Shown: positions 1 to 64,000 of the stretch, piece after piece | Layout: every line of letters starts with the position of its first letter | Numbering within the stretch: the first letter of the stretch is position 1 | Assembly: GCA_964450865.1 (NCBI GenBank) | Contig: CAYVHB010000014.1 | Location: 2,676 to 66,675 of the forward strand | DNA: 64,000 bases | Direction: 5' to 3' | Source of the DNA: an uncultured Oscillospiraceae bacterium | GTDB lineage: Bacteria; Bacillota; Clostridia; Saccharofermentanales; UBA5734 | Notes under the pieces: model-generated | Databases searched by the model: none | Seen by the model: the letters and a program-made list of their open reading frames with translations, nothing else | What the model was told of the DNA's origin: nothing | Position numbers and translations under genes: made by a program

Positions 1-798
1 GCGATCCCTGACAGTGTAACGACGATCGGAAGTGATTCATTCTTGGGTTGCCACGGTCTGAAGTCCGTGGTCATTCCAAATGGCGTGACGACGATCATGG
101 AAGGTACATTTTGGGGTTGCCACGGTCTGGAGTCCGTGGTGATCCCGGCCAGCGTGGCAACGATCGGTACCCGTGCATTCTGCAACTGCTGCAACTTGAA
201 GCGCGTGGTGCTCCCGAACGGATTGTTGAAGATTGAATACCAGGTGTTCAAGGATTGCTATAGCCTGACAAACTTGGTAATCCCGGTTCGTGTAACGAAG
301 ATTGCAAATGATGCCTTCTCAAACTGCCACAGCCTGACGCACATGGAGATCCCAGCTAGTGTGACGACGATTGAACCGCTTGGGTTCAGAGGATGCAGCG
401 GCCTAATGAGTATTACTGTGGAGCAAGATAATTCACATTATTCAAGTATTCAGGGCGTTCTTTACAACAAGCATCAAACAACCTTGATATTATGCCCACC
501 CGGCGTCACCTTGATCGAAATTCCGGACAGCGTGACCACGATCGGGTATGGTGCATTCATCGACTGTATAAACTTACTGAGTGTAAAATTCCCGAATAGC
601 GTGACGATAATCGAACGATATGCGTTCCATAACTGCACGAGCTTAACGAACGTGGTAATCTCAGCCAACATAACAACAATCGAAAGTTGTGCCTTCTCGG
701 GCTGCAGACACCTGACGGATGTCAAAGCCCCTGTTCAGTTTTATGATCGATTCAGTGATACACCTTGGTTTATGACTCGTCGTACCAATAATCCATAA
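1..798 (+). CDS. BspA-type leucine-rich repeat (LRR_5) protein, 5'-truncated by the window edge
   Basis: Frame is open from base 1 (AIPDSVTTIGSDSF...). Repeated ~23-aa units LxSVxIPxSVTTIxxxAFxxC. Stop TAA 796-798. Confidence 0.9.
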   Translation, partial: AIPDSVTTIGSDSFLGCHGLKSVVIPNGVTTIMEGTFWGCHGLESVVIPASVATIGTRAFCNCCNLKRVVLPNGLLKIEYQVFKDCYSLTNLVIPVRVTKIANDAFSNCHSLTHMEIPASVTTIEPLGFRGCSGLMSITVEQDNSHYSSIQGVLYNKHQTTLILCPPGVTLIEIPDSVTTIGYGAFIDCINLLSVKFPNSVTIIERYAFHNCTSLTNVVISANITTIESCAFSGCRHLTDVKAPVQFYDRFSDTPWFMTRRTNNP

Positions 799-851
799 CC
801 CATAACCCATAACCCATAACCATAACCCATAACCGATAACCGATAACCCAT
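793..851. repeat. 7-bp tandem repeat (CCATAAC / CGATAAC), about 8 units, overlapping the LRR stop codon
   Basis: ccataac x4, cataac, ccataac, cgataac x2, ccat read directly. Confidence 0.95.
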
Positions 852-978
852 GTCGTGTGCCTGACCTTGGACTGCTGCTTTCCCATTTATCGTGTGCGTC
901 ATGGCGGCGATTGCGGCGGATATGCTGCTTTATTTGGCGTTATAATGAAGAATAGCACTATGGCAGGAGGGACTGACT

Positions 979-2112
979 TTGAATATTCAATGTACGCAGA
1001 AATTGCTGGATAAACTGAAGTGCCCGGCCACCTCACCGACTGCCCAGAATGATTTTTTTGACTGGCATGCCAGCATTCTTCTGGTTGACCGCCGCAACAC
1101 GGTTCTGTTGACCAACAATCTGTGCCATTATTCGCTGGTCCTTTATGGCTTGAAATCTGCCGACTTCAAGAAGCTGGCCAGCCTTTTCCAGCAGGCCCTG
1201 ACCGAAGTCCTGCTCGCTGAGGCCGTGGACCAGGAGACCATTGAGAAATATTTCCAGGCGGCTGGCTCGATCCAGTTTACCCGGACCAGCAATCGGTCCA
1301 TCCTGTCCCAAATGACCCAGACTGGTACGGAGCTGCGCTACGCCGCAGAAGATTTGGATCAGAACCAGATTGTGCAAACTGATTTCAGCCTGATGCGGGG
1401 ATCTCTCCTGCACAGCGTTGGCCGGCAATTCATTTGCCCGCGTGAGCAGCTGCTGTCCGCCCTGTCACGATTCAAGCAGGACGGCCAAACTGTCTTTACA
1501 TCAGAGGCGCTGGATGCAGGCATAACCAGGCCCACCGGGGAACGGGCCTTCATTCTGTCGGTGCAGCTTCCTTGTGGTGACCGCCTGATCTGGCGTAAAC
1601 TGGCTGTGCCGGCACGATGCACGTTTGGCCAATTCCATCGCATGATTCAGGTCAGTTTCAACTGGCAGAACCGGCATCTTTATCAATTTCAGGTTGTATC
1701 TGACGACGGCGAAACCGTGGCTGAGTCGAAAAGCTATGATCGGGACGAATTTGACGATTACGGGCAGTCATTCATGGACTATTTCTCGGAGCGGAAACGG
1801 TTGGCGGCGTTTTTGTCCCAATACAGAAACCTCCGCTACCTCTATGATTTCGGTGATGATTGGCTGCATCTCATTAAGCTGGATGAGACAGTTGATTCTT
1901 TTGCCGGACCGCTGCCGTGCTGCCTCGACGGTGAGGGGACGGCGCCGCCCGAAGATGTGGGCGGCGAAGACGGATACCTCGCGTTTCTCTCGATCGTTGA
2001 AAATGACGCGGATACCGAAGAAAAGCGCGAGCTGCTGGCGTGGGCCGAAAGCGTGAGATGGCAGGCCTTTGGTCTGCAGCGGATCAACGAGCGTTTGCAG
2101 TGGCTTTCGTAA
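979..2112 (+). CDS. Two-domain protein: N-terminal DUF6933-like domain plus C-terminal plasmid pRiA4b ORF-3-like domain
   Basis: N-term MNIQCTQKLLDKL...W(H)A. C-term IWRKLAVP...FHRMIQVSFNWQNRHLYQF...YLYDFGDDWLHLI...GEGTAPPEDVGG. RBS GGAGG upstream. Confidence 0.75.
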   Translation: MNIQCTQKLLDKLKCPATSPTAQNDFFDWHASILLVDRRNTVLLTNNLCHYSLVLYGLKSADFKKLASLFQQALTEVLLAEAVDQETIEKYFQAAGSIQFTRTSNRSILSQMTQTGTELRYAAEDLDQNQIVQTDFSLMRGSLLHSVGRQFICPREQLLSALSRFKQDGQTVFTSEALDAGITRPTGERAFILSVQLPCGDRLIWRKLAVPARCTFGQFHRMIQVSFNWQNRHLYQFQVVSDDGETVAESKSYDRDEFDDYGQSFMDYFSERKRLAAFLSQYRNLRYLYDFGDDWLHLIKLDETVDSFAGPLPCCLDGEGTAPPEDVGGEDGYLAFLSIVENDADTEEKRELLAWAESVRWQAFGLQRINERLQWLS

Positions 2113-2120
2113 TAGGGCGA

Positions 2121-2756
2121 TCAGGCCTCGGCCAGGACAATCAATCCGACGTAAGATACCGTGTCCGGGCCGTTGTTGTATTTCAGGCCGCAGGCGGTCA
2201 GCATCGGCGTGACAAAAATACCGTAGGCTTCTACTGACGGGATGGCTTCTTCCGGATGGCGGCAAGGCTCATGGGGGTAGGTGCATTGCGGGCACAGGTC
2301 ACAGCAGCCGGCATCGAGAGCCAGCAGCTTGCGACCGGGGAAACGGGCCCGGACCGCGGCATAAATCTGGCGAAATATCGCAAAATGGCGCTCGCGGGCG
2401 GCCATCATACCCGGATAATCGAAGGAATCCTCCAGCTGGTCGATGGTCTGGACGACCAGGGCATACGGCAAGGCCTGGACGTTGGCCATCAGGTCTTCGA
2501 CTTCGCCGATGGCCGGTGGACCGACCCAGCTGGTTGCGAAGCGGCCGCAGGCATTCTGGGCACAGCTGCTGCGCAAGTCCGCCGAATAAGGGATATCCCT
2601 GGTCAGGATCATGGCCGCCCGGTCGGCGCCGCTGGCCAGGGCCAGGTCGAGCAGGATCTCTGCCTGCTCAGCCGGGATGGCGGGGGCTTTTGCTTGCCCT
2701 TCTGGGATCGCTGTTCCCTGGGCGGGATTGCTATTTAAAGCTGTCATTGATTGCAC
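2121..2756 (-). CDS. DUF2284 family predicted metal-binding protein
   Basis: Cys pattern CAQNACG...GCCDLCPQC...CRHP...SVEAYGI. Exact start uncertain. Confidence 0.8.
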   Translation of the reverse strand: MQSMTALNSNPAQGTAIPEGQAKAPAIPAEQAEILLDLALASGADRAAMILTRDIPYSADLRSSCAQNACGRFATSWVGPPAIGEVEDLMANVQALPYALVVQTIDQLEDSFDYPGMMAARERHFAIFRQIYAAVRARFPGRKLLALDAGCCDLCPQCTYPHEPCRHPEEAIPSVEAYGIFVTPMLTACGLKYNNGPDTVSYVGLIVLAEA

Positions 2757-2986
2757 GCTTCCTTTCAGCCAGCTACCTTGATTACGCGGGTTTCGTTAAC
2801 TTGCTTCTGACGGTTACTTCAATATGATAGCATGATCCCGGAATATAAGACACGGCAAGATGATTGCTGTAAAATTCAGGATTGTAGAGGGGTCGGGTAA
2901 ATTTGTCAAGAACCTCGGGCGAATATGATCGGCGGGTTCAATTGAAATCTTTATTTCCCCAGGGCTATTGGTTCATCTACTAGATA

Positions 2987-3045
2987 CTACCATACTACCT
3001 ACTCATCTACCAATTAAGTTGGCAGATGAGTAGGTAGTATGGTAG
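2987..3045. repeat. 27-bp near-perfect inverted repeat (26/27 paired, 5-nt loop) upstream of the AlbA_2 gene
   Basis: CTACCATACTACCTACTCATCTACCAA-ttaag-TTGGCAGATGAGTAGGTAGTATGGTAG. Confidence 0.9.
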
Positions 3046-3106
3046 AATTGGTAGTATTAGCATGAAACGTAACCGGGTAACCGGGTGAATATGAGTGGTG
3101 ATAAAC

Positions 3107-4459
3107 ATGTTCGAAACAAATAGACTGGAATGGAAAAGGGAATTTACTGAAGATATTAAAAAAGAACTGGTTGCTTTTGCCAATACACAGGGCGGTGAGC
3201 TCATTATCGGTTTAGCTGACGATGGCACAGTAATCGGCGTGACGAATCCAGATCAGGTATCAGCCCAGGTGACCAATATGATCCGTGATACAATCAGTCC
3301 GGATATTACGCTCCTTTCGGAAGTTGCAATTGAATATCGTGAAAACAAACCGCTCGTTCACATAACAGTTAATCGCGGTAGTAAGCGCCCCTACTTTATT
3401 GCTAAAAAGGGTATGACATCCTTGGGGGTTTACGTTCGGCAAGGCAATACGTCGGCACCGGCATCTGTCGATGCCATTCGCGAAATGATCCGTGAAACAG
3501 ATGGCTATAGCTATGAAAGTAATCTGTCGTTTGAGCAAAACCTGACCTTTGAGTATTGCCGGAAAGTTTTTGCCGATAAAGGCATTCGCTTCGGCCAGAA
3601 TCAGATGCAGACCATGAAATTGCTCACGCCAGATGGTATCTATACCAATTTGGGTCTACTTTTGTCGGATCAGTGCTTTCATAGCATCCAATTGGCCTGT
3701 TTCCAGGGAGCTGAAATTGGCACGTTCACGGATCGGCAACGATTCTCCGGTTCCATTTTAAAACAGCTGGACGAGGCTTTCGCCGTTATGAATCACTACA
3801 ATCGAACCCGTTCAGAGATTCATGGACTGCACCGCGTCGACAGCCGGGATTATCCGGAGACCGTCCTGCGGGAAGCGCTGATTAACGCCATTGTCCATCG
3901 GGATTATGACCGGGATGTCAGCACCAATATCCGGATCTTTGCAGATCGCATCGAAATTGCATCGTTCGGCGGCTTGCCGCCGAATACGACAATCGAGACA
4001 TTTCTGCTAGGTTTATCCATTCCGCGAAACAGAAATCTGGCAGATATCTTCTATCGGCTGCAACTGATCGAGGCATTTGGTTCTGGAATTCCCAAAATGA
4101 TCAATCTGTATCGCGAGGGCGGGCAGGAGATCCAGTTCAAGACATCACCCTCCGGTTTCTTGATCATATTGCCCAATCTCAATTACAGCAAAGAACTGCT
4201 ACCGGCTGGTTTGGATCAGACAACGTCCCGGACAGAAACATTGAGTATGAGAGAACAACGGATTAAGCTGGCCCTTGATTTAATCCAGCAAAGGGGTCTG
4301 GTCTCCCGGTCAGATCTGGAAACCGTCTGGAATCTCAGCCGCAGCTCAGCCACAATGTGGATTGAGAATCTGGTTCAAGCAGGTATTTTGGTCCGACAGG
4401 GCAGCGGCCGGAACACGCGTTATGGAAAGGGTGAATTGGCAACCCCAAGGGGATTATAG
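3107..4459 (+). CDS. Schlafen/AlbA_2 domain + HATPase_c_4 (RecG-C-like) + C-terminal winged-HTH protein
   Basis: ETNRLEWKR...ELVAFANTQGG.LIIG (AlbA_2). LREALINAIVHRDY...IEIASFGGLP...RNRNLADIF..L.LIEAFGSGIPKM. C-term HTH LVRQGSGRNTRY. Alternative start GTG 3095. Confidence 0.85.
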   Translation: MFETNRLEWKREFTEDIKKELVAFANTQGGELIIGLADDGTVIGVTNPDQVSAQVTNMIRDTISPDITLLSEVAIEYRENKPLVHITVNRGSKRPYFIAKKGMTSLGVYVRQGNTSAPASVDAIREMIRETDGYSYESNLSFEQNLTFEYCRKVFADKGIRFGQNQMQTMKLLTPDGIYTNLGLLLSDQCFHSIQLACFQGAEIGTFTDRQRFSGSILKQLDEAFAVMNHYNRTRSEIHGLHRVDSRDYPETVLREALINAIVHRDYDRDVSTNIRIFADRIEIASFGGLPPNTTIETFLLGLSIPRNRNLADIFYRLQLIEAFGSGIPKMINLYREGGQEIQFKTSPSGFLIILPNLNYSKELLPAGLDQTTSRTETLSMREQRIKLALDLIQQRGLVSRSDLETVWNLSRSSATMWIENLVQAGILVRQGSGRNTRYGKGELATPRGL

Positions 4460-4601
4460 TCCTCATAAGTTGCAGCACAAAGCCCGATCTTGCCTGGTTT
4501 GGCACCGGTGTGCCGGCGGCTGTGTTATACTTAAGCGAGGAAACCTAGCGTTGTCAAATAGTTTGCGAAAAAGTTGAAAACAATGACGGAGGCTTTGCAC
4601 C

Positions 4602-5069
4602 ATGATTGATGATGAAAAAATCAATGATAATCCTGCTGCAGATAACGAAGCCGAACAGCCAGGGACATCGGGCGATCAATCCGGCCAATCCGGCCAATCC
4701 GGCCAGGCCGGACAAGCCGGCCAGGCCGGACCAGACAGCGGCAAAAAGTCGTACAATCAGTTCCCGCCGGCCGAGGACATCATCGAGGCGATCAAGGAGA
4801 TCTGGCGCCGCGGCAATGCCAGCCGGCTGGAAATTGAAAAGGATGGACACACAGTCCTGAGCCTGTCCCTGACGGTGGGGACCATTGGCCTGATCATCGC
4901 GCCGGTCGCGTCCCTGATTGGCATCGGGGCTGCCCTGATCACCGACTATACGATCAAGATCACCCTCGATAATGGCGACGTCATCGACGTCAATGAATTC
5001 GCTATCCATCGCAGCAAGTCCACTAAAAGCAAAGACGCCAAGGATGTGACACCGGATGATCAACCATAA
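4602..5069 (+). CDS. DUF4342 domain protein with Q(S/A)G low-complexity N-terminus
   Basis: IKEIWRRGNASRLEI....VLSLSLTVGTIG...AALITDYTIKI. Six 9-bp repeats at 4677-4730 encode QSG/QAG. Confidence 0.75.
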   Translation: MIDDEKINDNPAADNEAEQPGTSGDQSGQSGQSGQAGQAGQAGPDSGKKSYNQFPPAEDIIEAIKEIWRRGNASRLEIEKDGHTVLSLSLTVGTIGLIIAPVASLIGIGAALITDYTIKITLDNGDVIDVNEFAIHRSKSTKSKDAKDVTPDDQP

Positions 5070-5176
5070 AACGGCGCCCACCACCTGAAATTCTTGACGC
5101 AGCAACTGGTGACAGCCTAGCTCTACCACGACGACCCGGATTGCGTTCCGACATGAACCGTCGCCGCGGCCTGAGC

Positions 5177-5215
5177 AATGACCCGGGCTGCCGCATCGGC
5201 AACCGGGTCATTTTT
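5177..5215 (+). terminator. Rho-independent terminator
   Basis: AATGACCCG...CGGGTCATT stem followed by T-run. Confidence 0.65.
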
Positions 5216-5227
5216 GCCCGTTTTCAT

Positions 5228-5298
5228 ATGAATATATGCTCATTCGTTATTGACAAGGTTTGAAAGAAGTTCTATTCTATAAATGAATGATTGCTCAT
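5228..5298 (+). promoter_or_regulatory. Sigma-70-type promoter with two ArsR/SmtB-type operator boxes
   Basis: TTGACA 5250-5255, 17-bp spacer, TATTCT 5273-5278. ATGA-N8-TCAT inverted repeats at 5228-5243 and 5283-5298. RBS GGAGGA at 5311. Confidence 0.75.
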
Positions 5299-5324
5299 AT
5301 ATTCAGTAATGGAGGAATTGAACG

Positions 5325-5693
5325 ATGTTCGATGATAAGACACCGCTAGAGCGCTGCAGCTGTGAGGTCATTCATCAGGATACAGTTGATCGGGTCAGAG
5401 AAAATATGCCGGCTGAGGAGACCTTGTATGATCTGGCCGAGCTGTTCAAGGTTTTTGGCGATTCGACGCGGATCAAGATCCTGTGGGCCCTCGATACGGC
5501 GGAAATGTGCGTCTGCGATATCGCCTTCCTGCTGAATATGACTCAGTCTGCCATCTCCCATCAGTTGCGCATCCTCAAGCAGGCTCACCTGGTTAAGTTC
5601 CGCAAAGATGGCAAGATCGTTTATTATTCGCTGGACGATGAACATGTGCGGCAGATCCTTGATCAGGGGATCATCCACCTGACGGAGAAGTGA
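5325..5693 (+). CDS. cadC: ArsR/SmtB family metal-responsive repressor (CadC-like)
   Basis: ELFKVFGDSTRIKIL...MCVCDIA..LNMTQSAISHQLRILK...RKDGKIVYYSL. N-terminal C-x-C-(E)VIH. Upstream of a P1B ATPase. Confidence 0.85.
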   Translation: MFDDKTPLERCSCEVIHQDTVDRVRENMPAEETLYDLAELFKVFGDSTRIKILWALDTAEMCVCDIAFLLNMTQSAISHQLRILKQAHLVKFRKDGKIVYYSLDDEHVRQILDQGIIHLTEK

Positions 5694-5992
5694 CAGGAAA
5701 TCGTCAGGACATACCAGCTGAAGACCGGGATCATCCACCCGATCGAGAAGTGACAGACAGGGGGCGGGGCTGCGAGTCCTGTCTGAACAGGGGAACAAGA
5801 AACGTTGAGCGGGTCGTTTACCTGGCTGGACAATATTTGATTTTAACGTGTTCTCGTGAGGCAAGAAGTCCCCCACCTCAAATCGCCGCAGCGATTAGGT
5901 GGGGGATGAATTCCCTCTCTTTTTATCGATTATTGCCTGCATAGTCTTGTCATGGTATAGTCAGTAGTAAGACTGTAAAGGTAAAAAATACA

Positions 5993-6394
5993 ATGGAATT
6001 AGATAATAATAACCATTCAGTGTTCTTAATGTATTATCATCTCGTTTTAGTTATAAAGTATCGCCGCAAGGCTATCGATGATAAAATTTCTACTCGGCTA
6101 AAAGAGATTTTTGAAAACATTGCACCCAATTACAACATAGAACTTCAAAAGTGGAATCACGACAGAGACCATGTTCATATTCTATTCAAGGCACAACCAA
6201 ACAGTGAGTTATCCAAATTCATCAACGCCTATAAGAGTGCGTCTTCTCGCTTAATCAAGAAGGAATATCCTGTGATTAGAAAAGCATTGTGGAAAGAATA
6301 TTTCTGGTCGAGAAGCTTCTGTTTGCTAACAACAGGCGGTGCGCCGATTTCAGTAATCAAACGCTATATTGAAAGCCAAGGTGAACAACTATGA
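5993..6394 (+). CDS. tnpA: IS200/IS605 Y1 (HUH) transposase TnpA
   Basis: YHLVLVIKYRR...DHVHILF (HUH)...FWSRSFCLLTTGG...IKRYIESQG (catalytic Y). Confidence 0.95.
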   Translation: MELDNNNHSVFLMYYHLVLVIKYRRKAIDDKISTRLKEIFENIAPNYNIELQKWNHDRDHVHILFKAQPNSELSKFINAYKSASSRLIKKEYPVIRKALWKEYFWSRSFCLLTTGGAPISVIKRYIESQGEQL

Positions 6395-7518
6395 ATAAGG
6401 CTTACAAATATCGCATTTACCCCAATCCTGAGCAAGAAATACTTATCAATAGAACATTTGGTTGTGTACGTTTTGTCTACAATCGAATGCTTGCCAATCG
6501 CAAGGAAGTTTATGAACAAATCAAAGATGATAAGGATTTTCTAAAACAGCAAAAATATATGCTTCCTGCTGATTTCAAGAAGGAATTTACCTGGCTGAAA
6601 GAAGTGGACAGTTTGGCACTGTCCAATGCTCAACTCAATTTGCAAACAGCTTACAAGAAATTTTTTCGCGACAAATCGGTCGGGTTCCCAAAATTCAAAA
6701 GTAAGCATCGCGATAAGAAGTCATATACCACCAACAATCAAGGTGGTACGATTCGACTCATCGACGATAAAACTATCCGATTACCGAAACTGAAAGATGT
6801 GCGTATTAAGTTGCATCGTCAACTGCCAAAAAACGCAATCGTCAAGTCAGCGACAATCAGCAAAACACCTACTGGTAAGTATCAAATCTCCATTCTCGTT
6901 GAGTACGAAGCCGAGATTAAGTCTGTAGCCTCGACAGCGGAGACAGTTTTGGGGCTGGATTATTCGTCTAAGACATTGTTTGTCGATAGCCAAGCAAACA
7001 GTGCGAACTACCCAAGATTCTACCGGCAAGCCGAAGCCAGACTGAAAAAAGCGCAACGCAAACTATCCAAACGCCAGAAGGGCGGCAAAAACCGTGATAA
7101 ACAACGCCTTAAGGTTGCCAAACTCCATGAAAAAATCGCCAATCAGCGCAAAGACTTCTTGCACAAGCTGTCAAGGCAGATAGCCAACGCCTATTCAGCA
7201 GTCGCAATCGAAGACCTGAATATGCGCGGAATAGCTCGAAGTCTGAATCTGGCAAAATCCACTAATGACAATGGTTTCGGGATGCTCAAAACCTTTTTAG
7301 CGTACAAACTTGCTGAACAGGGTAAACCGCTTATCACAATCGATAAGTGGTTCCCTTCGAGTAAAATGTGTCGTCATTGCGCAAGCATCAATGCCGAATT
7401 GATTCTTAGCGACAGAGTCTGGACTTGTGAACACTGTGGTGCAGAATTAGACCGTGATTTGAACGCCGCAATCAATATCAAGAATGAGGGTTGTCGAATC
7501 TTAGGATTGGCATTCTAA
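6391..7518 (+). CDS. tnpB: TnpB RNA-guided endonuclease (RuvC + Zn ribbon)
   Basis: KAYKYRIYP, FGCVRFVYN, RuvC-I LGLDY, RuvC-II AIEDLN, CRHC...CEHC, RuvC-III DRDLNAAINI. Confidence 0.95.
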   Translation: MNKAYKYRIYPNPEQEILINRTFGCVRFVYNRMLANRKEVYEQIKDDKDFLKQQKYMLPADFKKEFTWLKEVDSLALSNAQLNLQTAYKKFFRDKSVGFPKFKSKHRDKKSYTTNNQGGTIRLIDDKTIRLPKLKDVRIKLHRQLPKNAIVKSATISKTPTGKYQISILVEYEAEIKSVASTAETVLGLDYSSKTLFVDSQANSANYPRFYRQAEARLKKAQRKLSKRQKGGKNRDKQRLKVAKLHEKIANQRKDFLHKLSRQIANAYSAVAIEDLNMRGIARSLNLAKSTNDNGFGMLKTFLAYKLAEQGKPLITIDKWFPSSKMCRHCASINAELILSDRVWTCEHCGAELDRDLNAAINIKNEGCRILGLAF

Positions 7519-7652
7519 TCTGGAATAAGAACCGTTGGGCGAACGGGGATAGCTTGGTAATTATATTGGCATTAGCTGGTACGTCCCAAGAAGCCCCTAC
7601 CTCTAAGCGTTAGCGTAGGTGGTGGGAGTATGTCACAGGAAGGGAATGATTA
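7519..7652 (+). ncRNA. Putative TnpB reRNA/omegaRNA 3' portion (right end plus flanking guide); 5' end probably lies inside tnpB
   Basis: Structured right-end sequence AACCGTTGGGCGAACGGGGATAGCTTGG...GAAGCCCC...TCAC. Inferred from the known biology of IS605 TnpB. Confidence 0.55.
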
Positions 7653-9913
7653 TGGCTGCCGGCCTGAAGAAGGAACTCATCCTTGATAACCTGGATTGTG
7701 CAAATTGTGCCGCGCGGATCGAAAAAGCAGTCCAGGACATTGATGGCGTCACGGATGCCGTGGTTGATTTCACAACCAGAAAGCTCAGCTTCGAGATTAC
7801 GCATCCCGCCAGGCAAGCGCCTATCATGCGCGCTGTTACCGCGGCCGCTTTGCAGATCGAATCGGGACTGGAGATTTCGGAATCCGCGGCAGCCAGGCCA
7901 AAACCGGAGCCGGACAATCTGATCAAGCTGATCGCGCCCGCGAAAATGATCCGGCTGGGCCTGGGCCTTGTTTTATTCGTCCTGGGCCTGGCCTTCCAGT
8001 TTACCGAATGGATCGAGCTGGCGATATTTCTTGCCAGTTATGTGCTGATTGGCGGCGATGTCCTGCTGCGGGCCGTCCGCAATATCATCAGGGGCCAGGT
8101 TTTTGATGAGAGCTTCCTGATGAGTATTGCCACGCTTGGCGCCTTTGCGATTCGTGAATTCCCCGAAGCAGTCGCAGTCATGCTGTTTTATGAAGTGGGT
8201 GAGCTTTTTGAAAAGCTGGCGGTTGGCCGTTCCCGGCGCTCGATCAGCGCCCTGCTGGATATCCGGCCCGATTATGCCAATCTGCAAACAGGCGACACGA
8301 TCCGGCAAGTCTCACCGGAGGCCGTGCAGATTGGCGACCGGATTGTCATCAAACCAGGCGAGAAGGTCCCGCTTGACGGGTTAATTGTCGAGGGGACCTC
8401 GCTGCTGGACCTGTCTTCGCTAACCGGTGAATCCGTTCCTCGTTACGTAAAGCCGGGCGACGCGGTCTATTCAGGTTCGATCAATAGAAACGGCTTATTT
8501 TTCGTTGAAGTAACCAGGGCCTATCAGGATTCAACCGTCGCGAAAATCCTTGACCTGGTGCAGCATGCCAGCAGTAAAAAAGCCCCGACTGAAAAGTTCA
8601 TCACGAGCTTTGCCCGTTACTATACGCCGGCGGTTGTCATCATTGCCCTGGCCCTCGCGGTCATTCCACCGCTGGTCTGGCCGGGCACAGCCTTCGCGGA
8701 CTGGCTTTACCGGGCGCTGATATTCCTGGTTGTTTCTTGCCCCTGCGCCCTGGTCATTTCGATTCCCCTCGGCTACTTCGGCGGCATCGGCGGCGCATCC
8801 AGGCATGGCATCCTGATCAAGGGCAGCAACTACCTCGAAGCATTGAAAAATGTCGATACGATCGTCTTTGACAAGACTGGCACGTTAACCCGGGGTGTTT
8901 TCAAGGTAACCCGGATTCACAGCCGGCTGGCTGCGGACCAGGATTTGCTGGAAGTAGCAGCTTATGCGGAAAGTTATTCCAATCACCCGATTGCCCAGTC
9001 GATCCTGCTGGCCTATGGGCGCGAGATCAGAAAGGAACGGATTTCCAGCTATGACGAGATCCCCGGCCATGGCATCCAGGCCGTTATTGACGGCAGAACG
9101 GTCCTGGCCGGCAGCAGCCGGTTCCTGCAATCTTCAGGTGTTACGGTCGACGATCCTGTTGCGGCGGCCGCCGATTCTGTAGAATCAGGGACGATCGTTC
9201 ATTTCGCCATTGACCAGCATCATGCCGGCTATATCGTTATTGCCGATGAAATCAAAGCCGACGCGGCCCGGGCGATCAGTGAGCTCAAGGCGCTCGGCAT
9301 CCGGAAGACCGTCATGCTGACCGGTGACAGCAGGCTGGCGGGCGAGCAGATCGCCGCGCGGCTGGGCCTGGATGAGGTCTACGCCGAGCTGCTGCCCGAC
9401 CAGAAAGTCCAGCAATTTGAGCAGCTGGAAAAGGCGAAAACAACCCGGGGCAAGCTGCTGTTTGTCGGCGATGGCATCAACGACTCACCGGTCCTGGCCC
9501 GTTCGGACGTTGGCATTGCGATGGGCGGCCTGGGCTCGGATGCGGCCATTGAGGCGGCCGATGTTGTGATCATGACCGACCAGCCGTCAAAAGTTGGCGA
9601 GGCGATTCGGCTTGCCCGCAAAACCAGCCGGATTGTCCGCCAGAATATCGCCCTGGCCCTCGTGGTGAAGGTTAGCGTATTATTAATGGGTGCCGGTGGT
9701 ATAGCGTCGATGTGGGAGGCGGTCTTCGCTGACATGGGTGTGGCCTTGATCGCAATTTTTAATGCGATGCGGATCCTGAACGGGCCAAAGAACGGACCAA
9801 AGAATAAATCGAAAAACGAATCAAAAAACGAATCGAAGAACGAATCGAAAAATGAATCGAAAAATGAATCGAAAAATGAATCGAAAAATGAATCGCAAAA
9901 ACGGGCCGGATAA
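7652..9913 (+). CDS. cadA: Cd/Zn/Pb-translocating P1B-type ATPase (CadA/ZntA)
   Basis: HMA LDCANC, LTGES, CPC, DKTGTLT, SNHP, GDGINDSP. RBS GGAAGGGA before ATG 7652 (alternative 7646). Confidence 0.92.
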   Translation: MAAGLKKELILDNLDCANCAARIEKAVQDIDGVTDAVVDFTTRKLSFEITHPARQAPIMRAVTAAALQIESGLEISESAAARPKPEPDNLIKLIAPAKMIRLGLGLVLFVLGLAFQFTEWIELAIFLASYVLIGGDVLLRAVRNIIRGQVFDESFLMSIATLGAFAIREFPEAVAVMLFYEVGELFEKLAVGRSRRSISALLDIRPDYANLQTGDTIRQVSPEAVQIGDRIVIKPGEKVPLDGLIVEGTSLLDLSSLTGESVPRYVKPGDAVYSGSINRNGLFFVEVTRAYQDSTVAKILDLVQHASSKKAPTEKFITSFARYYTPAVVIIALALAVIPPLVWPGTAFADWLYRALIFLVVSCPCALVISIPLGYFGGIGGASRHGILIKGSNYLEALKNVDTIVFDKTGTLTRGVFKVTRIHSRLAADQDLLEVAAYAESYSNHPIAQSILLAYGREIRKERISSYDEIPGHGIQAVIDGRTVLAGSSRFLQSSGVTVDDPVAAAADSVESGTIVHFAIDQHHAGYIVIADEIKADAARAISELKALGIRKTVMLTGDSRLAGEQIAARLGLDEVYAELLPDQKVQQFEQLEKAKTTRGKLLFVGDGINDSPVLARSDVGIAMGGLGSDAAIEAADVVIMTDQPSKVGEAIRLARKTSRIVRQNIALALVVKVSVLLMGAGGIASMWEAVFADMGVALIAIFNAMRILNGPKNGPKNKSKNESKNESKNESKNESKNESKNESKNESQKRAG

Positions 9914-9934
9914 CGGACCGGAGAACGGGCCGGC
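9779..9934. repeat. 12-bp-period tandem array encoding (NESK)n at the cadA C-terminus and continuing past the stop
   Basis: AACGG(G/A)CCAAAG x2, AATAAATCGAAA, AA(C/T)GAATC(G/A)AAA-type x7, then nAACGG(G/A)CCGGn x3. Confidence 0.95.
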
Positions 9935-9973
9935 CTGAAGCTGCAGATCGTCCATGAAAGTCAGGTGAGTGAC

Positions 9974-10534
9974 ATGCGTGCCTATATTGATCCGCCGGGA
10001 AAATTCCCCTTGTTTTTAAGGTTTGGGATCTGGATTGCCGAGAAGATTACTGGCAAAAAGATGCTGGTCGCCAGGCTCTTGTCCTGGTATCCGCGAGCCG
10101 CGCTTGGTTCGGCTGTCCTGGAATCACTCGTCACCCATCACGATAAAATGATTGATGAGCGCATGCTCAAACTGCTGCGCATGCAAGCTTCTTTTGCTAC
10201 AGCCTGTCCGTTTTGTATGGATATGAATTCATTCGAATATGAAAAACTCAAGATCACGGCCCAGGAGTATTCTGCCTTGAAGAAACAAGGTCCGCTGGCC
10301 GGCATTGACACATTCAGTGAGCGGGAAAAGCTGGCCATTGAGTACGCCAGGCTGATTTCGCAGACGCCGCTGGGGATCACGGAGGATTTCATGCAGTCCT
10401 TGCGAACGGTGTTTCAGGAACGGGAAATTGTCATTCTGGCGACTACGGTAGCCCAGGTCAATTACTGGGCCAGGCTGTGCTCGGCTTTGGGCGTACCGCC
10501 GGCCGGGTTTACCGAAACCTGCAAGCTGGATTGA
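9974..10534 (+). CDS. Carboxymuconolactone decarboxylase / AhpD family protein
   Basis: KLLRMQAS..TACPFCMDMN CxxC motif; FSEREKLAIEYA...VAQVNYWAR. Alternative start GTG 9965. Confidence 0.8.
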   Translation: MRAYIDPPGKFPLFLRFGIWIAEKITGKKMLVARLLSWYPRAALGSAVLESLVTHHDKMIDERMLKLLRMQASFATACPFCMDMNSFEYEKLKITAQEYSALKKQGPLAGIDTFSEREKLAIEYARLISQTPLGITEDFMQSLRTVFQEREIVILATTVAQVNYWARLCSALGVPPAGFTETCKLD

Positions 10535-10672
10535 TTGCAAGCTGGCGTACGCGTGCCGCCAGTCGGGTTTAACGGATCTGCAAGTCGCTCTGTGACACCG
10601 AATCAACTGCTTCAGCGTGCTGTGCTGGTGAGGATGGATCGAAGATTGCGCTGCCCCCCCCCCGCCGCACGC

Positions 10673-10708
10673 AAAAAAACCGCTGAAGCCTGCAGCTGCA
10701 GCGGTTTT
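10673..10708 (-). terminator. Rho-independent terminator downstream of tRNA-Ser
   Basis: AAAACCGCTG/CAGCGGTTTT stem with an A7 run (U-tract on the minus strand). Confidence 0.75.
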
Positions 10709-10712
10709 CTGG

Positions 10713-10803
10713 TGGCGGAGAGAGTGGGATTTGAACCCACGGTAGACTCTCATCTACGCCGGTTTTCAAGACCGGTGCCATCAGCCAGCTCGACCATCTC
10801 TCC
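10713..10803 (-). tRNA. tRNA-Ser (anticodon UGA), CCA encoded
   Basis: Reverse complement GGAGAGATGGTCGAGCTGG...CCGGT-CTTGAAA-ACCGG, long variable arm, GGGTTCAAATCCC, TCTCTCC-G-CCA. Confidence 0.97.
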
Positions 10804-11034
10804 GTGATAGAATTTGCGAATGGCCCTCTTTCCCTCGTGCGTTGTGCGCACAATAGCCAATGAATCTGCCTGACCGGGTTGCCTGAGCCTGACTTCGCGT
10901 TGATAGTCTACATGAATCGAGTCTGAAAGTCAATGTGAATGAAACCCAAAATAAAGCTGGCCCGGCTGGCGATTCTTGACGGGTCAGCTTTGTTTTATCA
11001 GGATTTAAATAGAACCGGTTGCGGCAATGCCGTT

Positions 11035-11337
11035 TTATTCGATGGTCATGAAGTCGGCAAAGCCGGTGACGTCAAAGATCTCCTTGATGGTTTCGCTGCA
11101 GCCGGTAATTTTCATGGTGGTACCGATGGCGTTGACCTTCTTCTGGGCGGAGAGCAGGACGCGCAGGCCGGAGCTGCTGATGTATTCCAGATCGGCCAGG
11201 GCAAAGACCAGGTGGAAGCGGTCCTGCTCGTAGACCTTTTTCAGTTCTGCTTCCAGTTCGGGTGAGGTAATGGTGTCCAGGCGTCCGGTCAGGGCGAACA
11301 TAATGACGTCGTTTTCCTGGGTTTTGTTAATTTTCAT
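11035..11337 (-). CDS. STAS-domain anti-sigma factor antagonist
   Basis: LTGRLDT..SPELE...LEYISSSGLRVLL...IFDVTGF, with the phosphoacceptor Ser motif intact. Confidence 0.92.
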   Translation of the reverse strand: MKINKTQENDVIMFALTGRLDTITSPELEAELKKVYEQDRFHLVFALADLEYISSSGLRVLLSAQKKVNAIGTTMKITGCSETIKEIFDVTGFADFMTIE

Positions 11338-11362
11338 GGTCTGAACCTCCTCAATATTATCG

Positions 11363-11416
11363 CTGTCGGCATGTATGCAAGGATAAGGTCAGTCTGTCGG
11401 CATGTATGCAAGGATA
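11363..11416. repeat. 23-bp exact direct repeat (31-bp period) between the RsbW-like gene and the STAS gene
   Basis: CTGTCGGCATGTATGCAAGGATA at 11363-11385 and 11394-11416. Confidence 0.9.
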
Positions 11417-11505
11417 GGGCGGATACCTGTCATCTGGCGGCTGCATATTCAGCCAGCGGGCAGTGCGTTCGCTGCACTCGGGTCAGGGCGTCTGCAGGGG
11501 CTTGG

Positions 11506-12114
11506 TCAGAAGGCTTTCTTGACGATCATTTCCACACCGCCAGCCGTAACGGTGACCACGACGTCGTCAGCAAAGCGCTCGATGATTGATTTCTCCAGAC
11601 CGGTAGCCTCAAGGTCGGCCGCCCGCTCTTCAGCGGGTGCTTCCTGATTGTAAAGGGCCATGGACCAGGTCAGGGACGAACGCATCACCGGCATATAGGC
11701 TGCGCCCATGAAGCCATAGGCCATGGTCGAATAGAGCTCGGGCGTGTCAACCAGGGTGGGATCTGCCGCGAATAAACCGGCAAACAGATAGCTGATCTTG
11801 TTCTTGAGGCCTTTGGGCGGGGTGCTGCGCTTGGCCGACGAGACGGCGATGAAAGCCTCGCGGGCTGTCTCCGTCACGGAAGCCTTGACGGTTATGTGGA
11901 TATCAAATGCATTGTCAGTGCGTTCGAGCCAGAACAGTCCTTCGCTCTGCTTGAGAACATCCGTTGTCATCGCGATCGATTCTTCGGCCAGCAGGCGCAG
12001 GATATTGGTGTTCTTTGTATTAAGACCACAATAAACAGCGGCGCGTTCGACTTCGTCCAGGATATTGGCGATTACCTGCACATCCGCGCTGACAGGAAAG
12101 AGATCTGTTTTCAT
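11506..12114 (-). CDS. Hypothetical protein, degenerate RsbW/anti-sigma-like HATPase fold (inferred)
   Basis: LRLLAEESIAM resembles the N-box helix. C-term GLEKSIIERFADDVVVTVTAGGVEMIVKKAF resembles the RsbW C-terminus. Co-oriented with the STAS gene. Confidence 0.6.
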   Translation of the reverse strand: MKTDLFPVSADVQVIANILDEVERAAVYCGLNTKNTNILRLLAEESIAMTTDVLKQSEGLFWLERTDNAFDIHITVKASVTETAREAFIAVSSAKRSTPPKGLKNKISYLFAGLFAADPTLVDTPELYSTMAYGFMGAAYMPVMRSSLTWSMALYNQEAPAEERAADLEATGLEKSIIERFADDVVVTVTAGGVEMIVKKAF

Positions 12115-12357
12115 GAAGCCTCCTCATAGTTTGTTTTTGTTCGTTTTCCATCAGGCCGGGCCCGACCCAGCCTGGTTTTACCGTTATTATACCAGTTAAA
12201 TAGACTGATCGGATCTATTCTACTCTTTTCTGGGCTTACCGGCAAGGTAGGGTGATGAATTCCATGAATTTTGTGATATAACTCTGTACAAAAGCCTGTA
12301 AATCAGCATATAATCTACCTGAATAACCACAAAGGATTCATCACTTGCGGAGGATTT

Positions 12358-13212
12358 ATGGTGAAACTGCCCGGATTGACTTCCCTGGTGCTTGTACTGC
12401 TGATTGTTACCCTGGTCTTGCCGCTGGCCGCTTGTGGCGGCAATAAGGGACCGGTTGCACCGCTGGATGTCACCGATTTGCGCGGCCATCGCATCGGGGT
12501 CCTGATGGCCTGGAGCCCGGACTATATTCTTGAGGATTATGGCGGCATTGACCTGGTCCGCTTTGACGGTCTCAGTGATGCCCTGCTGGCCTTGAAGTAT
12601 CGGCGGATCGAGGCTTTTGCTATGGATACCATCGATGCCAAGTACCTGTGCAGCGTCCAGCCTGGTTACCAGATGCAGGAAACCCCCGTCGGGATGGACC
12701 GCTATGTCACCTTTGTCAATAATAACCGCACCGATCTCCTGGTGCAGTTCAATGAATTTGCCGCCGGATTCATGAATAGTGATGAATACCGTGACCTGCA
12801 TGAGCGGGTCATGAATGTCGATAACGGCGAGTTTGTCAACAATGATATCCCGGCCCATACCGAGGGGCCGCTGATCAACGTCGCCATTGACGCGGCCGCG
12901 ATGCCTTACACCTCCTATGACTTTGCATCGGACCGTTATATTGGCAGCGACGTCGAGGTGATCCAGATGTTTGCCTGGCAGTATGGTTACCGGCTAAATT
13001 TTATCGACAGTGATTATAATGGTTCGGTCATGAATCTGACGTCCGGCAAGGCCGACCTGTTTATCTGTGCCCTGTCGGAGGCTTATCGTTTTGAGGTGGA
13101 ATTGACCCATAAAGCGCTGGTCAGTGATCCATATTTTTCGACGTCGATCCTGCTCGTCGGGATGGGTGACCGCACGGCAATGAGCTTTGATAATCCGGAC
13201 CTCGGCTACTGA
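12358..13212 (+). CDS. Polar amino-acid ABC substrate-binding lipoprotein (SBP_bac_3), circularly permuted
   Basis: Lipobox LAAC. The GlnH C-half motifs (DLRGHRIGV, KYRRIEAFAMD) precede the N-half motifs (VAID...PY...GSDVEV...GKADL...SDPY). Confidence 0.85.
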   Translation: MVKLPGLTSLVLVLLIVTLVLPLAACGGNKGPVAPLDVTDLRGHRIGVLMAWSPDYILEDYGGIDLVRFDGLSDALLALKYRRIEAFAMDTIDAKYLCSVQPGYQMQETPVGMDRYVTFVNNNRTDLLVQFNEFAAGFMNSDEYRDLHERVMNVDNGEFVNNDIPAHTEGPLINVAIDAAAMPYTSYDFASDRYIGSDVEVIQMFAWQYGYRLNFIDSDYNGSVMNLTSGKADLFICALSEAYRFEVELTHKALVSDPYFSTSILLVGMGDRTAMSFDNPDLGY

Positions 13213-13290
13213 GGCCCAAAGGGCACCCTGTATGAGATTTTAACCGCAAGTAACCCCAAGCCACATACCATGTACTAGGAGGAGATATGG

Positions 13291-13989
13291 ATGGACTCGT
13301 TTTTCAAGTATCTGAATGACCTGTTGTATGCCAGCCTGATCTATGAAAATCGCTACCTGTTCTTGCTGAAAGGGCTGGGCAATACGCTGCTCCTGACGGT
13401 TTTTTCCTTCCTGCTCGGCACCTTGTTCGGCTGCCTGTTTACGCTGGGCAATCTGCGCGGCGGCAAACTCGTCCGCAAGCTGCTGCAGGTGCTGACGCAG
13501 TTCCTGGTGCGCATTCCCAGCCTGGTCCTGCTGATGGTTTTCTCCTATATTATTTTCGCCGAGGTCAACATGAGCGGCCTGATCCTGGCCATCCTGGCTT
13601 TTACGATGAAAACCGCGTCTTATATGAGCGATATTTTTACCTCGGCGATCCAGTCCCTTGATTCGGGCGAGGTCGAGGCGGCCCGTTCGCTGGGCTTCTC
13701 CAAGCTGAAGGCCTTTTTCTATATTACGTTGCCCCAGGCGGTGCAGGTGGCCCTGCCGGTGTACAAGAACCAGTTCATCACGACGCTGCAGGAGACTTCG
13801 ATTGTTGGTTTCCTGGCCATCCAGGACCTGACCCGGGCCAGCAATATCATCGCCAGCCGGACCCTGGATCCCTTTATTTCCCTGATCATTGTCTCGGTGG
13901 CCTACCTGACCATCGGCTGGGTGACGAATCTGCTGCTATCGCTCCTGGAACGCTCCCACCATATCAGTCCTGCGGAGGTTGCTGCATGA
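13291..13989 (+). CDS. Amino-acid ABC transporter permease (HisM/GlnP family)
   Basis: LLKGLGNTL, EAARSLG EAA loop, ITLPQA, LQETSIVGFLAIQDLTR. Confidence 0.92.
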   Translation: MDSFFKYLNDLLYASLIYENRYLFLLKGLGNTLLLTVFSFLLGTLFGCLFTLGNLRGGKLVRKLLQVLTQFLVRIPSLVLLMVFSYIIFAEVNMSGLILAILAFTMKTASYMSDIFTSAIQSLDSGEVEAARSLGFSKLKAFFYITLPQAVQVALPVYKNQFITTLQETSIVGFLAIQDLTRASNIIASRTLDPFISLIIVSVAYLTIGWVTNLLLSLLERSHHISPAEVAA

Positions 13990-15068
13990 TCCAGTTGAAG
14001 AATCTGGCCAAGTCGTTTGGTACTAATGTCATTTTCCAGAACGTGAATTATGAGATCAAGAAAGGCGACGCCGTGGTCATTATTGGCCCGTCCGGCTGTG
14101 GCAAGAGCACCATGCTGCGCTGTATCAATGGCCTGGAGAAGCCTACGGGCGGCGAGGTCTGGGTGAACAACCAGAACATCGCCGATCCGAAGGTGGCCAT
14201 TGACAAGATTCGCAGCAAGATGGGGATGGTTTACCAGTCCTTCAACTTGTTCAGCCACAAGAATGTCCTCGAGAACGTGATCGCCGCGCCCATGCTTGTC
14301 AATCGCCTGGGCCGCAAGGAAGCGATTGCCGAGGCCATGCAATATCTGCGGCTGGTCGGAATGGAGAACCGCGCGTTTCATATGCCCAACCAGCTGTCCG
14401 GCGGTCAGAAACAGCGGGTGGCGATTGCCCGTTGCCTGGCGATGCATCCGGAGGTCATTTTATTCGATGAGCCAACGTCCGCGCTCGATCCGACGATGGT
14501 CGACGAGGTGCTCGGCGTTATCCAGCGCCTGATCAAGGACAAGATGACCTGCGTGATTGTCACCCATGAGATGTCCTTTGCCCAGAAAGTAGCCACCCAG
14601 GTTATTTACCTGGATGACAGGGGCATCTACGAAACGGGCACGGCCGAGCAGATCTTTGCCCGGCCGCAGCGGGAGAAGACCCAGGCGTTCATTCACAAGC
14701 TGCGGGTCTTTGAGCGGACGATTACACCGGTCAATGCTGACCTGTACAGTTTCATGACGGAGGTTCGCTCCTATTGCGCCCAATATGGCTTTACCAATCG
14801 CCAGCTTGATACAGTCAACCTGATTTATGAGGAGCTGATTTATCCGCTGGTTGCGGATCTGGCACGGAATAAGGCTATTATCTTCCGTTTGCGCTGCAAT
14901 ACGGCCGGGGAGATGATCGAGGTAATATTGACCGATCCGCGGGCGGCCGGCGACTGGCTGACGGCCGAAGGGGTCGACGAGCTGGGCGTAAAAATTATCC
15001 GCAGCATGGCTAGGGAAATGGAATCGACGCTGAAAGACGGTGTGGCCGAGCTGCGGATGCTGCTGTAA
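13986..15068 (+). CDS. Amino-acid ABC ATPase (GlnQ-like) fused to a C-terminal RsbW-like domain
   Basis: GPSGCGKST, LSGGQKQR, ILFDEPTSALD, VTHEM. About 120 extra residues: VNLIYEELI...VILTD...DELGVKIIRSMA. Confidence 0.9.
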   Translation: MIQLKNLAKSFGTNVIFQNVNYEIKKGDAVVIIGPSGCGKSTMLRCINGLEKPTGGEVWVNNQNIADPKVAIDKIRSKMGMVYQSFNLFSHKNVLENVIAAPMLVNRLGRKEAIAEAMQYLRLVGMENRAFHMPNQLSGGQKQRVAIARCLAMHPEVILFDEPTSALDPTMVDEVLGVIQRLIKDKMTCVIVTHEMSFAQKVATQVIYLDDRGIYETGTAEQIFARPQREKTQAFIHKLRVFERTITPVNADLYSFMTEVRSYCAQYGFTNRQLDTVNLIYEELIYPLVADLARNKAIIFRLRCNTAGEMIEVILTDPRAAGDWLTAEGVDELGVKIIRSMAREMESTLKDGVAELRMLL

Positions 15069-15083
15069 GCTGGAAGTAAGCGG

Positions 15084-17417
15084 GTGAAAAAAGTGAAAAC
15101 GCCGGCGAAATCAGATGTCCTGATTGTACGACTACTGTCCCGGACCGTATGCCTGGCCCTGGTCCTGGCCTTGCTGCTGGCCGCACCGCTGGCCCTCGGT
15201 GGCTGTGCCCTGCAGCCGGCGGCCAAAGTGACGCTGGGCAGTGTCTATGACATGAACGCTGACAATTATATTATTGGTGTGCCGCAGGGCGCGGCGTCGA
15301 TGGTGGCCGTGGAAGCAGCCTTTCCCAAGGCCAGGATCGAGTATTTCCAGAGCAACCACGACGGTTACCTGGCCGTTCGCTCAGGCAAGATCGACGCTTA
15401 TGCCTATGACAAGGATCAGATGACCTTTGCCGCCGCCAACCTCGGCGATGTGGAGCTGCTGGATGAGGTGATCCATTCCACCCCCGTGGTGGCGGGGATC
15501 AATCCCCAGCGGACTGATCTGGTGGATCCGGTCAATGCCTTTATTGCCCAGATCAAGGCTGATGGCACTTATGCTGACATGTTCGACCGCTGGGTGACGA
15601 AAGCGACCGGGGTATTGCCCAGCATCCCTGATCCGGCCAGTCCGGTCGGGACTTTGCGCGTCGGTACAGCCGGAACGGTTGAGCCTTTCAGCTACTATGA
15701 CAAGAATCAGCAGCTTTGCGGCTTTGATATTGAGCTGATCCGGCGCCTGGCCCTGTTCATGAATGTGCGTGTTGAGCTGACCGCCCTGGATTTCGGGCCG
15801 ATGCTGGCCGCCCTGGAGGCCGGCAAGCTTGACCTGGTTATTTCCAATCTGCACGATCAGCAGCAAGTCCGGGATATTGTCCTGCTGTCTGATCCGTATA
15901 ATGTCTCGCGGACGGTGATGATGGTCAAAAAGGGCCGCTTCCAGCTGGCCGCCGGCATTCGCAGCATTGCCCAGCTGGCCGGCAAGCAAGTCGGGGTGCT
16001 GACCGGCAACATGCTCGACCAGATCCTGGCCAAGAGTGTGCCATCGGCCGTGCCGGTTTATTTCAATACCTATCCGGACCAGATCACGGCGATCAAGACT
16101 GGCCGCATTGACGCGATGATCCTGGACACGCCGATTGCTGTCCTGTATGCCGCCAATTCCGAGGGCGTATCACTGGTCCAGGAAAAAATGCAGAGTGATG
16201 ACTATGCCCTGGCCCTGAAGCTGGAGAACCAGGCGCTGTATGCCAAAGTCGACGCCGTTGTCGCGGCCCTGAAGGCTGACGGCACGCTGGACCAGATGGC
16301 GAAAAAATGGCTGGAAGGGCCAGCGGAGCAGAAAGTGCTGCCAGACCTGCCCCTGTCCGGCGCGAATGGCACCTTGCGCTTTGGCACCAGTTCCCTGACG
16401 GAGCCGTTTGCGTATCTCAATATCCAGAACCAGATCATCGGCTTCGATGTCGAACTGGCGCGGCGGATTGCCAGTGAGCTGGGCATGAACCTGGAAATTG
16501 TCGACATGGATTTCGCGGCCCTGATCCCGGCCTTGCAGTCCGGCAAGGCCGACATGATTGGTTCCTGTATCACCGTTACCCCGGAACGGTCCAAAATGGT
16601 GCACTTTACCCCCAGTTACTACGCCGGCGGTATCTCGGCGATTGTGGCCGCCCCCTCTGCTGGCAATACCGGTAATGGTAACGGCCAGTCCGGCCCGGCT
16701 GGCTTGAGTTTTTACCAGCGCCTGATCAATAGCTTCAACCGGACTTTTGTGATCGAGTCGCGCTATAAGCTGATCCTGCAGGGTCTGTGGGTGACGGTCC
16801 TGATCTCGGTTATGGCCGCGATCATCGGTTCGATCCTTGGTTTCCTGCTCAGCCTGATGCGCCGCTCCCGCAACAAATGGGCTAGTATCCCGGCCCGGAT
16901 CTACATCAAGGCCATGCAAGGCACGCCGATTGTCGTCCTGCTGCTGATTCTGTATTACATTATTTTCGGGAAAGTCAACATCAGTGCCATTGTCGTGGCC
17001 ATTCTGGCTTTTGCCCTGAACCTGGCCGCCTATGCCGCGGAAATCATCCGTTCCGGGATCGAGGCGGTGGACCGGGGACAGATCGAGGCTGCCAGTGCCC
17101 TGGGCTTTACAAAACTCCAGGTTTTTACACGCATCACCTTTCCCCAGGCCGCCCGTTATATCCTGCCTGTTTTCAAGGGGGAATTGGTTACGACGATCAA
17201 GATGACTTCGGTGGTCGGGTATATAGCGATCCAGGACCTGACGAAAATGAGCGACATCATCCGCAGCCGGACCTATGAAGCGTTCTTCCCGCTGATTGCG
17301 ACCGCGCTGATCTATTTCCTGGTGGCCGCTGCGCTGACATCGCTGCTGACCCGCCTGGAGTTCCGGATTGATCCGAAACGGCGCAAGCGGGCCATCAAGG
17401 GGGTGAGCAGCCGATGA
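15084..17417 (+). CDS. Lipoprotein with two tandem permuted SBP_bac_3 domains fused to an amino-acid ABC permease
   Basis: LALGGC lipobox; two copies of KADGT...W followed by LRxGT...EPFxY...GFD(I/V)EL. C-terminal permease with EAASALG and ITFPQA. Confidence 0.9.
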   Translation: MKKVKTPAKSDVLIVRLLSRTVCLALVLALLLAAPLALGGCALQPAAKVTLGSVYDMNADNYIIGVPQGAASMVAVEAAFPKARIEYFQSNHDGYLAVRSGKIDAYAYDKDQMTFAAANLGDVELLDEVIHSTPVVAGINPQRTDLVDPVNAFIAQIKADGTYADMFDRWVTKATGVLPSIPDPASPVGTLRVGTAGTVEPFSYYDKNQQLCGFDIELIRRLALFMNVRVELTALDFGPMLAALEAGKLDLVISNLHDQQQVRDIVLLSDPYNVSRTVMMVKKGRFQLAAGIRSIAQLAGKQVGVLTGNMLDQILAKSVPSAVPVYFNTYPDQITAIKTGRIDAMILDTPIAVLYAANSEGVSLVQEKMQSDDYALALKLENQALYAKVDAVVAALKADGTLDQMAKKWLEGPAEQKVLPDLPLSGANGTLRFGTSSLTEPFAYLNIQNQIIGFDVELARRIASELGMNLEIVDMDFAALIPALQSGKADMIGSCITVTPERSKMVHFTPSYYAGGISAIVAAPSAGNTGNGNGQSGPAGLSFYQRLINSFNRTFVIESRYKLILQGLWVTVLISVMAAIIGSILGFLLSLMRRSRNKWASIPARIYIKAMQGTPIVVLLLILYYIIFGKVNISAIVVAILAFALNLAAYAAEIIRSGIEAVDRGQIEAASALGFTKLQVFTRITFPQAARYILPVFKGELVTTIKMTSVVGYIAIQDLTKMSDIIRSRTYEAFFPLIATALIYFLVAAALTSLLTRLEFRIDPKRRKRAIKGVSSR

Positions 17418-18580
17418 AGATCCAGGTATCCCATCTGGTCAAGCAGTTTGGTTCAAATGTTGTGCTCAAGGATGTGAATGTCGAGATCGGCCGTGGCGAG
17501 ATTGTCTCGATCATTGGGCCGTCGGGGACCGGCAAAAGCACGCTGTTGCGCTGTATCAATCTGCTTGAGACGCCCTCAGGCGGTTCGATCCAGATTGATG
17601 GCGTCGATCTCCAGGCGCGCGGGACCAATATCCATAAGCTGCGCCAGAAAATGGGCATGGTTTTCCAGTCGTTCAACCTCTTCGCCCATCTGATGGTGAT
17701 TGAGAATATCATGCTCGGCCCGCTTGATCTGCTGAAAATGCCACCACAGACAGCCTATAATGAGGCGATGCAGCTGCTGGGCCAGGTTGGCCTGATCGAC
17801 AAGGCCCTCGCCTATCCGGATGAGCTTTCCGGCGGCCAGAAGCAGCGGGTGGCCATCGCCCGGGCCCTGGCGATGCATCCGGAGATCATCCTGCTCGATG
17901 AGCCGACCAGCGCCCTGGATCCGACGATGATTGGCGAGGTTCTGGCCGTGCTGCGCAATCTGGCCCGGGCCGGCCTGGCCATGATCATCGTTACCCATGA
18001 AATGAAATTTGCGGCAGAAATATCAACACGGGTCCTGTACATGGACGAGGGAATTATCTACGAGGACGGACCGCCGGCCCAGATTTTCCAGCATCCGCAA
18101 CGGGAGAAAACCCGGGCTTTTGTTAAGCGGATCAAGAGCTTTACGACGGAGATCCGCTCGCGGACCTTTGACTTTTACGGTCTTGTGTCCCAGATCGAGG
18201 ACTTTGGCCGGCGCCAGATCCTGGAGCTGCACCAGATTCATGACATCCAGCTGGTCCTTGAGGAACTGGTTGTTTTGCAGCTGCTGCCGCACCAGACCGG
18301 GAGCGAGCCGTATGTCAAGATCAATGTCAGTCACGTGGAAAGCAGCGGCGATATTGAGATCTCGCTGAATTATGGCGGACCGGCCTGGAATCCGCTGGCG
18401 TCCATGACGACTGAGCCGGCCGCCAGCCCAGCCGCCGCGGAGCCGGCCGCCAGCCCAGCCGCTGCGGAGCCTGGCGACGACCTGTCGCTACGGCTTTTGC
18501 GGCATAAGATCAAGACAGCCAGCTATTCTTATGCTGAAGCCGACGGAATGAACACGCTGCTCATCCTGATCCGGGGCTGA
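17414..18580 (+). CDS. Second amino-acid ABC ATPase (GlnQ-like) fused to a C-terminal RsbW-like domain
   Basis: GPSGTGKST, LSGGQKQR, LLDEPTSALD. C-term DIQLVLEELV...ISLNYGGPAWNPL...SYSYAEADGMNTLLI. 27-bp duplication at 18413-18466 (EPAASPAAA x2). Confidence 0.9.
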   Translation: MKIQVSHLVKQFGSNVVLKDVNVEIGRGEIVSIIGPSGTGKSTLLRCINLLETPSGGSIQIDGVDLQARGTNIHKLRQKMGMVFQSFNLFAHLMVIENIMLGPLDLLKMPPQTAYNEAMQLLGQVGLIDKALAYPDELSGGQKQRVAIARALAMHPEIILLDEPTSALDPTMIGEVLAVLRNLARAGLAMIIVTHEMKFAAEISTRVLYMDEGIIYEDGPPAQIFQHPQREKTRAFVKRIKSFTTEIRSRTFDFYGLVSQIEDFGRRQILELHQIHDIQLVLEELVVLQLLPHQTGSEPYVKINVSHVESSGDIEISLNYGGPAWNPLASMTTEPAASPAAAEPAASPAAAEPGDDLSLRLLRHKIKTASYSYAEADGMNTLLILIRG

Positions 18581-18638
18581 TCGGGCAAGAGAATATCCGG
18601 ATCGGCCAGCCGGTACAAGCACCCTCCCTGGCCAGGCC

Positions 18639-19427
18639 TCACAGGCCGAGCAGGCGGCGGGCGTTGCCATCGAAAATGGCGGCCTTTTCCATGTCGGTCA
18701 GCGGCAAATGCCGAAGCAGGCGCTGTTCCAGGGCTGGTACGCTCCATGGTGCGTCACTGCCATACAGGATGCGGCCGACGCCGTGATTGCGGATGATGCG
18801 GGTAGCCAGTGGCAGGGGGATATTGGCAAAGCTATAGGACGTATCCAGGTAGACGGGCTTGCCGACGAGCTCGCGTTCGACTTCTTCCCAGAGCATGTAG
18901 CCGCCAAAATGGGCTGCAACGACCGGCGCGCCGGCAAAGCAGGGGAGAATCCGTGCCAGGGCCCGTGGCCGGGAACGGCCCGGGACATCGAATCCGATAT
19001 CCAGTCCGGCGTGAAAGACCGTGATGAAACCCATTTCGGCGATCAGCTGATAAATGGGCAGCATCGCCGGATCGTCGACCTCAAAATTCTGGTATTCGGG
19101 ATGGAATTTGATCCCCTTGATGCCGGCTTCGCGCAACATATGCAATTGTTCGAGAATATTGGCTGACTGGGGATGAATGGAACCGAAGAAGAACAGATTA
19201 TCCGTATTGTTCTCGATGGCGAAGCGATTGACGGACGTCTCCTGCCCGGGTCGGGTCGCGATAGAAAGGACAACACCAAAGTCAACACCGTCACGCTGCA
19301 ACAGGTTCTTCAGCCCCTGGACCGTGCCATCAAAACACGACTCCATACCGCCGCTTTTATGAGAAAGCGTCGCCAGGGCGCGCTCAGCCAGCTGGTCAGG
19401 GAAAGCATGCAGGTGGAAATCGATCAT
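18639..19427 (-). CDS. Amidohydrolase_2 family metal-dependent hydrolase
   Basis: IDFHLH, GIKFHP, VFHAG, VAAHFG, YLDTS, LYGSDAPW. Confidence 0.85.
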   Translation of the reverse strand: MIDFHLHAFPDQLAERALATLSHKSGGMESCFDGTVQGLKNLLQRDGVDFGVVLSIATRPGQETSVNRFAIENNTDNLFFFGSIHPQSANILEQLHMLREAGIKGIKFHPEYQNFEVDDPAMLPIYQLIAEMGFITVFHAGLDIGFDVPGRSRPRALARILPCFAGAPVVAAHFGGYMLWEEVERELVGKPVYLDTSYSFANIPLPLATRIIRNHGVGRILYGSDAPWSVPALEQRLLRHLPLTDMEKAAIFDGNARRLLGL

Positions 19428-19624
19428 AAGTGCCTCCTGGTATGGCCGGGTTCCATCGTCCTTGGGCTACAGGAACCGGGTCAAGATTTCAGAACAAGAT
19501 TGAGAACAAGATTGATGGTCACGGCTGGCGCATGACAGGCGAACACGCTCAGCAGTCACGGCCTGAATAGATCAATATTCTAATCGTATCCGGTGCAAAT
19601 GACAATGAATTCGCGAGGTTTGTT

Positions 19625-19945
19625 ATGGGTATTTTTTATCAGGTGACAGATGGCCTGGTCACGATATTTCTCGGCGAACGCCTGGATATGGCCCAGTCCG
19701 CTGAATTTGAAGCTGAATTGGATACCTGCCTGCCCTTGGTTCGTCAGGGACTTTGCCTGGATTGCTCGCGTCTGGTATATTTGAGCAGTGCGGGCTTGCG
19801 GGTCATTTTGAAGGGAGCCCGGCTGATGAAGGCTGCCAGTCAGCCCTACCAGATGACGCAAGTGCAAGACGATGTCTATAAGGTTCTGAACCTGTCCGGA
19901 TTTACCCAGATCGTCAGGATCAGCCGGCAGACTCAAACCGATTGA
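19625..19945 (+). CDS. STAS-domain anti-sigma factor antagonist
   Basis: LGERLD...LDCSRLVYLSSAGLRVIL...VLNLSGF. Confidence 0.9.
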   Translation: MGIFYQVTDGLVTIFLGERLDMAQSAEFEAELDTCLPLVRQGLCLDCSRLVYLSSAGLRVILKGARLMKAASQPYQMTQVQDDVYKVLNLSGFTQIVRISRQTQTD

Positions 19946-20083
19946 CGGATGGTGCGGCTGTGGCTGAAGAGACCGATACAGACACCGCCGGATTAATGAT
20001 CAGGTATGGCCGGATCAATTTAATGATCAGGTTGTATCTATTATAACAGCGGTTCACAGCAGCGATCATGGGTGAGGGGCTTT

Positions 20084-21721
20084 ATGCTGATTAACGAAAG
20101 CTGGCAGCCGGTTGCGGCGACAGATGGCATCGAAATTTATCCATTCATCAGAAAACCCAATTTTTCCTGTTCCAATTCGTTTGTTTTATCGACGGATCAG
20201 TGGATCATTCTGATCGATCCGGGTGCCGATGCTGGCCAGATGAGTAAAATACGTCAGACTGTCAGCCAGGCCCTGGCGGCCCGGCCTCGTCCGGTCCTGG
20301 TCCTGCTGACCCATTGTCACGTCGACCACTGGGTGGCCGCTTTTGCTGATCCGCTTTTTCGCCAGCTGGGCGAGGTCAGAATCGCCGCCCATCAGCAGGG
20401 TGCGGCTTATATCATGGATAAAAACAAGGTCATGACCATGTCAGACCTGGCCGGCCTGCCGCTGCCGGACGCAATCGTTGATCTGCCATTGTTTGCCAGT
20501 CAGCCAGGTCCGCCCCATCGCCTGGCCCTGGCCATCGGCTCCCGGGATATTGCACTGATTGATCCCATGCCGGGACACAGCCCGGACAGTATATGTATCC
20601 AGATTGGCAACCTGCTTTTTGCCGGGGACTTCTTTTTCGCCCTTGATTATCTGATCGCCGGCCTCAATGGCTGGGATCGTGATGCCATGGGGCAATCCAT
20701 CGAGCGGATGCAGGAGCTGGCCCGGCAAGATCAGATCGGACTATTCTGTACCGGCCACGGCAATCCCTTTCCAGCCGCCGATGCCAGGCTGATCCTGCAA
20801 AAAATGCAGCGGCAGATAACCCGGATGCCGGTTTTACCCGAATTGAATATGCAGCATATCCGGACCTCGGCCGCCTATGCCGTGGAGATGATGAATGAGC
20901 TGCATGATACCATGGCGGTTATGACCGGGCGGCTGTATGCCCTGAGTTATTATCTGGAGATGCTCGGTGAAGAGGTGCGTTCAGCGAAATACACCGCACA
21001 GCTTGATACAGCCGCCCTGGATGATCTCGTGCAGACCTATCAGGAATTCGCCGAGCGTTACACCACTGGTGATCTGATCGATTTTCACCTGCTCAAAAAG
21101 GTTGGTCAGATCATCGCGAAAATGGAGCGTTTATTGTCAGGCCAGCAAGGGGAAAGCATCATCGATGCAAGGTTACTCCAGCGGCTCTCGTGGACATTTG
21201 GCGATTTTATCAAGGCAACCGGGGGTATGCCCCTGGAGGTTATCGGCGAGGATACCGATCTGGATAGCCTGGTGGCTGATCTGTTGCAATCACTGCAGAG
21301 AAAGGCCGATCCTGGGCAAATGATGGCCGCGCTGGACAGCGAGACACAGTTTGTGGATGGGCTGGTGAACCGGCTGGCTGACGCGACCCTATTCCGGAAA
21401 GTCAAGCTGGATTTTAAGGCGGCTGGCAGATTGCCCGCTGTCAACTTGCATCGGGCCCGGTTCCGCGATGCCCTGAGCGGCCTGCTCGAGGAAATCGCCG
21501 CGCTTGACACCCGCCGGATTGAGCTGCAAACCCGGATTGCCGACGGCACCCCGGCAGCAGTCTGGCTGACGGTGAGCAGCCCCGATGGTATGGATGAGGC
21601 CGCGCTCAATGCCCGGAAATGGCCGATGTATCAACGCAAATTTGCCTTGCAGGGCATCAGCCTGACCCTTGAGCAAGGGCAAAACGGCCAGGTCATACAC
21701 CTGGCCCTGCCAGTGAGCTGA
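20084..21721 (+). CDS. MBL-fold metallohydrolase fused to a degenerate histidine-kinase-like (HisKA/HATPase) region
   Basis: LIDPG, THCHVDH, PGHSPD, FAGD, GHG. Then NELHDTMAVMTG (H-box-like) and a HATPase-like C-terminus lacking N/G boxes. Alternative start GTG 20072. Confidence 0.75.
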   Translation: MLINESWQPVAATDGIEIYPFIRKPNFSCSNSFVLSTDQWIILIDPGADAGQMSKIRQTVSQALAARPRPVLVLLTHCHVDHWVAAFADPLFRQLGEVRIAAHQQGAAYIMDKNKVMTMSDLAGLPLPDAIVDLPLFASQPGPPHRLALAIGSRDIALIDPMPGHSPDSICIQIGNLLFAGDFFFALDYLIAGLNGWDRDAMGQSIERMQELARQDQIGLFCTGHGNPFPAADARLILQKMQRQITRMPVLPELNMQHIRTSAAYAVEMMNELHDTMAVMTGRLYALSYYLEMLGEEVRSAKYTAQLDTAALDDLVQTYQEFAERYTTGDLIDFHLLKKVGQIIAKMERLLSGQQGESIIDARLLQRLSWTFGDFIKATGGMPLEVIGEDTDLDSLVADLLQSLQRKADPGQMMAALDSETQFVDGLVNRLADATLFRKVKLDFKAAGRLPAVNLHRARFRDALSGLLEEIAALDTRRIELQTRIADGTPAAVWLTVSSPDGMDEAALNARKWPMYQRKFALQGISLTLEQGQNGQVIHLALPVS

Positions 21722-21766
21722 TTGTTCAAATTTCAGACAATATCACGTTTATCAATGACCGGTGTA

Positions 21767-23575
21767 TCAGACCGGTTCGCCAGGGGTCACGAATTCCGGC
21801 TTCGGACTGCCGGACCCTTCCCTGTAGAAGACGCTGTGGCCGCTGGTTTTTTTCGCGGTGTACATGGCGTGATCGCTCTGGCGGATGATGCTCTCCAGGT
21901 CTTCGCCCGGCTCATAGCGGGAGACCCCGATACTGATGCCCGCTTCATAGGCTCGCGCATCAATCACGATCGGTTCACAAAATTGCCCGACTACCTGGTT
22001 GACAGTCTGGGAGATATCTCCCGTCTGGCGGTTGAGCCAGGTAAAGATCACGAACTCGTCTCCGCCATAACGGCAGACCAGGTCCCGCTCGTGAAAGCAG
22101 GCCTGGATGCGCCGGCTGGCCTCGATCAGGACGCCATCGCCGACGCCGTGGCCGTACTGGTCGTTGATAGCCTTGAATTTGTCCAGATCCATAAACAGGA
22201 TATAAAGCGCCTGACCGGGCGGGACGGATATGCCCTTGTCGAGGATGGCATTCAGGCAGAAGCGATTCTTGAGACCGGTCAGGGGATCGATGTTGATCGA
22301 CATCTCCAGCTGGTTCTTCTGTCGATAGGCGTCGAAGAAGTTCATCATCGTCAGATAGGAAAAGAGGATCAGCATATACAGGAATGCGTAGGGAATAAGG
22401 CTAAAATCCGGCTCGGTATACAGCTCATGCAAGACCGCCGGTATCACAACGGCATAGGACAGAAGCATCAGGACCGCGCCCTTGCGGTGCTGGCGCAACC
22501 CCTGAATCAGGATATAGGAGAAATAAACCAGGCTAAGCACGACCAGGTTGACAAAGTACGGGTATAGTCTGCCGTATACTGTATTGGGCGTGAACAGGGT
22601 CAGGAACACGATCGCCAGGATCAGGCCGCGTGCGCTCCATTTGATGGCCGCGTAGCGGGGCGTGAACTGCAGGTGAAAAAACATCAGGACCAGAACGGGT
22701 AATAGCAGGTAGCCGACCATGAACTCGATGCGGACCGCCAGATCCCAGGGCATTGTTGGCAGGTAATCATAAATCTGGCGATGACCGCGCACAATCACCC
22801 GCACCACCAGCAGGAAACAGGCAATGGAGAGGTGCAGTGAGGCGATGAAGTCGCGATTGACGGTAAAGGTGGACAGAAAAAACAGCCCCAGGACCAGGCT
22901 GAAGGTCAGCAGGAAAATTTCCAGGTTTTTCTGCGCGGTGACATGGGCGTTGAGCACGGATTCGGTTCCCAGCCGTATTGCTTTCCAGAAACCGCCATCC
23001 ATGTAGTCAAAGTTGGCAACCTCCAGCAGGAACAGGGCCTGGCCGTTCGCATCCGCGTGAAAATAGCCAGTCTGGCTGTGCCAGGCGGGTACGTAGTCCG
23101 CCTGGCGGTCAGCGACCGTGCCGTTTTCGATGATCAGTCTCCCGTTGATCAGCAGCCGGTAAGCGCTGGCCTGATCGAGAATATTGACTGCATAATGCGT
23201 GTCCGGATTGAGCCCGCTCACTCGCAGCCGGTAGGTGGCCACGCCGGTGACGCCACCGCCTGGTCCGGGCTGTCTCAGCCAGTGGTCGGGTACGGTGCGA
23301 TATTCGCTGGTCCGGGTGCCGGCCATATTGGCAATATCATTAATCCGCAGATTGGGGTAATATTGCCATTGACCGCCCAGTATGACGACGTCACGGCCGG
23401 GCCAGTTGCCCAGGTCAAGCTGGCCCGCTGTCGCCTGTACCGATCTGGATGTTGCTTCGAGATGAAGCGTCTGGCTGATGAGCATCGCTGCGGTTGCAAG
23501 CAAAATCAGTGCCAGGATCACCCAGGGCACGAGTCTGCTTGCTATTTGTGCGGTCGATCGGCTTGCGATTGGCAT
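21767..23575 (-). CDS. 7TM-DISM-type sensor diguanylate cyclase (GGDEF)
   Basis: Extracellular LGGQWQYYP...VPDHW...GVATYRL, multiple TM helices, DPLTGLKNR...MDLDKFKAIND.YGH..GD...RYGGDEF. Confidence 0.88.
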   Translation of the reverse strand: MPIASRSTAQIASRLVPWVILALILLATAAMLISQTLHLEATSRSVQATAGQLDLGNWPGRDVVILGGQWQYYPNLRINDIANMAGTRTSEYRTVPDHWLRQPGPGGGVTGVATYRLRVSGLNPDTHYAVNILDQASAYRLLINGRLIIENGTVADRQADYVPAWHSQTGYFHADANGQALFLLEVANFDYMDGGFWKAIRLGTESVLNAHVTAQKNLEIFLLTFSLVLGLFFLSTFTVNRDFIASLHLSIACFLLVVRVIVRGHRQIYDYLPTMPWDLAVRIEFMVGYLLLPVLVLMFFHLQFTPRYAAIKWSARGLILAIVFLTLFTPNTVYGRLYPYFVNLVVLSLVYFSYILIQGLRQHRKGAVLMLLSYAVVIPAVLHELYTEPDFSLIPYAFLYMLILFSYLTMMNFFDAYRQKNQLEMSINIDPLTGLKNRFCLNAILDKGISVPPGQALYILFMDLDKFKAINDQYGHGVGDGVLIEASRRIQACFHERDLVCRYGGDEFVIFTWLNRQTGDISQTVNQVVGQFCEPIVIDARAYEAGISIGVSRYEPGEDLESIIRQSDHAMYTAKKTSGHSVFYREGSGSPKPEFVTPGEPV

Positions 23576-23669
23576 ACAGCGCCCCTGTTATCGTTTGCGT
23601 GCCGGATACTTTATGATGTGCCCGTAGCCGGTCCACCCGCCGGCCGCCGCGAATTTGCCGTCCGATCAT

Positions 23670-24455
23670 TCACATGTAAGTGATTTTGACTTCGGCGAAG
23701 TTGACCGTTCCGGTCAGTTTCAGGCGGGGGGCGTCAGGCGCCGGTGTTACGCCACCCGGATCGGTCACCGCTCCGGCAAAGGTACTGATCTGGTTGCTGA
23801 CCTGCCAGGTTCGCGGCACAGTCAGCACGACGCCGGAGAAATGAACGCTGACGATAACCTCAAGGCCTTCCGGACTGATCCGGCATTGATCAAAATAGAC
23901 GCGTGTCGAAGCAAAGTGGCTGTTGATCAGGACCTTGCGCAGATTATTGCCTTGCAGATGGCGGATATGTTCGCCAAAGCTGGAATCAATGCTGACAAAC
24001 TCATCATCGGTCAGGATGGTTTCCGAACGGCTGGCGGTACCTTCAGCCGCAGGACCGCCGGCGCCGTCGGCCGGGTGGCCGCCCGTGTAGACATATTGGC
24101 CTGCAGGCTGGCCGGTTGACGATGGCCCCTGGCCGGTCCGGTGTGAGCGCCGCGGGTGAAAGAGTACGGTCAGGCCGATGCCCAGCAAGGCGGTACCGCC
24201 CAGCAGCCAGTAAGGATTGAGGGTGGCCAATCCGAGCGCATCGCGCCAGAGGTAGACAATCAGGGCCAGCGGCAGCATAATCAGCAGAAAACGGACCCTG
24301 GGTATACCGGTTGCCGCCAGGCCGAGCAGCAGGATGCTGCCGACAATCCGGAAGATGTCGTAGGTTTCACCCAGGCCCATGGCCTTGAGTACCAGCAGGA
24401 TACCCGCGCCGATGACCAATATGCCCCAGAACCACTTGTGTGCTTTCATTTCCAA
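23670..24455 (-). CDS. LiaF-like membrane protein (LiaF TM + DUF2154-like C-domain)
   Basis: Four N-terminal TM helices. C-term SSFGEHIRH...HFSGVVLTVPRTWQV...LTGTVNFAEVKITY. Confidence 0.7.
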   Translation of the reverse strand: MEMKAHKWFWGILVIGAGILLVLKAMGLGETYDIFRIVGSILLLGLAATGIPRVRFLLIMLPLALIVYLWRDALGLATLNPYWLLGGTALLGIGLTVLFHPRRSHRTGQGPSSTGQPAGQYVYTGGHPADGAGGPAAEGTASRSETILTDDEFVSIDSSFGEHIRHLQGNNLRKVLINSHFASTRVYFDQCRISPEGLEVIVSVHFSGVVLTVPRTWQVSNQISTFAGAVTDPGGVTPAPDAPRLKLTGTVNFAEVKITYM

Positions 24456-24840
24456 TCAAACCTCACTTCCTGCCGTATGGAAACCACAACATCCCCGCAG
24501 CGTCTGGCGGCGTTGTTATTGTGGCCAATGTCATTATTGTACGCCAGATCGGGCATAAAACACAGGGGGATCTGCAATTCAGCAGGTCCCGGGCGATGCT
24601 GATCCGTGTCAGCCAGTTCGAACTGGCCCGCGTCAGCTGCTGGTCGGCGCCAGTCTGCCCGGATCCGATTTTGTCAGCAACTGGGCCTCCTGGCAACCGG
24701 CCAGTGCCAGTGTTTTCATTTGCGCTGCAGCCCCTGACCTGATTTGTGCTATGATTGAATCAGGACGACGAAGCTTGAGAGCCTCATGACGGATCACCTG
24801 AAGATGATGACAAATCGCACAAAGTTGGAAAGAACTAAAT

Positions 24841-24916
24841 TGGCAGATGGGCATGAACGGGACAAAAGGCTGGCAGATGGGCATGAATGAGCAAAAGGTT
24901 GGCGGATAATCATGAA
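24841..24916. repeat. Three ~30-bp imperfect tandem repeats, the last containing the CDF start codon
   Basis: TGGCAGATGGGCATGAA at 24841 and 24871; TGGCGGATAATCATGAA at 24900. Confidence 0.85.
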
Positions 24917-26057
24917 TAAACAGCAAAGGAAAAGTCCCTCAGACTGCGCCGACGACGATTCCTGCAGACGCATACACGACCAGGGTGAAAGTGATGCCGG
25001 AGCGCACAGCCACGACTCGCACGCATACCGCCTCACCGACAGCCGTGCCGGTGCCCACAGCCACGATGCCCACGGCCATGATGCCCACGGCCATGATGCG
25101 CACAGCCACGATGCCCACGGCCATGACGCCCACAGCCATGATCACGGCCACAGGCCGGGCCACGTCCATGCTCATGGTCACAGTCATGATGCTGCCAATT
25201 TGTCCGGTCGCAAGATTTTCTGGGTAACGGTACTCAATGTGACGATTACGCTGGCCGAGCTGGCCGGTGGCCTGATTTCCGGTAGCCTGGCACTTTTATC
25301 GGACAGCATGCATAATTTCAGCGATTCGGTGGCGATTGTCATGAGTTATCTGGCTAACCAGATTGCCCGGCGCCCGAAGAATGCCCGCAAAACCTTCGGC
25401 TACCAGCGGGCGGAGATTCTGGCGGCCTTTGTCAATGCCGCCGTCCTGCTGGCCATTTCCCTCTTCCTGATCGTCGAAGCGGTGCGCCGCTGGCGCCAGC
25501 CGGAGACCATCAATGGCACCCTGATGATGGTAGTGGCAATCATTGGCCTGGCGGCCAACCTGTTTTCGGTTTATCTGCTGGAAAAAGATTCACACCATAA
25601 TCTGAATATCAAATCGAGTTATCTGCATCTGCTTGGCGACACTGTATCCTCTGTCGGCGTTGTGCTTGGCGGCCTGGCCATTCGCTTTTGGGGTGTTCTC
25701 TGGCTGGATCCGCTGATCACGATCCTGATCTCGCTGTATATTGGTAAGGAAACCTGGGGAATCCTGCGCAAAACTGTGGATATTCTCATGCAGGGATCCG
25801 CTGACCTTGATTATCCGTCCATCGTACAGGACATCGAAGCCATTGACCGTGTTCGCAATATTCATCACATCCATTCCTGGATGATTAACGACCGGACGAT
25901 TCATTTTGAAGCTCATCTGGACCTCGATGACATGCCCCTGCATGATGTACAGCTGATTTACGGGCAGGTCGAAGAACTGCTAGCTGAACGCTACGGGATC
26001 AGTCACGTCACCTTGCAGGCTGAAGTGGACAAATGTGCCAACAAAAACGTGTTCTGA
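24912..26057 (+). CDS. Cation diffusion facilitator (CzcD-like) with His-rich N-terminal extension
   Basis: SLALLSDSMHNFSD, TFGYQRAEILAA, YLHLLGD, IHHIHSW, HVTLQ. Six 15-bp repeats at 25056-25145 encode H(S/G)HDA. Confidence 0.92.
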   Translation: MNKQQRKSPSDCADDDSCRRIHDQGESDAGAHSHDSHAYRLTDSRAGAHSHDAHGHDAHGHDAHSHDAHGHDAHSHDHGHRPGHVHAHGHSHDAANLSGRKIFWVTVLNVTITLAELAGGLISGSLALLSDSMHNFSDSVAIVMSYLANQIARRPKNARKTFGYQRAEILAAFVNAAVLLAISLFLIVEAVRRWRQPETINGTLMMVVAIIGLAANLFSVYLLEKDSHHNLNIKSSYLHLLGDTVSSVGVVLGGLAIRFWGVLWLDPLITILISLYIGKETWGILRKTVDILMQGSADLDYPSIVQDIEAIDRVRNIHHIHSWMINDRTIHFEAHLDLDDMPLHDVQLIYGQVEELLAERYGISHVTLQAEVDKCANKNVF

Positions 26058-26163
26058 AAGATGGACAAACCCCGCCAGCCGCTGACCCGGTTTGCTGTGC
26101 GACGACTGCAGCTTCGATCATCCCGCTTGAAGATACATCTGTCCCGGTCTCAGTTGTATCCGT

Positions 26164-27336
26164 TCATTTTGCTGCCACATCCGCTCCGCCCGCCGGCGCA
26201 ACTGAGCGTTTGCGGTTTTTCGCGGCGTACATCTTTCCGTCGATGCGGCGGACAAAGTCCTGGACAATCACGTCTGACTTCGGATCAAACAGGTCATAGC
26301 CGATACTGAACGCCAGCTGGAAGGGGTAGCGCTGTTGCGCATTAAAGGCATCCAGCCCGGCCTCGATGCGTTGCTCAATCATGGCCAGATCGGCAACATT
26401 CTGTACCTCGGCCAGCACGGCGAACTCGTCACCGCCAAAACGACAGATCAGGTCATCTTTGCGCAAGCTGCGCCGCAGCACATCCGCCGCCTCCTCCAGG
26501 GCCCGGTCGCCCAGGTCATGGCCGTAAAGGTCGTTGATTTGCTTGAAATAATCCAGGTCGATCATAAAACCACCCAGATGATACTGGGGACGGGCATTGG
26601 CCTGGTACATTTCCAGATAGCGGTCAAACTGCCGCCGGTTGGCCAATCCAGTCAGGTGATCGGTGAGCAGCGCTTTATTCTGGATGTACAGGTAGACTAT
26701 CAGGATGGAAAAGCTCATAGCCAGCCAGAGCAGGCTCAGGCCGAAAAAGAGAACCTGCAAGGTGCCACAGATAAAGGGTGGCGCGGCAAACAGCAGAAAG
26801 GCATAAAACTCTTTGCGGCGGATTTCATTTTTCCTGATCATCACCATAACAATCGAAACGATAATATAACCATAATCGAGGATCGTCAACAGATGAAAGA
26901 AAGGGCCGCGCTGGTATCGATTGGCCGCGTCAATTACAAACATGTATCCGCCGGACAAACTGGCCAGGGCCAGTAGTGCATTCAGCAGCAAAGGCAGGAT
27001 GATCAGCCGCTCCACCCGGCTATCGTGCCGGGCGCGGCGTCCGGAATGCAGCTCGGCATAACTGCGGATAAAAAGCGTCCAGAAGGCGACGGGCGCCGGA
27101 TTCAGGATGTAAAAGACACAGACGATAAACAACATCGGCCCTCGTCCGCCCACGACGGTCTGCCCGTTGTAGACATTCAGCAGCAGTTCGAACAGCAGTA
27201 GCAGAGCCGTACTGGCCATCATGCCCAGGAAATAGCGCTGCGTGGCATCATCGCGGTTGTGGCGCCGGTCCATATGGAAATAAATCAACGTCAGGATCGC
27301 CAGGCCGGTGAGGCCGGTCTGGATATAATACCCCAT
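26164..27336 (-). CDS. Membrane-anchored diguanylate cyclase (7 TM + GGDEF)
   Basis: Hydrophobic N-terminal half. DHLTGLANRR...IDLDYFKQIND.YGH..GD...RFGGDEF. Confidence 0.9.
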   Translation of the reverse strand: MGYYIQTGLTGLAILTLIYFHMDRRHNRDDATQRYFLGMMASTALLLLFELLLNVYNGQTVVGGRGPMLFIVCVFYILNPAPVAFWTLFIRSYAELHSGRRARHDSRVERLIILPLLLNALLALASLSGGYMFVIDAANRYQRGPFFHLLTILDYGYIIVSIVMVMIRKNEIRRKEFYAFLLFAAPPFICGTLQVLFFGLSLLWLAMSFSILIVYLYIQNKALLTDHLTGLANRRQFDRYLEMYQANARPQYHLGGFMIDLDYFKQINDLYGHDLGDRALEEAADVLRRSLRKDDLICRFGGDEFAVLAEVQNVADLAMIEQRIEAGLDAFNAQQRYPFQLAFSIGYDLFDPKSDVIVQDFVRRIDGKMYAAKNRKRSVAPAGGADVAAK

Positions 27337-27352
27337 ATGTAGCTATCTCCTT

Positions 27353-28201
27353 TCACGGCTGTATCGGCGGTTTTCGCCTGAGACGGCGGATTTCGGCCTT
27401 GCTGGCCGGATCAATGCGCCGGGATTCAGCGATTTTCTGCAAGGCTTTGTTGAACGTGCTATCGTCGAGCACCGGTGTTCGCAGCCAGGCGCCGGTTGGG
27501 CCGGGCTGTTTGTCAAAACTGGTGGCAACGGTCCAGGCGATGGCCATTTTGACATAATAACCGGGGTGGCCGATGCTGGCCATGGCGGCCAGGGACCGGT
27601 CGATATAGGCGTTGTCCAGATAATATTGCAGCAGCATGACGATGCCAAAGCGGACGGTATACTCCTGGCTGGAAAACAGGCAGGGTTGAATAAAATCCCA
27701 GACGATCGCCTGGTTCTGCCGGGCAAAATGAAGCGCGCTGGCAAAGCTGTCGCAGATTGCCCAATTGCTGATTTTAGGCACGAAAGCAGCGATCCGCTCC
27801 AGGCGTTCGGCCGCTGTCATTTTGGCCTGGCCGATAACCAGCCCCTGCAGCAGGGCTTCCTCGTGTGTATCTGCTGTAGCTGTTGCCAGATAGTTGCGCC
27901 AGTCACCCTGGGCCAACTGGCGGGCCAGCCGGCGCAGCTCGGGCATGCGGATGCCCAGGATTGTCCCGGCGCCTGGTATCAGGCCGGCGATAAATTGCCG
28001 GTATTGGCTGTCAGCCAGGGCCAGCAGCTGGTCCCGGAGCTGGCTGGCCAGCAGTGCCGCAGGCTGCAGCTGGTCCGTGAGCTGGCTGGACGCTGGCGGT
28101 ACCGGCCTGTTGCGAATCTGCTTGATCTCTTTTGGCTCGTGCTGTTTCCTCATCTGTTTTTCCGGACATTCACGTGGTGGATGGTCAAGTAGCGACGTCA
28201 T
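27353..28201 (-). CDS. DNA alkylation repair protein (AlkD-like HEAT repeat)
   Basis: GIRMPELRRLA, ISNWAICDS, RFGIVMLL, YYVKMAIAW, NKALQKIAES. Start uncertain. Confidence 0.85.
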   Translation of the reverse strand: MTSLLDHPPRECPEKQMRKQHEPKEIKQIRNRPVPPASSQLTDQLQPAALLASQLRDQLLALADSQYRQFIAGLIPGAGTILGIRMPELRRLARQLAQGDWRNYLATATADTHEEALLQGLVIGQAKMTAAERLERIAAFVPKISNWAICDSFASALHFARQNQAIVWDFIQPCLFSSQEYTVRFGIVMLLQYYLDNAYIDRSLAAMASIGHPGYYVKMAIAWTVATSFDKQPGPTGAWLRTPVLDDSTFNKALQKIAESRRIDPASKAEIRRLRRKPPIQP

Positions 28202-28215
28202 GCGCGCGGCCCGCC

Positions 28216-29094
28216 TCAGGGTAGTGGCTGAACACCGTCATAGGTGCAGATAGACCGATAAAGGTCCGGACGGCGATCGCGGAAGATGCCCCATTCGCTG
28301 CGCTGCCAGGCGAGACGATTCAGGTCGAATTCAGCAGTCAGGATCGTTTCACTGACGCGGTCAGCTTCCTGCAGCTTGTTGCCCTGCGGACCGGCGATAA
28401 AGGACGAGCCGTAGAAGTCGATCGTCGAGTCCTCGTCTGATTCAGTACCAATACGATTGGCGGCAATAACCGGGATCAGATTGGCGGCGGCATGGCCGAG
28501 CATGCACATCTGCCAGTGATCCCTGGAGTCAACGGTCCTGTCGAGCGGCTCGGAACCGATGGCCGTCGGGTAGAATAGCAACTCGGCGCCCTGCAGGGTC
28601 ATGCAGCGCGCTGCTTCCGGAAACCACTGGTCCCAGCAAATGCCGACGCCAATCCGGGCATAGCGTGTCTGCCAGACTTTAAAGCCTGTATCGCCGGGAT
28701 TGAAGTAGAACTTTTCTTCATAGCCGGGACCATCAGGAATGTGACTTTTGCGATAAGTTCCCAGCACCTCGCCGTCAGCATCGATGATAGCCACGGTATT
28801 ATAGCGGGCACAATTTTTCTTTTCATAAAAGCTGATCGGCAGCACGATGGCCAGCTCGCGGGCGATCGGACGAAAATGATGGACTGCCTGGTTGGCAGAC
28901 AGTTCACTGGCGTAGGCGTAATAATCGGCCTTTTCCTTCTGGCAGAAGTAAGGGGTCTCGAAAAGCTCCTGCAGCAGAATGATCTGGGCTCCCCGGGCTG
29001 CGGCCGCGCGGACCAGTTTCTCGGCGCGGGCGATGTTTTCGCTGATGTTGGCAGAACAGGCCATCTGGGTGGCGGCGACTGTCACTTTGCGCAT
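28216..29094 (-). CDS. aguB: N-carbamoylputrescine amidase
   Basis: Nitrilase triad QELF, YRKSHIPDGPGYEEKFYF, ICWDQWFPE. Directly downstream of agmatine deiminase. Confidence 0.93.
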   Translation of the reverse strand: MRKVTVAATQMACSANISENIARAEKLVRAAAARGAQIILLQELFETPYFCQKEKADYYAYASELSANQAVHHFRPIARELAIVLPISFYEKKNCARYNTVAIIDADGEVLGTYRKSHIPDGPGYEEKFYFNPGDTGFKVWQTRYARIGVGICWDQWFPEAARCMTLQGAELLFYPTAIGSEPLDRTVDSRDHWQMCMLGHAAANLIPVIAANRIGTESDEDSTIDFYGSSFIAGPQGNKLQEADRVSETILTAEFDLNRLAWQRSEWGIFRDRRPDLYRSICTYDGVQPLP

Positions 29095-29235
29095 GGGATA
29101 ACTTCCCTCCGATCCGGTCATGATGTGAATGGGTAATCTGACTTGTCTCATCGGAACGCGACATGATCCGCGTCGTTCCGATCAGGCTGGCTTTTGATGA
29201 ACGGGCAGTCGGTGCCGCGGGCTTGGCGGCTGTGT

Positions 29236-30390
29236 TTAGCGGGGGGCCGTCCAGCCGGCGGCCGGCATCTGCTGGGTTGTGCAGTGGACGTTGCCACCTT
29301 CGGCGATGATGCCAAGGCCGTTGACCGGGCGGATGCGCCGTCCGGGGAAGAGCCCCGCAAGGATTTGTGTGGCCATCTGGTCTGTCACAGCAGCCTCGCC
29401 GCCAAAAACCGGCAGAATGAGGCCGTCGTTGACCAGGTAAAAATTGAGGTAACTAAGCGTCAGGCGTTTGCCCCGATATTCACGGCGGGGTGGCTGGGGG
29501 ATGGGGATGATCGTCAGCGGTCGTCCCCGGGCATCGGTAGCCTGGCCCAGAATAGCCAGGTTCTCCTGCGTGATGGCATAATTTTCGTCGGCCGGGTCGT
29601 CGCAGACCTGGATGATGATGGCGCCTGGTGCGGCAAAGCAGGCGATATTGTCGACATGGCCGTCGGTTTCATCACCATTGAGACCTCGTTTCAGCCAGAT
29701 AAACTGGCTGACTTGCAGGTACTGCCGCAGACATTGCTCGATCCGGGTGCGGCTCATCTTGGGATTGCGATTGGGATTAAGCAGGCATTCCTCGGTCGTC
29801 AGCAGGGTGCCTTCACCGTCGACATGCAATGAGCCGCCCTCCATCACCAGCGGCGCGTCAAGGCGCGGTACCTGATAATGCGCCAGGATGGCCGGGGCAA
29901 CCTGGTCATCTTTGTCCCATGGTGCATATTTGCCACCCCAGGCGTTGAAACGCCAGTTCACGCCAGCCAGCTTTCCCGCTGGATCGACCAGGAAGGTCGG
30001 GCCGTTATCCCGCAGCCAGGCGTCATTATGGGGGATGGCCAGGCAATCGATCGGGTAAAGCGGCTGCGCCGCGCTGGTGGAATTTGCCGGCTCAAGCAGG
30101 CTTTTGGGGTCCGCCACGACCGTCGTGACAAACTGGCGGACGATGTCGGTTTCGTCAGGGTTGGTGATGATTGTAACGGGTTCGAATTCGGCGATAGCCC
30201 GGATGATTTCCCTGTAGCCTTCGGCAACCTGGGCGTAATTTTCTGGATAAACCATCGAGTCCTGGACCGGCCAGGCAACGAAAGTGCGCTGATGGCGCTG
30301 CCATTCCGGCGGCATCCGGTAATCGCTGACAAAGGGCATCTCATGGGACAACTCGCCGGGTAACTGGCCTGGCAACTCAATGGGCAGCAT
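29236..30390 (-). CDS. aguA: Agmatine deiminase
   Basis: MPPEW, DAWLRDNGP, FNAWGGK, EGGSLHVDG, TDGHVDN, SYLNFY, GGNVHCTTQQ. Confidence 0.95.
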   Translation of the reverse strand: MLPIELPGQLPGELSHEMPFVSDYRMPPEWQRHQRTFVAWPVQDSMVYPENYAQVAEGYREIIRAIAEFEPVTIITNPDETDIVRQFVTTVVADPKSLLEPANSTSAAQPLYPIDCLAIPHNDAWLRDNGPTFLVDPAGKLAGVNWRFNAWGGKYAPWDKDDQVAPAILAHYQVPRLDAPLVMEGGSLHVDGEGTLLTTEECLLNPNRNPKMSRTRIEQCLRQYLQVSQFIWLKRGLNGDETDGHVDNIACFAAPGAIIIQVCDDPADENYAITQENLAILGQATDARGRPLTIIPIPQPPRREYRGKRLTLSYLNFYLVNDGLILPVFGGEAAVTDQMATQILAGLFPGRRIRPVNGLGIIAEGGNVHCTTQQMPAAGWTAPR

Positions 30391-30440
30391 AGAATGCCTC
30401 GCTTCGTTTTCATTTTGCTGTCCATTATAACATGTATGTC

Positions 30441-30559
30441 CCTCAATGAATAATCCTTTACTGATATGAAAACAGGTCTTCTCAATGAAAAAATCACAAC
30501 TGATATGAAAACAGGCCTTTCAACGAAAAAATCTGCAACTGATGAAAAAACAAACCTCT
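30441..30559. repeat. Three ~39-40-bp imperfect tandem repeats upstream of aguA
   Basis: Units of TCAA(T/C)GAAaAAATC....ACTGATATGAAAACAGG. No spacers. Confidence 0.85.
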
Positions 30560-30635
30560 TGATCAGAACACCGGTCTTTTCTGGCAAAATAAAACCTGTT
30601 CCATGTCAGAAAGGTTTTACACCCGGTGTCATGAA

Positions 30636-30670
30636 GAGAACCCTGCAAATCCAGGGTTTGCAGGGTTCTC
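30636..30670. terminator. 14-bp perfect hairpin between melA and aguA, probable terminator
   Basis: GAGAACCCTGCAAA-7nt-TTTGCAGGGTTCTC. U-tract is weak. Confidence 0.55.
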
Positions 30671-30817
30671 CGGGTTTTGGGATTCAGAATGGAAGTATAG
30701 TGCCATAACAAGGACAAGGATCACGGACGGAGACGGCTCATAGCATATAGCCCGGAATGGCTCGACATTTTATCAGGAGACTTCAGGCGATCCGGTCTTC
30801 AGGAAGCAGCCTGGTCT

Positions 30818-32143
30818 TCAGCGGAAGGCGGGCAGCATGTCGCCGTGAGCGGCAATGAGTTCGTCGACCATGGCCCGGATGTCGTCGATGGAGAGCTGGG
30901 CGGCTGTGTGCGGATCGAGCATGGCTGCCTGATAGACAAATTCTTTTTTACCGGTGACAGCGGCTTCGATTGTCAGCATCTGCGGATTGATGTTGGTCAT
31001 GTTCATGGCTGCCAGCTGCGGGGGCAGGGCTCCGACATAGCAGGGATGGATGCCCATGCCGTCCACCAGGCAGGGCACCTCGACACAAGCTTCACGGGGC
31101 AGGTTTTCGATCAGGCCGCCACGATTGATGACATTGCCGCCGATTTTGTAAGGCGTATTGTTGACAATGGCTTCCATGATATAAGATGCGTATTCATGAG
31201 AGCGGGTGTGGCTGAGGTTGGGATTGGTGACCAGGTCATTGCGCAGCTTCTCCCAGCGGGCGATCTGTTCGACACAGCGGCGGGGATATTCATCGAGCGG
31301 GATGTTGTAGCGTTCAATCAGCTCAGGATAAGCCGGCTTGATGAAATAGGGGTTGTATTCGGCGTTGTGTTCGCTCGATTCGGTGCAGTAATAACCAAAC
31401 TGGTTGATATACTCGAACCGGACCATGTCGGTGTGCTTTTCGCTGCTGTTCTTGGCGCGGGCCCGGCGGCGGATTTCCGGATAGAGGTCATTGCCATCGC
31501 GGTCCCTGATCTCCAGCAGCCAGCCCATGTGATTGATACCGGCGATCAGCTCCTTGCGGTTCTCCAGCTGATCAGCCATGTCCAGTTCCTTGAGCAGATC
31601 GGCCGAACAGACCTGGACGCTGTGGCACAGGCCGACGGTCTTGACCTTGGTATAGCGCTGCATATAGCCGGTCAGCATGGCCATCGGGTTGGTATAATTG
31701 AGGAACCAGGCATCCGGGCAGACTTCCTCGATGTCACGGGCGAAGTCAGCCAGGACCGGGATGGTGCGCAGAGCCCGCATGATGCCGCCGATGCCCAGGG
31801 TGTCGGCGATCGTCTGGCGCAAGCCGAATTTCTTCGGGATCTCAAAGTCGATGATGGTCGCCGGATCATAGCCGCCAACCTGGATGGCATTGACAACAAA
31901 GGTTGCACCACGCAAGGCTTCTTTGCGGTTTTCCACGCCCAGGTAAGCCTGGATCGTGGCCCGGCCCTGATTGACGTTGTTGTTGATGGCCTTGAGCATC
32001 TGGGCCGACTCCTGCAGACGACCGTTATCAATATCGTACAGGGCAATCTGCGCATTGGCGAAAGTTTCTGTTGACAGGCAATCGCCGAGGATATTCTTGG
32101 CGAAGACGGTGCTGCCGGCACCCATAAATGTGATTTTGACCAT
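30818..32143 (-). CDS. melA: NAD+-dependent alpha-galactosidase, glycoside hydrolase family 4
   Basis: KITFMGAGS, QTIADTLGIGG, LNYTNPM, VGLCHSV, AGINHM, ESSEHNAEY. Confidence 0.92.
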   Translation of the reverse strand: MVKITFMGAGSTVFAKNILGDCLSTETFANAQIALYDIDNGRLQESAQMLKAINNNVNQGRATIQAYLGVENRKEALRGATFVVNAIQVGGYDPATIIDFEIPKKFGLRQTIADTLGIGGIMRALRTIPVLADFARDIEEVCPDAWFLNYTNPMAMLTGYMQRYTKVKTVGLCHSVQVCSADLLKELDMADQLENRKELIAGINHMGWLLEIRDRDGNDLYPEIRRRARAKNSSEKHTDMVRFEYINQFGYYCTESSEHNAEYNPYFIKPAYPELIERYNIPLDEYPRRCVEQIARWEKLRNDLVTNPNLSHTRSHEYASYIMEAIVNNTPYKIGGNVINRGGLIENLPREACVEVPCLVDGMGIHPCYVGALPPQLAAMNMTNINPQMLTIEAAVTGKKEFVYQAAMLDPHTAAQLSIDDIRAMVDELIAAHGDMLPAFR

Positions 32144-32464
32144 GTTCGTTCTCCTTGCAGAAATTTTAAAATTTTACTTATATTGCGGATAAGCTGGACT
32201 AAATCAAGGTTTATTGCTGAAAATAATGACCTTATGGACTTGATTATAGCTGTTTATTCGCAGAAATAAATTGATTTAGGGAATCTAAACATGTCATAAT
32301 GTAACCAGGGGTCTCTCATTGATGTAAAGATATCCCGTGGATGTAAGAACTCTTGATGGAAGGTCTCTCATGGATGTGCTGGTTGCCCGGAGCTGCAAAG
32401 GTCATTCATGAACAAAACGGCCGGGCATGGATATCCAGGCTGAATATGCGCCGCGAGAGGACCG

Positions 32465-33283
32465 GTGACCGATGTCATGAACGCTGTGAGTGTTTCAATT
32501 CTGAATCAGCAATTTCACGATCTCAATCCTCTGGTGTGTGGCTGGGAGGATTGTTCACCTGGCCATGGCTGGGGCCCGGCAGCCCGCGATTATTATCTGG
32601 TACACTATATTCAGTCTGGCCGGGGCGTCTTCGAGCGCAAGGGGATACAGGCTCATCTGAGTAGCGGGTCAATCTTTCTGATCCGCCCGGAGGAACTGAC
32701 TTTCTACCAGGCTGACAGCGACGACCCCTGGCATTATGTCTGGATTGGCTTCTCCGGAGCGCGCTGCGCGGAATTGCTGGCCAATACTGCGCTGGCCGAT
32801 GATCGGGCGACCCTTGCCGAGCCTCGCCTGGGCCGGCTTTTTGCCGATATCCGCACCGAAACCGAGCTGCAATCATCCGTTGAGCTGTATTTGTGTGCCC
32901 GTCTCTATGAGTTCTTTGCCTTGCTGCAACGGCCCCGTGACAATCAGCCGGTGAAGAATGAATACGTCCGCCGGGCTGCTGACTATATCAAGGCCAACTA
33001 TGCCCAGCCGGTCAGCATCGAGAGCATGGCCCGCCTGATTGGTATTGATCGCCGCTACCTATGTCGCATTTTTGCCGCCGAAACAGGCCAGACCCCCCGG
33101 GATTACCTGATTCAATACCGCCTGGAGCGTGCTGCCTACTATCTCACTGAACGTGGCTATGCCGTCCAGGATGCTGCGCGCAGTGTCGGCTATGAGGATG
33201 TGTTCAACTTTTCCAAAGCCTTCAAGCGGCACTTCGGGCTGGCGCCGCGGCAATACCGCAACCAGGGCCAGGGCCGGATCTGA
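32465..33283 (+). CDS. AraC family transcriptional regulator (MelR/MsmR-like), divergent from melA
   Basis: AraC_binding cupin (LVHYIQSGRG...FYQAD..DPW.Y.WIGF) plus double HTH (YL.RIF...VGY.DVFNFSKAFK). Confidence 0.92.
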   Translation: MTDVMNAVSVSILNQQFHDLNPLVCGWEDCSPGHGWGPAARDYYLVHYIQSGRGVFERKGIQAHLSSGSIFLIRPEELTFYQADSDDPWHYVWIGFSGARCAELLANTALADDRATLAEPRLGRLFADIRTETELQSSVELYLCARLYEFFALLQRPRDNQPVKNEYVRRAADYIKANYAQPVSIESMARLIGIDRRYLCRIFAAETGQTPRDYLIQYRLERAAYYLTERGYAVQDAARSVGYEDVFNFSKAFKRHFGLAPRQYRNQGQGRI

Positions 33284-33348
33284 AAAGCGGCGGCGATACA
33301 ATCAACAAGATCATTGTCATCTGCTTCGGCTAACAGGAGGATACATCC

Positions 33349-33741
33349 ATGAATTTACCAGACCTGATCGCCCAGACCCGAACCATCCTTGAATACCCTG
33401 GTTATAAGGGAGCCCTGTCCCGCTGCTGGCTGGTTTGCCATGCACCTGTATGCCTGGTCGGTGACCTGCCCGATAATCCGGGGACCGGCATCCATGACGC
33501 CATTGAGATTATCGCGACCCGGATCGTCGAGACTTTCGCGATCGATCCAGCTGATTTGCTGCTGATTGCGGCCGGGTCGGATTCGGCTGGCCAGGGTTCT
33601 TATGCCCGGATCAGCCTGACTCCCGGCGATAATTTCATGCATATTCAGCGCGTGAAATTTATCGGCGCGAGCTTCGAACGCATTGAACCGCAAGCCGTGG
33701 CAATGTTGCTCGGCCTGAATGATGGCGGATCAGGTGACTGA
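33349..33741 (+). CDS. Hypothetical protein
   Basis: Strong RBS AGGAGG, globular composition, DLPDNPGTGIHDAIE motif. Function not recognised. Confidence 0.6.
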   Translation: MNLPDLIAQTRTILEYPGYKGALSRCWLVCHAPVCLVGDLPDNPGTGIHDAIEIIATRIVETFAIDPADLLLIAAGSDSAGQGSYARISLTPGDNFMHIQRVKFIGASFERIEPQAVAMLLGLNDGGSGD

Positions 33742-33760
33742 AGCCCGGGGGAGCCCAGAC

Positions 33761-34507
33761 CTATGCAGCCCGCACTGGCCGGCGTGCCAGCCACAGCCAG
33801 GGCAGATAAAAGACCAGCCAGATCAGCAAGATCAGGCCCAATAATGGCAACAGGTAGCCGGGATTGCCGCACCAGGTTTCGAAAATTGCCAGCGGCGTAT
33901 CAGGCGGTGCGAAACGCAGAAACATGTAATTGCTGCCAAGCAGCTGATTGACCAGGGCTGCAATGCCGGCCAGGCCAGCCAGCAAGCCGAGGCACCGCGG
34001 CAACTGCCGGATATCAGGGCGAAAACCTTCGCCCCAGATCCAGAAGACCGGTATCAGAATGAGCAGGGTATGGGTGGTGATCGATTGCAGGTACTGGAAA
34101 CTGAGCAGCGGATAAGCCCCCCAGTCCGGGGTCAGCAGGGCAGCCAGCGCGCCCGGCATCCCGCAGGCATAGGAAAATTCCTTGAGAAAGCGGCGATTGC
34201 TGAAAACGGCGGCTATCTCAACATACATGGTGACACCGCATAGATGAAGGGGGAGCATTTCGGCTGCCGAGTAGTGGCTGATCAGGGCAGCCCAGAGCCA
34301 GCGGGCCGGCTCAATAACCAGCAGAACCAGCGCCAGCACCTGCATGAGCCGCCGGCGCCGCAATGCCGGCTGATGCCGGTACCAGATGACTGCAAAGACC
34401 ACAACCAGCAGATCAATGAGCAGCCAGGCGAAATGAAGCGGACTGAAATTGGCTGTGCCGACACCTGGCGGCAGCTCGGTCTGGTACATCCAGAAATATC
34501 TGAACAT
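33761..34507 (-). CDS. YwaF / TMEM164 family integral membrane protein
   Basis: FSPLH, LPLHLCG, ALLTPD, HTLL, LGSNYMFL. Confidence 0.85.
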   Translation of the reverse strand: MFRYFWMYQTELPPGVGTANFSPLHFAWLLIDLLVVVFAVIWYRHQPALRRRRLMQVLALVLLVIEPARWLWAALISHYSAAEMLPLHLCGVTMYVEIAAVFSNRRFLKEFSYACGMPGALAALLTPDWGAYPLLSFQYLQSITTHTLLILIPVFWIWGEGFRPDIRQLPRCLGLLAGLAGIAALVNQLLGSNYMFLRFAPPDTPLAIFETWCGNPGYLLPLLGLILLIWLVFYLPWLWLARRPVRAA

Positions 34508-34875
34508 AGAAACGTCCTTTCAAACCGGATCAAGCCGGAATTGCAGTAAATTCATTATAGTTGATTCAGGTACTTTCGCCAACGCTGCCTGGTCATCTCT
34601 TTTTCACGATGACCAGGCACCGCGTTTTCAGGCCCGGAAGCTCTATGCATTTTTTGGATAACTTTGGAAAGCGCACGTTTCAATTGACTTTACTGGTTGG
34701 ATGCCATAAAATAACGATCGTTCGACTAATCATTTAATCAGGCCGGCCGTGACCTGCCAACTGGGCCCGTCAGGTTGGCCAACCGGTTCAGCCGGGACCT
34801 GCATGCAATATTGCCCCACAATGGACCGCCCGGCCAGGCTGGAAATTTTTGGCCTGGCTAACTGACAGGTGGATT

Positions 34876-35589
34876 ATGGAATCAGTAATTGTCTCTTTTT
34901 TTACGATGGGCGCCTTCGATATGCTGGACATTTACGGCTTGACGACGCTCCTGGTGCTGTTGCAGCTCGTCCGCAAGGACTGGCATGTGCTCGTCAAGGT
35001 TATCAGTACCTATGTCGCATATTGGTGGACTGCAATTGCTATTTATTACGGGATCGACAAGATCATCTATCGCCATCTGGCTCATCTGCCACGGACTTAT
35101 CCGACGGAATTTGCCCTGGTCAAGATCGGGCTGGGCGTCCTGTCACTCATTCTGGCCGTTGTGCTGGGAATCCGGGTTGTGCGCAACTGGCGCCATCTCG
35201 ACAATGATCTGAGTAAAGTTATTTTCATCAAATCAGTTCATCCGGTTTTTCTTGCCATATTTGGTGTCTGGTCAGTCTGGACGAATATCCCGGTTCTTTG
35301 GCCGCTGTTCAGCTTCCTCTCGGTGCTGATTCCAATGCGGCCGTCGTTTGTTCAGGTCGTGCTGGTCCTGGCCGTATTCACCTTTTTTTCCATTGTACCG
35401 CAGCTGGCGGTCTATCTGCTCTATCGCCGCCTGGAGGCTGACCGCTTTGCCAAAGTGATGGGCCGCATGAAATTCTGGCTGTCCCGCGCACTCCTGATCC
35501 TGATACCGCTCTTCTTTTTCGCGGGAGGCATCTGGATTCTGGCCGGCGGTTTTGCCCATTTTCAGAACGGGGGACCGCCACCAGCCTGA
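34876..35589 (+). CDS. GAP/Sap (SfLAP)-like six-TM membrane protein
   Basis: Hydrophobicity pattern plus motifs GAFDMLD, IKSVHP, WPLFSFLSVL, FFSIVPQL resembling Firmicute GAP-family proteins. Confidence 0.55.
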   Translation: MESVIVSFFTMGAFDMLDIYGLTTLLVLLQLVRKDWHVLVKVISTYVAYWWTAIAIYYGIDKIIYRHLAHLPRTYPTEFALVKIGLGVLSLILAVVLGIRVVRNWRHLDNDLSKVIFIKSVHPVFLAIFGVWSVWTNIPVLWPLFSFLSVLIPMRPSFVQVVLVLAVFTFFSIVPQLAVYLLYRRLEADRFAKVMGRMKFWLSRALLILIPLFFFAGGIWILAGGFAHFQNGGPPPA

Positions 35590-35613
35590 CCGCCTCCCAG
35601 GCTATGCAAAAGT

Positions 35614-35650
35614 AAAACAGCCCGGCCCGTTGATGGCTGAGCTGTTTTTT
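35614..35650. terminator. Bidirectional terminator between convergent genes
   Basis: AAAACAGC...GCTGTTTT. Confidence 0.65.
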
Positions 35651-35713
35651 AATGTTTTTTTAATTGAGCGGGCCTGACTGTTAACGGAATCCGCTGATGG
35701 TGAAGTCCGGCGA

Positions 35714-37099
35714 TTACAACGACAGGTCGAGCAGCGTTTTCAGCTTGATTTCCGGATTAGCCAAGCCAGCACGCATGACTTTGACAATATAGCGGTGCAT
35801 GTTGGCGACGGTTTCCTCAGAGATAATCTTGTCGAGGTATTCATAATAACAGCGCAAGGCGCCCGTCCCATCGCCGTCCATGACGGTCAGATACATTGAA
35901 TTGCTGGCCGCGCCGGTACTGTGCCAGCGGGTCGAGGCTTTCATCCCGTTTTCAAAGGTCATCGGCACCGGCTGGAAGGTGACTGAAAGACCGTGATAGC
36001 CCTCGTTACTCTTGATATTCCAGCGCTTTTTGCTCAGAGCGATGAATTCGAACGGGCTGATATCGGCATGGCGGTAGATGCTGTTTTGCTTCTCCAGCAT
36101 CAGGTTGCAGGCATCCTTGAAGCTGATGTCCTCGTCCATGATGGTCCGATAGGACAAGAAGTGAACGCGCGTGCCGCCGGACAGCTTCTCCTCCAGGGTC
36201 CCGCGCCGGGCCACGACATTATAAAAGCTGACGTCTTTTTCACGGTTGTTGACCTTGGCCAGGAAGGTGCGGACAGCCAGCAGGAAAAGCGCCTGCGGCG
36301 TCGGTATATTGTTGGCCACGCAGTATTCGCGCATGGCATCCACATCATCCTTGCTGATCATCTGCACATAATGACTGGCAGTTGTCCGCAGATAAAAACA
36401 GTTGCTGGCCCGCTGATTGGGATTCTTGGTCTTCTTGCGATATTTTTCGAGCATAATGGAACCGTTGACATGGGTAAATATCGGCTCGCTGACATCATTG
36501 ATCTCCTTTTGCCAGAATTCGAGGTCCTTCTGATGCCGGTCCGATGTCATATAGGCAATGTCCTTTTGCAGGCAAGACTCCGCGCTGCGTGGTGGCTTGG
36601 GCATAGGTGTATTGTTCTGCAGGGCAAAGTAGATCTCCATGATGTCTTTATAAAACATACTGATGGCCCAGGAATCCATGACCAGGTGGCTGATGCAGGA
36701 AAACATGCCGCTTTTGCCGCCGGGCGCCTTGACGATATAGATCTTGGCCATCGGCGTATCATAGATCTTGAGCGCCCTGGAGCCGACCTTGCGGAAAAAC
36801 GCCTCCATGACTTCCGGAGACTTGTTGCTGAAATCAATGATTTCCAGCGTCAGGACCTGGCGGTCAGTGAAATACTGGACCTTTTGTTTGTCCTGTCTGG
36901 TGAGGCGGATTCCGAACGCGTCATTGCGCTGAACCGCCTCAGCAGCGGCCTTTTTCAACAATTCAAGGTCCAGCAAGGTATCAACAAAAAACGAAGTGGG
37001 AATGTTGATGACCTGTTTATGAAGGGAGTACTGCTGGGCCAGGAACATGGCCAGCTGGGATGGTGTTAACGGGTAATACTTTCTGTTTTGGGTATCCAT
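35714..37099 (-). CDS. Stand-alone NRPS-type condensation-domain protein
   Basis: YPLTPSQ, QRNDAFGIRL, active-site motif SHLVMDS (HHxxxDG variant). RBS AGGAGG before ATG 37099. Confidence 0.82.
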   Translation of the reverse strand: MDTQNRKYYPLTPSQLAMFLAQQYSLHKQVINIPTSFFVDTLLDLELLKKAAAEAVQRNDAFGIRLTRQDKQKVQYFTDRQVLTLEIIDFSNKSPEVMEAFFRKVGSRALKIYDTPMAKIYIVKAPGGKSGMFSCISHLVMDSWAISMFYKDIMEIYFALQNNTPMPKPPRSAESCLQKDIAYMTSDRHQKDLEFWQKEINDVSEPIFTHVNGSIMLEKYRKKTKNPNQRASNCFYLRTTASHYVQMISKDDVDAMREYCVANNIPTPQALFLLAVRTFLAKVNNREKDVSFYNVVARRGTLEEKLSGGTRVHFLSYRTIMDEDISFKDACNLMLEKQNSIYRHADISPFEFIALSKKRWNIKSNEGYHGLSVTFQPVPMTFENGMKASTRWHSTGAASNSMYLTVMDGDGTGALRCYYEYLDKIISEETVANMHRYIVKVMRAGLANPEIKLKTLLDLSL

Positions 37100-37174
37100 C
37101 GGACAAATACCTCCTCGGGTAAAATGAAAATGCCTATATTCAGCATTCGGGCGCGAAAGCAGCAGATGCGATAT

Positions 37175-37211
37175 GTGAGCCCCCGACATATGACACGTGA
37201 GCCCCGGACAT
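37175..37211. promoter_or_regulatory. 15-bp direct repeat (14/15) with 22-bp period in the divergent intergenic region; putative regulator site
   Basis: GTGAGCCCCCGACAT at 37175 and GTGAGCCCCGGACAT at 37197. Confidence 0.45.
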
Positions 37212-37404
37212 GATATAGCCTATAATATCTGCTGATTTCTTGCAAGCCTGAAGCCGTCCTCTGATGCAATTAAATTGCAAATATCCAGAAAATGTGTGAT
37301 AATATTTCCGCAATTGGTCAAGTTGCATAGAAAAAGCATTTGTGTCTATATAACACCACTGATTGCCAGGCCCGGTTGAGAGCCTGGTTAAAAGGAGCCA
37401 CTTT

Positions 37405-38805
37405 ATGTCGATGAAGCAATTGGGATTTTTAAAGTGTTGTCAGCTGGTTCTCAAAGCCAACAAAATGTCGCGTGAGCAGCTTGAAGCGCTCCAGCAGCAG
37501 CGCCTGCGCGAAATAATCGCCCACGCGCGGGCTCACAGTCCGTATTATCGGGAGCTTTATAAAGACCTGGGTGATAACCCCGATTTCCAGTCTTTGCCAA
37601 TCACGACCAAACAGGGCCTGATGCAGAACTTTGACCGCTGGCTGACCGATCCGTCGATTACGCTCGACAAGGTCAGGACCTTCATGGCCAATGATGACAA
37701 CATCGGCCGGGAGTTCGAAGGTAAAGGTATCCTGAATTATACCTCGGGCTCGACAGGTACCCAGTGTGTGGTTCTCTATGATCATACGACTTCCAATATT
37801 ACCTATGCCTTGAACTACTTCCGCTCTTTTGCCCATTCGCCTGATTTTCTCAAGGCCATTTTCAAAGGGGCCAAATACACGGCGATTGTCGACGATGGTT
37901 TTTATGTCGAATACACTGAATTTCGCAGCCAGGTCCTGTCATCACCTTATAATAAGCATCGCACGCAATTCATTGATGTGGCCGAGTCAACAGCGGATAT
38001 TGTCAGGAAGCTGAATACCTTCCAGCCCAATTTCATCGGCGCCTATCCCAGTGTCATGGAATTGCTGCTGCCGGAAATCCAGGCGGGCCGTCTCAGGATC
38101 AAACCGAATATTGTCGTCATTGGCGGTGAGAATTCAAGTCCGAAATTACGTGATGAACTGCGCGATGCCCTGAAATGCTCGGTCTTCAATACCTATGGTG
38201 CCACCGAAGGCGGAATGATGGCTTTCGAATGCTCTGAAGGCAATTCGCATATCAATATTGACTGGGTCGTGCTTGAGGCCGTCGATGAGGAATACCGGCC
38301 GGTACCGCCGGGTGTCCGGTCGCACAAGATCCTGATAACAAATTTGTCCAACTCCCTGCAGCCCTTCATCCGCTATGAAGTGACCGACCGGGTTATCATG
38401 GGTGGCGACCGCTGCAAGTGCGGCTCACCCTTGCCCTACCTGATCGTAGAAGGCCGGACCGATGATATCCTGGAGTTTGAAGGCAAGAACGGGCCGGTGA
38501 AAATCATTCCGATGAATCTGGTGCCCGAGGCCAAATACGAGGGGCTGTTGCGCTACCAGCTCGTGCAAAAGGATCCCTATACCCTGGAGATGCGCCTGGA
38601 CTGTGTCGACGCGGCCAGCCGGGATTATGCGTTCCAGGAAGCCCGCAAAATGATTCTGCACCATCTGCAGATCAATGGAGTCAGCAACGTCACCGTCTAT
38701 CTCGCTGACATCAAGCCCCAGCTCGTTACCAAAAGCGGCAAATTCAAGTCAGTCTTCAAGGAGCGAAAGCTGGCTGAGCCCGTCATCACCGACGAGAATG
38801 ACTGA
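37405..38805 (+). CDS. Phenylacetate-CoA ligase (PaaK)-like adenylate-forming enzyme
   Basis: HARAHSPYYRELY, LPITTK, YTSGSTG, YGATE, PFIRYEVTD, EGRTDD. Confidence 0.85.
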   Translation: MSMKQLGFLKCCQLVLKANKMSREQLEALQQQRLREIIAHARAHSPYYRELYKDLGDNPDFQSLPITTKQGLMQNFDRWLTDPSITLDKVRTFMANDDNIGREFEGKGILNYTSGSTGTQCVVLYDHTTSNITYALNYFRSFAHSPDFLKAIFKGAKYTAIVDDGFYVEYTEFRSQVLSSPYNKHRTQFIDVAESTADIVRKLNTFQPNFIGAYPSVMELLLPEIQAGRLRIKPNIVVIGGENSSPKLRDELRDALKCSVFNTYGATEGGMMAFECSEGNSHINIDWVVLEAVDEEYRPVPPGVRSHKILITNLSNSLQPFIRYEVTDRVIMGGDRCKCGSPLPYLIVEGRTDDILEFEGKNGPVKIIPMNLVPEAKYEGLLRYQLVQKDPYTLEMRLDCVDAASRDYAFQEARKMILHHLQINGVSNVTVYLADIKPQLVTKSGKFKSVFKERKLAEPVITDEND

Positions 38806-38927
38806 ACCGGCTTCTGGCTGACATGGCCCGGCCCGGAGAGCCTGCCGCAGCCGTGCCGGTGCCAGGCAGGGCCGGTCCCGGCTACCTGTCAGCTGAGTGG
38901 TTGTCCTGCTTATCCGGATGTGGTTTT

Positions 38928-40295
38928 TCAATTCATGAAAAGCCGCAGCCATTTCATTTTTCCGGTATAGGGCGGGTAGCGAACCGGTATATCGAGCAGA
39001 TTGGACTTGATCAGGATGCTTTTCTGACGGGAAAAAGTACTGAAACTGGCCTGGCCATGGTAAGTACCGATCCCGCTGGCCCCGATGCCACCGAATGGCA
39101 GATGGGGATTGGCCAGATGGACGACCGTGTCATTGATGCAGCCCCCGCCGAATGGCATTTGCCGGATGATCTGGTCCTGGCGCTTTCGATCGTTACTGAA
39201 ATAATAGAATGCCAGCGGTTTGGGCCGCTCCCTGATCTGCGTGAGGGCACTGTCCAGGTCGGTATATTCAATCAGCGGCAGGAGCGGTCCGAAGATTTCT
39301 TCCTGCATCAGGGTACTGTCCCAGCTGACCGGATCGAAAACAGTTGGGGCGATCTGCCGGGTCTGTTCATTGCAGGCGCCGCCAATGGCAACCGGATTGG
39401 CGGCCATCAGGCGGGCCAGGCGGGCGAAGTGCTTTTCGTTGATGATTTTGGGGAAACTGGCATTGGCTGCCGGTGACGGGCCGTAGAACTGGTGGATGTA
39501 TTTGGCCAGGGACTGCAGCAGTGCGGCCTTGACCCTGGTTTGGACCACCAGGTAATCGGGGGCCACACAAGTCTGGCCGGCATTGAGGAATTTACCCCAG
39601 ACGATGCGGCGGGCTGCCAGGTCGATGTCGGCCGTTTCGTCGACGATACAGGGGCTTTTGCCCCCCAGCTCCAGCGTCACCGGAGTCAGGTGACGGGCAG
39701 CCGATTCCATAACCAGGCGGCCGACGGCCTCACTGCCAGTGAAAAAGATATAGTCAAAGCGTTCGGCGAGCAGCGAGCTGTTGGCCTGGCGGCCACCCAG
39801 CACCGTTGTGATGTAGTCAGCCGGGAAACATTCGCTGACGATACGGGCGATGACAATGGAGGTCTGCCGGGCATAATCGGATGGTTTGACAATGGCACAA
39901 TTGCCGGCGGCAATCGCTCCGATCAGCGGAGCCATGGCCAGCTGGAACGGATAATTCCAGGGAGAGAGGATCAGGACGACCCCGTAAGGTTCAGCATAGA
40001 TGCGGCTGCTTGACAGCACGTGGGCCAGCGGGGTCGGAACCGGGCGCGGCCGGGCCCAGCGGGAAAGATGGCGTAGCGCGTGCTTGATTTCTTCACGAAT
40101 AAAGCCGATTTCGGTGGCATATGATTCAAAGGCATCCTTGTTCAGGTCGTGCTGCAAGGCGGCCGTAATGGCCGCTTCGTTGCTGATAATGGCCGCCCGC
40201 AGTTTTTGCAGCATTGTCCGGCGAAAGGCAAGGTCCCGGGTCACCCCGGTCAGGAAAAAAGCCTGCTGTTTCTCGATCATTTTTGCAATTTCCAT
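38928..40295 (-). CDS. NAD(P)-dependent aldehyde dehydrogenase (ALDH3-like)
   Basis: SPWNYP, FTGS, LELGGKSP, NAGQTCVAPD, EEIFGP, PFGGIGASG. Confidence 0.93.
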   Translation of the reverse strand: MEIAKMIEKQQAFFLTGVTRDLAFRRTMLQKLRAAIISNEAAITAALQHDLNKDAFESYATEIGFIREEIKHALRHLSRWARPRPVPTPLAHVLSSSRIYAEPYGVVLILSPWNYPFQLAMAPLIGAIAAGNCAIVKPSDYARQTSIVIARIVSECFPADYITTVLGGRQANSSLLAERFDYIFFTGSEAVGRLVMESAARHLTPVTLELGGKSPCIVDETADIDLAARRIVWGKFLNAGQTCVAPDYLVVQTRVKAALLQSLAKYIHQFYGPSPAANASFPKIINEKHFARLARLMAANPVAIGGACNEQTRQIAPTVFDPVSWDSTLMQEEIFGPLLPLIEYTDLDSALTQIRERPKPLAFYYFSNDRKRQDQIIRQMPFGGGCINDTVVHLANPHLPFGGIGASGIGTYHGQASFSTFSRQKSILIKSNLLDIPVRYPPYTGKMKWLRLFMN

Positions 40296-40472
40296 GGCGG
40301 ACTCTTTCTGGCCGCAAAGCTGGCCGGGCAATTGATTTGGCGAATATGGGATCCTGACACGCAATCAGCCAATCTCATCTGCGCTGCGAGTCCCCTGCGA
40401 TTCAGTCAATCTCACGCGACTGGCGAATTACTTGAGCACTGCGAATTCGCGCCTTTTGCACGAATCCGGCTG

Positions 40473-41678
40473 TCACGGCTGAAGCTGCTCGAAAAGCTGC
40501 CGGAACTCGCCGCGCTGGATAATGCGGGGGACCGGATAGAACGGATTGGCCTCGCGGAAGCTGCGCTCAACCAGTAGCGGCAGATCGGCAGCCTGGATCT
40601 GGACAATTTTATCCGGGATCTGCAGCAGCGCGTTGAGTTTGCGGATTGAATCGAGAAATAAGGCAGCCTTGTGCGGTGTACTGTCACCGGCACCGCCCAG
40701 TCCGACATGGTCTGCCAGCTCGGCCAGTGGCCGGCTGATGTCTTCGCCATAGAAGGCCAGGACATGCGGCAGCAGCACCGCATTTGCCAGCCCGTGGGGG
40801 ACCGCGTACAGGCCGCCGAGGGCGTGGGCCATGGCATGCACATTGCCAACATAGGCCCGGGTAAAGGCCCGGCCGGCCAGGTAGGCGGCCTGCTGCATGG
40901 CAGCCCGGGCCTGCAGGTCCTGGCCATCATCCCAGGCCCGCGGCAAATGCTGAAATATCAGGGCGCAGGCTTCCTTCGCCCAGCGCCGGGTCTGCGGGGT
41001 GTTGGACTGGCCAATATAGGCCTCAACAGCGTGGGTCAGCGCGTCAAGCCCGGTTGTGGCTGTCAGGTGAGGCGGCAGGCCGGTGGTCAGGCCCGGTTCA
41101 TGGACAGCAACGTGCGGCAGCAGGGATATATCCGTGATCGCGTACTTTTCATGGGACTGTGCATCCATGATCACTGCCACGATCGTGCTCTCGCTGCCGG
41201 TACCGGCGGTCGTCGGCACGACAAATAACGGTGGAATGAAGCCCAGGACTTTCAACAGGCCCCGCATCCGGGCGATTGGCTTGCGCGGCCGGGCCAGGCG
41301 GGCGGCAACGCCCTTGGCACAATCGATCGGCGAACCGCCGCCGGCGGCGATAATGCCCTGGCAGCTTTCCTGGCGGTAAATCAGCAGGGCCGCCTCGATG
41401 TTTTCGATCGTGGGATTGGGATGGGTCTGGTCATAGATCGCGCAGCGGATCCCGGCCTGGTCCAGATCCGCCTGCAGGCCTGTCAGCAAGCCGAGCGCCG
41501 TGACCCCCTTGTCCGTGACAAGCAGGACCGACTGGATCCGGCGCTGGCTGATCAAGAGCGGCAGCTGCCGCAGGCTGCCTGGCCCGGACAGGATAACCTG
41601 CCGTCGCCAGGGCAGCAAGTACGCCACCAGGCGCATCACCGCCTGATAGACCCGACAATAGATTTCAAACCAGAACAT
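40473..41678 (-). CDS. Iron-containing alcohol dehydrogenase
   Basis: GGGSPID, VPTTAGTGSE, DALTHAVE, HAMAH, HG. Alternative start 41699. Confidence 0.92.
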   Translation of the reverse strand: MFWFEIYCRVYQAVMRLVAYLLPWRRQVILSGPGSLRQLPLLISQRRIQSVLLVTDKGVTALGLLTGLQADLDQAGIRCAIYDQTHPNPTIENIEAALLIYRQESCQGIIAAGGGSPIDCAKGVAARLARPRKPIARMRGLLKVLGFIPPLFVVPTTAGTGSESTIVAVIMDAQSHEKYAITDISLLPHVAVHEPGLTTGLPPHLTATTGLDALTHAVEAYIGQSNTPQTRRWAKEACALIFQHLPRAWDDGQDLQARAAMQQAAYLAGRAFTRAYVGNVHAMAHALGGLYAVPHGLANAVLLPHVLAFYGEDISRPLAELADHVGLGGAGDSTPHKAALFLDSIRKLNALLQIPDKIVQIQAADLPLLVERSFREANPFYPVPRIIQRGEFRQLFEQLQP

Positions 41679-41971
41679 AAATCCTGCCCCCCACGCCATT
41701 TCTTTTATATTATCACGCCTGCCTGATAAAATAATGCAGATTCATGTAAAAATCCGGATCGGCGAAACGGTCATGGCATTCGGCGAAATATTTTTTTATA
41801 ATGTAATATAATCACGGAACAAACGCTTACGGAAAGGGTAAGATAGCAACAGTCAGCCAGACGTGATCCGGATTCAACCCCGATACAAACTGGTTCCATA
41901 CACCGGTCCGGCCAGGCTGACGTTGCAGGACGACCAGCCCCAACACGGGATTCCATATTCAGGAGGATGTT

Positions 41972-42304
41972 ATGTTCGGATTATTCGGAAAAAGAGCGCA
42001 CTCGATGTCAATGGCAGAAGCCCAGAAGGAACTGGCCAAGAGCCAGGACATCATTTTGCTGGATGTCAGGACCAGGGAAGAACACAAGCAAGGCCACATC
42101 AAGGGCAGCATCAATGTGCCGCTTGACCAGGTGCCGGTCCAGCTGGCCAAGAAAGTTCCCGACAAGAGCGCCCGTATTTTCGTCTATTGCCTCAGTGGCG
42201 GCCGCAGCAGCCAGGCCTGCAGCTGGATGGTCAGCAATGGCTATGAAAACGTCACCAATATCGGCGGCATTTCCAGCTGGCCGGGATCAGTCGTCAGGGG
42301 GTAA
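41972..42304 (+). CDS. Rhodanese-like domain protein
   Basis: LLDVRT.EE...HIKGSINVP...YCLSGGRS...NIGGI..W. Confidence 0.92.
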   Translation: MFGLFGKRAHSMSMAEAQKELAKSQDIILLDVRTREEHKQGHIKGSINVPLDQVPVQLAKKVPDKSARIFVYCLSGGRSSQACSWMVSNGYENVTNIGGISSWPGSVVRG

Positions 42305-43992
42305 TGAACATGAAAGCTATTATCGTTGGTGGTGTCGCCGGTGGCGCCGGTACAGCCGCCCGCTTGCGCCGCAATAATGAAACCGCGGAAATCATCATGC
42401 TGGAGAAGGGCCCGTACATTTCTTTTGCCAACTGTGGCCTGCCCTATTACATCGGCGGCGTGATTACCGACAAAGACGAACTGCAGCTGCAAACACCGGA
42501 AAGTTTCAACGCCCGCTTCAATGTTGATGTCCGGGTTTTGCACGAAGTCACCGCGATTGATACTGCCGCCAGGACTGTGACGGTCCAGGACCTGCGCAAC
42601 CAGACAAGCTATACCGAATCCTATGACGTCCTGGTTCTCTCGCCGGGGGCCCGGCCGATCCTGCCGCCGATCAGCGGCTACAACCTGCCTCATGTCTTCA
42701 CGCTGCGGACGATCCCTGACACCTACAAGATCAAGGATTTCATCACTGAAAAGCAGCCCAGACGGGCCGCGATCATCGGCAGTGGTTACATCGGTGTGGA
42801 AATGGCGGAAAATCTCCACCACGCCGGCCTGCAGGTGGCGATGATTGAAGCGCAGAATCATGTGATCGGCTCACTGGACGCGGATATGGCCGCCCTGGTG
42901 CACAATGAAATCCGCCAAAACAGCGTTGAGCTGTACCTGGAAAGTAAAGTCGTCGCCATCGATCAAACCGGCCTGACCCTTGAGGATGGGCGGCGGATCG
43001 AGGCCGACCTGGTCCTGATGAGCATCGGTGTACAGCCGGAAACCGGCTTCATCAAGGGCAGCGGCATTGAGCTCGGCCCGCGCGGTGAACTGCTGATCGA
43101 TGACCAGATGAAGACCAACATCCCGGATGTCTACGCCCTTGGCGATGCCGCGGTCATCACGAACTTTGTCTCCGGCAAAAAGATGATCATTCCGCTGGCT
43201 TCGCCGGCCAACAAGCAGGCCCGCCTGGTTGCTGATATCATCAGTGGCAAGAATGTCCGCTACACCGGTACCCAGGGCACGGCCATCGCCCAGATCTTCG
43301 GCCAGACTGTCGCCGTAACCGGTGAAAGCGAAACCAGCCTGCAGCGCAATGGTGTTGCCTATCGCAAATCCTACACCTTCAGCGGCTCCAATGCCGGTTA
43401 TTATCCCGGGGCTAAAACCATGACCATCAAGCTGCTGTATACCGATGATGGTCATCTGCTTGGCGCCCAGATTGTTGGCCCGAAGGGCGTCGACAAACGG
43501 ATGGATGTACTGGCCACGGCGATTCGCGCCAGGATGACCGTCTATGATCTGCAAGAACTTGAGCTGGCCTACGCCCCGCCGTTCTCATCGGCCAAGGATC
43601 CGGTCAATATGGCCGGCTATGTAGCCGCCAATCTCCTCGAGGGCAAATCCAGGCTGTTCTATGTTGAGGACCTGGCCAAAGTGACCGATGCTGACCTGCT
43701 GCTTGACGTCCGGACGCCGGGTGAATTCCAGGCCGGTCATCTGCCCGGGGCGGTCAACATCCCGGTGGACAGCTTGCGCCAGCGCCTGGCTGAGATCGAT
43801 CCCGGCAAGAAGGTCTATATCTATTGCGGCATTGGCCTGCGCGGCTATATTGCCCAGCAGATCCTGACTGCCCATGGGATCGACTCGCTCAACCTGAGCG
43901 GTGGTTATACCCTGTGGAAAGCCATTGACCGTGACCGCCAGGCCCAGGCCGCCGCCGCCGTTGATTGCACTCACTGCGGCGCGCCGAAGTAA
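42304..43992 (+). CDS. CoA-disulfide/persulfide reductase family FAD oxidoreductase with C-terminal rhodanese
   Basis: GGVAGG, SFANCGLPY, GSGYIG, YAPPFS, LDVR...YCGIGLRG. Confidence 0.92.
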   Translation: MNMKAIIVGGVAGGAGTAARLRRNNETAEIIMLEKGPYISFANCGLPYYIGGVITDKDELQLQTPESFNARFNVDVRVLHEVTAIDTAARTVTVQDLRNQTSYTESYDVLVLSPGARPILPPISGYNLPHVFTLRTIPDTYKIKDFITEKQPRRAAIIGSGYIGVEMAENLHHAGLQVAMIEAQNHVIGSLDADMAALVHNEIRQNSVELYLESKVVAIDQTGLTLEDGRRIEADLVLMSIGVQPETGFIKGSGIELGPRGELLIDDQMKTNIPDVYALGDAAVITNFVSGKKMIIPLASPANKQARLVADIISGKNVRYTGTQGTAIAQIFGQTVAVTGESETSLQRNGVAYRKSYTFSGSNAGYYPGAKTMTIKLLYTDDGHLLGAQIVGPKGVDKRMDVLATAIRARMTVYDLQELELAYAPPFSSAKDPVNMAGYVAANLLEGKSRLFYVEDLAKVTDADLLLDVRTPGEFQAGHLPGAVNIPVDSLRQRLAEIDPGKKVYIYCGIGLRGYIAQQILTAHGIDSLNLSGGYTLWKAIDRDRQAQAAAAVDCTHCGAPK

Positions 43993-44090
43993 TCGGCCGG
44001 AAATCTGCATACCTGCGGAATTTCATATCGCAATTCCCCGGCGGATACGCCCCCGCGAACTGCCCCTTGATCGAGCTGAACGTTTCTCAC

Positions 44091-44128
44091 AAGCCCGGCT
44101 GCAGCCAACCTGCAGGCCGGGCTTTTTT
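44091..44128 (+). terminator. Rho-independent terminator
   Basis: AAGCCCGGC TGCAG...CTGCA GCCGGGCTT plus T6. Confidence 0.8.
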
Positions 44129-44340
44129 GGCGTGAGGATCTTCAGCGCCGGGAATTTCACAGACTGGCGTTTTTCCGCAGCCGTAAATTCTCGCGAGCCT
44201 GATTATTCACGGGTCGTGATTTCTCGCGCCCGTTTTTGATGGTCATTATTCAAGCTATTCTCTGGCCGGTTTTTGATAATCTTTCGATCATCAAAACAAC
44301 ATTGCGCAAATCCATTGAATGTTGACCGGATTTCCGCTAG

Positions 44341-44352
44341 ATTGTCGACAAT
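44341..44352. promoter_or_regulatory. 12-bp perfect palindrome upstream of the symporter operon; putative operator
   Basis: ATTGTCGACAAT, about 90 bp before ATG 44444. Confidence 0.4.
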
Positions 44353-44443
44353 ACCATTATTAAAGGCTAAAAATATCCGGTTTTGTCTAAGTATTCACAA
44401 GGTAGCAGTAGAACGGTAGAGCCACTGGAAAGGCGGTAGAAGC

Positions 44444-44626
44444 ATGGTACTGGGAATTCCTGATTTCTGGATCTGGAGCGCGTTTTTGCTTTGCATCGGT
44501 AGCGCGGTTGCCTGCGTTGTGTATGGCATCGTGAACTGGAACAAAGGGTCTGACGATGAAAGCAAGCAAATCAACGAGGAGGTACGCTGGGAGGTCACGG
44601 AAAAGGAAGTCGAAGCCAACCTTTGA
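44444..44626 (+). CDS. Small single-TM symporter accessory protein
   Basis: MVLGIPDFWIWSAFLLCIGSAVACVVYGIVNWNKG, immediately upstream of an SSS gene. Confidence 0.75.
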   Translation: MVLGIPDFWIWSAFLLCIGSAVACVVYGIVNWNKGSDDESKQINEEVRWEVTEKEVEANL

Positions 44627-44722
44627 TGGAGCGGAAGGTCGACAGGCTCTCGTTGTATGCGGACAGATCTCATTGCTGTTCAGGCGTGCAGCAGGTGCAG
44701 ACTGTGTAGAATGGAGAATTTG

Positions 44723-46342
44723 ATGTTACTACCAATTGTTGCCTCGGTTATTTATCTGTTTATCCTGATCTGGCTGGGCTATATCGGCTATCGTGGCACG
44801 AAGACAGCCCGTGATTATATGCTGGCCGGTCGCCAGATTCACCCGATGATCATGGCATTGTCCTATGGGGCCACGTTTATCAGTACATCAGCCATCGTCG
44901 GATTTGGCGGCAATGCCGGCCTGTTTGGTTTTTCCCTGCTCTGGCTGACCTTCCTTAATATCCTGGTTGGCGTTTTTATTGCTTTTATTGTCTTTGGCAA
45001 GCGGACCCGCAAAATGGGCCATAATGTTGATGCCCATACCTTTGCCGAATTGCTGGGTGTGCGCTTCCAGTCCAGGTTTATCCAGGGCTTTTCTGCCGCG
45101 GTCGTTTTCATTTTCATGCCCGTTTATGCCGCTGCCGTGCTTAAGGGCGGCGTGGCCTTCATCGCAACCCAATTCAATGTCGATTTTAATGTGGCGCTGC
45201 TGTTCTTTACGATGATTGTGGCTGTCTACGTCCTGATGGGCGGGATGAAGGGCGTCATGTACACCGATGCCTTCCAGGGCATGATTATGTTTGCCGGGAT
45301 GCTCTTCCTGCTGATCTATACCTACACCAGGCTTGGCGGCGTCACATCTGCCCATACGGCCCTGACCAACATGATGCAGGATCCGGGCGTCCAGGCACAG
45401 ACCGCCAAGCTGACCGCCAATGGCTTCAAAGGCTGGACTTCAATGCCGACGTTTGGTTCGCCCTACTGGTGGACGGTCGTCACTTCCGTGGTTATGGGCG
45501 TCGGTATTGGCGTGCTGGCTCAGCCACAACTGGCCGTGCGTTTCATGACTGTCAAGAGCAACCGGGAATTGAACCGGGCTGTGGCCTCCGGTGGCGTGTT
45601 TATCCTGATGATGACTGGCGTGGCCTTTGTGGTCGGTGGTCTGTCCAATGTCTACTTCTTCCAGCAAAGCGGCTCGACAGCGATGGTTGCCGCCAAAGGC
45701 GTAATCGACAACATCATTCCGCTGTTCCTTAAAGGCTTCATGCCCGACTGGTTCAGCACGGTCTTCCTGCTGACGCTGATGTCGGCGGCGATGTCAACGC
45801 TAAGTTCCCAGTATCATGTAGTTGGCACATCGATTGGCCGCGACCTGTTCGAAAAGAGCCTGAATCTGCGGGGCAACTCGGTATTGATCACCCGAATTGG
45901 TATCCTGTTCTCAATCCTGGTCAGTGCCGTGCTGGCCTATCTGGGCAACCAGCTCAAGACCGATATCGGCGTTATTGCCCAGGCTACCTCGATTTTCTTC
46001 GGTATTTGTGCCGCGGCGTTCCTGCCGACCTATATTGGCGCACTCTACTTCCGCCGCCTGACACGCAAAGCCGCCATTGCCAGTATCCTGACCGGATCGC
46101 TGGCCAGCTTCTTCTGGATCTTCTTTATTCATGCCAAAAACGCCTCAACCATCGGCCTGTGCCAGCTGCTGACCGGCAAACCGCACTTGCTGGCCGGGAC
46201 GGCCCTCGTCAAGCTGTCAATGGTCGATGCGGTTATTGTTACCTTCCCGCTGGCAGTCCTGGTGATTATCGTCGTTGGCCTGCTCACCCGGCCCGATGTC
46301 GATGCCGGGCACGTTGAGCGCTGCTTCAGCGGCATCCGCTGA
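44723..46342 (+). CDS. Sodium:solute symporter (SSS family)
   Basis: YMLAGR, ATFISTSAIVG, GGMKGVMYTD.FQG, QPQL..RF, SAAMST. RBS GGAG before ATG 44723. Confidence 0.92.
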   Translation: MLLPIVASVIYLFILIWLGYIGYRGTKTARDYMLAGRQIHPMIMALSYGATFISTSAIVGFGGNAGLFGFSLLWLTFLNILVGVFIAFIVFGKRTRKMGHNVDAHTFAELLGVRFQSRFIQGFSAAVVFIFMPVYAAAVLKGGVAFIATQFNVDFNVALLFFTMIVAVYVLMGGMKGVMYTDAFQGMIMFAGMLFLLIYTYTRLGGVTSAHTALTNMMQDPGVQAQTAKLTANGFKGWTSMPTFGSPYWWTVVTSVVMGVGIGVLAQPQLAVRFMTVKSNRELNRAVASGGVFILMMTGVAFVVGGLSNVYFFQQSGSTAMVAAKGVIDNIIPLFLKGFMPDWFSTVFLLTLMSAAMSTLSSQYHVVGTSIGRDLFEKSLNLRGNSVLITRIGILFSILVSAVLAYLGNQLKTDIGVIAQATSIFFGICAAAFLPTYIGALYFRRLTRKAAIASILTGSLASFFWIFFIHAKNASTIGLCQLLTGKPHLLAGTALVKLSMVDAVIVTFPLAVLVIIVVGLLTRPDVDAGHVERCFSGIR

Positions 46343-46495
46343 TAAGACAGCTGGCCGCTGTAAAGAGCAACTGCGTTAAAAGGTCAAATTACAATCGGCG
46401 ACGGTGTATGGGAAAGCCAGATTGGCCATGCCCTGCAGAGGTCCCGATCTGGGACAGAACAGTTCGTAAAATCACGCATTCAGCACATATCCGCG

Positions 46496-46527
46496 CAAGA
46501 CACCCGTTCAACAGAGCGGGTGTCTTG
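46496..46527. terminator. Hairpin/terminator downstream of the SSS gene
   Basis: CAAGACACCCG...CGGGTGTCTTG. Confidence 0.55.
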
Positions 46528-46980
46528 TGATAGATGATCATGGGCGAGAACGGGCCGTTACAGATCGTGGGATAGCGCATGATGTCCGGATCACGGGCTA
46601 GAACGTTTTTATCGCATGCTTATCAGGTCGCCTGTCTGCGCACATCGCCGGGTGTCGAATCCATCCATTCCGGCCTTCGTTATTCTGAGTTGAATGGCAT
46701 TTATTTGCTGCCGATATATGCAAGATTATTTAATATCGATTGTAAAGCTATAACTGCAAGGCGATTAATCTGTTTTTTAATGTTGATGACCGGACGGAGG
46801 CTGTCTGGTTGAGAATAAGATAAAATGAAATTGAACCAGAAATGTGCAAAAATGGCGGATATTGGTGATAAATTAAACAAAAATCTGACATCGCTCTTTA
46901 CTAAATGAATTGTGTCCGCTAAAATATGCTTTGTTATGTCAAGCGTTTGGCAGAATGAAAAGCTGTTCGCCTGACGAGTA

Positions 46981-47682
46981 GTGGCCGGCTGGAAGAATGA
47001 CAGGATGATTTTAAAAATGAAAAATGAGAATGCAAGTATGTCAAGCAGAGGATTCAGTACGTCGGACGATACAGCAATATCAGGCCCTGACGAAGCCAGG
47101 CCAGGCCTGTTGCCCGAAGTGTCCGCAGGATCCGGCATCACAACAGCAGATTCGCCGCTGATCCTGCCTGACGCGATATCCGAGCAAGCCGTCAATAACG
47201 AGAAGACCCTGCTTGGACCAGATCCTGACTCTGAAATATTTACGAATCCAGCCTGGGAAAAAGTCAATCCCGAAATGGCCCGGACGCTCGGCGTCTATGT
47301 TGCGAAGTATCCTTGTGCAAAGCGCCTGATGTTCGGCAGCCCCGTTTACTTTGTCCGTGACCGGATGTGGACCGGTATCAAGGGTAACGTTGTCTTTTTG
47401 CACCTGGATGCTGTGAGCCGTACCGCCGTCAGTCAGCTATCTCCCGAAATCATAGCTTTTGAGCCCCGACCGGGCCGGCTGCTCAAGGAGTATGTTGCCA
47501 TGCCGGAGTCGCTCCTGAATGAAGCGTCCTTTTTCAGTGAGTGGCTGGAACAAGCCTATCAGACGGTTATCGCCATGCCGGATAAATCTGCCGCAGCCAA
47601 TACATCCGAAAAGCCGGCAACGGCCCGGCGGACGGCCCGGCGCGCAACAAAAACGGACAAAACGTCCCGTTCGAAGCCGTAA
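46981..47682 (+). CDS. TfoX/Sxy N-terminal-like domain protein with low-complexity extensions; start uncertain
   Basis: KRLMFGSPVYFV...VFLHL...FEPRPGRLLKEYV..P...WLEQA. Confidence 0.7.
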   Translation: MAGWKNDRMILKMKNENASMSSRGFSTSDDTAISGPDEARPGLLPEVSAGSGITTADSPLILPDAISEQAVNNEKTLLGPDPDSEIFTNPAWEKVNPEMARTLGVYVAKYPCAKRLMFGSPVYFVRDRMWTGIKGNVVFLHLDAVSRTAVSQLSPEIIAFEPRPGRLLKEYVAMPESLLNEASFFSEWLEQAYQTVIAMPDKSAAANTSEKPATARRTARRATKTDKTSRSKP

Positions 47683-47777
47683 AGCCGGGAATCCGGACCC
47701 GGCTGATCCATGAAGGCAGCCGTGAATGATCTTCAGGAGAGCCTGGCATATCGCGTGAAAGCAGAGATAGCCTGGCC

Positions 47778-48788
47778 TCAGGCTTTTTGAAGCGACGGCA
47801 GGTCAGGAATGGAGATTCTGCCACCCTCCCGCTGGACAGACCAGGCTGCTGTCCGGGTTGCCAGTTCCAGTGATTTTTCAAAAGACAGGTGACGCAGCAA
47901 GCCGTAGACAAAAGCTCCATGAAAGATATCGCCGGCTGCGGTGGTATCAATCGCCCGGACCGGCTCGGCTGGCATCGCACAGACCTGCAACTGGCCGTCT
48001 GGCGCGACCTGGGCATAAATCAAGCCCCGTTCACCCAATGTGATCACGACTTGCCGGCCATTCAGCCGATAGAGGGCAGCCAGGGCTTGCTCCTGATGCT
48101 GCGGGGAATTCAAGTCCGGTAACCCGCTCAGCTGAAGCGCAAACCGTTCGGAGCTGACCAGATAATCAACCTTTTGACCCAGCAGGACGGTGCCTTCCCG
48201 CACCGATCCGGCATCCAGCACCGTTATGGCTTGTGGAAAACGCTCCATAGCCTGCAGGGAGGCCGCCATTTCGTGGCCGTCAAAAAGCATGATTTGCGGG
48301 GCGCCAGTCACTTCGCCGGGAGATCCACCGGCCGCTTCGCCAGTCGTCGCACCCATATAGATATGGGTTGATTGGCTTGCCGGCAAGTCTGTAAACTTGT
48401 TGAAAAATTCGCCGTTGAGCCATTGCCGGGGCAGGCGGCGATTGATGATGGTCCGGCTGCCGTTCTGGCGATTGACGAGAATAACCGATAAGGGCGTCGG
48501 GTAGCCCGGCCGAATCTCCAGCATTGACAGATCTGCCTGCACAGCCCTGAATTCGGCGACGATTTGGTCACCGTAGCGATCGTCACCAATCAGGCCAGCC
48601 AGAGCACATGACACGCCCCATTTCGCGAGCAGATACGCGGCATTGGCTGCCGGCCCGCCGCCAGACTCGAGCAGCTGGCTGATCTCTATCTTGCTGTTTT
48701 CCTGGGGAAATGTCGCCATAAACAGGTTGATATCGTAACAGACCATGCCAATACAGATAACGTGTGATTGCTGCAGCATTGTCGCCAC
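47778..48788 (-). CDS. PfkB family carbohydrate kinase
   Basis: GGGPAANAA, GDDRYG, VITLGERG, DTTAAGDIFHGAF. Confidence 0.92.
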   Translation of the reverse strand: MATMLQQSHVICIGMVCYDINLFMATFPQENSKIEISQLLESGGGPAANAAYLLAKWGVSCALAGLIGDDRYGDQIVAEFRAVQADLSMLEIRPGYPTPLSVILVNRQNGSRTIINRRLPRQWLNGEFFNKFTDLPASQSTHIYMGATTGEAAGGSPGEVTGAPQIMLFDGHEMAASLQAMERFPQAITVLDAGSVREGTVLLGQKVDYLVSSERFALQLSGLPDLNSPQHQEQALAALYRLNGRQVVITLGERGLIYAQVAPDGQLQVCAMPAEPVRAIDTTAAGDIFHGAFVYGLLRHLSFEKSLELATRTAAWSVQREGGRISIPDLPSLQKA

Positions 48789-48835
48789 CTCGCCTTCACC
48801 AAACAGGACTGCTTCTGACCAGGACCACTCAGGTT

Positions 48836-49453
48836 TTATTTTTTCCTGACAAAGCGCTTCTTGTAAAAGAGGTAGGCCAGGACCGCAATGACCGCGATCA
48901 GGATAACCAGGACAATCGTAGAGAAAGTGTCAAAGTAGACGGCGATGCGTTCCCAGGAGGCCCCGGCCGCCGCGCCAAGCATGACCAGCAGGGTATTCCA
49001 GACTATGGTACCTGTGACTGTAAAGAGCAGGAATTTGGCCATAGGCATCCGGGCCATACCGGCCGGGATTGAAACAAGACTGCGGATAATGGGCACACAG
49101 CGGCCAATCAGGACCGAGGATTCGCCACGGCTGACAAACTTGTCGCGAGCCAGCAGCACATCACCATGTTTAAAATGTAAAAGCCGGCCCCATTTGCTGT
49201 TGATCCATTGCTCAAGCCGCTCCGGGGTCAGAATCCGGCCCACCCCATACAGGAGCAGCGCGCCACCAACCGAGCCGATGGTAGCGGCCAGGATGACGCC
49301 CCATGTCGTCATGTTCGAGGATGTGGTCAGGAAACCGGCGAAAGTCAGAATGACTTCTGAAGGAATCGGCGGGAAAATGTTTTCGATCAGGATCAGCAAG
49401 AGGACGCCCAGATAGCCAAATTGATTGATCATGCTGATAATCCAGGTTTGCAT
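48836..49453 (-). CDS. DedA family membrane protein
   Basis: ENIFPPIPSE, GRCVPIIRSLVSIPAG. Confidence 0.93.
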   Translation of the reverse strand: MQTWIISMINQFGYLGVLLLILIENIFPPIPSEVILTFAGFLTTSSNMTTWGVILAATIGSVGGALLLYGVGRILTPERLEQWINSKWGRLLHFKHGDVLLARDKFVSRGESSVLIGRCVPIIRSLVSIPAGMARMPMAKFLLFTVTGTIVWNTLLVMLGAAAGASWERIAVYFDTFSTIVLVILIAVIAVLAYLFYKKRFVRKK

Positions 49454-49667
49454 TGGAAATAATACCTCCGGTTTTTAACGCCCGATTTTACTGTTGCTAT
49501 AGTACCATAATCTCCATCAAGATACTGCCTCAAGATACCAAAACGCTCGAAAGTGATGAAATTTTCGGATTTTCGTCACATTGCGCTGATATCACCTTAA
49601 GGAATATTTGCTATGATCACAATTGTAGCAGCGTGCTTCATCATATAAATAAAGGAGGCAGCCAAGC

Positions 49668-50357
49668 ATGATTAAACAAGCAATTCAACCAGCCATGGGC
49701 TGGACCTTTTCTTTCCGGATTTTTGTGATCCTGGGCATCAGCCTCGGCCTGACGCTGACCCTGACCCTGGGAGGCAATTTCTGGCAAATGCTGACATTTT
49801 ATACTGTCCAAAGCAATATTCTCAACTGGCTGATTTTCGTCATTCTCGTTGTCCGTGATTTCCTGCAGCTGCGGCAGCGCGAGCTGCATCCGCCCGGCCG
49901 GTTGCTGAGCCTGGCCAAGCATTCATTCATGATGGGTGTGATGGTTACCATGCTGGTCTACCATTTTGTCCTGCGCCCCTATATCGAGCAGAGTGGCCTG
50001 CCCTATGACACGCTGGGCCCTGGTGACCTGCTTGTCCATTATTTCATCGCAATCATGGCGGTCCTTGATTACCTGTTATTCGACGAAAAGGGCAAGTTCA
50101 AGCTATGGGATCCGTTGCTCTGGGCCCTGCTGCCGCTGGCGTATCTGGCTTTCATTTTTATCTATACCAATGCCGGCGGCAGTTTCCTGAACTACTTTGG
50201 CAACAGTGAGTCACCTTATTTCTTTCTGAGCATCAAGACGCTGGGACTGGTTGGCGTTGCCCGCTGGGTTGGTGGTATCACCGCTATTTTCCTGACCGTC
50301 GCCTACGGACTGGTCGGCCTGGACTACCTCCTCGGCCGGCGTACTCGCCAGCACTAG
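49668..50357 (+). CDS. Pr6Pr / FAR-17a-like membrane protein
   Basis: FYTVQSNIL, VTMLVYHFVL, LVHY, YL.F, SPYFFL. Confidence 0.75.
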   Translation: MIKQAIQPAMGWTFSFRIFVILGISLGLTLTLTLGGNFWQMLTFYTVQSNILNWLIFVILVVRDFLQLRQRELHPPGRLLSLAKHSFMMGVMVTMLVYHFVLRPYIEQSGLPYDTLGPGDLLVHYFIAIMAVLDYLLFDEKGKFKLWDPLLWALLPLAYLAFIFIYTNAGGSFLNYFGNSESPYFFLSIKTLGLVGVARWVGGITAIFLTVAYGLVGLDYLLGRRTRQH

Positions 50358-50584
50358 CCCCTTATCTGAATGACCAGCCGGGGCATCGATCCGGCAGTAT
50401 CTCCCCGTCCGGCGTACTAGCCGGCGCGAGCCCGGCTTTTTCTCCTGGCAAACGGTGCCAGGCCCTCCAATGGCCCCCGGATGGCCCCTGGCCCCTGGCC
50501 AGCAGTATCTGCATCAGTCTGGCAATGTGATATAATGGGCTGCGGTGCCAGCGACCGTTATCCATGGCACCGGGAGGTTGGTCC

Positions 50585-51361
50585 ATGGTCAAGCACATTG
50601 CCAGGCAGAAAAATAAGCAAACTTCACAGCCCAACCCGGTCCCGGCTGCCGACCCGGCAGGCCAACCGGGTTTTTTCGCCGTTTTGCATGCTGTTTTCCC
50701 CATTACAATCCCGGTCCTGTCCGGTTACCTGTTCCTGGGCTTTGCCTATGGCATCCTGATGAGCAGCCGCGGCTACGGCCCCGGCTGGACATTCCTGATG
50801 AGTCTGGCTGTATTTGCCGGATCGGCGCAGTACGTGGCCATCACATTCCTGACCACGGCCTTCAACCCGCTTAACGCCCTGTTGCTGACCTTGCTGGTGA
50901 ATGCCCGCCATCTTTTTTATGGCATTTCAATGCTGGACAAGTATAAAGGAACTGGCCGGGCTAAGTTTTACCTGATTTTCGGCCTGACTGACGAGACCTT
51001 TTCGATCAATTGCGCCACGGAGCCCCCCGCCGGCTTGAGCCGCCAGCGCTTTTACCTGCTGGTCACGCTGCTCAATCACAGCTACTGGGTCACCGGCTCC
51101 GTTCTCGGCAGCGTGCTTGGTTCGCTGATCCACTTCAACACCAAAGGATTGGACTTCGTTCTGACGGCACTTTTTGTCGTTATCTTTCTCAATCAGTGGC
51201 AAACCAGCCGTGACCATCGGCCGGCCATGATTGGTATCGCCTGTTCTGTCGTCTGCGTCTGGATTTTCGGCCCCAATCAGTTTATCATCCCGGCGATGCT
51301 GGCCATCGTTGCCGTCCTGGCCCTACTGCGCCATAAGCTGCGTGAGGAGGTGGCACCGTGA
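50585..51361 (+). CDS. azlC: Branched-chain amino acid exporter AzlC
   Basis: TIPV..GYLFLG.AYG, FAGSAQY, LVNARH.FYG, LTDETFS, LDFVLTALF. Confidence 0.92.
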   Translation: MVKHIARQKNKQTSQPNPVPAADPAGQPGFFAVLHAVFPITIPVLSGYLFLGFAYGILMSSRGYGPGWTFLMSLAVFAGSAQYVAITFLTTAFNPLNALLLTLLVNARHLFYGISMLDKYKGTGRAKFYLIFGLTDETFSINCATEPPAGLSRQRFYLLVTLLNHSYWVTGSVLGSVLGSLIHFNTKGLDFVLTALFVVIFLNQWQTSRDHRPAMIGIACSVVCVWIFGPNQFIIPAMLAIVAVLALLRHKLREEVAP

Positions 51362-51693
51362 CCCTGACTCCCGGACAGACGCTGATCATCATCCTGATGA
51401 TGGTTCTCGCCACGCTGACCACCCGTTTCCTGCCGTTTATTTTATTTCCCGACCATAAGGAAAACCACCCGTTTATCACCTGGCTGGGCCAGGTGTTGCC
51501 CTACGCGGCCATTGGCCTGCTGGTGGTATATTGCCTGAAAAATGTCAGACTGCTGGCCGCGCCGCACGGATTGCCCGAGCTGATCGCCATTGGCTGCATC
51601 GCCATTCTCCATCACTGGCGCAAAAATACTCTGCTCAGCATCGGAGCCGGCACTCTCATCTATATGGTCCTGGTGCAATTTGTATTCACCTGA
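51358..51693 (+). CDS. azlD: Branched-chain amino acid exporter AzlD
   Basis: TRFLPF, LPYAAIGLLVVYCL, LLSIGAGT. Overlaps the azlC stop. Confidence 0.92.
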   Translation: MTLTPGQTLIIILMMVLATLTTRFLPFILFPDHKENHPFITWLGQVLPYAAIGLLVVYCLKNVRLLAAPHGLPELIAIGCIAILHHWRKNTLLSIGAGTLIYMVLVQFVFT

Positions 51694-51962
51694 GCCGGAG
51701 CAACCGGTTGCGGCAGCTGCCTAAAGGTGTCATCCGTTTCCTTTTTTGCAATGATCTGCCGCTATAATGGAAACGAACATCAAGGCAAACGAAAATCAGG
51801 AACCCCTGTTATGTAAACAAAGCTGATAGCCTCATATCAATAAAAGCAGAAGAAAAATTGCAGATGAGAAACAACAGACGCAACCGCCAGGCGTTATAAA
51901 CACCTGGAGCCGATCTGCCGGGCCGTAGCAGATACGGCCCGCATTGACCAGGGAGCAAGCAT

Positions 51963-52181
51963 ATGAGTGAAATCAATGAAGCTGTGATGGATAAACTGAC
52001 CAAAGTCTGCCTGTGTAAAAGTATTTCTCGGGCGACGATCAAACAGGCAATCGCCAATGGAGCCGATACCGTCGCCAAAGTCAATCAGGCGGTTGGTTCC
52101 GGTTCCGGACCGTGCCGGGGCCGGCGCTGCGGGCCCAAAATCCAGGCGATTCTTGATCAGATGAAACAGGAGACGGTCTAG
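51963..52181 (+). CDS. BFD-like (2Fe-2S)-binding protein
   Basis: VCLCKSIS...I.QAI..GA.T...GSG.C.GRRC. Confidence 0.8.
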   Translation: MSEINEAVMDKLTKVCLCKSISRATIKQAIANGADTVAKVNQAVGSGSGPCRGRRCGPKIQAILDQMKQETV

Positions 52182-52307
52182 CCTGCCGGTACCAGCCGCC
52201 GGTGCTGTTTAGCGGGAAAAAATGGCCGGCCTGTTTTGCATCCAGGCCGGCCATTGCTGTTCAGGCATCATTGGAGTTGTCGCTGATCGGCGATCTTGTC
52301 CCGTTCT

Positions 52308-53756
52308 TTACAGACTGTCCCCGAAATCGGCACGGAACTTGGCAACGAGCTTCTCCTGCCAGTCAGAATCAGGGGCCAGGCGCCCGAAGAAGAAGCGCAG
52401 GATGCTGGGCTCCTCAATAAAGGTCAGGCCGCCGACCAGGTCACGATTTTCATACAGCCAGACCAGGCGGTCAACGGCGTATTTTACCTGCGACATCGTG
52501 AAAACGCGGCGCGGCATGGCCAGGCGCAGCAGTTCCATATCGGCAAATTTCTCGGTACCATCGGCGTATCGTTGCTCGGAAAGGGTACCGCGCTCCATGC
52601 CGCGCACGCCACTGACAAGGTAAACGGCTGATGCCAGCGCGCCGGCCGGATACTGCTGCTGGCTCAGATGGGGCAGGAAGGCACCGGCATTGACATGACA
52701 GCCCAGGCCACCGGGCGGCGTGATCACCGGCACATCCTTTTTCTCCAGTTCCTCGACCATGAATTTGATGAACTGCGGACCCTGGCTGATCATGTTGATA
52801 TCCATGGTCTCATCCAGTCCGACCGTGATCGCCTCCATTTCCCGCACGGACATACCGCCATAAGTCAGAAAGCCTTCATAGAGGGTGATTTTCTCGCGGA
52901 TTTTCTTGTAAAGCTCATCGCTGCTGGTGCAGATACCGCCGCCGCGGGCGCTGCCCAGCTTGCGGGCCGAGAAATAGATCAGGTCAAACTGATCGGCGAT
53001 AGCCCGGGTGATCTCGCGCAGGCTCATCTCCTGGCATTCAGCTTCGCGGATCTTGTTGAAATAGAGGTTGTCAGACAGCAGGCTGGCGTCGAGTACCATC
53101 AGGATGTTGTGCTCATTGCAGATGGTCCGGGCCTGGCGCATATTGGCCAGGGATACCGGCTGGCCGCCAATCAGATTGGTGCCGACCTCGAAGCGCAGGA
53201 AGGCAATTTTCCCGGCACCGTGCTCGGCGATCATAGCCTGCAGTTTGTCCAGGTCGATGTCACCCTTGAACGGCTTGTCGCTTTTCACCTCCATGGCATC
53301 TGCCTTGAAGATTTCTTCCACTGAACCGCCGTTGAGCGTGATATGGGCCTTGGTCGTGGTGAAGTGGTAGTTCATCGGCACAAACGTCCCGGGCTGCACC
53401 ATGACCTGGGAAATAATATTCTCGGCCGCCCGGCCCTGATGGGTGGGCAGGAAATATTTCGTACCAAAGATTTCCTGGATTTTCTTCTCCAGACGATAAA
53501 AGGTCTCGGATCCGGCATAGCTGTCATCGGCGATCATCATCGCGGCCTGCTGCTGGTCGCTCATCGCGTTCACACCACTGTCCGTCAGCATGTCCAGGAA
53601 TACATCGCGATTCTTGAGCAGGAATGTATTGTTACCTGCCTCTGCGACCCTGGCCAGACGCTCCTCGATCGGAATCAGGTTGAGCTTTTGCACAATACGC
53701 ACTTTGTGCATCTCCAGCGGCACAGATTCACCCGAGTAAAATTTAACTTCAGACAC
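52308..53756 (-). CDS. PLP-dependent beta-eliminating lyase (tryptophanase / tyrosine phenol-lyase family)
   Basis: DMLTDSG, DDSYAGS, PTHQGRAAE, SARK (PLP lysine), YEGFLTYGG, PRRV, LRFF. RBS AGGAGG before GTG 53756. Confidence 0.88.
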   Translation of the reverse strand: MSEVKFYSGESVPLEMHKVRIVQKLNLIPIEERLARVAEAGNNTFLLKNRDVFLDMLTDSGVNAMSDQQQAAMMIADDSYAGSETFYRLEKKIQEIFGTKYFLPTHQGRAAENIISQVMVQPGTFVPMNYHFTTTKAHITLNGGSVEEIFKADAMEVKSDKPFKGDIDLDKLQAMIAEHGAGKIAFLRFEVGTNLIGGQPVSLANMRQARTICNEHNILMVLDASLLSDNLYFNKIREAECQEMSLREITRAIADQFDLIYFSARKLGSARGGGICTSSDELYKKIREKITLYEGFLTYGGMSVREMEAITVGLDETMDINMISQGPQFIKFMVEELEKKDVPVITPPGGLGCHVNAGAFLPHLSQQQYPAGALASAVYLVSGVRGMERGTLSEQRYADGTEKFADMELLRLAMPRRVFTMSQVKYAVDRLVWLYENRDLVGGLTFIEEPSILRFFFGRLAPDSDWQEKLVAKFRADFGDSL

Positions 53757-53855
53757 CGTTCTTCCCTCCTGCAAAGCCCCCGTGCGGGAGCATAAGTTGT
53801 ATATATTATACTGATTTTTTCATAGAATGCATCTTTTTTTATATCTTTCACCCAA

Positions 53856-53955
53856 ACTTTTTCTGTCAGGATCAGGACAGCGCGACATATAAACCGCAAA
53901 CCGATAAAAGCTGATCTTTCAATACGCCAGCACTTTTTCTGTCAGGATCCGGACA
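53856..53955. repeat. 24-bp near-exact duplication (23/24) of the 3' end of the HD-GYP gene, 76-bp period
   Basis: ACTTTTTCTGTCAGGATC(A/C)GGACA at 53856 and 53932. Confidence 0.85.
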
Positions 53956-56063
53956 ACTGCCGGATCAAACTGGCTGCCTGCGTTGTTATGCAATTCCTCA
54001 ACAGCCGCAGCCATGGAGATGCCCTGCCGATAACTGGTGTCACGGGTCATCAGGTCAAAGGCATCCGCCACGCTGATAATCCGGGCCAGCAGGGGGATCT
54101 TGTCCAGCGAGAGGCCCCGCGGGTAGCCGGTACCGTCCGGACGCTCATGGTGGGACAGCACATACTCGGCAATTTCGACAAAGTCACTGACCGAGCGCAG
54201 GATCTGATAGCCGATTTCCGGATGACGCTGGATGTCCTCAATCTCGGTTTGAGTCAAGGTGTCGCGTTTGTTCAGCAGCTTTTCATCAACGCCGATTTTG
54301 CCAATATCATGAAACAGGCCAGCCAGCTTGAGATCATTCAGCATATCCTTGGGCAGATCCATGGCTGTGCCAATTGCCAGGCACAGATCACTGACTCGCT
54401 CACCGTGGCGCTGCTCAAACGGGTCTTTCTCGAAAAGGCTTTGCGTAATCAGGCGCAAGGTATTATTCTTATGGCTTTTGCTCTCCAGCAGCTTATGCCG
54501 ATACATGGCATCTTCCGCCAGTTTGTAGATTGTATCCAGCCCTTCGGCCAGCCGCTGGCGGGTGCGCCAGCCGAATGATACCGACAGCATTCCCCGTTCA
54601 ACTCCCGTTGTGGCAATGCTGCGGGTTAACCGGGCAATAAACTGTTCAGCCTGTTCCGCACTGGTATTGGTCATCAAAATGACGAATTCGTCGCCCCCGA
54701 TGCGGGCAATGATGTCCCCGGGGCGGCATGACACCTTCAGGATCTCGGCAAACGCGACGAGCAGGCGATCCCCGGCGCGATGGCCGAATGCGTCATTGGT
54801 CAGTTTCAGGCCGTTGACATCGGCCATGATCAGCGTCAGCGGCAGATAGTCCTGCCGCTCCAGGCGGATCAGGCTGTCCTCGTAGTAGTAACGGTTGTAA
54901 AGACCGGTCAGCTGGTCGTGTTCACTCAGAAAACGGGCCTCCCGCTCCAGCTTTTTCCGGTTTTCAATATTGCGGCTGACGCCTACTGCCTCGATCTCGG
55001 AATCGGCATTGAAACGGAACCGCACCGAAATTTCAATCCAGACGAGTGACCCATCTTTGCAGGACTGCTGCACCTCTGCTACATAGGAGGTCGGGATATC
55101 CGGATGATGGACAAATTCTTGCAGGATCGAACCCAGATGCTGATGGATCTGCTGGGCTGAATCTGGACTGAGTGACTCATCCATGGTCTGGTTCATCGCC
55201 TCCTCGACAGTCAAGCCGCGCAACTGGTAAACGGCTGGACTGATGAAAACAAAACGATCCTGACTCAGGTTTAGAATCCAGATGACATCTGAGGCATATT
55301 CAGTGATAAGGCGGTACTTCTCCTCGCTCAGCCGCAAATCCTGTTCGATGGCCCTTTCATTGGTGATATCCCGGGCCGATGCGTAAATAAACCGGCCAAT
55401 TGGCTGGGCCTGCCAGGAAAAAAACCGCAAGGATCCATCCTTGCAGCGATAGCGGTTCTGAAAGCCCATGATCGGATTTTGCCCGGCCAGCGTTCGCATG
55501 GTCCGGGCCGTTTCCGGCCAGTCCGCCTCCACAATAAAGTCACGAATATTGGCGGCCTCCAGTTCGTCCTGCCGATAACCAAGGACATCCTGAAACCGCT
55601 GATTGACCTTGATCAGCCAGCCATCGATGTCCACGACGCAGAGCAAGTCGACGTTGACTTTCATGAAAGTCTCCAGTTCCAGGATAAAATCATGTTCCCG
55701 GGTCGTATCCTGGTAAAAACAGCCAAAATGACTGATCCCGAGCGGGAAGCAGTGCGTGCGCAACCACTTCTGGAGCCGGGGATAAAAGGCATCAAACTCA
55801 ACTGGCTGCTGGCTGCTCATGACCTTCATCCAGACCGGGTGCAAGGGATTGTGATCTGGCCGGGCCGCTTCCCCCGGGACCGGTTCGCCCGGGGCCGTGT
55901 ACGGGTTATGTGCCTGACAGGACTCCATCAGGCTTTCATAGGCTTGATTCTTGTCGATGACCTCGAAGGCGCAAGGTAGGCCCGCGTTGTCACGAATCAC
56001 GCGCTGACAAGAAAAGGCTGCTGGCGTGTTGTGAAAAAAGGTTTCAAAAAGCTGCTGATCCAT
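53919..56063 (-). CDS. PAS/PAC - GGDEF - HD-GYP signalling protein
   Basis: PAS/PAC motifs (RYRCKDGS, QQSCKDGS), DQLTGLYNR, RIGGDEF, FHDIGK, HHERPDGTGYP. Confidence 0.92.
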   Translation of the reverse strand: MDQQLFETFFHNTPAAFSCQRVIRDNAGLPCAFEVIDKNQAYESLMESCQAHNPYTAPGEPVPGEAARPDHNPLHPVWMKVMSSQQPVEFDAFYPRLQKWLRTHCFPLGISHFGCFYQDTTREHDFILELETFMKVNVDLLCVVDIDGWLIKVNQRFQDVLGYRQDELEAANIRDFIVEADWPETARTMRTLAGQNPIMGFQNRYRCKDGSLRFFSWQAQPIGRFIYASARDITNERAIEQDLRLSEEKYRLITEYASDVIWILNLSQDRFVFISPAVYQLRGLTVEEAMNQTMDESLSPDSAQQIHQHLGSILQEFVHHPDIPTSYVAEVQQSCKDGSLVWIEISVRFRFNADSEIEAVGVSRNIENRKKLEREARFLSEHDQLTGLYNRYYYEDSLIRLERQDYLPLTLIMADVNGLKLTNDAFGHRAGDRLLVAFAEILKVSCRPGDIIARIGGDEFVILMTNTSAEQAEQFIARLTRSIATTGVERGMLSVSFGWRTRQRLAEGLDTIYKLAEDAMYRHKLLESKSHKNNTLRLITQSLFEKDPFEQRHGERVSDLCLAIGTAMDLPKDMLNDLKLAGLFHDIGKIGVDEKLLNKRDTLTQTEIEDIQRHPEIGYQILRSVSDFVEIAEYVLSHHERPDGTGYPRGLSLDKIPLLARIISVADAFDLMTRDTSYRQGISMAAAVEELHNNAGSQFDPAVVRILTEKVLAY

Positions 56064-56250
56064 CGCAGTTCCCCCGTTCATATCAGTCAACAGCAACTGC
56101 TTTTAACAATAATTTCATCATAGCACGAACACTGATAAAATAAAGCGCGATTTTATGATTACTGGCCAGCCGCATGGCCGCGGCCGGCTGCAGTGTATAT
56201 AATGTTTGTGTTACACTGCCGGTTCCAGATCTGCTCTGGATCAGTAGCAA

Positions 56251-56316
56251 AGCGTATATATGTAAAACTGCCAGGTTACCTTCAGCGTATATAAGCGTAT
56301 ATAATTAAGGTATAAT
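56251..56316 (+). promoter_or_regulatory. Three AGCGTATATA direct repeats upstream of a TATAAT -10 box
   Basis: Repeats at 56251, 56284 and 56294; TATAAT at 56311-56316. Confidence 0.5.
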
Positions 56317-56379
56317 ACACAGGCAAAATGGTTCAATGAGCGGTAAGGTGAAAGCGCAAGAGCAAGAGGTAATGCATTT

Positions 56380-56703
56380 ATGAAACATATTTTTGAAATA
56401 ATCATGCTGGTTTGTTTTGGCCTGGCCTGGCCGATTTCCATCGTCAAATCTTATCGTTCCCGCAGCACCCGCGGCCGCAGCCTGTTTTTCCTGATTGTGC
56501 TGCAGCTGGGCTACTTGTCCGGTATCTTGCATAAATACTTCAATTCACGCGACCTGGTCATGATCTGCTACATCATCAATCTGACAATGGTCAGCATCGA
56601 TGTCGGGCTGTTCTTTCGCAATCGTCGGATCGAAAAACGCGAAGAGGCCAGGCTCAGGCAGTCAGCTGATGTGCAGAAACAGCCGGCCGGTACGCCCAGA
56701 TAG
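56380..56703 (+). CDS. Small PQ-loop/SemiSWEET-like membrane protein
   Basis: FEIIMLVCFGLAWP.SI.KS.RSRST.GRS..FL, three TM segments. Confidence 0.65.
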   Translation: MKHIFEIIMLVCFGLAWPISIVKSYRSRSTRGRSLFFLIVLQLGYLSGILHKYFNSRDLVMICYIINLTMVSIDVGLFFRNRRIEKREEARLRQSADVQKQPAGTPR

Positions 56704-56893
56704 CCAGCTGCCAGGGCGAACCATCACTACCATGCGCAACGTGACTCCCGAACTATACGCCTGGTTTCTGATCGAACCGGCGAGTGGCCCGTCCGATCAG
56801 AAACCAGGCGTGTCAAGCAGGGAAGAGGCCGCTTTATCGGATAATCTGACCTGTCAATATCTGTTATACTGCTGACAAGGAGGGTTCATCACC

Positions 56894-57352
56894 ATGGGCA
56901 AGACAGTCTTTGTTACGATCACCGGTATGGATCACTACTATGGCATCACACCATACAAAATTGGCCGGGTGATCCGGCTGCGCAAAGATCCCGCTAATGA
57001 CCACGATAGCGAGGCTATTCGCGCCGAGCTGCCTTTCATCGGCACAATCGGCTATGTTGCGAACAGCACCTTTACCGTTGCCCGGGGCACATCCAGTGCC
57101 GGCCGGATTTATGACTGTTTTGATACGGATGTTTTTGCCCAGATTCTCTTCATTGTTGGCAAGAGCGTGATCTGCGTGCTGGGTCTCGACGATGAAAATG
57201 ATCCGCCCGAGTGCAGCAACAGCCGTTTCTTCGCCAGACGTTTCAAGGATGGGGTTACCCAGTCGGGGAATGGCAGCTTTGAAGACCTGGCCAAGGATGC
57301 TGATGACTGTGAGGTGCTGCATATCCAGCCGCCCCGAGATTTCAGGGTATAA
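56894..57352 (+). CDS. HIRAN domain protein
   Basis: FVTITG..HYYG...LRKDPAN.HDSEAI....GTIGYVANS. Confidence 0.85.
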   Translation: MGKTVFVTITGMDHYYGITPYKIGRVIRLRKDPANDHDSEAIRAELPFIGTIGYVANSTFTVARGTSSAGRIYDCFDTDVFAQILFIVGKSVICVLGLDDENDPPECSNSRFFARRFKDGVTQSGNGSFEDLAKDADDCEVLHIQPPRDFRV

Positions 57353-57355
57353 ACG

Positions 57356-57706
57356 TTATTGCGCAAGGCGGCTCCGGTCACGCGACCGGACTGACAGCCA
57401 GAGGTGGCTGATGGCCAGCAGCGGATGATAAAGCAACATACGCGGGCCCGCATAGCGCATGACCGCGCGAATCTGCTGACGCCTCTGGGGATTATAGCAA
57501 TGCACCGGGCACTGGCTGCAAAATGGCTTGGCCGGACCAAACCGGCATCGTTCGACTCTGGTCCTGGCATACTCAGCCAGCGCCTGGCATTCGGCGCAAA
57601 GCGCTGGCGTGGATTTGGCCAGGTGACGCTGATGCCGGCAATAAAGCGTGATCATCTGCGTCACAACCTGCTGTTCAAACTGAATTTTCTTTAACTGGCT
57701 GCGCAT
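57356..57706 (-). CDS. Nitrous oxide-stimulated promoter (YgbA) family protein
   Basis: MI.LYCR.....LC.EC..L..YA..R..RC.FG..KPFCSQCPVHCY...MRYAGPRML..HP. Confidence 0.88.
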   Translation of the reverse strand: MRSQLKKIQFEQQVVTQMITLYCRHQRHLAKSTPALCAECQALAEYARTRVERCRFGPAKPFCSQCPVHCYNPQRRQQIRAVMRYAGPRMLLYHPLLAISHLWLSVRSRDRSRLAQ

Positions 57707-58700
57707 CGGTATTTTGCCGGTCCCCTTCATACATGGCATACTGTTCGGCAATCATGGCCCGCATCCGGCGGACAACCTCAGACGGCCCGATGATCTGGGC
57801 ATTGACCCCAAATTGAAAAATCCAGGACAGGAAGGTCTGGCTGACATTGACCGGCAAATCAGCCAGGAAATGCTGGTTGTCAGCCTTGCGCACGATAATA
57901 TCGTTGCCGAAACGGTCAATCACCACGCCGATCAGGTCATTGGCAAAACGGACTGTCACCATCTCATCGTCGCCGACAAACATCGAGAATGTTCGCTTGA
58001 CATACTGAACCAGATTCAGGTCCTCGGCCATGGGGATGCGGCTGACCTCCACTGTCTTGATCCCCGATATCTTATCAACCCGGAAATGAACCAGGCCGCG
58101 TTCCGGATTGTGGGCAATCAGGTAGTAATTGTCACCATCCCAGTGCAGGGCGTAAGGGCTGATCGTATATATATGCCCATTGCGGCGATAACGCATTTTC
58201 TTGCTCAGGGTATACTCATAATATTTAAAGGATACCTGGCGGTCCGCGGCAATGGCTTCATAGAGCTGATCTATCGAATAATAGATCGATTCATTGGGCG
58301 CCTTGACCCGGCCCGTCACAAATATCTGGCGCTTGAGGCGGCCGGCCTCATGGATACTGACCAGTCCCTCCAGCTTGGCGAGGAGCTGCAGGCTTTTTCT
58401 GGCTGTAATAAAGCGGGATGACTGGACGGCATCCATCAGCAGCTTCAGCTCCGGCAGCTCGAAAATGCGATTGGCTACAAAATAGCCGAAATGACTGCCT
58501 TTGGTGAGAATGATCTCCAGGCCGAACTGGCGCAGCGTTTCGATGTCGCTGTAGAGAGACTTGCGCTCAAAGACGATGCCCAGCTGGTTGAGGCGGTTGC
58601 CCAGTTCAGCCAGGGTCATCGGATTCTGCTCATCGGTATTCTCCTGCAAGATCTTCATCACATGCAGCAGGCGCAGTTTCTGATTGGGATTTTTCGGCAT
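57675..58700 (-). CDS. wHTH-WYL-WCX transcriptional regulator (YafY family)
   Basis: ERKSLYSDIETL, VSFKY, ISPYAL.W....YYL, FRVDKI, W.FQFG..A.I.GP. RBS AGGAGG before ATG 58700. Confidence 0.92.
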   Translation of the reverse strand: MPKNPNQKLRLLHVMKILQENTDEQNPMTLAELGNRLNQLGIVFERKSLYSDIETLRQFGLEIILTKGSHFGYFVANRIFELPELKLLMDAVQSSRFITARKSLQLLAKLEGLVSIHEAGRLKRQIFVTGRVKAPNESIYYSIDQLYEAIAADRQVSFKYYEYTLSKKMRYRRNGHIYTISPYALHWDGDNYYLIAHNPERGLVHFRVDKISGIKTVEVSRIPMAEDLNLVQYVKRTFSMFVGDDEMVTVRFANDLIGVVIDRFGNDIIVRKADNQHFLADLPVNVSQTFLSWIFQFGVNAQIIGPSEVVRRMRAMIAEQYAMYEGDRQNTDAQPVKENSV

Positions 58701-58715
58701 GATCAAGCCTCCTGT

Positions 58716-58811
58716 CCGTATCCGGACGCCGTATCTGTATTTGTATTCGGATCCGTATCTATGACCATATCCAGATCTGTTTCGGATCCGTAACCGTGCC
58801 TGTGCCCGTAT
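58716..58811. repeat. Degenerate 6-bp-period low-complexity tract (CCGTAT / CGGATC) upstream of the WYL gene
   Basis: ccgtat ccggac gccgtat ctgtat ttgtat tcggat ccgtat ... cggatccgt. Confidence 0.6.
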
Positions 58812-59211
58812 ATGTTTATCCTTATTATAGGACAATGATCCCGAAAAGCAAGAGAATTTGTAAATTCGTCGTGCAATTATTTGACATAGTCTTATCGATC
58901 ATGATAAATAATACCTAAAAATAATATTCAATTTCTGCAGTTTCCCGCTCGCATTGTTACCGGATCAGGACTATACTATATGAGTTAGCTACACAAGCAT
59001 GGCTGCGAAACGGAATGAATTGTCAATCAATAAAAGGAACGCGGTGACAGGGCCTGCATAGCCAGAAGCTGAAAAGCTCAGCGCTGAGTTGTTAGCCACA
59101 TGGCCAGGTTGTGAAAGCAAGCAGCATTGGGTCGTGAAGAACAGCAAGGCAGTCAAAGTATACAAGGTAGCAGTACAAGGTAGCAGTAAAATATGAAAGG
59201 TGATGATAGAG

Positions 59212-60219
59212 ATGAAAAACAATCATTCACTGCATCTGATTTCCCGGAAATGGTTCTGGATCGCCGGCCTGGTTATCCTGGCCGTGAGCATGACCCTGAC
59301 TGGCTGCAGCCAGGCCGGGGCAGTGGTTCAATTTGAATCGGCCCTCTAAAGCCACAATGCCGCCGCGGCCAGGGAAATCTACAGCCAGGATATCCGCGGG
59401 AACTCCGATCTGGAGCAGCAGGCCAGCAGTGCGGTTTCAGCGGTCCTGGCCAATACATACAGCCAGTATCAGACCGGCCAGCTCAGTGATGACGAGGCGG
59501 CGAAATTTTACGCCGCCTGTACCGGGATCGAGGCATACCGTCTCCAGGCGACAGCGGCTTTTATCGACTTTAAAGACCTGCAGTCATCCAAAGAAGCTTT
59601 CAACACGGCATCCACGGCGATGCAGACCGGAGATTACCAGACGGCTATTGCAGCTTTTGGCAGCGTGATCCCGGTTGACCCGCAGTATACCAAAGCCCAG
59701 GCATTCCTGGCCGATTGCCAGGCCAAGTTCGTCGATGGATTTGTGGCGGACATCGAAGCCAAGGTCAGGGCCCAGATTGCAGCCGGCCAGCTGGCTGACG
59801 CCCAGACGACCGTGAATGATGCCCTGGCGGTATGCCCGGATTCGGCCGAGCTTCTGGCTCTCAGTCAAGGTGTCACCGATGAATTTATCCGTTATTATGG
59901 CGCCGAGATTGAACAGCTGATGGGCAAGGAAGAATATGCCAGGGCGCTGGCCGCAGTCAAGGAAGCACAGAACTACATCCAGAATGTCGACAAGGTCAAA
60001 TCCTGGATCAGTCAGATCTATCAGGGTGCCGGCCGCCATTATAGCAGCCTGATGAAAAATGCTTCCAGCAGCAACGATCAGGCAACCCTTCAACAACTGG
60101 AAAATGCGCTGCAGGATTTGCCCGGACTTGAAAAATATATTCCGGACTGGAATCATTATTCGGACAAATTCGACTTCGGTGGCTACAGCCTGCCATCTGG
60201 ATTCGACTTCTCCTGGTAA
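59212..60219 (+). pseudogene. Helical (TPR-like) lipoprotein gene interrupted by an in-frame TAA at codon 46
   Basis: ATG 59212, signal peptide with LTGC lipobox, TAA 59347-59349. The frame then stays open and is continuous with ORF 59620-60219. Confidence 0.8.
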
Positions 60220-60298
60220 GTAAAGAGCGCGGGCCGGTCTGACCCTCCTGGCATTTATGTTAAGGGTTCGATCTCTGCTGCAATACCAAATTATGAAC

Positions 60299-60342
60299 AG
60301 GCCGTCCTGAAAGCTGATTTCAAGACGGCCTTTCTTGTTTTT
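60299..60342. terminator. Terminator between convergent genes
   Basis: AGGCCGTC...GACGGCCT followed by a T-rich tract. Confidence 0.7.
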
Positions 60343-60354
60343 AGAATAGGTTGC

Positions 60355-61257
60355 CTAGTAAATGAGTTCCGGATTGTCAAAGGTAATCTGGGAACGGTCG
60401 CTGATGACCACCAGCACAATGGATGTAGAAAAATACGGCTCACTGATCATGGCCTTGTGGGTCAGTTCCACTTCGAAGCGATAAGCCTGGGAAAGGGCCA
60501 GAATACGCAGGTCGGCCTTGCCTGTCGTCAGATTGAGAATACCAGCCTCGTAATCACCATCGAGAAAATGAATCTGGTAGCCGTAGCGCCAGGCAAAATG
60601 TTCAATGATTTCCACAGAACTGCCGAAAAACTCACCGGTCTGCAAATCAATTGACGCATACGGGTAGGCCAGGGAATTCGTTGCCACATTCAGAACCGGG
60701 CCGGTGGTGTGTTTGGGCCACTCGCGCCGGACGTACTCGCCACGATCGACCGCCATTATCCGCGCATAAATATCCTGGTACTCCTCGCTGGTCCGGAAGT
60801 CGGCTGCAAATTCATTGAATTGCTGCAAGATATCCTGACGTTTATTGGTGACGAAGATGATATAGTCATCAAAGGCTACTGGTTCTTCCAGTATTTTGTA
60901 GCCTGGATGCATGCGGCAGAAATTTTTTGCATTGATAATATCCATGGCCAGGGCCTCGATCCGTCTGTATTTCAAGGCCAGGATCGCATCTGACGTGGTA
61001 TCGTAGCGTTGCAGCTCGATGCCAGGAACATCTTCAAGAATGTAATCCGGACTCCAGGACATCAGAACCCCGATACGCCGGCCCGCCAGATTATGAACGT
61101 CCAGCGGTGTAACCGGTGCTGGCTGCTTGCCGGCGCAACCGGTCAGCGGATAGAACAGCAGCGTGAGCAACAGCATCAGGATGAGCAGGAACAGCCGGCC
61201 CTGTTGATATAAAGTGGCAGCGGGCGAACTGACCCGCTGATTGACTGTGCTGTACAT
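60355..61257 (-). CDS. Orphan circularly permuted SBP_bac_3 lipoprotein, paralog of 12358-13212
   Basis: LTGC lipobox. Shared blocks WSPDYILED, LALKYRRIEA, YRFEVELTHKA, PYFSTSI. Confidence 0.88.
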   Translation of the reverse strand: MYSTVNQRVSSPAATLYQQGRLFLLILMLLLTLLFYPLTGCAGKQPAPVTPLDVHNLAGRRIGVLMSWSPDYILEDVPGIELQRYDTTSDAILALKYRRIEALAMDIINAKNFCRMHPGYKILEEPVAFDDYIIFVTNKRQDILQQFNEFAADFRTSEEYQDIYARIMAVDRGEYVRREWPKHTTGPVLNVATNSLAYPYASIDLQTGEFFGSSVEIIEHFAWRYGYQIHFLDGDYEAGILNLTTGKADLRILALSQAYRFEVELTHKAMISEPYFSTSIVLVVISDRSQITFDNPELIY

Positions 61258-61518
61258 AAGTACATCCTCCGTCAGGAAAAGAATCCTGCCGCTGCAGCGG
61301 TGGGAAGGTTGCAGACCGGGCTTGCCTCGCCGGAACGGATCTGATCCCGGAATCGATCCAGGACAGGTGATCCGGGGCAGATGGTCCAGGACAAGTTATA
61401 CAGGCATCATGATTGATTATAGCTTCCATTTTATCATATGAATTAGTCCGATAAACAGTACATAAAACTGAAAAGCGTGAAATTGGACTTTAACTGAAAC
61501 AGGTTTTATGATATAGTC

Positions 61519-61623
61519 GGCTCAGAACAAAAGTTCTGAGCCTGCGAACCCTGCTGACGCCAGGTTAATACCCTGCTGACGCCAGGTTAATACCCTGCGG
61601 ATGCCTGCGAAACCCTGCTGACC
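61519..61623. repeat. 10-bp hairpin followed by interleaved 22-bp direct repeats upstream of the helicase-nuclease gene
   Basis: GGCTCAGAAC-aaaa-GTTCTGAGCC; CCCTGCTGACGCCAGGTTAATA x2 (61549, 61571); CCTGCGAA(A)CCCTGCTGAC x2. Confidence 0.85.
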
Positions 61624-61666
61624 GCACTTGTCCATTGGTGAAAGCGTCTGGAAAGAGAGGCCATTC

Positions 61667-64000
61667 ATGCTTAAACCGGGTTTCTATGAGCAAGTCATTG
61701 ACCTGGCCTTGCGGCATGCCCTGCAGGCCAGCCCCGATGCTGCGCACTTCGATTCGCAGATTGAGCGTATCGATGAGGCAGAGGCTGCCCAGATCCTGAC
61801 CCAGTATCTGGCCGGCATTATCAAGGACAGCCTGCATCTGATTCGCGAGAAGCCTGACTGCCAATCAGCAGAATTGGAGCGGTGTGGGGAACAGATTGAT
61901 CGGGCTGACCCCGGTTTGCAGCAGGATCAGGCCCTTGCGCCCGGTTTGCGGCGCCAGATTGACCTGGCCAATCAGCTGATCCGGACCATTTCGCGCGCGA
62001 CTGGTGAACCATCGTATCAGGAGCGGCTGGTTGATCACCGGGCCGAGCAGCTGCTGGCCCTGCTTGACACTACCAATCGTACCCCCGATCAGCACAAACG
62101 CCGGACTTTGCCGCGACCCGCGACCTCATTGACCCTCAGCTCACTCTTTACCGGGACTGTCCATGAGCCCAGCCTGTTTGGCGAGCTCAAGCGGGAAATT
62201 GCGACGGCCGACCGGATCGACTGGCTGGTTTCATTTATCAGATGGAGCGGCCTCATTATACTCCTCGATGATCTGCGGGAATTCACCCGCAATGGCGGCC
62301 GTTTGCGGGTGATCACGACGGCCTATATGGGTGCCAGCGATGTCAAGGCGATTGATGTGCTCAGCCAGCTGCCCCATACCGAGATCCTGGTTTCTTACGA
62401 TACCAGCCGGACCCGGCTGCATGCCAAGTCCTATATTTTCCATCGCCAGACCGGCTTCACGACGGCCTATGTTGGCTCATCCAATCTGTCCAATGCGGCC
62501 ATCAGCGCGGGCCTTGAATGGAATGTCAAGGTCACGGCCCAGGATATGCCCGAGGTCTTGCGCAAAATCGAAGCGACCTTTGAGTCCTATTGCCAAAGCC
62601 GGGAATTTGAGCATTATACAAGCGCAGACCGGGAGCGGCTGGCCGACGCCATCCGCCGTGAGCGCAACAGGGATCCGGGTGCCGGCCTGGCTGCCGATAT
62701 TCAATATTATTTCCAGATCACGCCTTATCCTTATCAGCAGGAGATTCTCGACCGCCTGACAGCCGAGCGTGATATCCGCGGCCATTTCCGCAATCTGGTT
62801 GTCGCGGCGACTGGTACCGGCAAGACGGTGATTGCCGCTTTTGACTATCAGCGCTTTTGCCGGGCTCATCCGGAGCAGGCCAATCGCCTGCTGTTCGTGG
62901 CCCATCGCGAAGAGATCCTGGTCCAGAGCCTGAATTGTTTCCGGGGTGTCCTGCGTGATCCGAACCTGGGTGAATTGTGGGTCGGCGAGCATCGGCCGGC
63001 CAGTCTCGACCATCTGTTTGTCTCGATCCAGACCTTCCATGCCCAGGGTCTGCAAGACCGGCTCCGGCCTGACTTTTATGACTATATTGTCGTCGATGAG
63101 TTCCATCGTGCTGCCACTCCGACCTACCAGCAGCTGCTCAGCGTGCTGCAGCCGCGGATTCTCCTGGGGCTGACCGCTACACCGGAACGCATGGACGAAA
63201 AGGACGTTCTCGACTATTTTGACCAGCGGATTGCCGCCGAGATCCGCCTGCCGGAGGCGATTGAGCGCAAGCTGCTCTGCCCGTTTGTGTATTTTGGCGT
63301 GACCGACGAGGTCGACCTGCGGCAGTTGCGCTGGACACAGGGCGGCTACGACCCGGTCGAGCTGTCCCGGATCCTGACCCTGGATCGGGCTGTGGCCGGG
63401 CGCCGGGCCGCCCTGATCATGGCCTCGCTGGAGCGCTACATCGCTGACCTGGCATCCATGAAGGCGCTCGCTTTCTGCGTCTCGGTCGAGCATGCCCGGT
63501 TCATGGCCGGGCAGTTCAAACGCTATCAGATTCCGGCGCTGGCCCTGACCGCCCTGTCCAGTCCTGCCAAGCGGGCCGACGCCCGGTCCAGCCTTGAGCG
63601 TGGCCAGATCCAGATCCTCTGCGTGGTGGATCTCTTCAATGAGGGCGTCGATATTCCGGCCATCAATACAGTTCTCTTCCTGCGACCAACGGAAAGCCTG
63701 ACCGTCTTTCTCCAGCAGCTCGGGCGTGGCCTGCGCCTGGCTCCCGGCAAGGATTGTCTGACCGTTCTCGATTTTATTGGCCAGGCCCATCAGCGCTTCA
63801 GCTTCGAGGACCGCTTCCGGGCCTTGCTCACCCACACCCGTACCAGTATTGAGCATGAGGTCAGAAACGGCTTTATCCATGTCCCGACGGGCTGCTATAT
63901 TCAGCTGGAACGAGTGGCCAGGGATTATGTGCTTGAGAATATCCGCCAGTCAATCCAGGCCCGGGATGGTCTGCGCTCCCGGTTGCGCACCTTTGCAGCC
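61667..64000 (+). CDS. PLD-nuclease + SF2 helicase (SauUSI/DUF3427-type), 3'-truncated by the window edge; absent from the ORF track
   Basis: ATG 61667, frame appears open to base 64000. RLHAKSYIF...YVGSSNLS (PLD HxK), PYPYQQE, AATGTGKT, DEFH, GLTATPER, VDLFNEGVDIP, QQLGRGLR. Confidence 0.88.
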   Translation, partial: MLKPGFYEQVIDLALRHALQASPDAAHFDSQIERIDEAEAAQILTQYLAGIIKDSLHLIREKPDCQSAELERCGEQIDRADPGLQQDQALAPGLRRQIDLANQLIRTISRATGEPSYQERLVDHRAEQLLALLDTTNRTPDQHKRRTLPRPATSLTLSSLFTGTVHEPSLFGELKREIATADRIDWLVSFIRWSGLIILLDDLREFTRNGGRLRVITTAYMGASDVKAIDVLSQLPHTEILVSYDTSRTRLHAKSYIFHRQTGFTTAYVGSSNLSNAAISAGLEWNVKVTAQDMPEVLRKIEATFESYCQSREFEHYTSADRERLADAIRRERNRDPGAGLAADIQYYFQITPYPYQQEILDRLTAERDIRGHFRNLVVAATGTGKTVIAAFDYQRFCRAHPEQANRLLFVAHREEILVQSLNCFRGVLRDPNLGELWVGEHRPASLDHLFVSIQTFHAQGLQDRLRPDFYDYIVVDEFHRAATPTYQQLLSVLQPRILLGLTATPERMDEKDVLDYFDQRIAAEIRLPEAIERKLLCPFVYFGVTDEVDLRQLRWTQGGYDPVELSRILTLDRAVAGRRAALIMASLERYIADLASMKALAFCVSVEHARFMAGQFKRYQIPALALTALSSPAKRADARSSLERGQIQILCVVDLFNEGVDIPAINTVLFLRPTESLTVFLQQLGRGLRLAPGKDCLTVLDFIGQAHQRFSFEDRFRALLTHTRTSIEHEVRNGFIHVPTGCYIQLERVARDYVLENIRQSIQARDGLRSRLRTFAA

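Follow-up and report, generated by a model that had tools for sequence, protein, structure and literature searches.

The partner switches known for sigma-factor control, e.g., SpoIIAA-SpoIIAB-SpoIIE and RsbV-RsbW-RsbU/P of Bacillus, rely on the binding of STAS partners by proteins of the RsbW fold. A STAS protein can also act on a transporter: in the Mla lipid transporter, the ABC ATPase MlaF is bound and regulated by the STAS protein MlaB, which contacts the nucleotide-binding core of MlaF and for which we know of no phospho-regulation. A locus in the 64-kb stretch of DNA analyzed here (the window), from an uncultured Oscillospiraceae bacterium, brings these two themes together. A sequence-only reading had proposed that amino-acid ABC import is wired there to a sigma-less partner-switching module. 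The association of the module with the transporter stands on genomic grounds, because of the RsbW-type fold of the ATPase tails, the linkage of such tails to STAS, PP2C and kinase genes, and the gene order in a close relative, but one of the two STAS proteins assigned to the module falls outside it by synteny.

The Locus and Its Tailed ATPases

The window is predicted to encode two ABC importers of the polar-amino-acid type, and the features of the locus are as follows:

11035..11337, minus strand: STAS-A, a single-domain STAS protein of 100 aa with the motif LEYISSSGLRVLL (PF01740, E 3e-19; TIGR00377, E 1e-21)
11506..12114, minus strand: ORF2, 202 aa, co-oriented with and upstream of STAS-A; member of a small family (6 clusters; homologs P0121-P0126)
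12358..13212, plus strand: permuted family-3 solute-binding lipoprotein, 284 aa, the first gene of the ABC operon (SBP_bac_3)
13291..13989, plus strand: ABC permease of the polar amino-acid type, 232 aa (BPD_transp_1, E 4e-21; HEQRo_perm_3TM)
13986..15068, plus strand: ATPase 1, 360 aa, a GlnQ/TcyN-like nucleotide-binding domain (NBD; residues 1-238) followed by a tail (ABC_tran, E 1e-37)
14703-15065, plus strand: tail of ATPase 1 (aa 240-360), predicted RsbW-like pseudokinase (HATPase_c_2, AlphaFold, Foldseek)
15084..17417, plus strand: fusion of two permuted binding domains and a permease, 777 aa (SBP_bac_3 in three stretches; BPD_transp_1)
17414..18580, plus strand: ATPase 2, 388 aa, a GlnQ/TcyN-like NBD followed by a tail (ABC_tran, E 8e-38)
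18134-18577, plus strand: tail of ATPase 2 (aa 241-388), predicted RsbW-like pseudokinase (hhalign to the tail family, phmmer)
18639..19427, minus strand: Amidohydrolase_2 family protein, 262 aa (PF04909, E 6e-24)
19625..19945, plus strand: STAS-B, 106 aa, with the motif LVYLSSAGLRVIL (PF01740, E 7e-9; PF13466)
20072..21721, plus strand: MBL-fold hydrolase fusion (Lactamase_B, E 3e-12)

Both GlnQ-like ATPases carry C-terminal extensions of ~120-150 aa that had no Pfam match above threshold. Tail 1 aligned to HATPase_c_2 at E 0.017, covering positions 9-125 of the 127 in the profile, which was matched by 13 of 27 homologous tails (best 6.5e-7). Its AlphaFold model (pLDDT 91) was compared with the PDB using Foldseek, and the top 20 matches were RsbW, SpoIIAB, UsfX or Rv1364c (TM 0.52-0.74), i.e., the fold is that of an RsbW-type GHKL domain and not of ACT, TOBE or CBS, the alternatives set beforehand. 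Tail 2, which is interrupted by a low-complexity Pro/Ala insert, proved to be a homolog of the other tails (hhalign to the family 97.7%, E 1.7e-12) and was matched by the stand-alone RsbW-type kinase of locus L011 in a phmmer search of the window ORFs (E 1.2e-8). An iterative search started from stand-alone kinases recovered all of the tails. Fold and family homology agree that each ATPase is fused to an RsbW-like domain, as had been read from the sequence. The stand-alone kinases retain EExxxN, DxG and GGLG; in the tails EE is retained, the Asn and the G1 Asp are mostly gone, and GGLG has become D[DEN][LI][GSA]. Tail 1 has lost the N-box Asn, the G1 Asp and the G2 glycines, and the corresponding motifs of tail 2 are EELVVLQLL, NYGGPAWNP and DDLS. 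Both window tails are predicted to be pseudokinases, i.e., RsbW/SpoIIAB-like domains in which the ATP-binding motifs have been lost.

The circular permutation suggested for the binding proteins was borne out by profile matches: residues 173-271 of the 284-aa lipoprotein correspond to positions 1-94 of the SBP_bac_3 profile and residues 38-92 to ArtJ 121-176, and its alignment to SSP777 has two registers. The 777-aa fusion is 65% identical to a 769-aa ortholog in locus L004.

The STAS Proteins and Their Neighbors

Both STAS proteins scored above the Pfam gathering threshold, and the serine in their motifs (YISSSG in STAS-A, YLSSAG in STAS-B) aligned with Ser58 of SpoIIAA, in agreement with the intact phospho-acceptor motif attributed to them. 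Among the fetched loci, the best matches of STAS-A were STAS genes directly beside those of tailed ATPases (E 1e-27 to 1e-13), and by this resemblance it is assigned to the STAS subtype that adjoins tailed ABC ATPases elsewhere. In the closest relative (L011/L004), an ORF2 homolog, STAS and a kinase are followed by three ABC sets on one strand, which include orthologs of the five ABC genes of the window (63-78% identity), so that the STAS-A ortholog, the kinase and the ABC orthologs all run in one direction as a single block. The kinase and one transporter set are missing from the window, where ORF2 and STAS-A are inverted beside the ABC operon and STAS-A is transcribed divergently from it; the window holds a reduced, rearranged version of the system.

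A Pfam scan of ~50 window ORFs, which are nearly all of the non-overlapping ones of at least 150 aa, gave no sigma factor, PP2C or HATPase_c_2 gene, and a phmmer search of every ORF of at least 50 aa in the 64 kb gave none either. These scans concur with the earlier report that sigma factor and PP2C are missing, and since kinase and phosphatase are both missing, the module of the window is incomplete in cis. ORF2 had been taken for a stand-alone RsbW-like protein, a view that the new searches weakened to a suggestion: it had no Pfam or NCBIfam match, and its profile-profile alignment to an RsbW-like domain (hhalign probability 63%, E 7e-5) required a lid insert of ~70 aa. Its fold may be RsbW-like but strongly degenerate and enlarged by a long insert. 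The amidohydrolase, a homolog of which occurs in one other tailed-ATPase locus (L164, E 2e-46), is a neighbor whose membership of the system is uncertain.

STAS-B appears to belong elsewhere. Its orthologs are STAS genes coupled to homologs of the MBL fusion where no transporter is encoded: the STAS protein encoded upstream of an MBL homolog in L174 shares 42% identity with STAS-B (E 2.6e-29), and the pairing of STAS and MBL fusion recurs in L176. Judged from these homologs, the STAS-B and MBL genes of the window are a conserved pair of their own, which elsewhere occurs without a transporter. The MBL fusion belongs to a family of 182 representatives (~550-590 aa) in which the metal ligands are invariant, and comprises an MBL domain (aa 1-250) with HxHxDH intact, a helical bundle (260-436) and a C-terminal alpha/beta domain (445-548). 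The MBL half of the proposed MBL/pseudo-kinase fusion is therefore secure, while the evidence on its C-terminus is only suggestive of a kinase-like domain: the strand and helix order in the AlphaFold model (pLDDT 88) fits a GHKL sandwich, the sole sequence support was weak matches to histidine-kinase CA domains (E 0.12-0.15), and Foldseek with the whole model returned MBL matches only. Three GGDEF proteins are encoded nearby in the window, one of them directly after the MBL gene.

Linkage of Tailed ATPases to Switch Genes

Tailed ATPases form a large family, and the comparative evidence on them is new. STAS genes were present in 24 of 80 tailed-ATPase loci and in 1 of 76 loci of tail-less GlnQ (Fisher p 2.8e-7), PP2C genes in 10/80 and 0/76, and stand-alone RsbW-type kinases in 8/80 and 0/76, the tailed loci being metagenomic and the controls from genomes. 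The co-occurrence of STAS genes with homologous ATPases elsewhere, on which the sequence-only reading depended, is therefore found, and the switch-linked loci come from 16 or more of the clusters that the tails form at 60% identity. In 14 tailed loci the gene that follows that of the ATPase directly, on the same strand, encodes STAS; in L130 the two genes overlap, and in L105 and L153 STAS sits between ABC genes. A common operon order is PP2C(dCache-HAMP)-(kinase)-STAS-binding protein/permease-tailed ATPase. Variants include PP2C-kinase-STAS-binding protein/permease-tailed ATPase (L149), PP2C-binding protein/permease-tailed ATPase-STAS (L143, L155), an operon ending in tailed ATPase-STAS-kinase (L171) and, in a Bacteroidota MAG, PP2C-tailed ATPase-kinase; in L096 and L137, PP2C::HATPase_c_2 fusions adjoin STAS and tailed ATPases. 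The SpoIIE, HATPase_c_2 and STAS domains of the switch-linked loci were above the Pfam threshold, the PP2Cs of complete operons bear dCache+HAMP, receiver, cNMP-binding or 5TMR-LYT sensor domains, and the 10 neighboring ORFs scanned in six of these loci included no sigma factor.

A Proposed Mechanism and Its Alternatives

Since tailed ATPases share operons with STAS, kinase and phosphatase in many unrelated bacteria, the switch known for sigma-factor control probably controls the transporter directly. We lean, by a little, towards a circuit that gates transport through the docking of unphosphorylated STAS (in the window, STAS-A) on the transporter-borne pseudokinase tail. The tail would be the docking site of the circuit on the transporter, and bound STAS would alter the closure of the two nucleotide-binding domains, switching transport on or off post-translationally. 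In complete systems, the stand-alone, active paralog of the tail, a HATPase_c_2 serine kinase, would phosphorylate the STAS serine and the sensor-bearing SpoIIE-family PP2C would take the phosphate off; the sensed signal would thus set the amount of STAS free for the transporter, all without a sigma factor. With kinase and phosphatase missing from the window, STAS-A would be under enzymes encoded elsewhere, or constitutive, and STAS-B with the MBL fusion would be a second, separate STAS module.

The signal might also flow the other way, from transporter to switch, with STAS held on or freed from the tail as the transport cycle or the substrate load dictates, and freed STAS signaling to a target encoded elsewhere, e.g., a diguanylate cyclase or a kinase/anti-sigma pair. 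The linkage of STAS, PP2C and kinase also fits this, transporters that act as triggers have precedents (MalK-MalT, BceAB-BceS), and the three GGDEF proteins of the window would be to hand. It is nevertheless unlikely: complete operons have their own sensor on the PP2C, and no other output gene was present among the neighbors scanned, which makes the transporter as output the simplest reading. A tail that works autonomously in regulation or dimerization, without binding STAS, is improbable too, if slightly less so. Such a tail, like the TOBE domain of MalK, NIL of MetN or CBS of OpuAA, might serve trans-inhibition by ligand, the switch genes being merely co-regulated or aimed elsewhere. Importer ATPases commonly carry C-terminal regulatory domains, and ~70% of the tailed loci (25 of 35 among those of at least 8 kb) had no STAS, PP2C or kinase in the fetched flanks, including entire clusters, e.g., the EEY[VI]T[NY]L group, which has no STAS linkage, and the group of window tail 1, which has no switch linkage outside the window lineage; in these loci the tail may thus work independently of STAS, or its STAS may act in trans. 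Against autonomy in general are the closest relatives of the tails, stand-alone kinases adjoining STAS in the same operons, the frequent position of STAS directly after the ATPase gene, and the strong enrichment over tail-less loci.

That the tail is itself an active serine kinase of STAS would explain the operons with PP2C and STAS but no stand-alone kinase (L143, L155, L105), and some tails do keep the N-box Asn in EExxVNxLL (L103, L105, L128, L153). This is very improbable given that the tails of L143 and L155, like both of those in the window, are without the N-box Asn, G1 Asp and G2 glycines, GGLG being replaced by acidic DD/DE, and that the window tail is under the Pfam threshold (15.5 bits vs 27.4). 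We attach as little credence to mere proximity in the window, in which STAS-A would serve ORF2 only, STAS-B the MBL protein only, and neither would touch the transporter. The transporter-free STAS-B/MBL pairs, the divergent orientation of STAS-A and the ORF2-STAS order kept in L011 are compatible with it, but the single co-directional block of the relative and the tail-adjacent subtype of STAS-A are not what it predicts, and in L009 and L013 the ORF2 homologs are not accompanied by STAS.

Comparison with Known Systems

The circuit that we favor, with STAS docked on the tail, has the same types of parts as SpoIIA and Rsb of Bacillus, i.e., a STAS protein with a phospho-acceptor serine, a HATPase_c_2 kinase and a SpoIIE-family PP2C, and its tail has the fold of RsbW and SpoIIAB. 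It differs in having no sigma factor and in an RsbW-like partner that forms the end of an ABC ATPase and no longer has the motifs for ATP binding, so that, unlike in Bacillus, kinase and docking functions appear to be divided between two paralogs; the window, moreover, has neither kinase nor phosphatase. Sigma-less logic of STAS, kinase and PP2C is also found in SypE-SypA of Vibrio fischeri, HsbR-HsbA of Pseudomonas, BtrU/V/W of Bordetella and SiaABCD of P. aeruginosa, which have sensor-linked PP2Cs, including the receiver-PP2C type seen in L161, and which act on biofilm, secretion or c-di-GMP enzymes. The literature searched described no partner switch whose output is an ABC importer fused to a pseudokinase.

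The parallel with MlaB-MlaF is that a STAS protein of one domain is encoded alongside an ABC transporter, on whose ATPase it would be expected to act, although STAS-A matched the MlaB model weakly (E 5e-4, 20 bits vs a cut-off of 90); the docking site here is likely to be a dedicated RsbW-like domain, and STAS is accompanied by a kinase and a phosphatase. The tails occupy the position, directly after the NBD, of TOBE in MalK (EIIAGlc/MalT) and ModC, NIL/ACT in MetN and CBS in OpuAA/ProV, and they are expected to share the logic of these cytoplasmic domains, which is to gate the closure of the ATPase or to bind a regulator; in contrast to these, the fold is a GHKL/RsbW sandwich and the presumed ligand a phospho-regulated protein. 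Switch modules within larger proteins are likewise known from the PP2C and RsbW fusions of Rv1364c and the SypE type, in which the parts of the switch are joined to each other and not, as here, to a transporter subunit.

Organisation of the locus

The importer genes and the two STAS genes lie beside a tRNA gene, in the following order:

10713-10803, minus strand: tRNA-Ser (Rfam), immediately past STAS-A
11035-11337, minus strand: STAS-A, single-domain STAS protein (Pfam/NCBIfam scan)
11506-12114, minus strand: ORF2, 202-aa protein without a family match in Pfam/NCBIfam
12358-13212, plus strand: binding protein, 284 aa, first of a five-gene plus-strand ABC block
13291-13989, plus strand: permease, second gene of the block
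13986-15068, plus strand: ATPase 1, GlnQ/TcyN-like, third gene
15084-17417, plus strand: fusion of binding domains and permease, 777 aa, fourth gene
17414-18580, plus strand: ATPase 2, GlnQ/TcyN-like, fifth gene
18639-19427, minus strand: Amidohydrolase_2 protein (Pfam/NCBIfam scan)
19625-19945, plus strand: STAS-B, single-domain STAS protein (Pfam/NCBIfam scan)
20072-21721, plus strand: MBL549, 549-aa MBL-fold fusion protein (Pfam/NCBIfam scan)
21767-23575, minus strand: 7TMR-DISM-GGDEF protein, directly after the MBL gene

The ABC operon is a polar amino acid (PAAT-type) importer with a family-3 binding protein, a HEQRo-type permease and a GlnQ/HisP-like ATPase, and SBP_bac_3, BPD_transp_1/TIGR01726 and ABC_tran were all present in it (Pfam/NCBIfam). 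The best NCBIfam models for the ATPases were GlnQ/TcyN at scores under the equivalog cut-offs, and no substrate is therefore assigned. The sequence-only reading had described the binding proteins as permuted, which was borne out, as the start of the SBP_bac_3 profile aligns with their C-terminal half and its later part with their N-terminal half; the alignment of the 284-aa binding protein to the 777-aa fusion runs in two registers. A third circularly permuted family-3 solute-binding protein is encoded away from the locus at 60355-61257 (minus strand). The Rfam scan of the locus returned the tRNA-Ser only, with no riboswitch or leader, and a scan for promoters and terminators did no better than on shuffled sequence.

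Elsewhere in the window, an IS605-family OrfB/TnpB gene (6391-7518; OrfB_IS605, HTH and a Cas12f1-like TNB domain) precedes the locus by a few kb, and the translation of a 764-aa ORF (7619-9913) resembles, by eye, a heavy-metal P-type ATPase, with a repeated (KNES)n tail at its C-terminus (NGPKNGPKNKSKNESKNES...). Genes for agmatine deiminase (PAD_porph) and for a CN_hydrolase protein adjoin each other (28216-30390, minus strand) and look like a pair for making putrescine from agmatine.

An RsbW-like domain on the importer ATPases

In both ATPases a GlnQ/TcyN-like part of ~238 residues is followed by a C-terminal extension, of 122 residues in ATPase 1 (tail 1) and 148 in ATPase 2 (tail 2), and neither tail had a Pfam match at threshold. 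Tail 1 aligned to nearly the whole HATPase_c_2 profile (PF13581) at 15.5 bits, against a gathering cut-off of 27.4 (E 0.017), and tail 2 had no HATPase_c_2 match at E 0.1. Tail 1 by itself had no homologs in a word-index search, and BLASTP gave no useful result among the two tails and ORF2, so that relationships had to be sought with full-length homologs and profiles. Homologs of ~360 aa that cover the tail fall into more than 100 clusters, one cluster having a precomputed HATPase_c_2 match, and among 27 aligned homologous tails 13 matched HATPase_c_2 at E ≤1 (best E 6.5e-7). Tail 2 was homologous to this 27-tail family (hhalign 97.7%, E 1.7e-12), a stand-alone RsbW-type kinase encoded beside a STAS gene in a related locus matched tail 2 (phmmer E 1.2e-8), and the tail HMM matched the stand-alone kinase of the closest relative (metagenomic contig L011) at E 1e-11.

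Comparison of the tail profile with PDB sequences gave noise only, so that the assignment of the fold had to rest on AlphaFold and Foldseek. The tail 1 model, built on the 27-tail alignment (pLDDT 91, pTM 0.85), had RsbW, SpoIIAB, UsfX or the RsbW domain of Rv1364c as all of its best 20 PDB matches (TM 0.52-0.74, E down to 6.5e-7). The RsbW-like domain that had been proposed on the GlnQ ATPases is thus, in tail 1, an RsbW-type Bergerat (GHKL) alpha/beta sandwich. ACT, TOBE and CBS folds were also considered for the tail and are rejected, as none was among the best 20 PDB matches listed.

The stand-alone kinases encoded in the same operons as tailed ATPases (those with an RsbW-like tail) retain the N-box EExxxN, the G1 motif DxG and the G2 motif GGLG. 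The tails, in comparison, retain the EE of the N-box with its Asn mostly gone, have lost the G1 Asp, and have D[DEN][LI][GSA] at G2; the three motifs read EELIYPLVA, TDPRAAGDW and DELG in tail 1 and EELVVLQLL, NYGGPAWNP and DDLS in tail 2. Residues D252, E283 and D331 of the tail are invariant. On the loss of the ATP-binding motifs we reject an active kinase in the tail, and we read the tails as RsbW-like pseudokinases.

STAS-A, STAS-B and their neighbours

STAS-A scored 69 bits on Pfam PF01740 (cut-off 22.6) and 76.7 bits on TIGR00377 (cut-off 53.45); STAS-B, at 35.9 bits, was also over the PF01740 threshold and, at 43.2 bits, under the TIGR00377 cut-off of 53.45. Both have a serine at the column of SpoIIAA Ser58 (YISSSG in STAS-A, YLSSAG in STAS-B), judged against what we take to be the SpoIIAA sequence, and the two STAS proteins with an intact phosphoacceptor noted from the sequence are real on both counts. 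The nearest matches of STAS-A are STAS proteins adjoining tailed ATPases (E 1e-27 to 1e-13). The Ser58-position serine is kept in all complete STAS proteins near tailed ATPases except that of locus L160, and in every directly adjacent one, and the tail-adjacent proteins have in common the motif [LV][DE]Y[IL]SSAGLRV.

STAS-B, which had been assigned to the transporter circuit, belongs elsewhere by its gene neighbourhood. It forms a separate unit with MBL549, and in loci L174 and L176 a STAS gene likewise lies directly upstream of an MBL homolog with no ABC transporter nearby (pair at 19625-21721 in the window, 5641-7713 in L174 and 4668-6737 in L176). STAS-B and the L174 STAS protein share 42% identity (E 2.6e-29), a far closer relationship than that of STAS-B to STAS-A. 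The family defined by the C-terminal 325 residues of MBL549 comprises, at 50% identity, 182 representatives; almost all are 550-590 aa long and share the arrangement of an MBL domain followed by this C-terminus. A STAS gene followed by one for an MBL fusion of ~570 aa is a conserved, transporter-independent two-gene unit, which might represent a STAS module, as yet unstudied, with the MBL domain in place of the PP2C phosphatase.

The description of MBL549 as an MBL/pseudo-kinase fusion held for its first half (Lactamase_B, 47 bits, cut-off 22.7), but the C-terminal pseudokinase was not established. H81, H83, D85, H86, H169, D186 and H229, comprising the HxHxDH motif and downstream ligands, are invariant in 30 homologs, and Foldseek with the whole model matched MBL proteins only, GloB and MBLs at the top. 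In the AlphaFold model (pLDDT 88) the MBL domain takes up the N-terminal 250 aa, residues 260-436 form a helical bundle, and residues 445-548 form a C-terminal alpha/beta domain with strands and helices in an order compatible with a GHKL sandwich. The C-terminal profile had weak matches to histidine-kinase CA domains in the PDB (E 0.12-0.15), none of the 30 homologs had a Pfam HATPase match, and hhalign against RsbW-like domains gave ~1%.

Nor was ORF2 established as the stand-alone RsbW-like protein it had been taken for; its resemblance to the RsbW-like domain is at most suggestive (hhalign 63%, E 7e-5, and a ~70-aa insert at the site of the ATP lid). It has six homolog clusters; ORF2 or a homolog is upstream of a STAS gene only in the window and L011, and is alone in L009 and L013. 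The L009 contig, which comes from a relative and on which the lone ORF2 homolog has no STAS gene beside it, is syntenic with window positions 30818-37189 (GH4 glycosidase, AraC regulator, TMEM164, condensation domain).

Partner-switch genes beside tailed ATPases

In the 64-kb window, neither a PP2C nor an active RsbW kinase nor a sigma factor was found by phmmer with the relatives' proteins and by Pfam on the other large ORFs. The sequence-only reading had likewise recognised no sigma factor or PP2C, and with kinase and PP2C absent the system is incomplete in cis. The closest relative, represented by the overlapping metagenomic contigs L011 and L004, has on one strand an ORF2 homolog, a STAS gene, a HATPase_c_2 kinase and then three ABC sets in which all ATPases are tailed, two of the three being orthologous to the window's five ABC genes (63-78% identity), and a HAMP-SpoIIE phosphatase is encoded ~6 kb upstream on the opposite strand. 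Compared with this layout, the window is a reduced, rearranged version.

Scanning of metagenomes employed a junction-plus-tail alignment, a tail-only alignment being too divergent, and 491 of the first 600 pattern matches were confirmed as relatives, which makes the tailed-ATPase family a large one. Eighty tailed loci were fetched, and STAS, PP2C and RsbW-like domains were sought iteratively in their six-frame ORFs; the control was 76 tail-less GlnQ loci from a genome-contig scan in which the full-length alignment had picked generic ABC motifs.

Partner-switch genes at tailed-ATPase loci and at tail-less GlnQ loci
STAS gene in locus: tailed 24/80; tail-less 1/76
PP2C: tailed 10/80; tail-less 0/76
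Stand-alone kinase: tailed 8/80; tail-less 0/76
STAS directly downstream of ATPase, same strand: 14/69 (tailed loci whose downstream sequence is 350 nt or longer)

The expected co-occurrence of STAS genes with tailed homologs elsewhere was thus found, recurrent operon linkage of tailed ATPases with switch genes is shown, and the link is general, not local to the window.

Gene orders at switch-linked loci
L143, L155: PP2C, binding protein/permease, tailed ATPase, STAS
L149: PP2C, kinase, STAS, binding protein/permease, tailed ATPase
L171: tailed ATPase, STAS, kinase
L105, L153: tailed ATPase, STAS, binding protein/permease
L096, L137: STAS with PP2C::HATPase_c_2 fusion, convergent on the ABC operon
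L014 (Bacteroidota MAG): HAMP-PP2C, tailed ATPase, stand-alone kinase, binding-protein/permease fusion, consecutive

SpoIIE, HATPase_c_2 and STAS were over the Pfam threshold in representatives of the linked operons, no kinase was identified in some PP2C and STAS operons with a tailed ATPase, and no sigma factor was among 10 neighbouring ORFs scanned in six switch-linked loci. Near tailed ATPases there are also proteins of 449-799 aa with STAS or degenerate RsbW-like domains (L173 4120-6516 and 15573-17378, L096 5978-7324 and 10477-12168, all minus strand). In L103 (1108-2598) and L105 (1187-2728) the STAS sequence follows the ATPase in the same frame with a single stop codon between, and no natural ATPase-STAS fusion was among 120 homologs listed.

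A proposed mechanism and its alternatives

We suggest that unphosphorylated STAS protein would bind the ATPase tail and modulate closure of the nucleotide-binding domains, and that the stand-alone kinase and the sensor-PP2C would set the phospho-state of STAS; the transporter would then be the output of a sigma-less partner switch. Binding might either activate or inhibit transport, the two directions being not distinguishable. The wider proposal, which we hold to be about as likely as not, is that these are widespread, undescribed ABC importers gated post-translationally by a partner switch, in which the fused pseudokinase is the receptor for a phospho-regulated STAS protein, and a paralogous active kinase together with a PP2C of Cache, receiver or cNMP sensing sets the state of this STAS protein. 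Should STAS signalling extend to c-di-GMP, the window's three GGDEF proteins would be possible downstream targets (7TMR-DISM-GGDEF, 21767-23575; GGDEF, 26164-27336; PAS-GGDEF-HD, 53919-56096; all minus strand).

Less probably, the tail might instead be an autonomous regulatory domain that acts by itself, and it is improbable that the proximity of STAS genes and transporter is coincidental. About 70% of the tailed loci have no switch gene within the fetched flanks, and tail 1's own cluster has no STAS link outside the window's lineage. On the other side are the difference in STAS genes between tailed and tail-less loci (Fisher's exact test, p = 2.8e-7) and the occurrence of switch-linked loci in no fewer than 16 of the 37 tail clusters formed at 60% identity. 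It is also conceivable that the transporter is the sensor and not the output. The transporter-linked PP2Cs bring sensors of their own, namely dCache_1 with HAMP, receiver, cNMP-binding, and 5TMR-LYT fused to a HATPase_c_2 kinase (L143 4915-6918, L155 3532-5592, L173 13512-15545, L161 1-3125, L105 10568-11824, L096 1389-3152), and in L161 a GAF histidine kinase, which feeds the receiver, and a response regulator precede the receiver-PP2C. This variety points to different signals converging on the same STAS/tail output.

Significance and relation to known systems

Partner switching is textbook sigma-factor control, and to our knowledge few non-sigma outputs of it have been described. If the proposal is correct, this would be the first partner switching to act directly on a transporter, an anti-sigma kinase fold would have been converted into a built-in regulatory domain, and direct, reversible control of nutrient uptake would join the partner-switch repertoire, with extracellular Cache-type sensing linked to transport through a phosphatase. 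It would also provide a function for a large unannotated C-terminal domain that hundreds of "amino acid ABC transporter ATP-binding proteins" carry in Bacillota, Bacteroidota and other phyla. The conserved STAS-MBL pair, for its part, is a second unstudied STAS module.

In the literature searched (open-access papers and bioRxiv preprints), no account was found of the fusion of an RsbW-like domain to an ABC ATPase, or of a partner switch that shares an operon with an amino-acid importer. Closest among known systems are the SpoIIA and Rsb switches of Bacillus and MlaB-MlaF, together with the non-sigma partner switches SypE/SypA, HsbR/HsbA and SiaABCD and the C-terminal regulatory domains of importer ATPases. 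A pair of the MlaB-MlaF type would comprise an MlaB-family STAS protein and an MlaF ATPase with MlaE/MlaD partners; STAS-A scored 20 bits on mlaB_1 (cut-off 90), and the window's transporter is an importer that has binding proteins and is devoid of Mla components (Pfam/NCBIfam). The tails have the same fold as the RsbW and SpoIIAB kinases, but are under the Pfam threshold and are without the ATP-binding motifs. Compared with a complete partner switch, the window is without kinase and PP2C, whereas both are present in L011 and in many tailed-ATPase operons.

Follow-up and report, generated by a model that had tools for sequence, protein, structure and literature searches.

The product of a single gene (P0001) in the 64,000-nucleotide stretch of DNA analyzed here (the window) is a polar amino-acid binding protein that is naturally circularly permuted. 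This reading is supported by matches to canonical proteins that come split and in reversed order, by a re-permutation test, by a confident AF2 model and by junction-length statistics, and the same evidence bears out the original prediction that the second canonical block comes first in this protein. With a probability of about 0.8, we take P0001 to be the lipid-anchored binding protein of a PAAT-type importer encoded by the next two genes, with a Venus flytrap fold built in circularly permuted order (Table 1). Permuted domains of this kind make up a large set that crosses phyla, most of them fused to permeases, and P0001 is a divergent member of this set.

Table 1 Positions of the P0001 gene, its parts and the related genes in the window (C, counterpart of the canonical C-terminal half; N, counterpart of the canonical N-terminal half)
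Feature	Positions	Strand	Residues or length	Remarks
Promoter-like TGTACA, 18-nt spacer, TATAAT	12285-12314	+		Consensus scan, 10/12 matches; gene downstream
GGAGGA, Shine-Dalgarno-like	12349-12354	+		Just 5' of ATG 12358; direct sequence reading
P0001, whole gene	12358-13212	+	284 aa	Circularly permuted SBP_bac_3 lipoprotein; ATG start (ORF list)
Lipoprotein signal peptide (1-25) and lipobox L-A-A-C, Cys26	12358-12435	+	1-26	MVKLPGLTSLVLVLLIVTLVLPLAAC; predicted helix 7-24
First block	12460-12813	+	35-152	Counterpart of canonical C-terminal half
New linker	12814-12870	+	153-171	No helix or strand in the AF2 model
Second block	12871-13167	+	172-270	Counterpart of canonical N-terminal half
Helix EAYRFEVEL	13078-13104	+	241-249	Holds the 4-residue insertion and invariant Tyr243-Arg244
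C-terminal tail	13168-13209	+	271-284	DRTAMSFDNPDLGY; conservation limited to the P0001 clade
Permease	13291-13989	+	232 aa	PF00528 E 4e-21; NCBIfam polar amino-acid permease models
ABC ATPase	13986-15068	+	360 aa	PF00005 E 1e-37; GlnQ model E 1.7e-82, residues 1-238
Binding-domain/permease fusion	15084-17417	+	777 aa	Order C, N, C, N, permease
Fusion, permuted domain 1	15216-15938	+	45-285	C-part 64-171, N-part 189-283, 15-residue junction
Fusion, permuted domain 2	15960-16652	+	293-523	C-part 294-410, N-part 428-522, 16-residue junction
Fusion, permease domain	16710-17417	+	543-777	PF00528 E 1.2e-22
Second ABC ATPase	17414-18580	+	388 aa	Walker A and signature motifs in ORF translation
Paralog P0003, permuted lipoprotein	60355-61257	-	300 aa	59% identity with P0001, 93% of length covered

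Both halves of P0001 are homologous to canonical proteins, but they come in the reverse of the order found in most of the family. Comparison with the arginine-binding protein of Thermotoga maritima (6svf; whole-sequence E-value of 9e-14) gave two separate alignments in reversed order, residues 35 to 149 of P0001 matching 110 to 224 of 6svf (E of 1e-7) and residues 179 to 267 matching 18 to 101 (E of 0.011). The NCBIfam models are divided in the same way, since positions 121 to 176 of the ArtJ profile correspond to residues 38 to 92, while positions ~22 to 120 of TIGR01096, GlnH and ArtI correspond to residues 172 to 272. A profile of the C-type part matched residues 37 to 150 (E of 3e-15). The Pfam family itself, PF00497, scored 38.8 bits with the native sequence (gathering cut-off of 26.4) and covered only residues 173 to 271, where the C-terminal part of the protein matches profile positions 1 to 94 of 132. 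Split matches in reversed order thus came from three independent libraries (PDB sequences, NCBIfam and Pfam). We then restored the canonical order in silico by placing residues 168 to 272 before residues 33 to 160. This construct matched PF00497 in a single collinear stretch (6 to 223, profile positions 1 to 128 of 132; 45.5 bits) and aligned with 6svf in one piece (14 to 222 with 20 to 224; E of 1.6e-17). The collinear full-length alignment to SBP_bac_3 that would have spoken against a permutation is thus absent in the native order and was obtained only after re-permutation.

Alignment across the junction of a tandem duplicate is a classic signature of circular permutation. This kind of alignment was obtained with P0063, a typical stand-alone member of the family (not with P0001 itself), in which residues 40 to 269 are collinear with 98 to 324 of 6h30, across the SBD1-SBD2 junction of GlnPQ. 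It was the only place where P0063 produced a long collinear alignment to the PDB, and the sequence comparison with the PDB revealed no solved structure with the permuted order. Within the window, the claim that four domains share this order also held, as it is found in P0001, in the paralog on the opposite strand and in the two units of the 777-aa ORF, the first of which is collinear with P0001.

The AF2 model of P0001, run with a 60-sequence alignment, was a compact monomer that included the whole chain (pLDDT of 91.2 and pTM of 0.84), and, as expected, strands and helices alternated in each of the two blocks. The strands and helices of lobe 2 alternate from residue 45 to residue 120, ending in the long return hinge strand (112 to 120), and are followed by two helices (125 to 152) that correspond to the C-terminal helices of lobe 1; these elements together make up the first block. 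After the unstructured new linker, residues 172 to 269 form the core of lobe 1, with strands beta-1 to beta-4 and their helices, and account for the second block, and the tail (270 to 284) was modeled with low confidence (about 59 to 80). The linker bridges the ancestral C terminus and the ancestral N terminus, and its size, 16 residues between profile boundaries or the whole of 153 to 171 if measured between secondary-structure elements, is close to the predicted 20 or so. The chain starts just past the entry of hinge strand 1 into lobe 2 and ends just past beta-4. With its new termini located at hinge strand 1, the protein therefore has one covalent crossover between the lobes instead of two. 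A Foldseek search of the PDB with this model retrieved class II binding proteins (TM-scores of 0.25 to 0.41 and 8 to 18% identity), and OpuAC structures were the top-ranked matches (TM-scores of 0.36 to 0.40 and rmsd of 10 to 12 Å). As the aligner is sequential, it paired lobe 2 of P0001 with lobe 1 of the canonical proteins, and this order-dependent comparison neither confirms nor refutes the fold.

A search that took the binding part of the 777-aa fusion as its query recovered about 65 clusters of ~750-aa proteins with the pattern C-half, full domain, N-half and permease, belonging to several phyla (taxa included Trichlorobacter lovleyi, Candidatus Formimonas warabiya, Lentisphaerae, Planctomycetota, Prolixibacteraceae, Desulfacyla and Atopobiaceae), together with stand-alone forms of ~270 aa and single-unit permease fusions of ~500 aa. 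The public names of the permuted proteins are generic. Among the best 150 profile matches, there were 1 to 7 matched units, and the longest protein had 2,009 aa. Only these top 150 are usable, as the profile (506 positions), although intended for the binding domain alone, kept the permease columns and its matches include plain permeases and canonical fusions; the totals of 86,835 (E of ≤1e-3) and 6,173 (E of ≤1e-30) are not a measure of family size. For parsing we used separate C-block and N-block profiles, since scans with one canonical sequence left many C-type blocks undetected. In the 286 related sequences scanned, the (C-half, N-half) unit appears from 1 to 7 times before a PAAT-type permease. 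In this parse, the unit was present once in 24 proteins, twice in 106, three times in 75, four times in 26, five times in 3, six times in 2 and seven times in a single protein.

The lengths of the junctions follow two very different patterns. Inside the permuted unit, the C-to-N junction measures 16 ± 1.3 residues (range of 13 to 28; n = 603), whereas the N-to-C junction between the units of an array goes from 0 to 294 residues (median of 11 and standard deviation of 26; n = 366), compared with 3 to 10 residues for the N-to-C hinge 1 of canonical single proteins (n = 41). Given the nearly fixed length of the former and the variable length of the latter, the permuted unit is therefore the folding unit; it folds on its own, in agreement with the existence of single-unit forms and with the model of the 777-aa protein. 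The 16-residue linker found in all five proteins of the P0001 clade is the modal value of the 603 permuted units, which suggests that the clade did not undergo a permutation of its own but shares its origin with the others.

These junctions also weigh on another possible arrangement, a domain-swapped assembly in which the N-type block would complete lobe 1 with the C-type block of a different chain or unit. In that case, the stand-alone protein could exist only as a dimer or oligomer, and the half-domains at the ends of the arrays would pair across transporter protomers. TmArgBP, the closest solved relative, is itself described as a domain-swapped dimer in the literature and in its entry titles, the inter-unit junction of the 777-aa fusion has 9 residues, inside the canonical hinge range, and a monomer run of AF2 is blind to swapping. 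We nevertheless consider this assembly unlikely, as the monomer is modeled as compact (pTM as above), the C-to-N junction is as tight as an intradomain connection should be, the spread of the N-to-C junction is incompatible with a conserved hinge, and the stretch of the fusion model that lies in canonical order forms no canonical domain.

That last point comes from the 777-aa protein as modeled by AF2 (pLDDT of 87.6). Its canonically ordered middle stretch, compared by Foldseek with canonical structures, gave an rmsd of 15 to 26 Å and TM-scores of 0.32 to 0.43 despite identities of 24 to 34%, and therefore it is not a canonical domain. This finding disfavors a nested arrangement, proposed for the fusion only, in which an ordinary domain (190 to 411) would be inserted into a split outer domain whose two parts are the C-type block at the start and the N-type block at the end. 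Pfam and NCBIfam do describe residues 191 to 411 as one full-length canonical match, and the 9-residue junction is hinge-like. However, nesting seems even less probable than swapping: the middle stretch deviates by an rmsd of ~17 Å (TM-score of 0.38) from canonical structures with which it shares 34% identity, the junction-length statistics go against it, arrays of up to seven units would need their ends to pair across ~1,500 residues, and single-unit forms exist. In the fusion, which we parse as two consecutive permuted domains and a permease, the permease follows lobe-1 beta-4 after a low-confidence linker of ~20 residues, and it resembles ArtQ in 4yms (Foldseek TM-score of 0.79 and 38% identity). 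The two domains differ in that the first has Q-Q-Q-V in place of the conserved T-x-E-R, while the second keeps T499, E501 and R502.

P0001 and its nearest relatives form a small clade, with only 5 clusters found among 5.8 billion. Four related clusters, at 59 to 65% identity, have kept the order, the linker length, the tail, the stop position and the key residues, as well as the clade-specific motifs WSPDY, Y-R and FDNPDLGY. The tail motif F/L-D/N-N-P-D/E-hydrophobic-G/I-Y is present in all five members of the clade, whereas other stand-alone permuted proteins end 0 to 6 residues past beta-4. A lipobox-like sequence (...[SG]-C; L-T-G-C or L-S-A-C) is found at the same position in the four full-length relatives of P0001; P0005 is truncated at the 5' end. 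The lipobox of P0001 and the lipidation of Cys26 are putative and follow the usual pattern of lipoprotein signal peptides. The paralog P0003, which is one of these clusters, has the C-then-N order with a 16-residue junction, and PF00497 matches only its residues 189 to 289 (profile positions 1 to 95; 35.6 bits). A scan of genome contigs with P0001 gave only four loci, in Clostridia MAGs, all restricted to the signal-peptide region (7 to 36), and no orthologous locus. The gene itself is spanned without gaps by independent contigs from four studies (wastewater and bioreactor metagenomes), identical across the gene in three of them and with substitutions only in the fourth.

Cutting a tandem repeat would give exactly the order seen in P0001, and the clade is small, so P0001 could have been taken for a nonfunctional remnant excised from a tandem-domain gene, or for the product of a chimeric contig. 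This explanation is largely refuted and seems to us highly improbable. A ribosome-binding site, a signal peptide and a lipobox all belong to the gene itself, its stop codon is in the same place in all the relatives, and these remain intact, with clade-specific motifs, at the level of divergence indicated above. A second intact paralog is present in the window, the AF2 model is confident, and the contigs of the four studies, three of them identical, argue against an assembly artifact.

The gene is followed by four transporter genes, making two amino-acid importers side by side. A PAAT-type permease and a GlnQ-like ATPase lie directly downstream from P0001, and the permease is the only membrane subunit of this first importer. 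Its ATPase carries a C-terminal extension of ~120 aa with only a weak match to HATPase_c_2 (E of 0.017), and the extension of the second ATPase had no Pfam match. Neither the paralog P0003, among its neighbors in the window, nor P0004, a relative from outside it, has adjoining transporter genes, and for this reason a transport role is not assured for the whole clade.

The permuted protein would work much as the canonical ones do. The encoded order is lobe 2, then the return hinge strand with the C-terminal helices of lobe 1, then the linker of ~16 residues and finally the beta-1 to beta-4 core, and the N-terminal lipid would anchor the protein. Judging from the behavior of the family, the ligand might be caught between the lobes by Ser240, Arg244 and Asp90, and P0001 would close on it, dock on the homodimeric permease encoded downstream as canonical proteins do, and deliver its cargo by uptake that the GlnQ-like ATPase would power. 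Swapping the halves should leave the docking surfaces unchanged; what would change is the hinge, in which a single covalent strand is left, and the place at which the protein is tethered, shifted because both termini are at the hinge side. More speculatively, the 14-residue tail of the clade may pack on lobe 2 as a noncovalent stand-in for the lost connection.

Regarding the binding site, the original prediction included an insertion near the carboxylate-binding Arg, suggestive of a nonstandard ligand. The insertion is real, with 4 extra residues in P0001 compared to both canonical and other permuted proteins, and HMMER left a 4-residue gap in TmArgBP opposite YRFE. The ligand is a different matter. 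In the sequence alignment, the column of the canonical carboxylate-binding Arg is occupied by Leu249 and not by Arg244, so the binding site may be altered. Arg244, invariant in the clade together with Tyr243, occupies the first helical turn following beta-3, beside the insertion and one position off the canonical Arg on the same helix; it is 4 residues past Ser240, compared to a canonical Thr/Ser-to-Arg spacing of 5. Ser240 is conserved at the amino-acid site, and Asp90, in the first block, is the counterpart of the Asp that binds the alpha-ammonium group and is nearly invariant across all permuted proteins. In lobe 2, the loop A-W-S-P-D-Y (WSPDY being residues 52 to 56) has a Trp that is invariant in the clade, at a place where canonical proteins usually have G-S/T-T. 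As the Tyr-Arg pair, the Ser and the ammonium-binding Asp are conserved, a nonstandard ligand is a possibility and not a finding, and these residues suggest that the ligand of P0001 is most likely still an alpha-amino acid or one of its close derivatives. A more precise assignment of the ligand from the binding-site residues was rejected, since sequence alone aligns the Arg helix ambiguously.

Canonical SBP_bac_3 proteins (PF00497; class II, cluster F, including GlnH, HisJ, LAO/ArgT, ArtJ and the T. maritima ArgBP) are homologous to P0001 in both halves and share with it the secondary-structure pattern, the PAAT permease and GlnQ-like ATPase partners, and the Asp and Ser positions. P0001 differs from them in its swapped halves, 16-residue linker, termini at hinge strand 1, single crossover, 4-residue insertion at the Arg helix and 14-residue conserved C-terminal tail. 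Two-lobed binding proteins are the standard model of ligand-induced domain closure and the scaffold of many biosensors, in which they have been circularly permuted by hand. The 777-aa neighbor resembles GlnPQ of Lactococcus lactis (6h30; PMC8025302) in that a signal sequence precedes two SBP_bac_3 domains and a permease domain, with the ATPase encoded by its own gene. However, the domains of GlnP run N-then-C, while the units of the neighbor run C-then-N and its permease comes after lobe-1 beta-4 rather than after a C-terminal helix.

Natural permutation is already known in other classes of binding proteins. TpMglB-2 (Tp0684) of Treponema pallidum is a circularly permuted glucose-binding lipoprotein for which its authors proposed a "c" subclass (PMC4990184). 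Like P0001, it is a naturally permuted, lipid-anchored ABC binding protein with the permuted segment within one lobe, but it has a class I, cluster B sugar-binding fold with no sequence relationship, and its permutation adds a fourth crossover while that of P0001 removes one. A permutation relationship between two glycine-betaine binding proteins, OpuAC of Bacillus subtilis and ProX, was reported by CPSARST (PMC2395249); this is also a natural circular permutation within class II binding proteins, although in the compatible-solute subfamily and without significant sequence similarity to P0001. Besides these two cases, the full-text literature on this class, of which our coverage is partial and which may hold a prior description, yielded only engineered permutants, and a natural permutation in polar amino-acid binding proteins or GlnPQ-type fusions was not found. 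As far as we could find, the permutation is therefore apparently new for the polar amino-acid class.

On a broader interpretation we are evenly divided, namely, that the permuted unit represents an unrecognized, cross-phylum subclass of polar amino-acid binding domains, a class II "c" analogous to that of TpMglB-2, with a single covalent hinge strand. It would be the building block of importers with 1 to 7 serial receptor domains, and free lipoproteins such as P0001 would be its offshoots. Permuted units explain the "half, full, half" database matches of hundreds of transporter proteins, and they change the way to parse and model importers in which as many as seven receptor domains follow one another; in annotation, complete permuted domains should be called in place of partial SBP_bac_3 matches or suspected fragments. 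A widespread natural form that has lost one hinge crossover is also a ready-made comparison for hinge mechanics. If a flytrap with a single hinge does function, the kind of cut that sensor engineers make artificially already exists in nature and provides a natural test of the share of the second hinge strand in opening and closing.

Upstream from P0001, the promoter-like site is only suggestive, as sites of this kind were no more numerous in the region than expected from shuffled sequence. The search for RNA runs found none that held the P0001 gene. The GTG at 12361 is an alternative start of the gene.

Among the best matches of the profile search (P0140-P0286) are importer subunits with three to seven permuted binding domains in series, that is, domains with the C-terminal half encoded before the N-terminal one, followed by a single permease domain; examples are P0140 (2,009 aa), P0141 (1,758 aa) and P0146 (1,771 aa). 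These numbers are far higher than in characterized transporters of the GlnPQ type, which have only one or two binding domains.

The carboxylate-binding Arg belongs to a T-x-E-R motif that is kept in 49-51 of the 54 homologs. In the 777-aa fusion protein (two permuted binding domains and a permease domain), the second domain retains T499, E501 and R502, and the first has Q-Q-Q-V in place of the motif, with an Arg one position after it. The first domain may have changed its specificity or lost binding.

Two members of the clade of P0001, the 284-aa permuted lipoprotein, have no adjoining transporter genes: one in the window and P0004, at another locus (L005). These orphan proteins may supply a transporter whose genes lie elsewhere, or they may serve another role.

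Both importer ATPases extend ca. 120 to 150 aa past the nucleotide-binding domain at their C termini. The extension of the first showed a weak, subthreshold similarity to the anti-sigma-factor-like HATPase_c_2 (E value of 0.017) covering nearly the full profile length; that of the second gave no Pfam match in the same domain search. A STAS-domain gene and an unassigned 202-aa ORF are located close upstream of the importer genes, on the opposite strand. The extensions, with this weak similarity, together with the nearby STAS-domain gene, raise the idea that the transporter could be under partner-switching-type control.

Location of the features described in the text (window positions unless another locus is named)
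Feature	Position	Strand	Remarks
tRNA-Ser	10713-10803	-	Anticodon TGA; sole tRNA in the window
STAS-domain gene	11035-11337	-	E value of 3e-19
202-aa ORF	11506-12114	-	
First importer ATPase	13986-15068		C-terminal extension
T-x-E-R site, first binding domain of the 777-aa protein	15855-15869		Residues 258-262
Second importer ATPase	17414-18580		C-terminal extension
Orphan P0001 paralog (P0003)	60355-61257	-	
P0004	L005, 8001-8837		Flanked by an NlpC/P60 gene and a gene for a large repeat-rich secreted protein

Several studies of wastewater, bioreactors and activated sludge yielded metagenomes in which the window sequence recurs with full word identity. Among species-representative genomes, the nearest matches were weak and restricted to the signal-peptide region, in Clostridia MAGs. 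In one small contig from run X5, position 13917 is followed directly by 14266, and the 348 bases in between, over the permease/ATPase boundary, are missing; the shorter side of the join has only 22 letters. This join is probably an assembly-graph fragment, since long contigs from X1, X4, X5 and X10 cross the point uninterrupted. The ORFs called over the tRNA-Ser on both strands are spurious.

Follow-up and report, generated by a model that had tools for sequence, protein, structure and literature searches.

The window analysed here, a stretch of 64,000 nucleotides from an uncultured Oscillospiraceae bacterium, a gut member of the Clostridia, carries twin operons for two ABC transporters. Transporter 1 begins with a substrate-binding lipoprotein of 284 aa (12358..13212, + strand), whose Pfam SBP_bac_3 match (aa 173–271, E 9e-10) is limited to the C-terminal lobe. 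This is followed by the sole permease gene of the transporter (13291..13989, +; 232 aa; BPD_transp_1, E 4e-21), which, being single, implies a homodimeric membrane part. The end of the permease gene overlaps by 4 nt the start of the gene for ATPase 1, an uninterrupted ORF of 360 aa (13986..15068, +). In transporter 2, the substrate-binding domains (three SBP_bac_3 stretches) and the permease (BPD_transp_1) are fused into one product of 777 aa (15084..17417, +), followed by ATPase 2 (17414..18580, +). An operon order of SBP_bac_3, one BPD_transp_1 and an ABC ATPase with a C-terminal tail is conserved here and in all related loci examined.

Within the window, the twin operons have a STAS gene on either side, one on the reverse strand (11035..11337; 69 bits) and one on the forward strand (19625..19945; 36–37 bits), and neither adjoins a canonical RsbW gene. 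An ORF upstream of the former (11506..12114, reverse strand) had given the impression by eye of being another degenerate RsbW. This candidate was rejected as unsupported, with BLASTP, the family HMM, Pfam, a PDB search and comparison with canonical relatives all being non-significant. The protein of 549 aa encoded after the second STAS gene has no HATPase-like match in its C-terminal half.

The first 238 residues of ATPase 1 (13986..14699, +) are an intact ABC importer ATPase of the polar-amino-acid (HisP/GlnQ/ArtP) type, delimited by profiles, motifs and Foldseek. The Pfam ABC_tran match covers aa 18–165 (130 bits), and the best NCBIfam matches, GlnQ (NF007027; 276 bits against an equivalog cut-off of 379) and TcyN (273 bits), span aa 1–238, followed by EhuA with 259 bits. 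Both best matches fall under their equivalog cut-offs, and "GlnQ" is therefore a family-level label and not an ortholog call. The translation contains Walker A (GPSGCGKST, 14085..14111, +), the Q-loop, the signature (LSGGQKQR, 14394..14417, +), Walker B with the catalytic Glu (ILFDEPTSALD, 14457..14489, +) and the H-loop His (14565..14567, +), all of which are invariant across the family. In the Foldseek comparison with ArtN (4yms_A), 238 columns were aligned at 52% identity with a TMt of 0.96. The corresponding domain of ATPase 2 (17414..18130, +) matches ABC_tran with 130.6 bits and the TcyN and GlnQ profiles over aa 3–240.

The C-terminal tail and its relation to HATPase_c_2

The original prediction was that, past the usual GlnQ end, ATPase 1 continues for about 120 residues in the pattern of RsbW. 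The end of the ATPase part, PQREKTQAFIHK, is encoded at 14664..14699, and every string quoted in that prediction was located in the translation of the ORF. The tail begins at L239 (nucleotide 14700) and comprises 122 aa plus the stop codon (14700..15068, +; full-length aa 239–360), delimited by profiles, the structural model and Foldseek. It is joined to the ATPase domain practically without a linker, and its coding part (14700..15065) includes the segments LYSFMTEVRSYC..YGF, VNLIYEELI, IEVILTD and DELGVKIIRSM. The extent and the pattern of this region were upheld by Pfam, by bridging sequences and by the model with Foldseek.

Searched alone, the tail matches Pfam HATPase_c_2 (PF13581) with E 0.018 and 15.5 bits, under the gathering score of 27.4, but over profile positions 9–125 of 127. 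Among 52 homologous tails, 18 match PF13581 (best E 6.6e-7) and two match PF02518, and no other Pfam family recurs in more than two of them. A profile built from the tails retrieved 667 proteins at E ≤ 1e-3 among 1.84 billion. These searches reach genuine HATPase_c_2 proteins, among them P0258 (E 1e-8 with the tail profile; 65.9 bits for HATPase_c_2; canonical N, G1 and G2 boxes) and P0235 (E 2e-9; PF13581 46.8 bits), and canonical HATPase_c_2 relatives match fused tails pairwise with E values of 1e-5 to 1e-8. Homology of the tail family to HATPase_c_2 is thus supported transitively, through these bridging sequences.

Direct routes were less productive. PDB sequence searches with the tail and with the 52-sequence tail profile returned only noise (EgtC, vicilin), and a word-indexed homologue search found no match for the tail alone, which diverges too fast for it (median identity of 26%), whereas the full-length query succeeded. 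Alignment by hhalign of the tail profile to a two-sequence profile of RsbW and SpoIIAB gave the expected register at a probability of only 2.4%. Reliance was therefore placed on Pfam, the bridging sequences and Foldseek, as the template profile was too thin. In this weak alignment, the N-box helix (EELI with SEAxTN) and the G1 strand (ILTD with the G1 strand and its Asp) fall in the register first proposed, and the pairing of DELG with GGLG, which was mapped by eye, is consistent with it.

The AlphaFold2 model of the tail, obtained without templates, has a pLDDT of 92.6 and a pTM of 0.86. Its elements by DSSP run b1-a1-a2-b2-b3-loop-a3-b4-b5, the topology of RsbW, with b1 at tail residues 2–8 (RVFERTI, 14703..14723, +) and a1 at residues 15–27. 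When this model was compared by Foldseek, RsbW was matched with E 1.8e-6, a probability of 1.00 and TM scores of 0.70–0.73, and the top 20 PDB matches were all anti-sigma kinases of the RsbW, SpoIIAB, UsfX or Rv1364c kind (TM 0.62–0.73). Histidine-kinase catalytic domains rank after these, at TM values of about 0.45–0.5. Whether the tail lacks likeness to the GHKL/RsbW fold was thereby checked, and the opposite was found: the tail is predicted to have the Bergerat alpha/beta sandwich fold of the RsbW/SpoIIAB type. A tail of the TOBE, NIL/ACT or CBS type was rejected, none of these being among the Foldseek matches of the tail.

In the model of the full-length monomer (pTM 0.68), about three residues lie between the final helix of the ATPase domain and b1, and the placing of the tail against that domain is predicted without confidence. 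MalK, MetN, CysA and PotA match this model through the ATPase domain only, and full-length alignments spanning more than about 320 columns have an rmsd of 7–11 Å.

Remnants of the ATP site and conservation of the fusion

In GHKL kinases, the glycine loop of the G2 box binds the phosphates of ATP and the Asn of the N box coordinates Mg. To follow these positions, column statistics were drawn from 122 tails, using the register against RsbW and SpoIIAB. The N-box remnant EELIYP (14829..14846, +) keeps the Glu (E45; full-length E283), which is present in 122 of 122 tails. At the Asn position there is a Pro here (tail position 49), with Asn kept in 30 tails (25%). In the G1-box remnant DPRAAGD (14934..14954, +), which can be compared with FKDNGIPFNPLE in a canonical relative (L023), the Asp is retained as D79, as it is in 49 tails (40%), and the residues that follow are P-R-A-A-G-D. 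Loss of the N-box Asn and of the G1 (DxGxG) glycines, both already proposed for this tail, was therefore seen.

The G2 box, which had not been included in that proposal, is lost as well. Its remnant DELG (14976..14987, +) lies at the N-terminus of helix a3 and reads D93-E94-L-G96, with D93 in place of the first G2 glycine. This Asp is found in 120 of the 122 tails, and none of the 122 has more than one glycine in the segment; judged from the alignment, a conserved Asp-Glu stands in for the two phosphate-binding glycines. The lid between G1 and G2 has 13 residues in 117 of the 122 tails, compared with 24–28 in RsbW, SpoIIAB and P0258. Having degraded N, G1 and G2 boxes and a short lid, the tail is very probably a pseudokinase that is kept for its surfaces and neither binds nor uses ATP in the canonical way. 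We infer this from the missing Asn of the N box, the missing glycines of G1 and G2 and the halved lid, and the original description of the domain as likely non-catalytic agrees with these losses. Some family members may retain binding of a nucleotide or of adenine, given the Asn and the G1 Asp that are kept in a part of the family. Two nearly invariant residues, D14 and D93, stand at the start of helices a1 and a3, respectively, and may simply cap them instead of binding a ligand.

The full-length search returned more than 100 homologues of 358–376 aa, all of which bear the tail, and by sequence comparison the fusion is conserved in hundreds of proteins of the Clostridia/Bacillota. Two further proteins (P0126 and P0251) are fusions of an entire transporter with the tail at the end. 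Against an ortholog of 78% identity, the tail has a dN/dS of 0.16 and the ATPase domain one of 0.09; the tail is under purifying selection. The full tail alignment has no conserved stretch, and a search based on a subgroup alignment gave only five metagenome loci. A homologue search with P0199, a MATE transporter with a tail, returned P0199 alone.

The tail of ATPase 2 (149 aa plus stop, 18131..18580, +) belongs to the same domain family, with E 1.6e-15 for the tail-family HMM and a pairwise phmmer match to the canonical HATPase_c_2 protein P0258 (E 2.7e-6). Direct BLASTP of the two tails against each other was non-significant, and their homology is seen by the family HMM. The second tail has an insertion in the lid loop, where an in-frame tandem repeat of 27 nt (2.2 copies; 18413..18471, +) encodes EPAASPAAA repeats.

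A proposed regulatory role and its alternatives

We regard the tail, with moderate confidence, as a dimerising regulatory pseudokinase module, derived from RsbW/SpoIIAB, that gates closure of the ATPase dimer. With a single gene each for the permease and the ATPase in the operon, a transporter would carry two tails, one on each ATPase subunit. SpoIIAB homodimerises through its b1-a1 element. The interface of the RsbW homodimer likewise consists of b1 and a1 (PMC7340262). With two tails present and the b1-a1 element retained, the tails most likely form a dimer under the ATPase dimer, where they would pair by b1-a1 in a manner analogous to the C-terminal domains of MalK, MetN and ModC. In MetNI, dimeric C-terminal domains regulate the ATPase domains (discussed in PMC7367683). 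Paired tails would tether both ATPase domains, and a cytoplasmic input relayed by them would restrain or permit closure of the ATPase dimer and hence transport. Candidates for this input are, in order of preference, a protein partner, of which one of the STAS type is the obvious one, and a small ligand in the remodelled acidic pocket.

Two rival readings carry little weight. That it is a chance resemblance or a decaying, functionless remnant might be suggested by the sub-threshold Pfam match of the single sequence and by the empty PDB sequence searches, but this is effectively refuted by the length and fold conserved in more than 100 homologues, by the low dN/dS, by the bridging sequences and the 20 RsbW-type chains found by Foldseek, and by the tails that are found on both paralogues of the window and on each of the three ATPases in the array (L018) of the closest relative. 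It is also highly improbable that the tail still binds nucleotides or works as a kinase, with a partner as its phosphorylation target or the ATP/ADP ratio as its signal. The invariant N-box Glu, the G1 Asp present here and the N-box Asn kept by a quarter of the family would fit such a domain, and against it stand the Asp-Glu that nearly all members have in place of the phosphate-binding G2 loop, the lid of about half length, the Pro in place of the Mg-coordinating Asn in ATPase 1 and a family score well short of the threshold.

Two other readings specify the input. One of these makes the transporters an output of partner switching, with the dead RsbW-like tails on both ATPases as docking sites for the products of the two flanking STAS genes. 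The phosphorylation of the STAS proteins would be set by a kinase and a PP2C phosphatase whose genes lie elsewhere, and the unphosphorylated form would dock on the tails and in this way switch the import of amino acids on or off. STAS proteins and sigma factors are the only known partners of RsbW-type domains, the two STAS genes lie around the twin operons without an adjoining canonical RsbW, and the phosphorylatable Ser is kept in all STAS proteins of the window and the related clusters. Similar genes are found elsewhere: in a clade of three loci (L006, L007 and L008), the gene for the ABC ATPase with its tail is accompanied by two STAS genes and by one for a HAMP-SpoIIE phosphatase, a true HATPase_c_2 gene (28.8 bits) precedes the L018 array, and at L023 a MATE transporter with two tail-like domains lies inside a cluster of STAS, HATPase_c_2 and SpoIIE genes. 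A STAS protein, MlaB, also regulates an ABC ATPase (PMC7367683). Even so, we hold this reading to be rather unlikely. Only three of the 13 independent loci with tailed ABC ATPases have any partner-switching gene within 4–10 kb, a weak enrichment given that such genes are common in Clostridia, and a STAS/PP2C neighbourhood is therefore no defining feature. The a1 arginine (SpoIIAB R20, RsbW R19), with which SpoIIAB binds SpoIIAA and sigma-F, is replaced in the tails (position 19) by a hydrophobic L, M, C or V, and the halved lid belongs in SpoIIAB to the surface that contacts the STAS protein. At the other ten of the 13 loci, no conserved partner gene was found beside the operon, which fits the alternative of a self-contained sensor. 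According to this, the former ATP pocket (E44, E45, D93, E94) would bind a cytoplasmic metabolite, for example the imported and possibly basic amino acid, and binding would hold the ATPase dimer in the open state, in the way that methionine and molybdate act in the trans-inhibition of MetN and ModC, respectively. This mode of action is shared by all well-studied tails of type I importer ATPases that sense a ligand, and conservation within the tail is highest at the acidic residues lining the pocket. Those residues may instead be structural helix caps, and degenerate HATPase_c_2 domains have no known ligand; a sensor of this kind is accordingly to be considered unlikely.

The gating pseudokinase that we favour would probably represent a new kind of built-in transporter regulator. 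The C-terminal regulatory domains of ABC importers form a small set (TOBE, NIL/ACT and CBS) that shuts uptake off from the inside. A large unannotated group of polar-amino-acid importers in gut and environmental Clostridia/Bacillota appears to have recruited a pseudokinase derived from RsbW/SpoIIAB, which would add a new fold to this repertoire and provide a clean natural case of a GHKL kinase that has become a module without catalysis. It also becomes possible that partner switching controls nutrient uptake directly. If so, the output of the pathway would be a transporter and not a sigma factor, with STAS phosphorylation switching amino-acid import, and the same logic could apply to MATE exporters with tail-like domains such as that of L023. 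For annotators, there is now a nameable domain on several hundred proteins that are labelled only as "amino acid ABC transporter ATP-binding protein".

Comparison with known systems

To our knowledge, the ATPases of polar-amino-acid importers (HisP, GlnQ, ArtP) have so far been treated as having no C-terminal regulatory domain. The closest solved relatives (4yms, 2olj, 1b0u) stop at about 240–260 aa, a tail of this kind was found in none of the solved ABC ATPase structures, and no literature was found on RsbW-like tails of ABC ATPases. MalK, CysA, PotA, FbpC and ModC (TOBE-like), MetN (NIL/C2) and OpuAA (CBS) have tails of similar size in the same position after the ATPase domain. These are present in two copies per transporter, and dimerisation and gating would likewise be expected of the RsbW-like tail. 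They are beta-barrels, ACT-like or CBS domains, whereas the tail described here is predicted to be an unrelated Bergerat alpha/beta sandwich.

With RsbW, SpoIIAB and UsfX (6m36/6m37, 1th8/1tid/1l0o, 8ih8/8jzt), the tail shares the fold, the order of elements, the register of the motifs, the invariant N-box Glu and a size of about 120–140 aa. The b1-a1 element, which sets this subfamily apart from histidine-kinase catalytic domains, is also common to them. Those proteins are free-standing, while the tail is a C-terminal fusion on an ABC ATPase and lies below the Pfam threshold. Unlike them, it lacks the N-box Asn, the G1 glycines, the G2 box and the a1 arginine and has a halved lid, and its loci have no sigma factor or obligatory STAS neighbour.

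The closest relatives of the tails in sequence are stand-alone clostridial HATPase_c_2 kinases (P0258 in L021, a gene of 135 aa in L023 and a fragment at the start of L018), with which they share an FKDN....N.LE segment and a VVEE helix. In contrast to the tails, these kinases have retained the Asn of the N box, DNG and GGLG as well as a lid of 24 residues, and are encoded by separate genes adjoining those for STAS and SpoIIE proteins. The MlaF-MlaB system (PMC7367683) is alike in that a component of anti-sigma partner switching was recruited to the regulation of an ABC ATPase. There, the ATPase domain itself is the binding site of the STAS protein, and no RsbW-like domain is involved, whereas here it is the RsbW-like half that is fused to the ATPase, with a putative role for STAS proteins.

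Tail-bearing ATPases of two adjacent transporters

Two uptake systems lie side by side on the forward strand. The first comprises a binding protein (12358..13212), a permease (13291..13989) and an ATPase (ATPase 1, 13986..15068), and the second a binding-domain/permease fusion (15084..17417) and an ATPase (ATPase 2, 17414..18580, 388 aa). ATPase 1 is encoded by an uninterrupted reading frame of 360 codons, of which 14700..15068 is the 3' end. Residues 1-238 form a complete ABC ATPase (Pfam ABC_tran, 130 bits) with intact catalytic motifs. The NCBIfam profiles GlnQ, TcyN, EhuA, HisP and ArtP all align to these residues and none further, and as none reached its equivalog cut-off (GlnQ, 276 bits vs 379), GlnQ is a family label only. 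The ABC part closes with PQREKTQAFIHK, which ends at nt 14699, and the 122-residue tail begins at L239 (nt 14700); every sequence string quoted in the original prediction was found in this reading frame.

A full-length homologue search recovered more than 100 proteins of 358-376 aa (48-78% identity to ATPase 1), all with about 120 extra residues and annotated solely as "amino acid ABC transporter ATP-binding protein". Their sources were Bacillota and Clostridia MAGs, Candidatus Formimonas warabiya, Bariatricus, Erysipelotrichaceae and others. Across 52 aligned tails E45 never varies, and conservation is 90% or more at D14, Y16, Y29 and D93 (in full-length numbering E283 for E45, and D252, Y254, Y267 and D331 for the others). 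The tail is the faster-evolving part, with a median identity to ATPase 1 of 26% against 62% for the ATPase domain; relative to a 78%-identical ortholog its dN/dS was 0.16 against 0.09, at a dS of ~1.2-1.3 that is near saturation. Judged from these sequences, the tail is under purifying selection, and it is a conserved domain rather than a random extension. ATPase 2 bears the same domain (tail-family HMM, E 1.6e-15), and the closest relative's contig carries three transporters in succession, each with a long ATPase (373, 359 and 377 aa). The tails make up a real, widespread family that has escaped annotation, and the function given to it here is inferred.

The unit in every related locus examined was SBP_bac_3, a single BPD_transp_1 gene and ABC-plus-tail, with single-chain fusions found as permease-ABC-tail (P0126) and SBP-permease-ABC-tail (P0251). 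The SBP_bac_3 match of the first binding protein is confined to its C-terminal part (aa 173-271), and those of the relatives' binding proteins are likewise weak; this protein may represent a divergent binding-protein subfamily.

Fold and ATP site of the tail

Alone, the tail matched Pfam HATPase_c_2 below threshold but end to end (E 0.018, profile positions 9-125 of 127). HATPase_c_2 was matched by 18 of the 52 tails (best E 6.6e-7) and HATPase_c by two, and no other Pfam family recurred in more than two of the 52. Searching 1.84 billion representative proteins with the tail HMM gave 667 matches at E<=1e-3, the majority being N-terminally truncated ABC-plus-tail fragments on short contigs. The HMM also matched P0258 (134 aa) over its full length (E 1e-8), a protein scoring 65.9 bits to HATPase_c_2 with the canonical motifs EETLSN (N box), SDNGKKF (G1) and GGLGIFL (G2), and P0235 (E 2e-9; HATPase_c_2, 46.8 bits); many fused tails were also matched by canonical relatives in pairwise phmmer. 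A repetitive protein of 4551 aa without an ABC domain (P0135) gave ~21 matches to profile positions 62-115 at ~190-residue spacing, which may be a spurious repeat match or an unrelated use of the β-β-α-β half of the fold.

An AlphaFold2 model built from the tail alignment without templates (pLDDT 92.6, pTM 0.86) has the order β1(2-8) α1(15-27) α2(33-52) β2(60-66) β3(73-79) α3(94-103) β4(106-112) β5(115-121). The first 20 chains found with it by Foldseek in the PDB were RsbW, SpoIIAB, UsfX and Rv1364c (E 1.8e-6 to 2e-3, probability 1.00, TM up to 0.73), with histidine-kinase catalytic domains ranking after them (TM ~0.45-0.5). Together with the HATPase_c_2 sequence links, this ranking supports the RsbW subtype, and the RsbW-like fold proposed in the original prediction is thus borne out by profile, model and structure search.

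The motif register was taken from an hhalign alignment of the tail with RsbW (sequence checked against 6m36) and SpoIIAB, which is weak because the template profile holds two sequences only; the G2 residues were assigned visually, keeping that register. In this weak alignment the N-box Glu corresponds to tail E45 and the G1 Asp to D79. Within it, the N-box Asn is lost, as had been predicted, with Pro49 in its place (Asn in 30 of 122 tails). The DxGxG of G1 reads D79-PRAAG-D, so the glycine pattern is gone, again as predicted, and the Asp itself is retained (49 of 122 tails). The GGLG of G2 reads D93-E94-L-G96 (Asp in 120 of 122, with at most one Gly), and the lid between the G1 Asp and G2 spans 13 residues (also in 117 of 122) against 24-28 in RsbW, SpoIIAB and P0258. 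That the domain is likely non-catalytic, as first suggested, would fit the replacement of the phosphate-binding G2 glycines by two acidic residues. Many tails share the segment FKDN....N.LE with canonical relatives (there FKDNGIPFNPLE), and the tails therefore appear to descend from canonical HATPase_c_2 kinases whose central lid was deleted and whose glycine loop was lost. Falling below the Pfam threshold and departing from the family in N box, G1, G2 and lid length, while having its predicted fold and homology to it, the tail is most aptly termed a degenerate offshoot of HATPase_c_2. In ATPase 2, an in-frame tandem repeat (18413..18471; 27 nt, 2.2 copies, 96% matches) encodes EPAASPAAA repeats in the lid loop, which suggests that this loop tolerates length variation.

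Neighbouring genes and candidate inputs

Two STAS genes lie immediately outside the twin operons, at 11035..11337 (-) (100 aa; STAS, 69 bits; SSSGL phospho-Ser motif) and, just downstream of the second operon, at 19625..19945 (+) (106 aa; STAS_2, 37 bits), and the phosphorylatable Ser is kept in both. STAS proteins being the binding partners of RsbW-type domains, the input to the tail could be a protein of this type. In an independent clade (L006-L008), two STAS genes and a HAMP-SpoIIE phosphatase lie beside the ABC-plus-tail gene, a genuine HATPase_c_2 gene stands ahead of the array in the closest relative, and in locus L023 a MATE transporter with two tail-like domains sits inside a STAS/HATPase_c_2/SpoIIE cluster. 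However, partner-switching genes are absent within 4-10 kb of ten other independent loci, and the position of the α1 arginine, critical for partner binding by SpoIIAB, is hydrophobic in the tails; on balance a STAS-type partner seems rather unlikely. No canonical RsbW-type protein was found with three such queries (phmmer, six-frame ORFs of the 64 kb), and neither a canonical RsbW kinase nor a SpoIIE phosphatase turned up anywhere in the window. A small ligand held in the acidic remnant pocket and causing trans-inhibition is quite improbable; D14 and D93 might just as well cap helices at their N-termini. Residual nucleotide binding is very hard to credit: the exchange of phosphate-binding glycines for two acidic residues argues strongly, at the sequence level, that canonical ATP binding by the tail would be unlikely.

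The first STAS gene and a 202-aa ORF without family match directly upstream of it (11506..12114, -) are divergent from the first ABC operon. The ends of this ORF look RsbW-like by eye (an LLAEESIAM helix and a C-terminal VVVTVTAGGVEMIVKK, with a long insert between), a reading supported by none of the sequence tests. The second STAS gene is followed by a gene (20072..21721, +) whose 549-aa product has a metallo-beta-lactamase fold at the N-terminus and an unassigned C-terminal half of ~300 aa. Elsewhere in the window are an IS605-family OrfB/TnpB-like gene (6391..7518, +; HTH_OrfB_IS605, OrfB_IS605, Cas12f1-like TNB domain) at a G+C dip (0.44 in 6001-8000 vs ~0.55 elsewhere), a heavy-metal P-type ATPase (7619..9913, +; HMA, E1-E2_ATPase, Hydrolase) ending in a (KNES)n tail, the product of a 12-nt tandem repeat (~8 copies, 9778..9903), and the sole tRNA gene, tRNA-Ser with anticodon TGA (10713..10803, -).

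In L007 (features 1412..1708, 6832..7128 and 7121..9022; syntenic in L006 and L008), the ABC-plus-tail gene has no adjacent binding-protein gene, has a purine nucleoside phosphorylase gene on one side and an adenine deaminase gene on the other, and is flanked by two near-identical STAS genes and the phosphatase gene, with an SDF symporter and an HD-CE protein upstream. The L023 cluster (94..4987, Logan SRR27710309) encodes a STAS protein, a HATPase_c_2 protein (135 aa, canonical motifs), a MatE protein (256 aa), P0199 (441 aa; a MatE fragment with two tandem degenerate tail-like domains) and a SpoIIE phosphatase. Here a MATE exporter would carry RsbW-like pseudokinase domains in the midst of partner-switching genes; the MATE gene is perhaps split by a frameshift.

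A proposed regulatory role

C-terminal regulatory domains of type I importers form dimers beneath the ATPase dimer and govern its closure (MalK, MetN, ModC). The evidence best supports reading the tail as a pseudokinase that has been put to new use as a dimerising regulatory module of this sort. Having one gene each for permease and ATPase implies a transporter with two-fold symmetry and two tails, and we infer that these would pair under the ATPase dimer and gate its closure. The RsbW homodimer forms via β1, in a cross β-sheet, and α1 (PMC7340262). Both elements are present in the tail model, and β1 directly follows the C-terminal end of the ATPase domain; modelled at full length (pLDDT 89.6, pTM 0.68), the protein has about three residues between the last ATPase helix (230-236) and β1 (240-246). 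With the full-length model Foldseek found the tail-less ArtN, ArtP, TTHA1159 and HisP over 236-249 columns, and ATPases with TOBE or NIL tails superposed past the ATPase domain only at rmsd 7-11 Å; therefore no solved ABC ATPase carries an RsbW-like tail.

The literature was searched for ABC importers with HATPase_c_2 or GHKL domains, and for partner-switching modules with a transporter output of this type, and nothing relevant was found. Regulation of MetNI by its C-terminal domains has been discussed (PMC7367683), and ABC importers with a C-terminal regulatory domain are already known; what is new is the type of domain. The tail occupies the same place on the transporter ATPase as TOBE, NIL and CBS tails, but its fold is unrelated to theirs.
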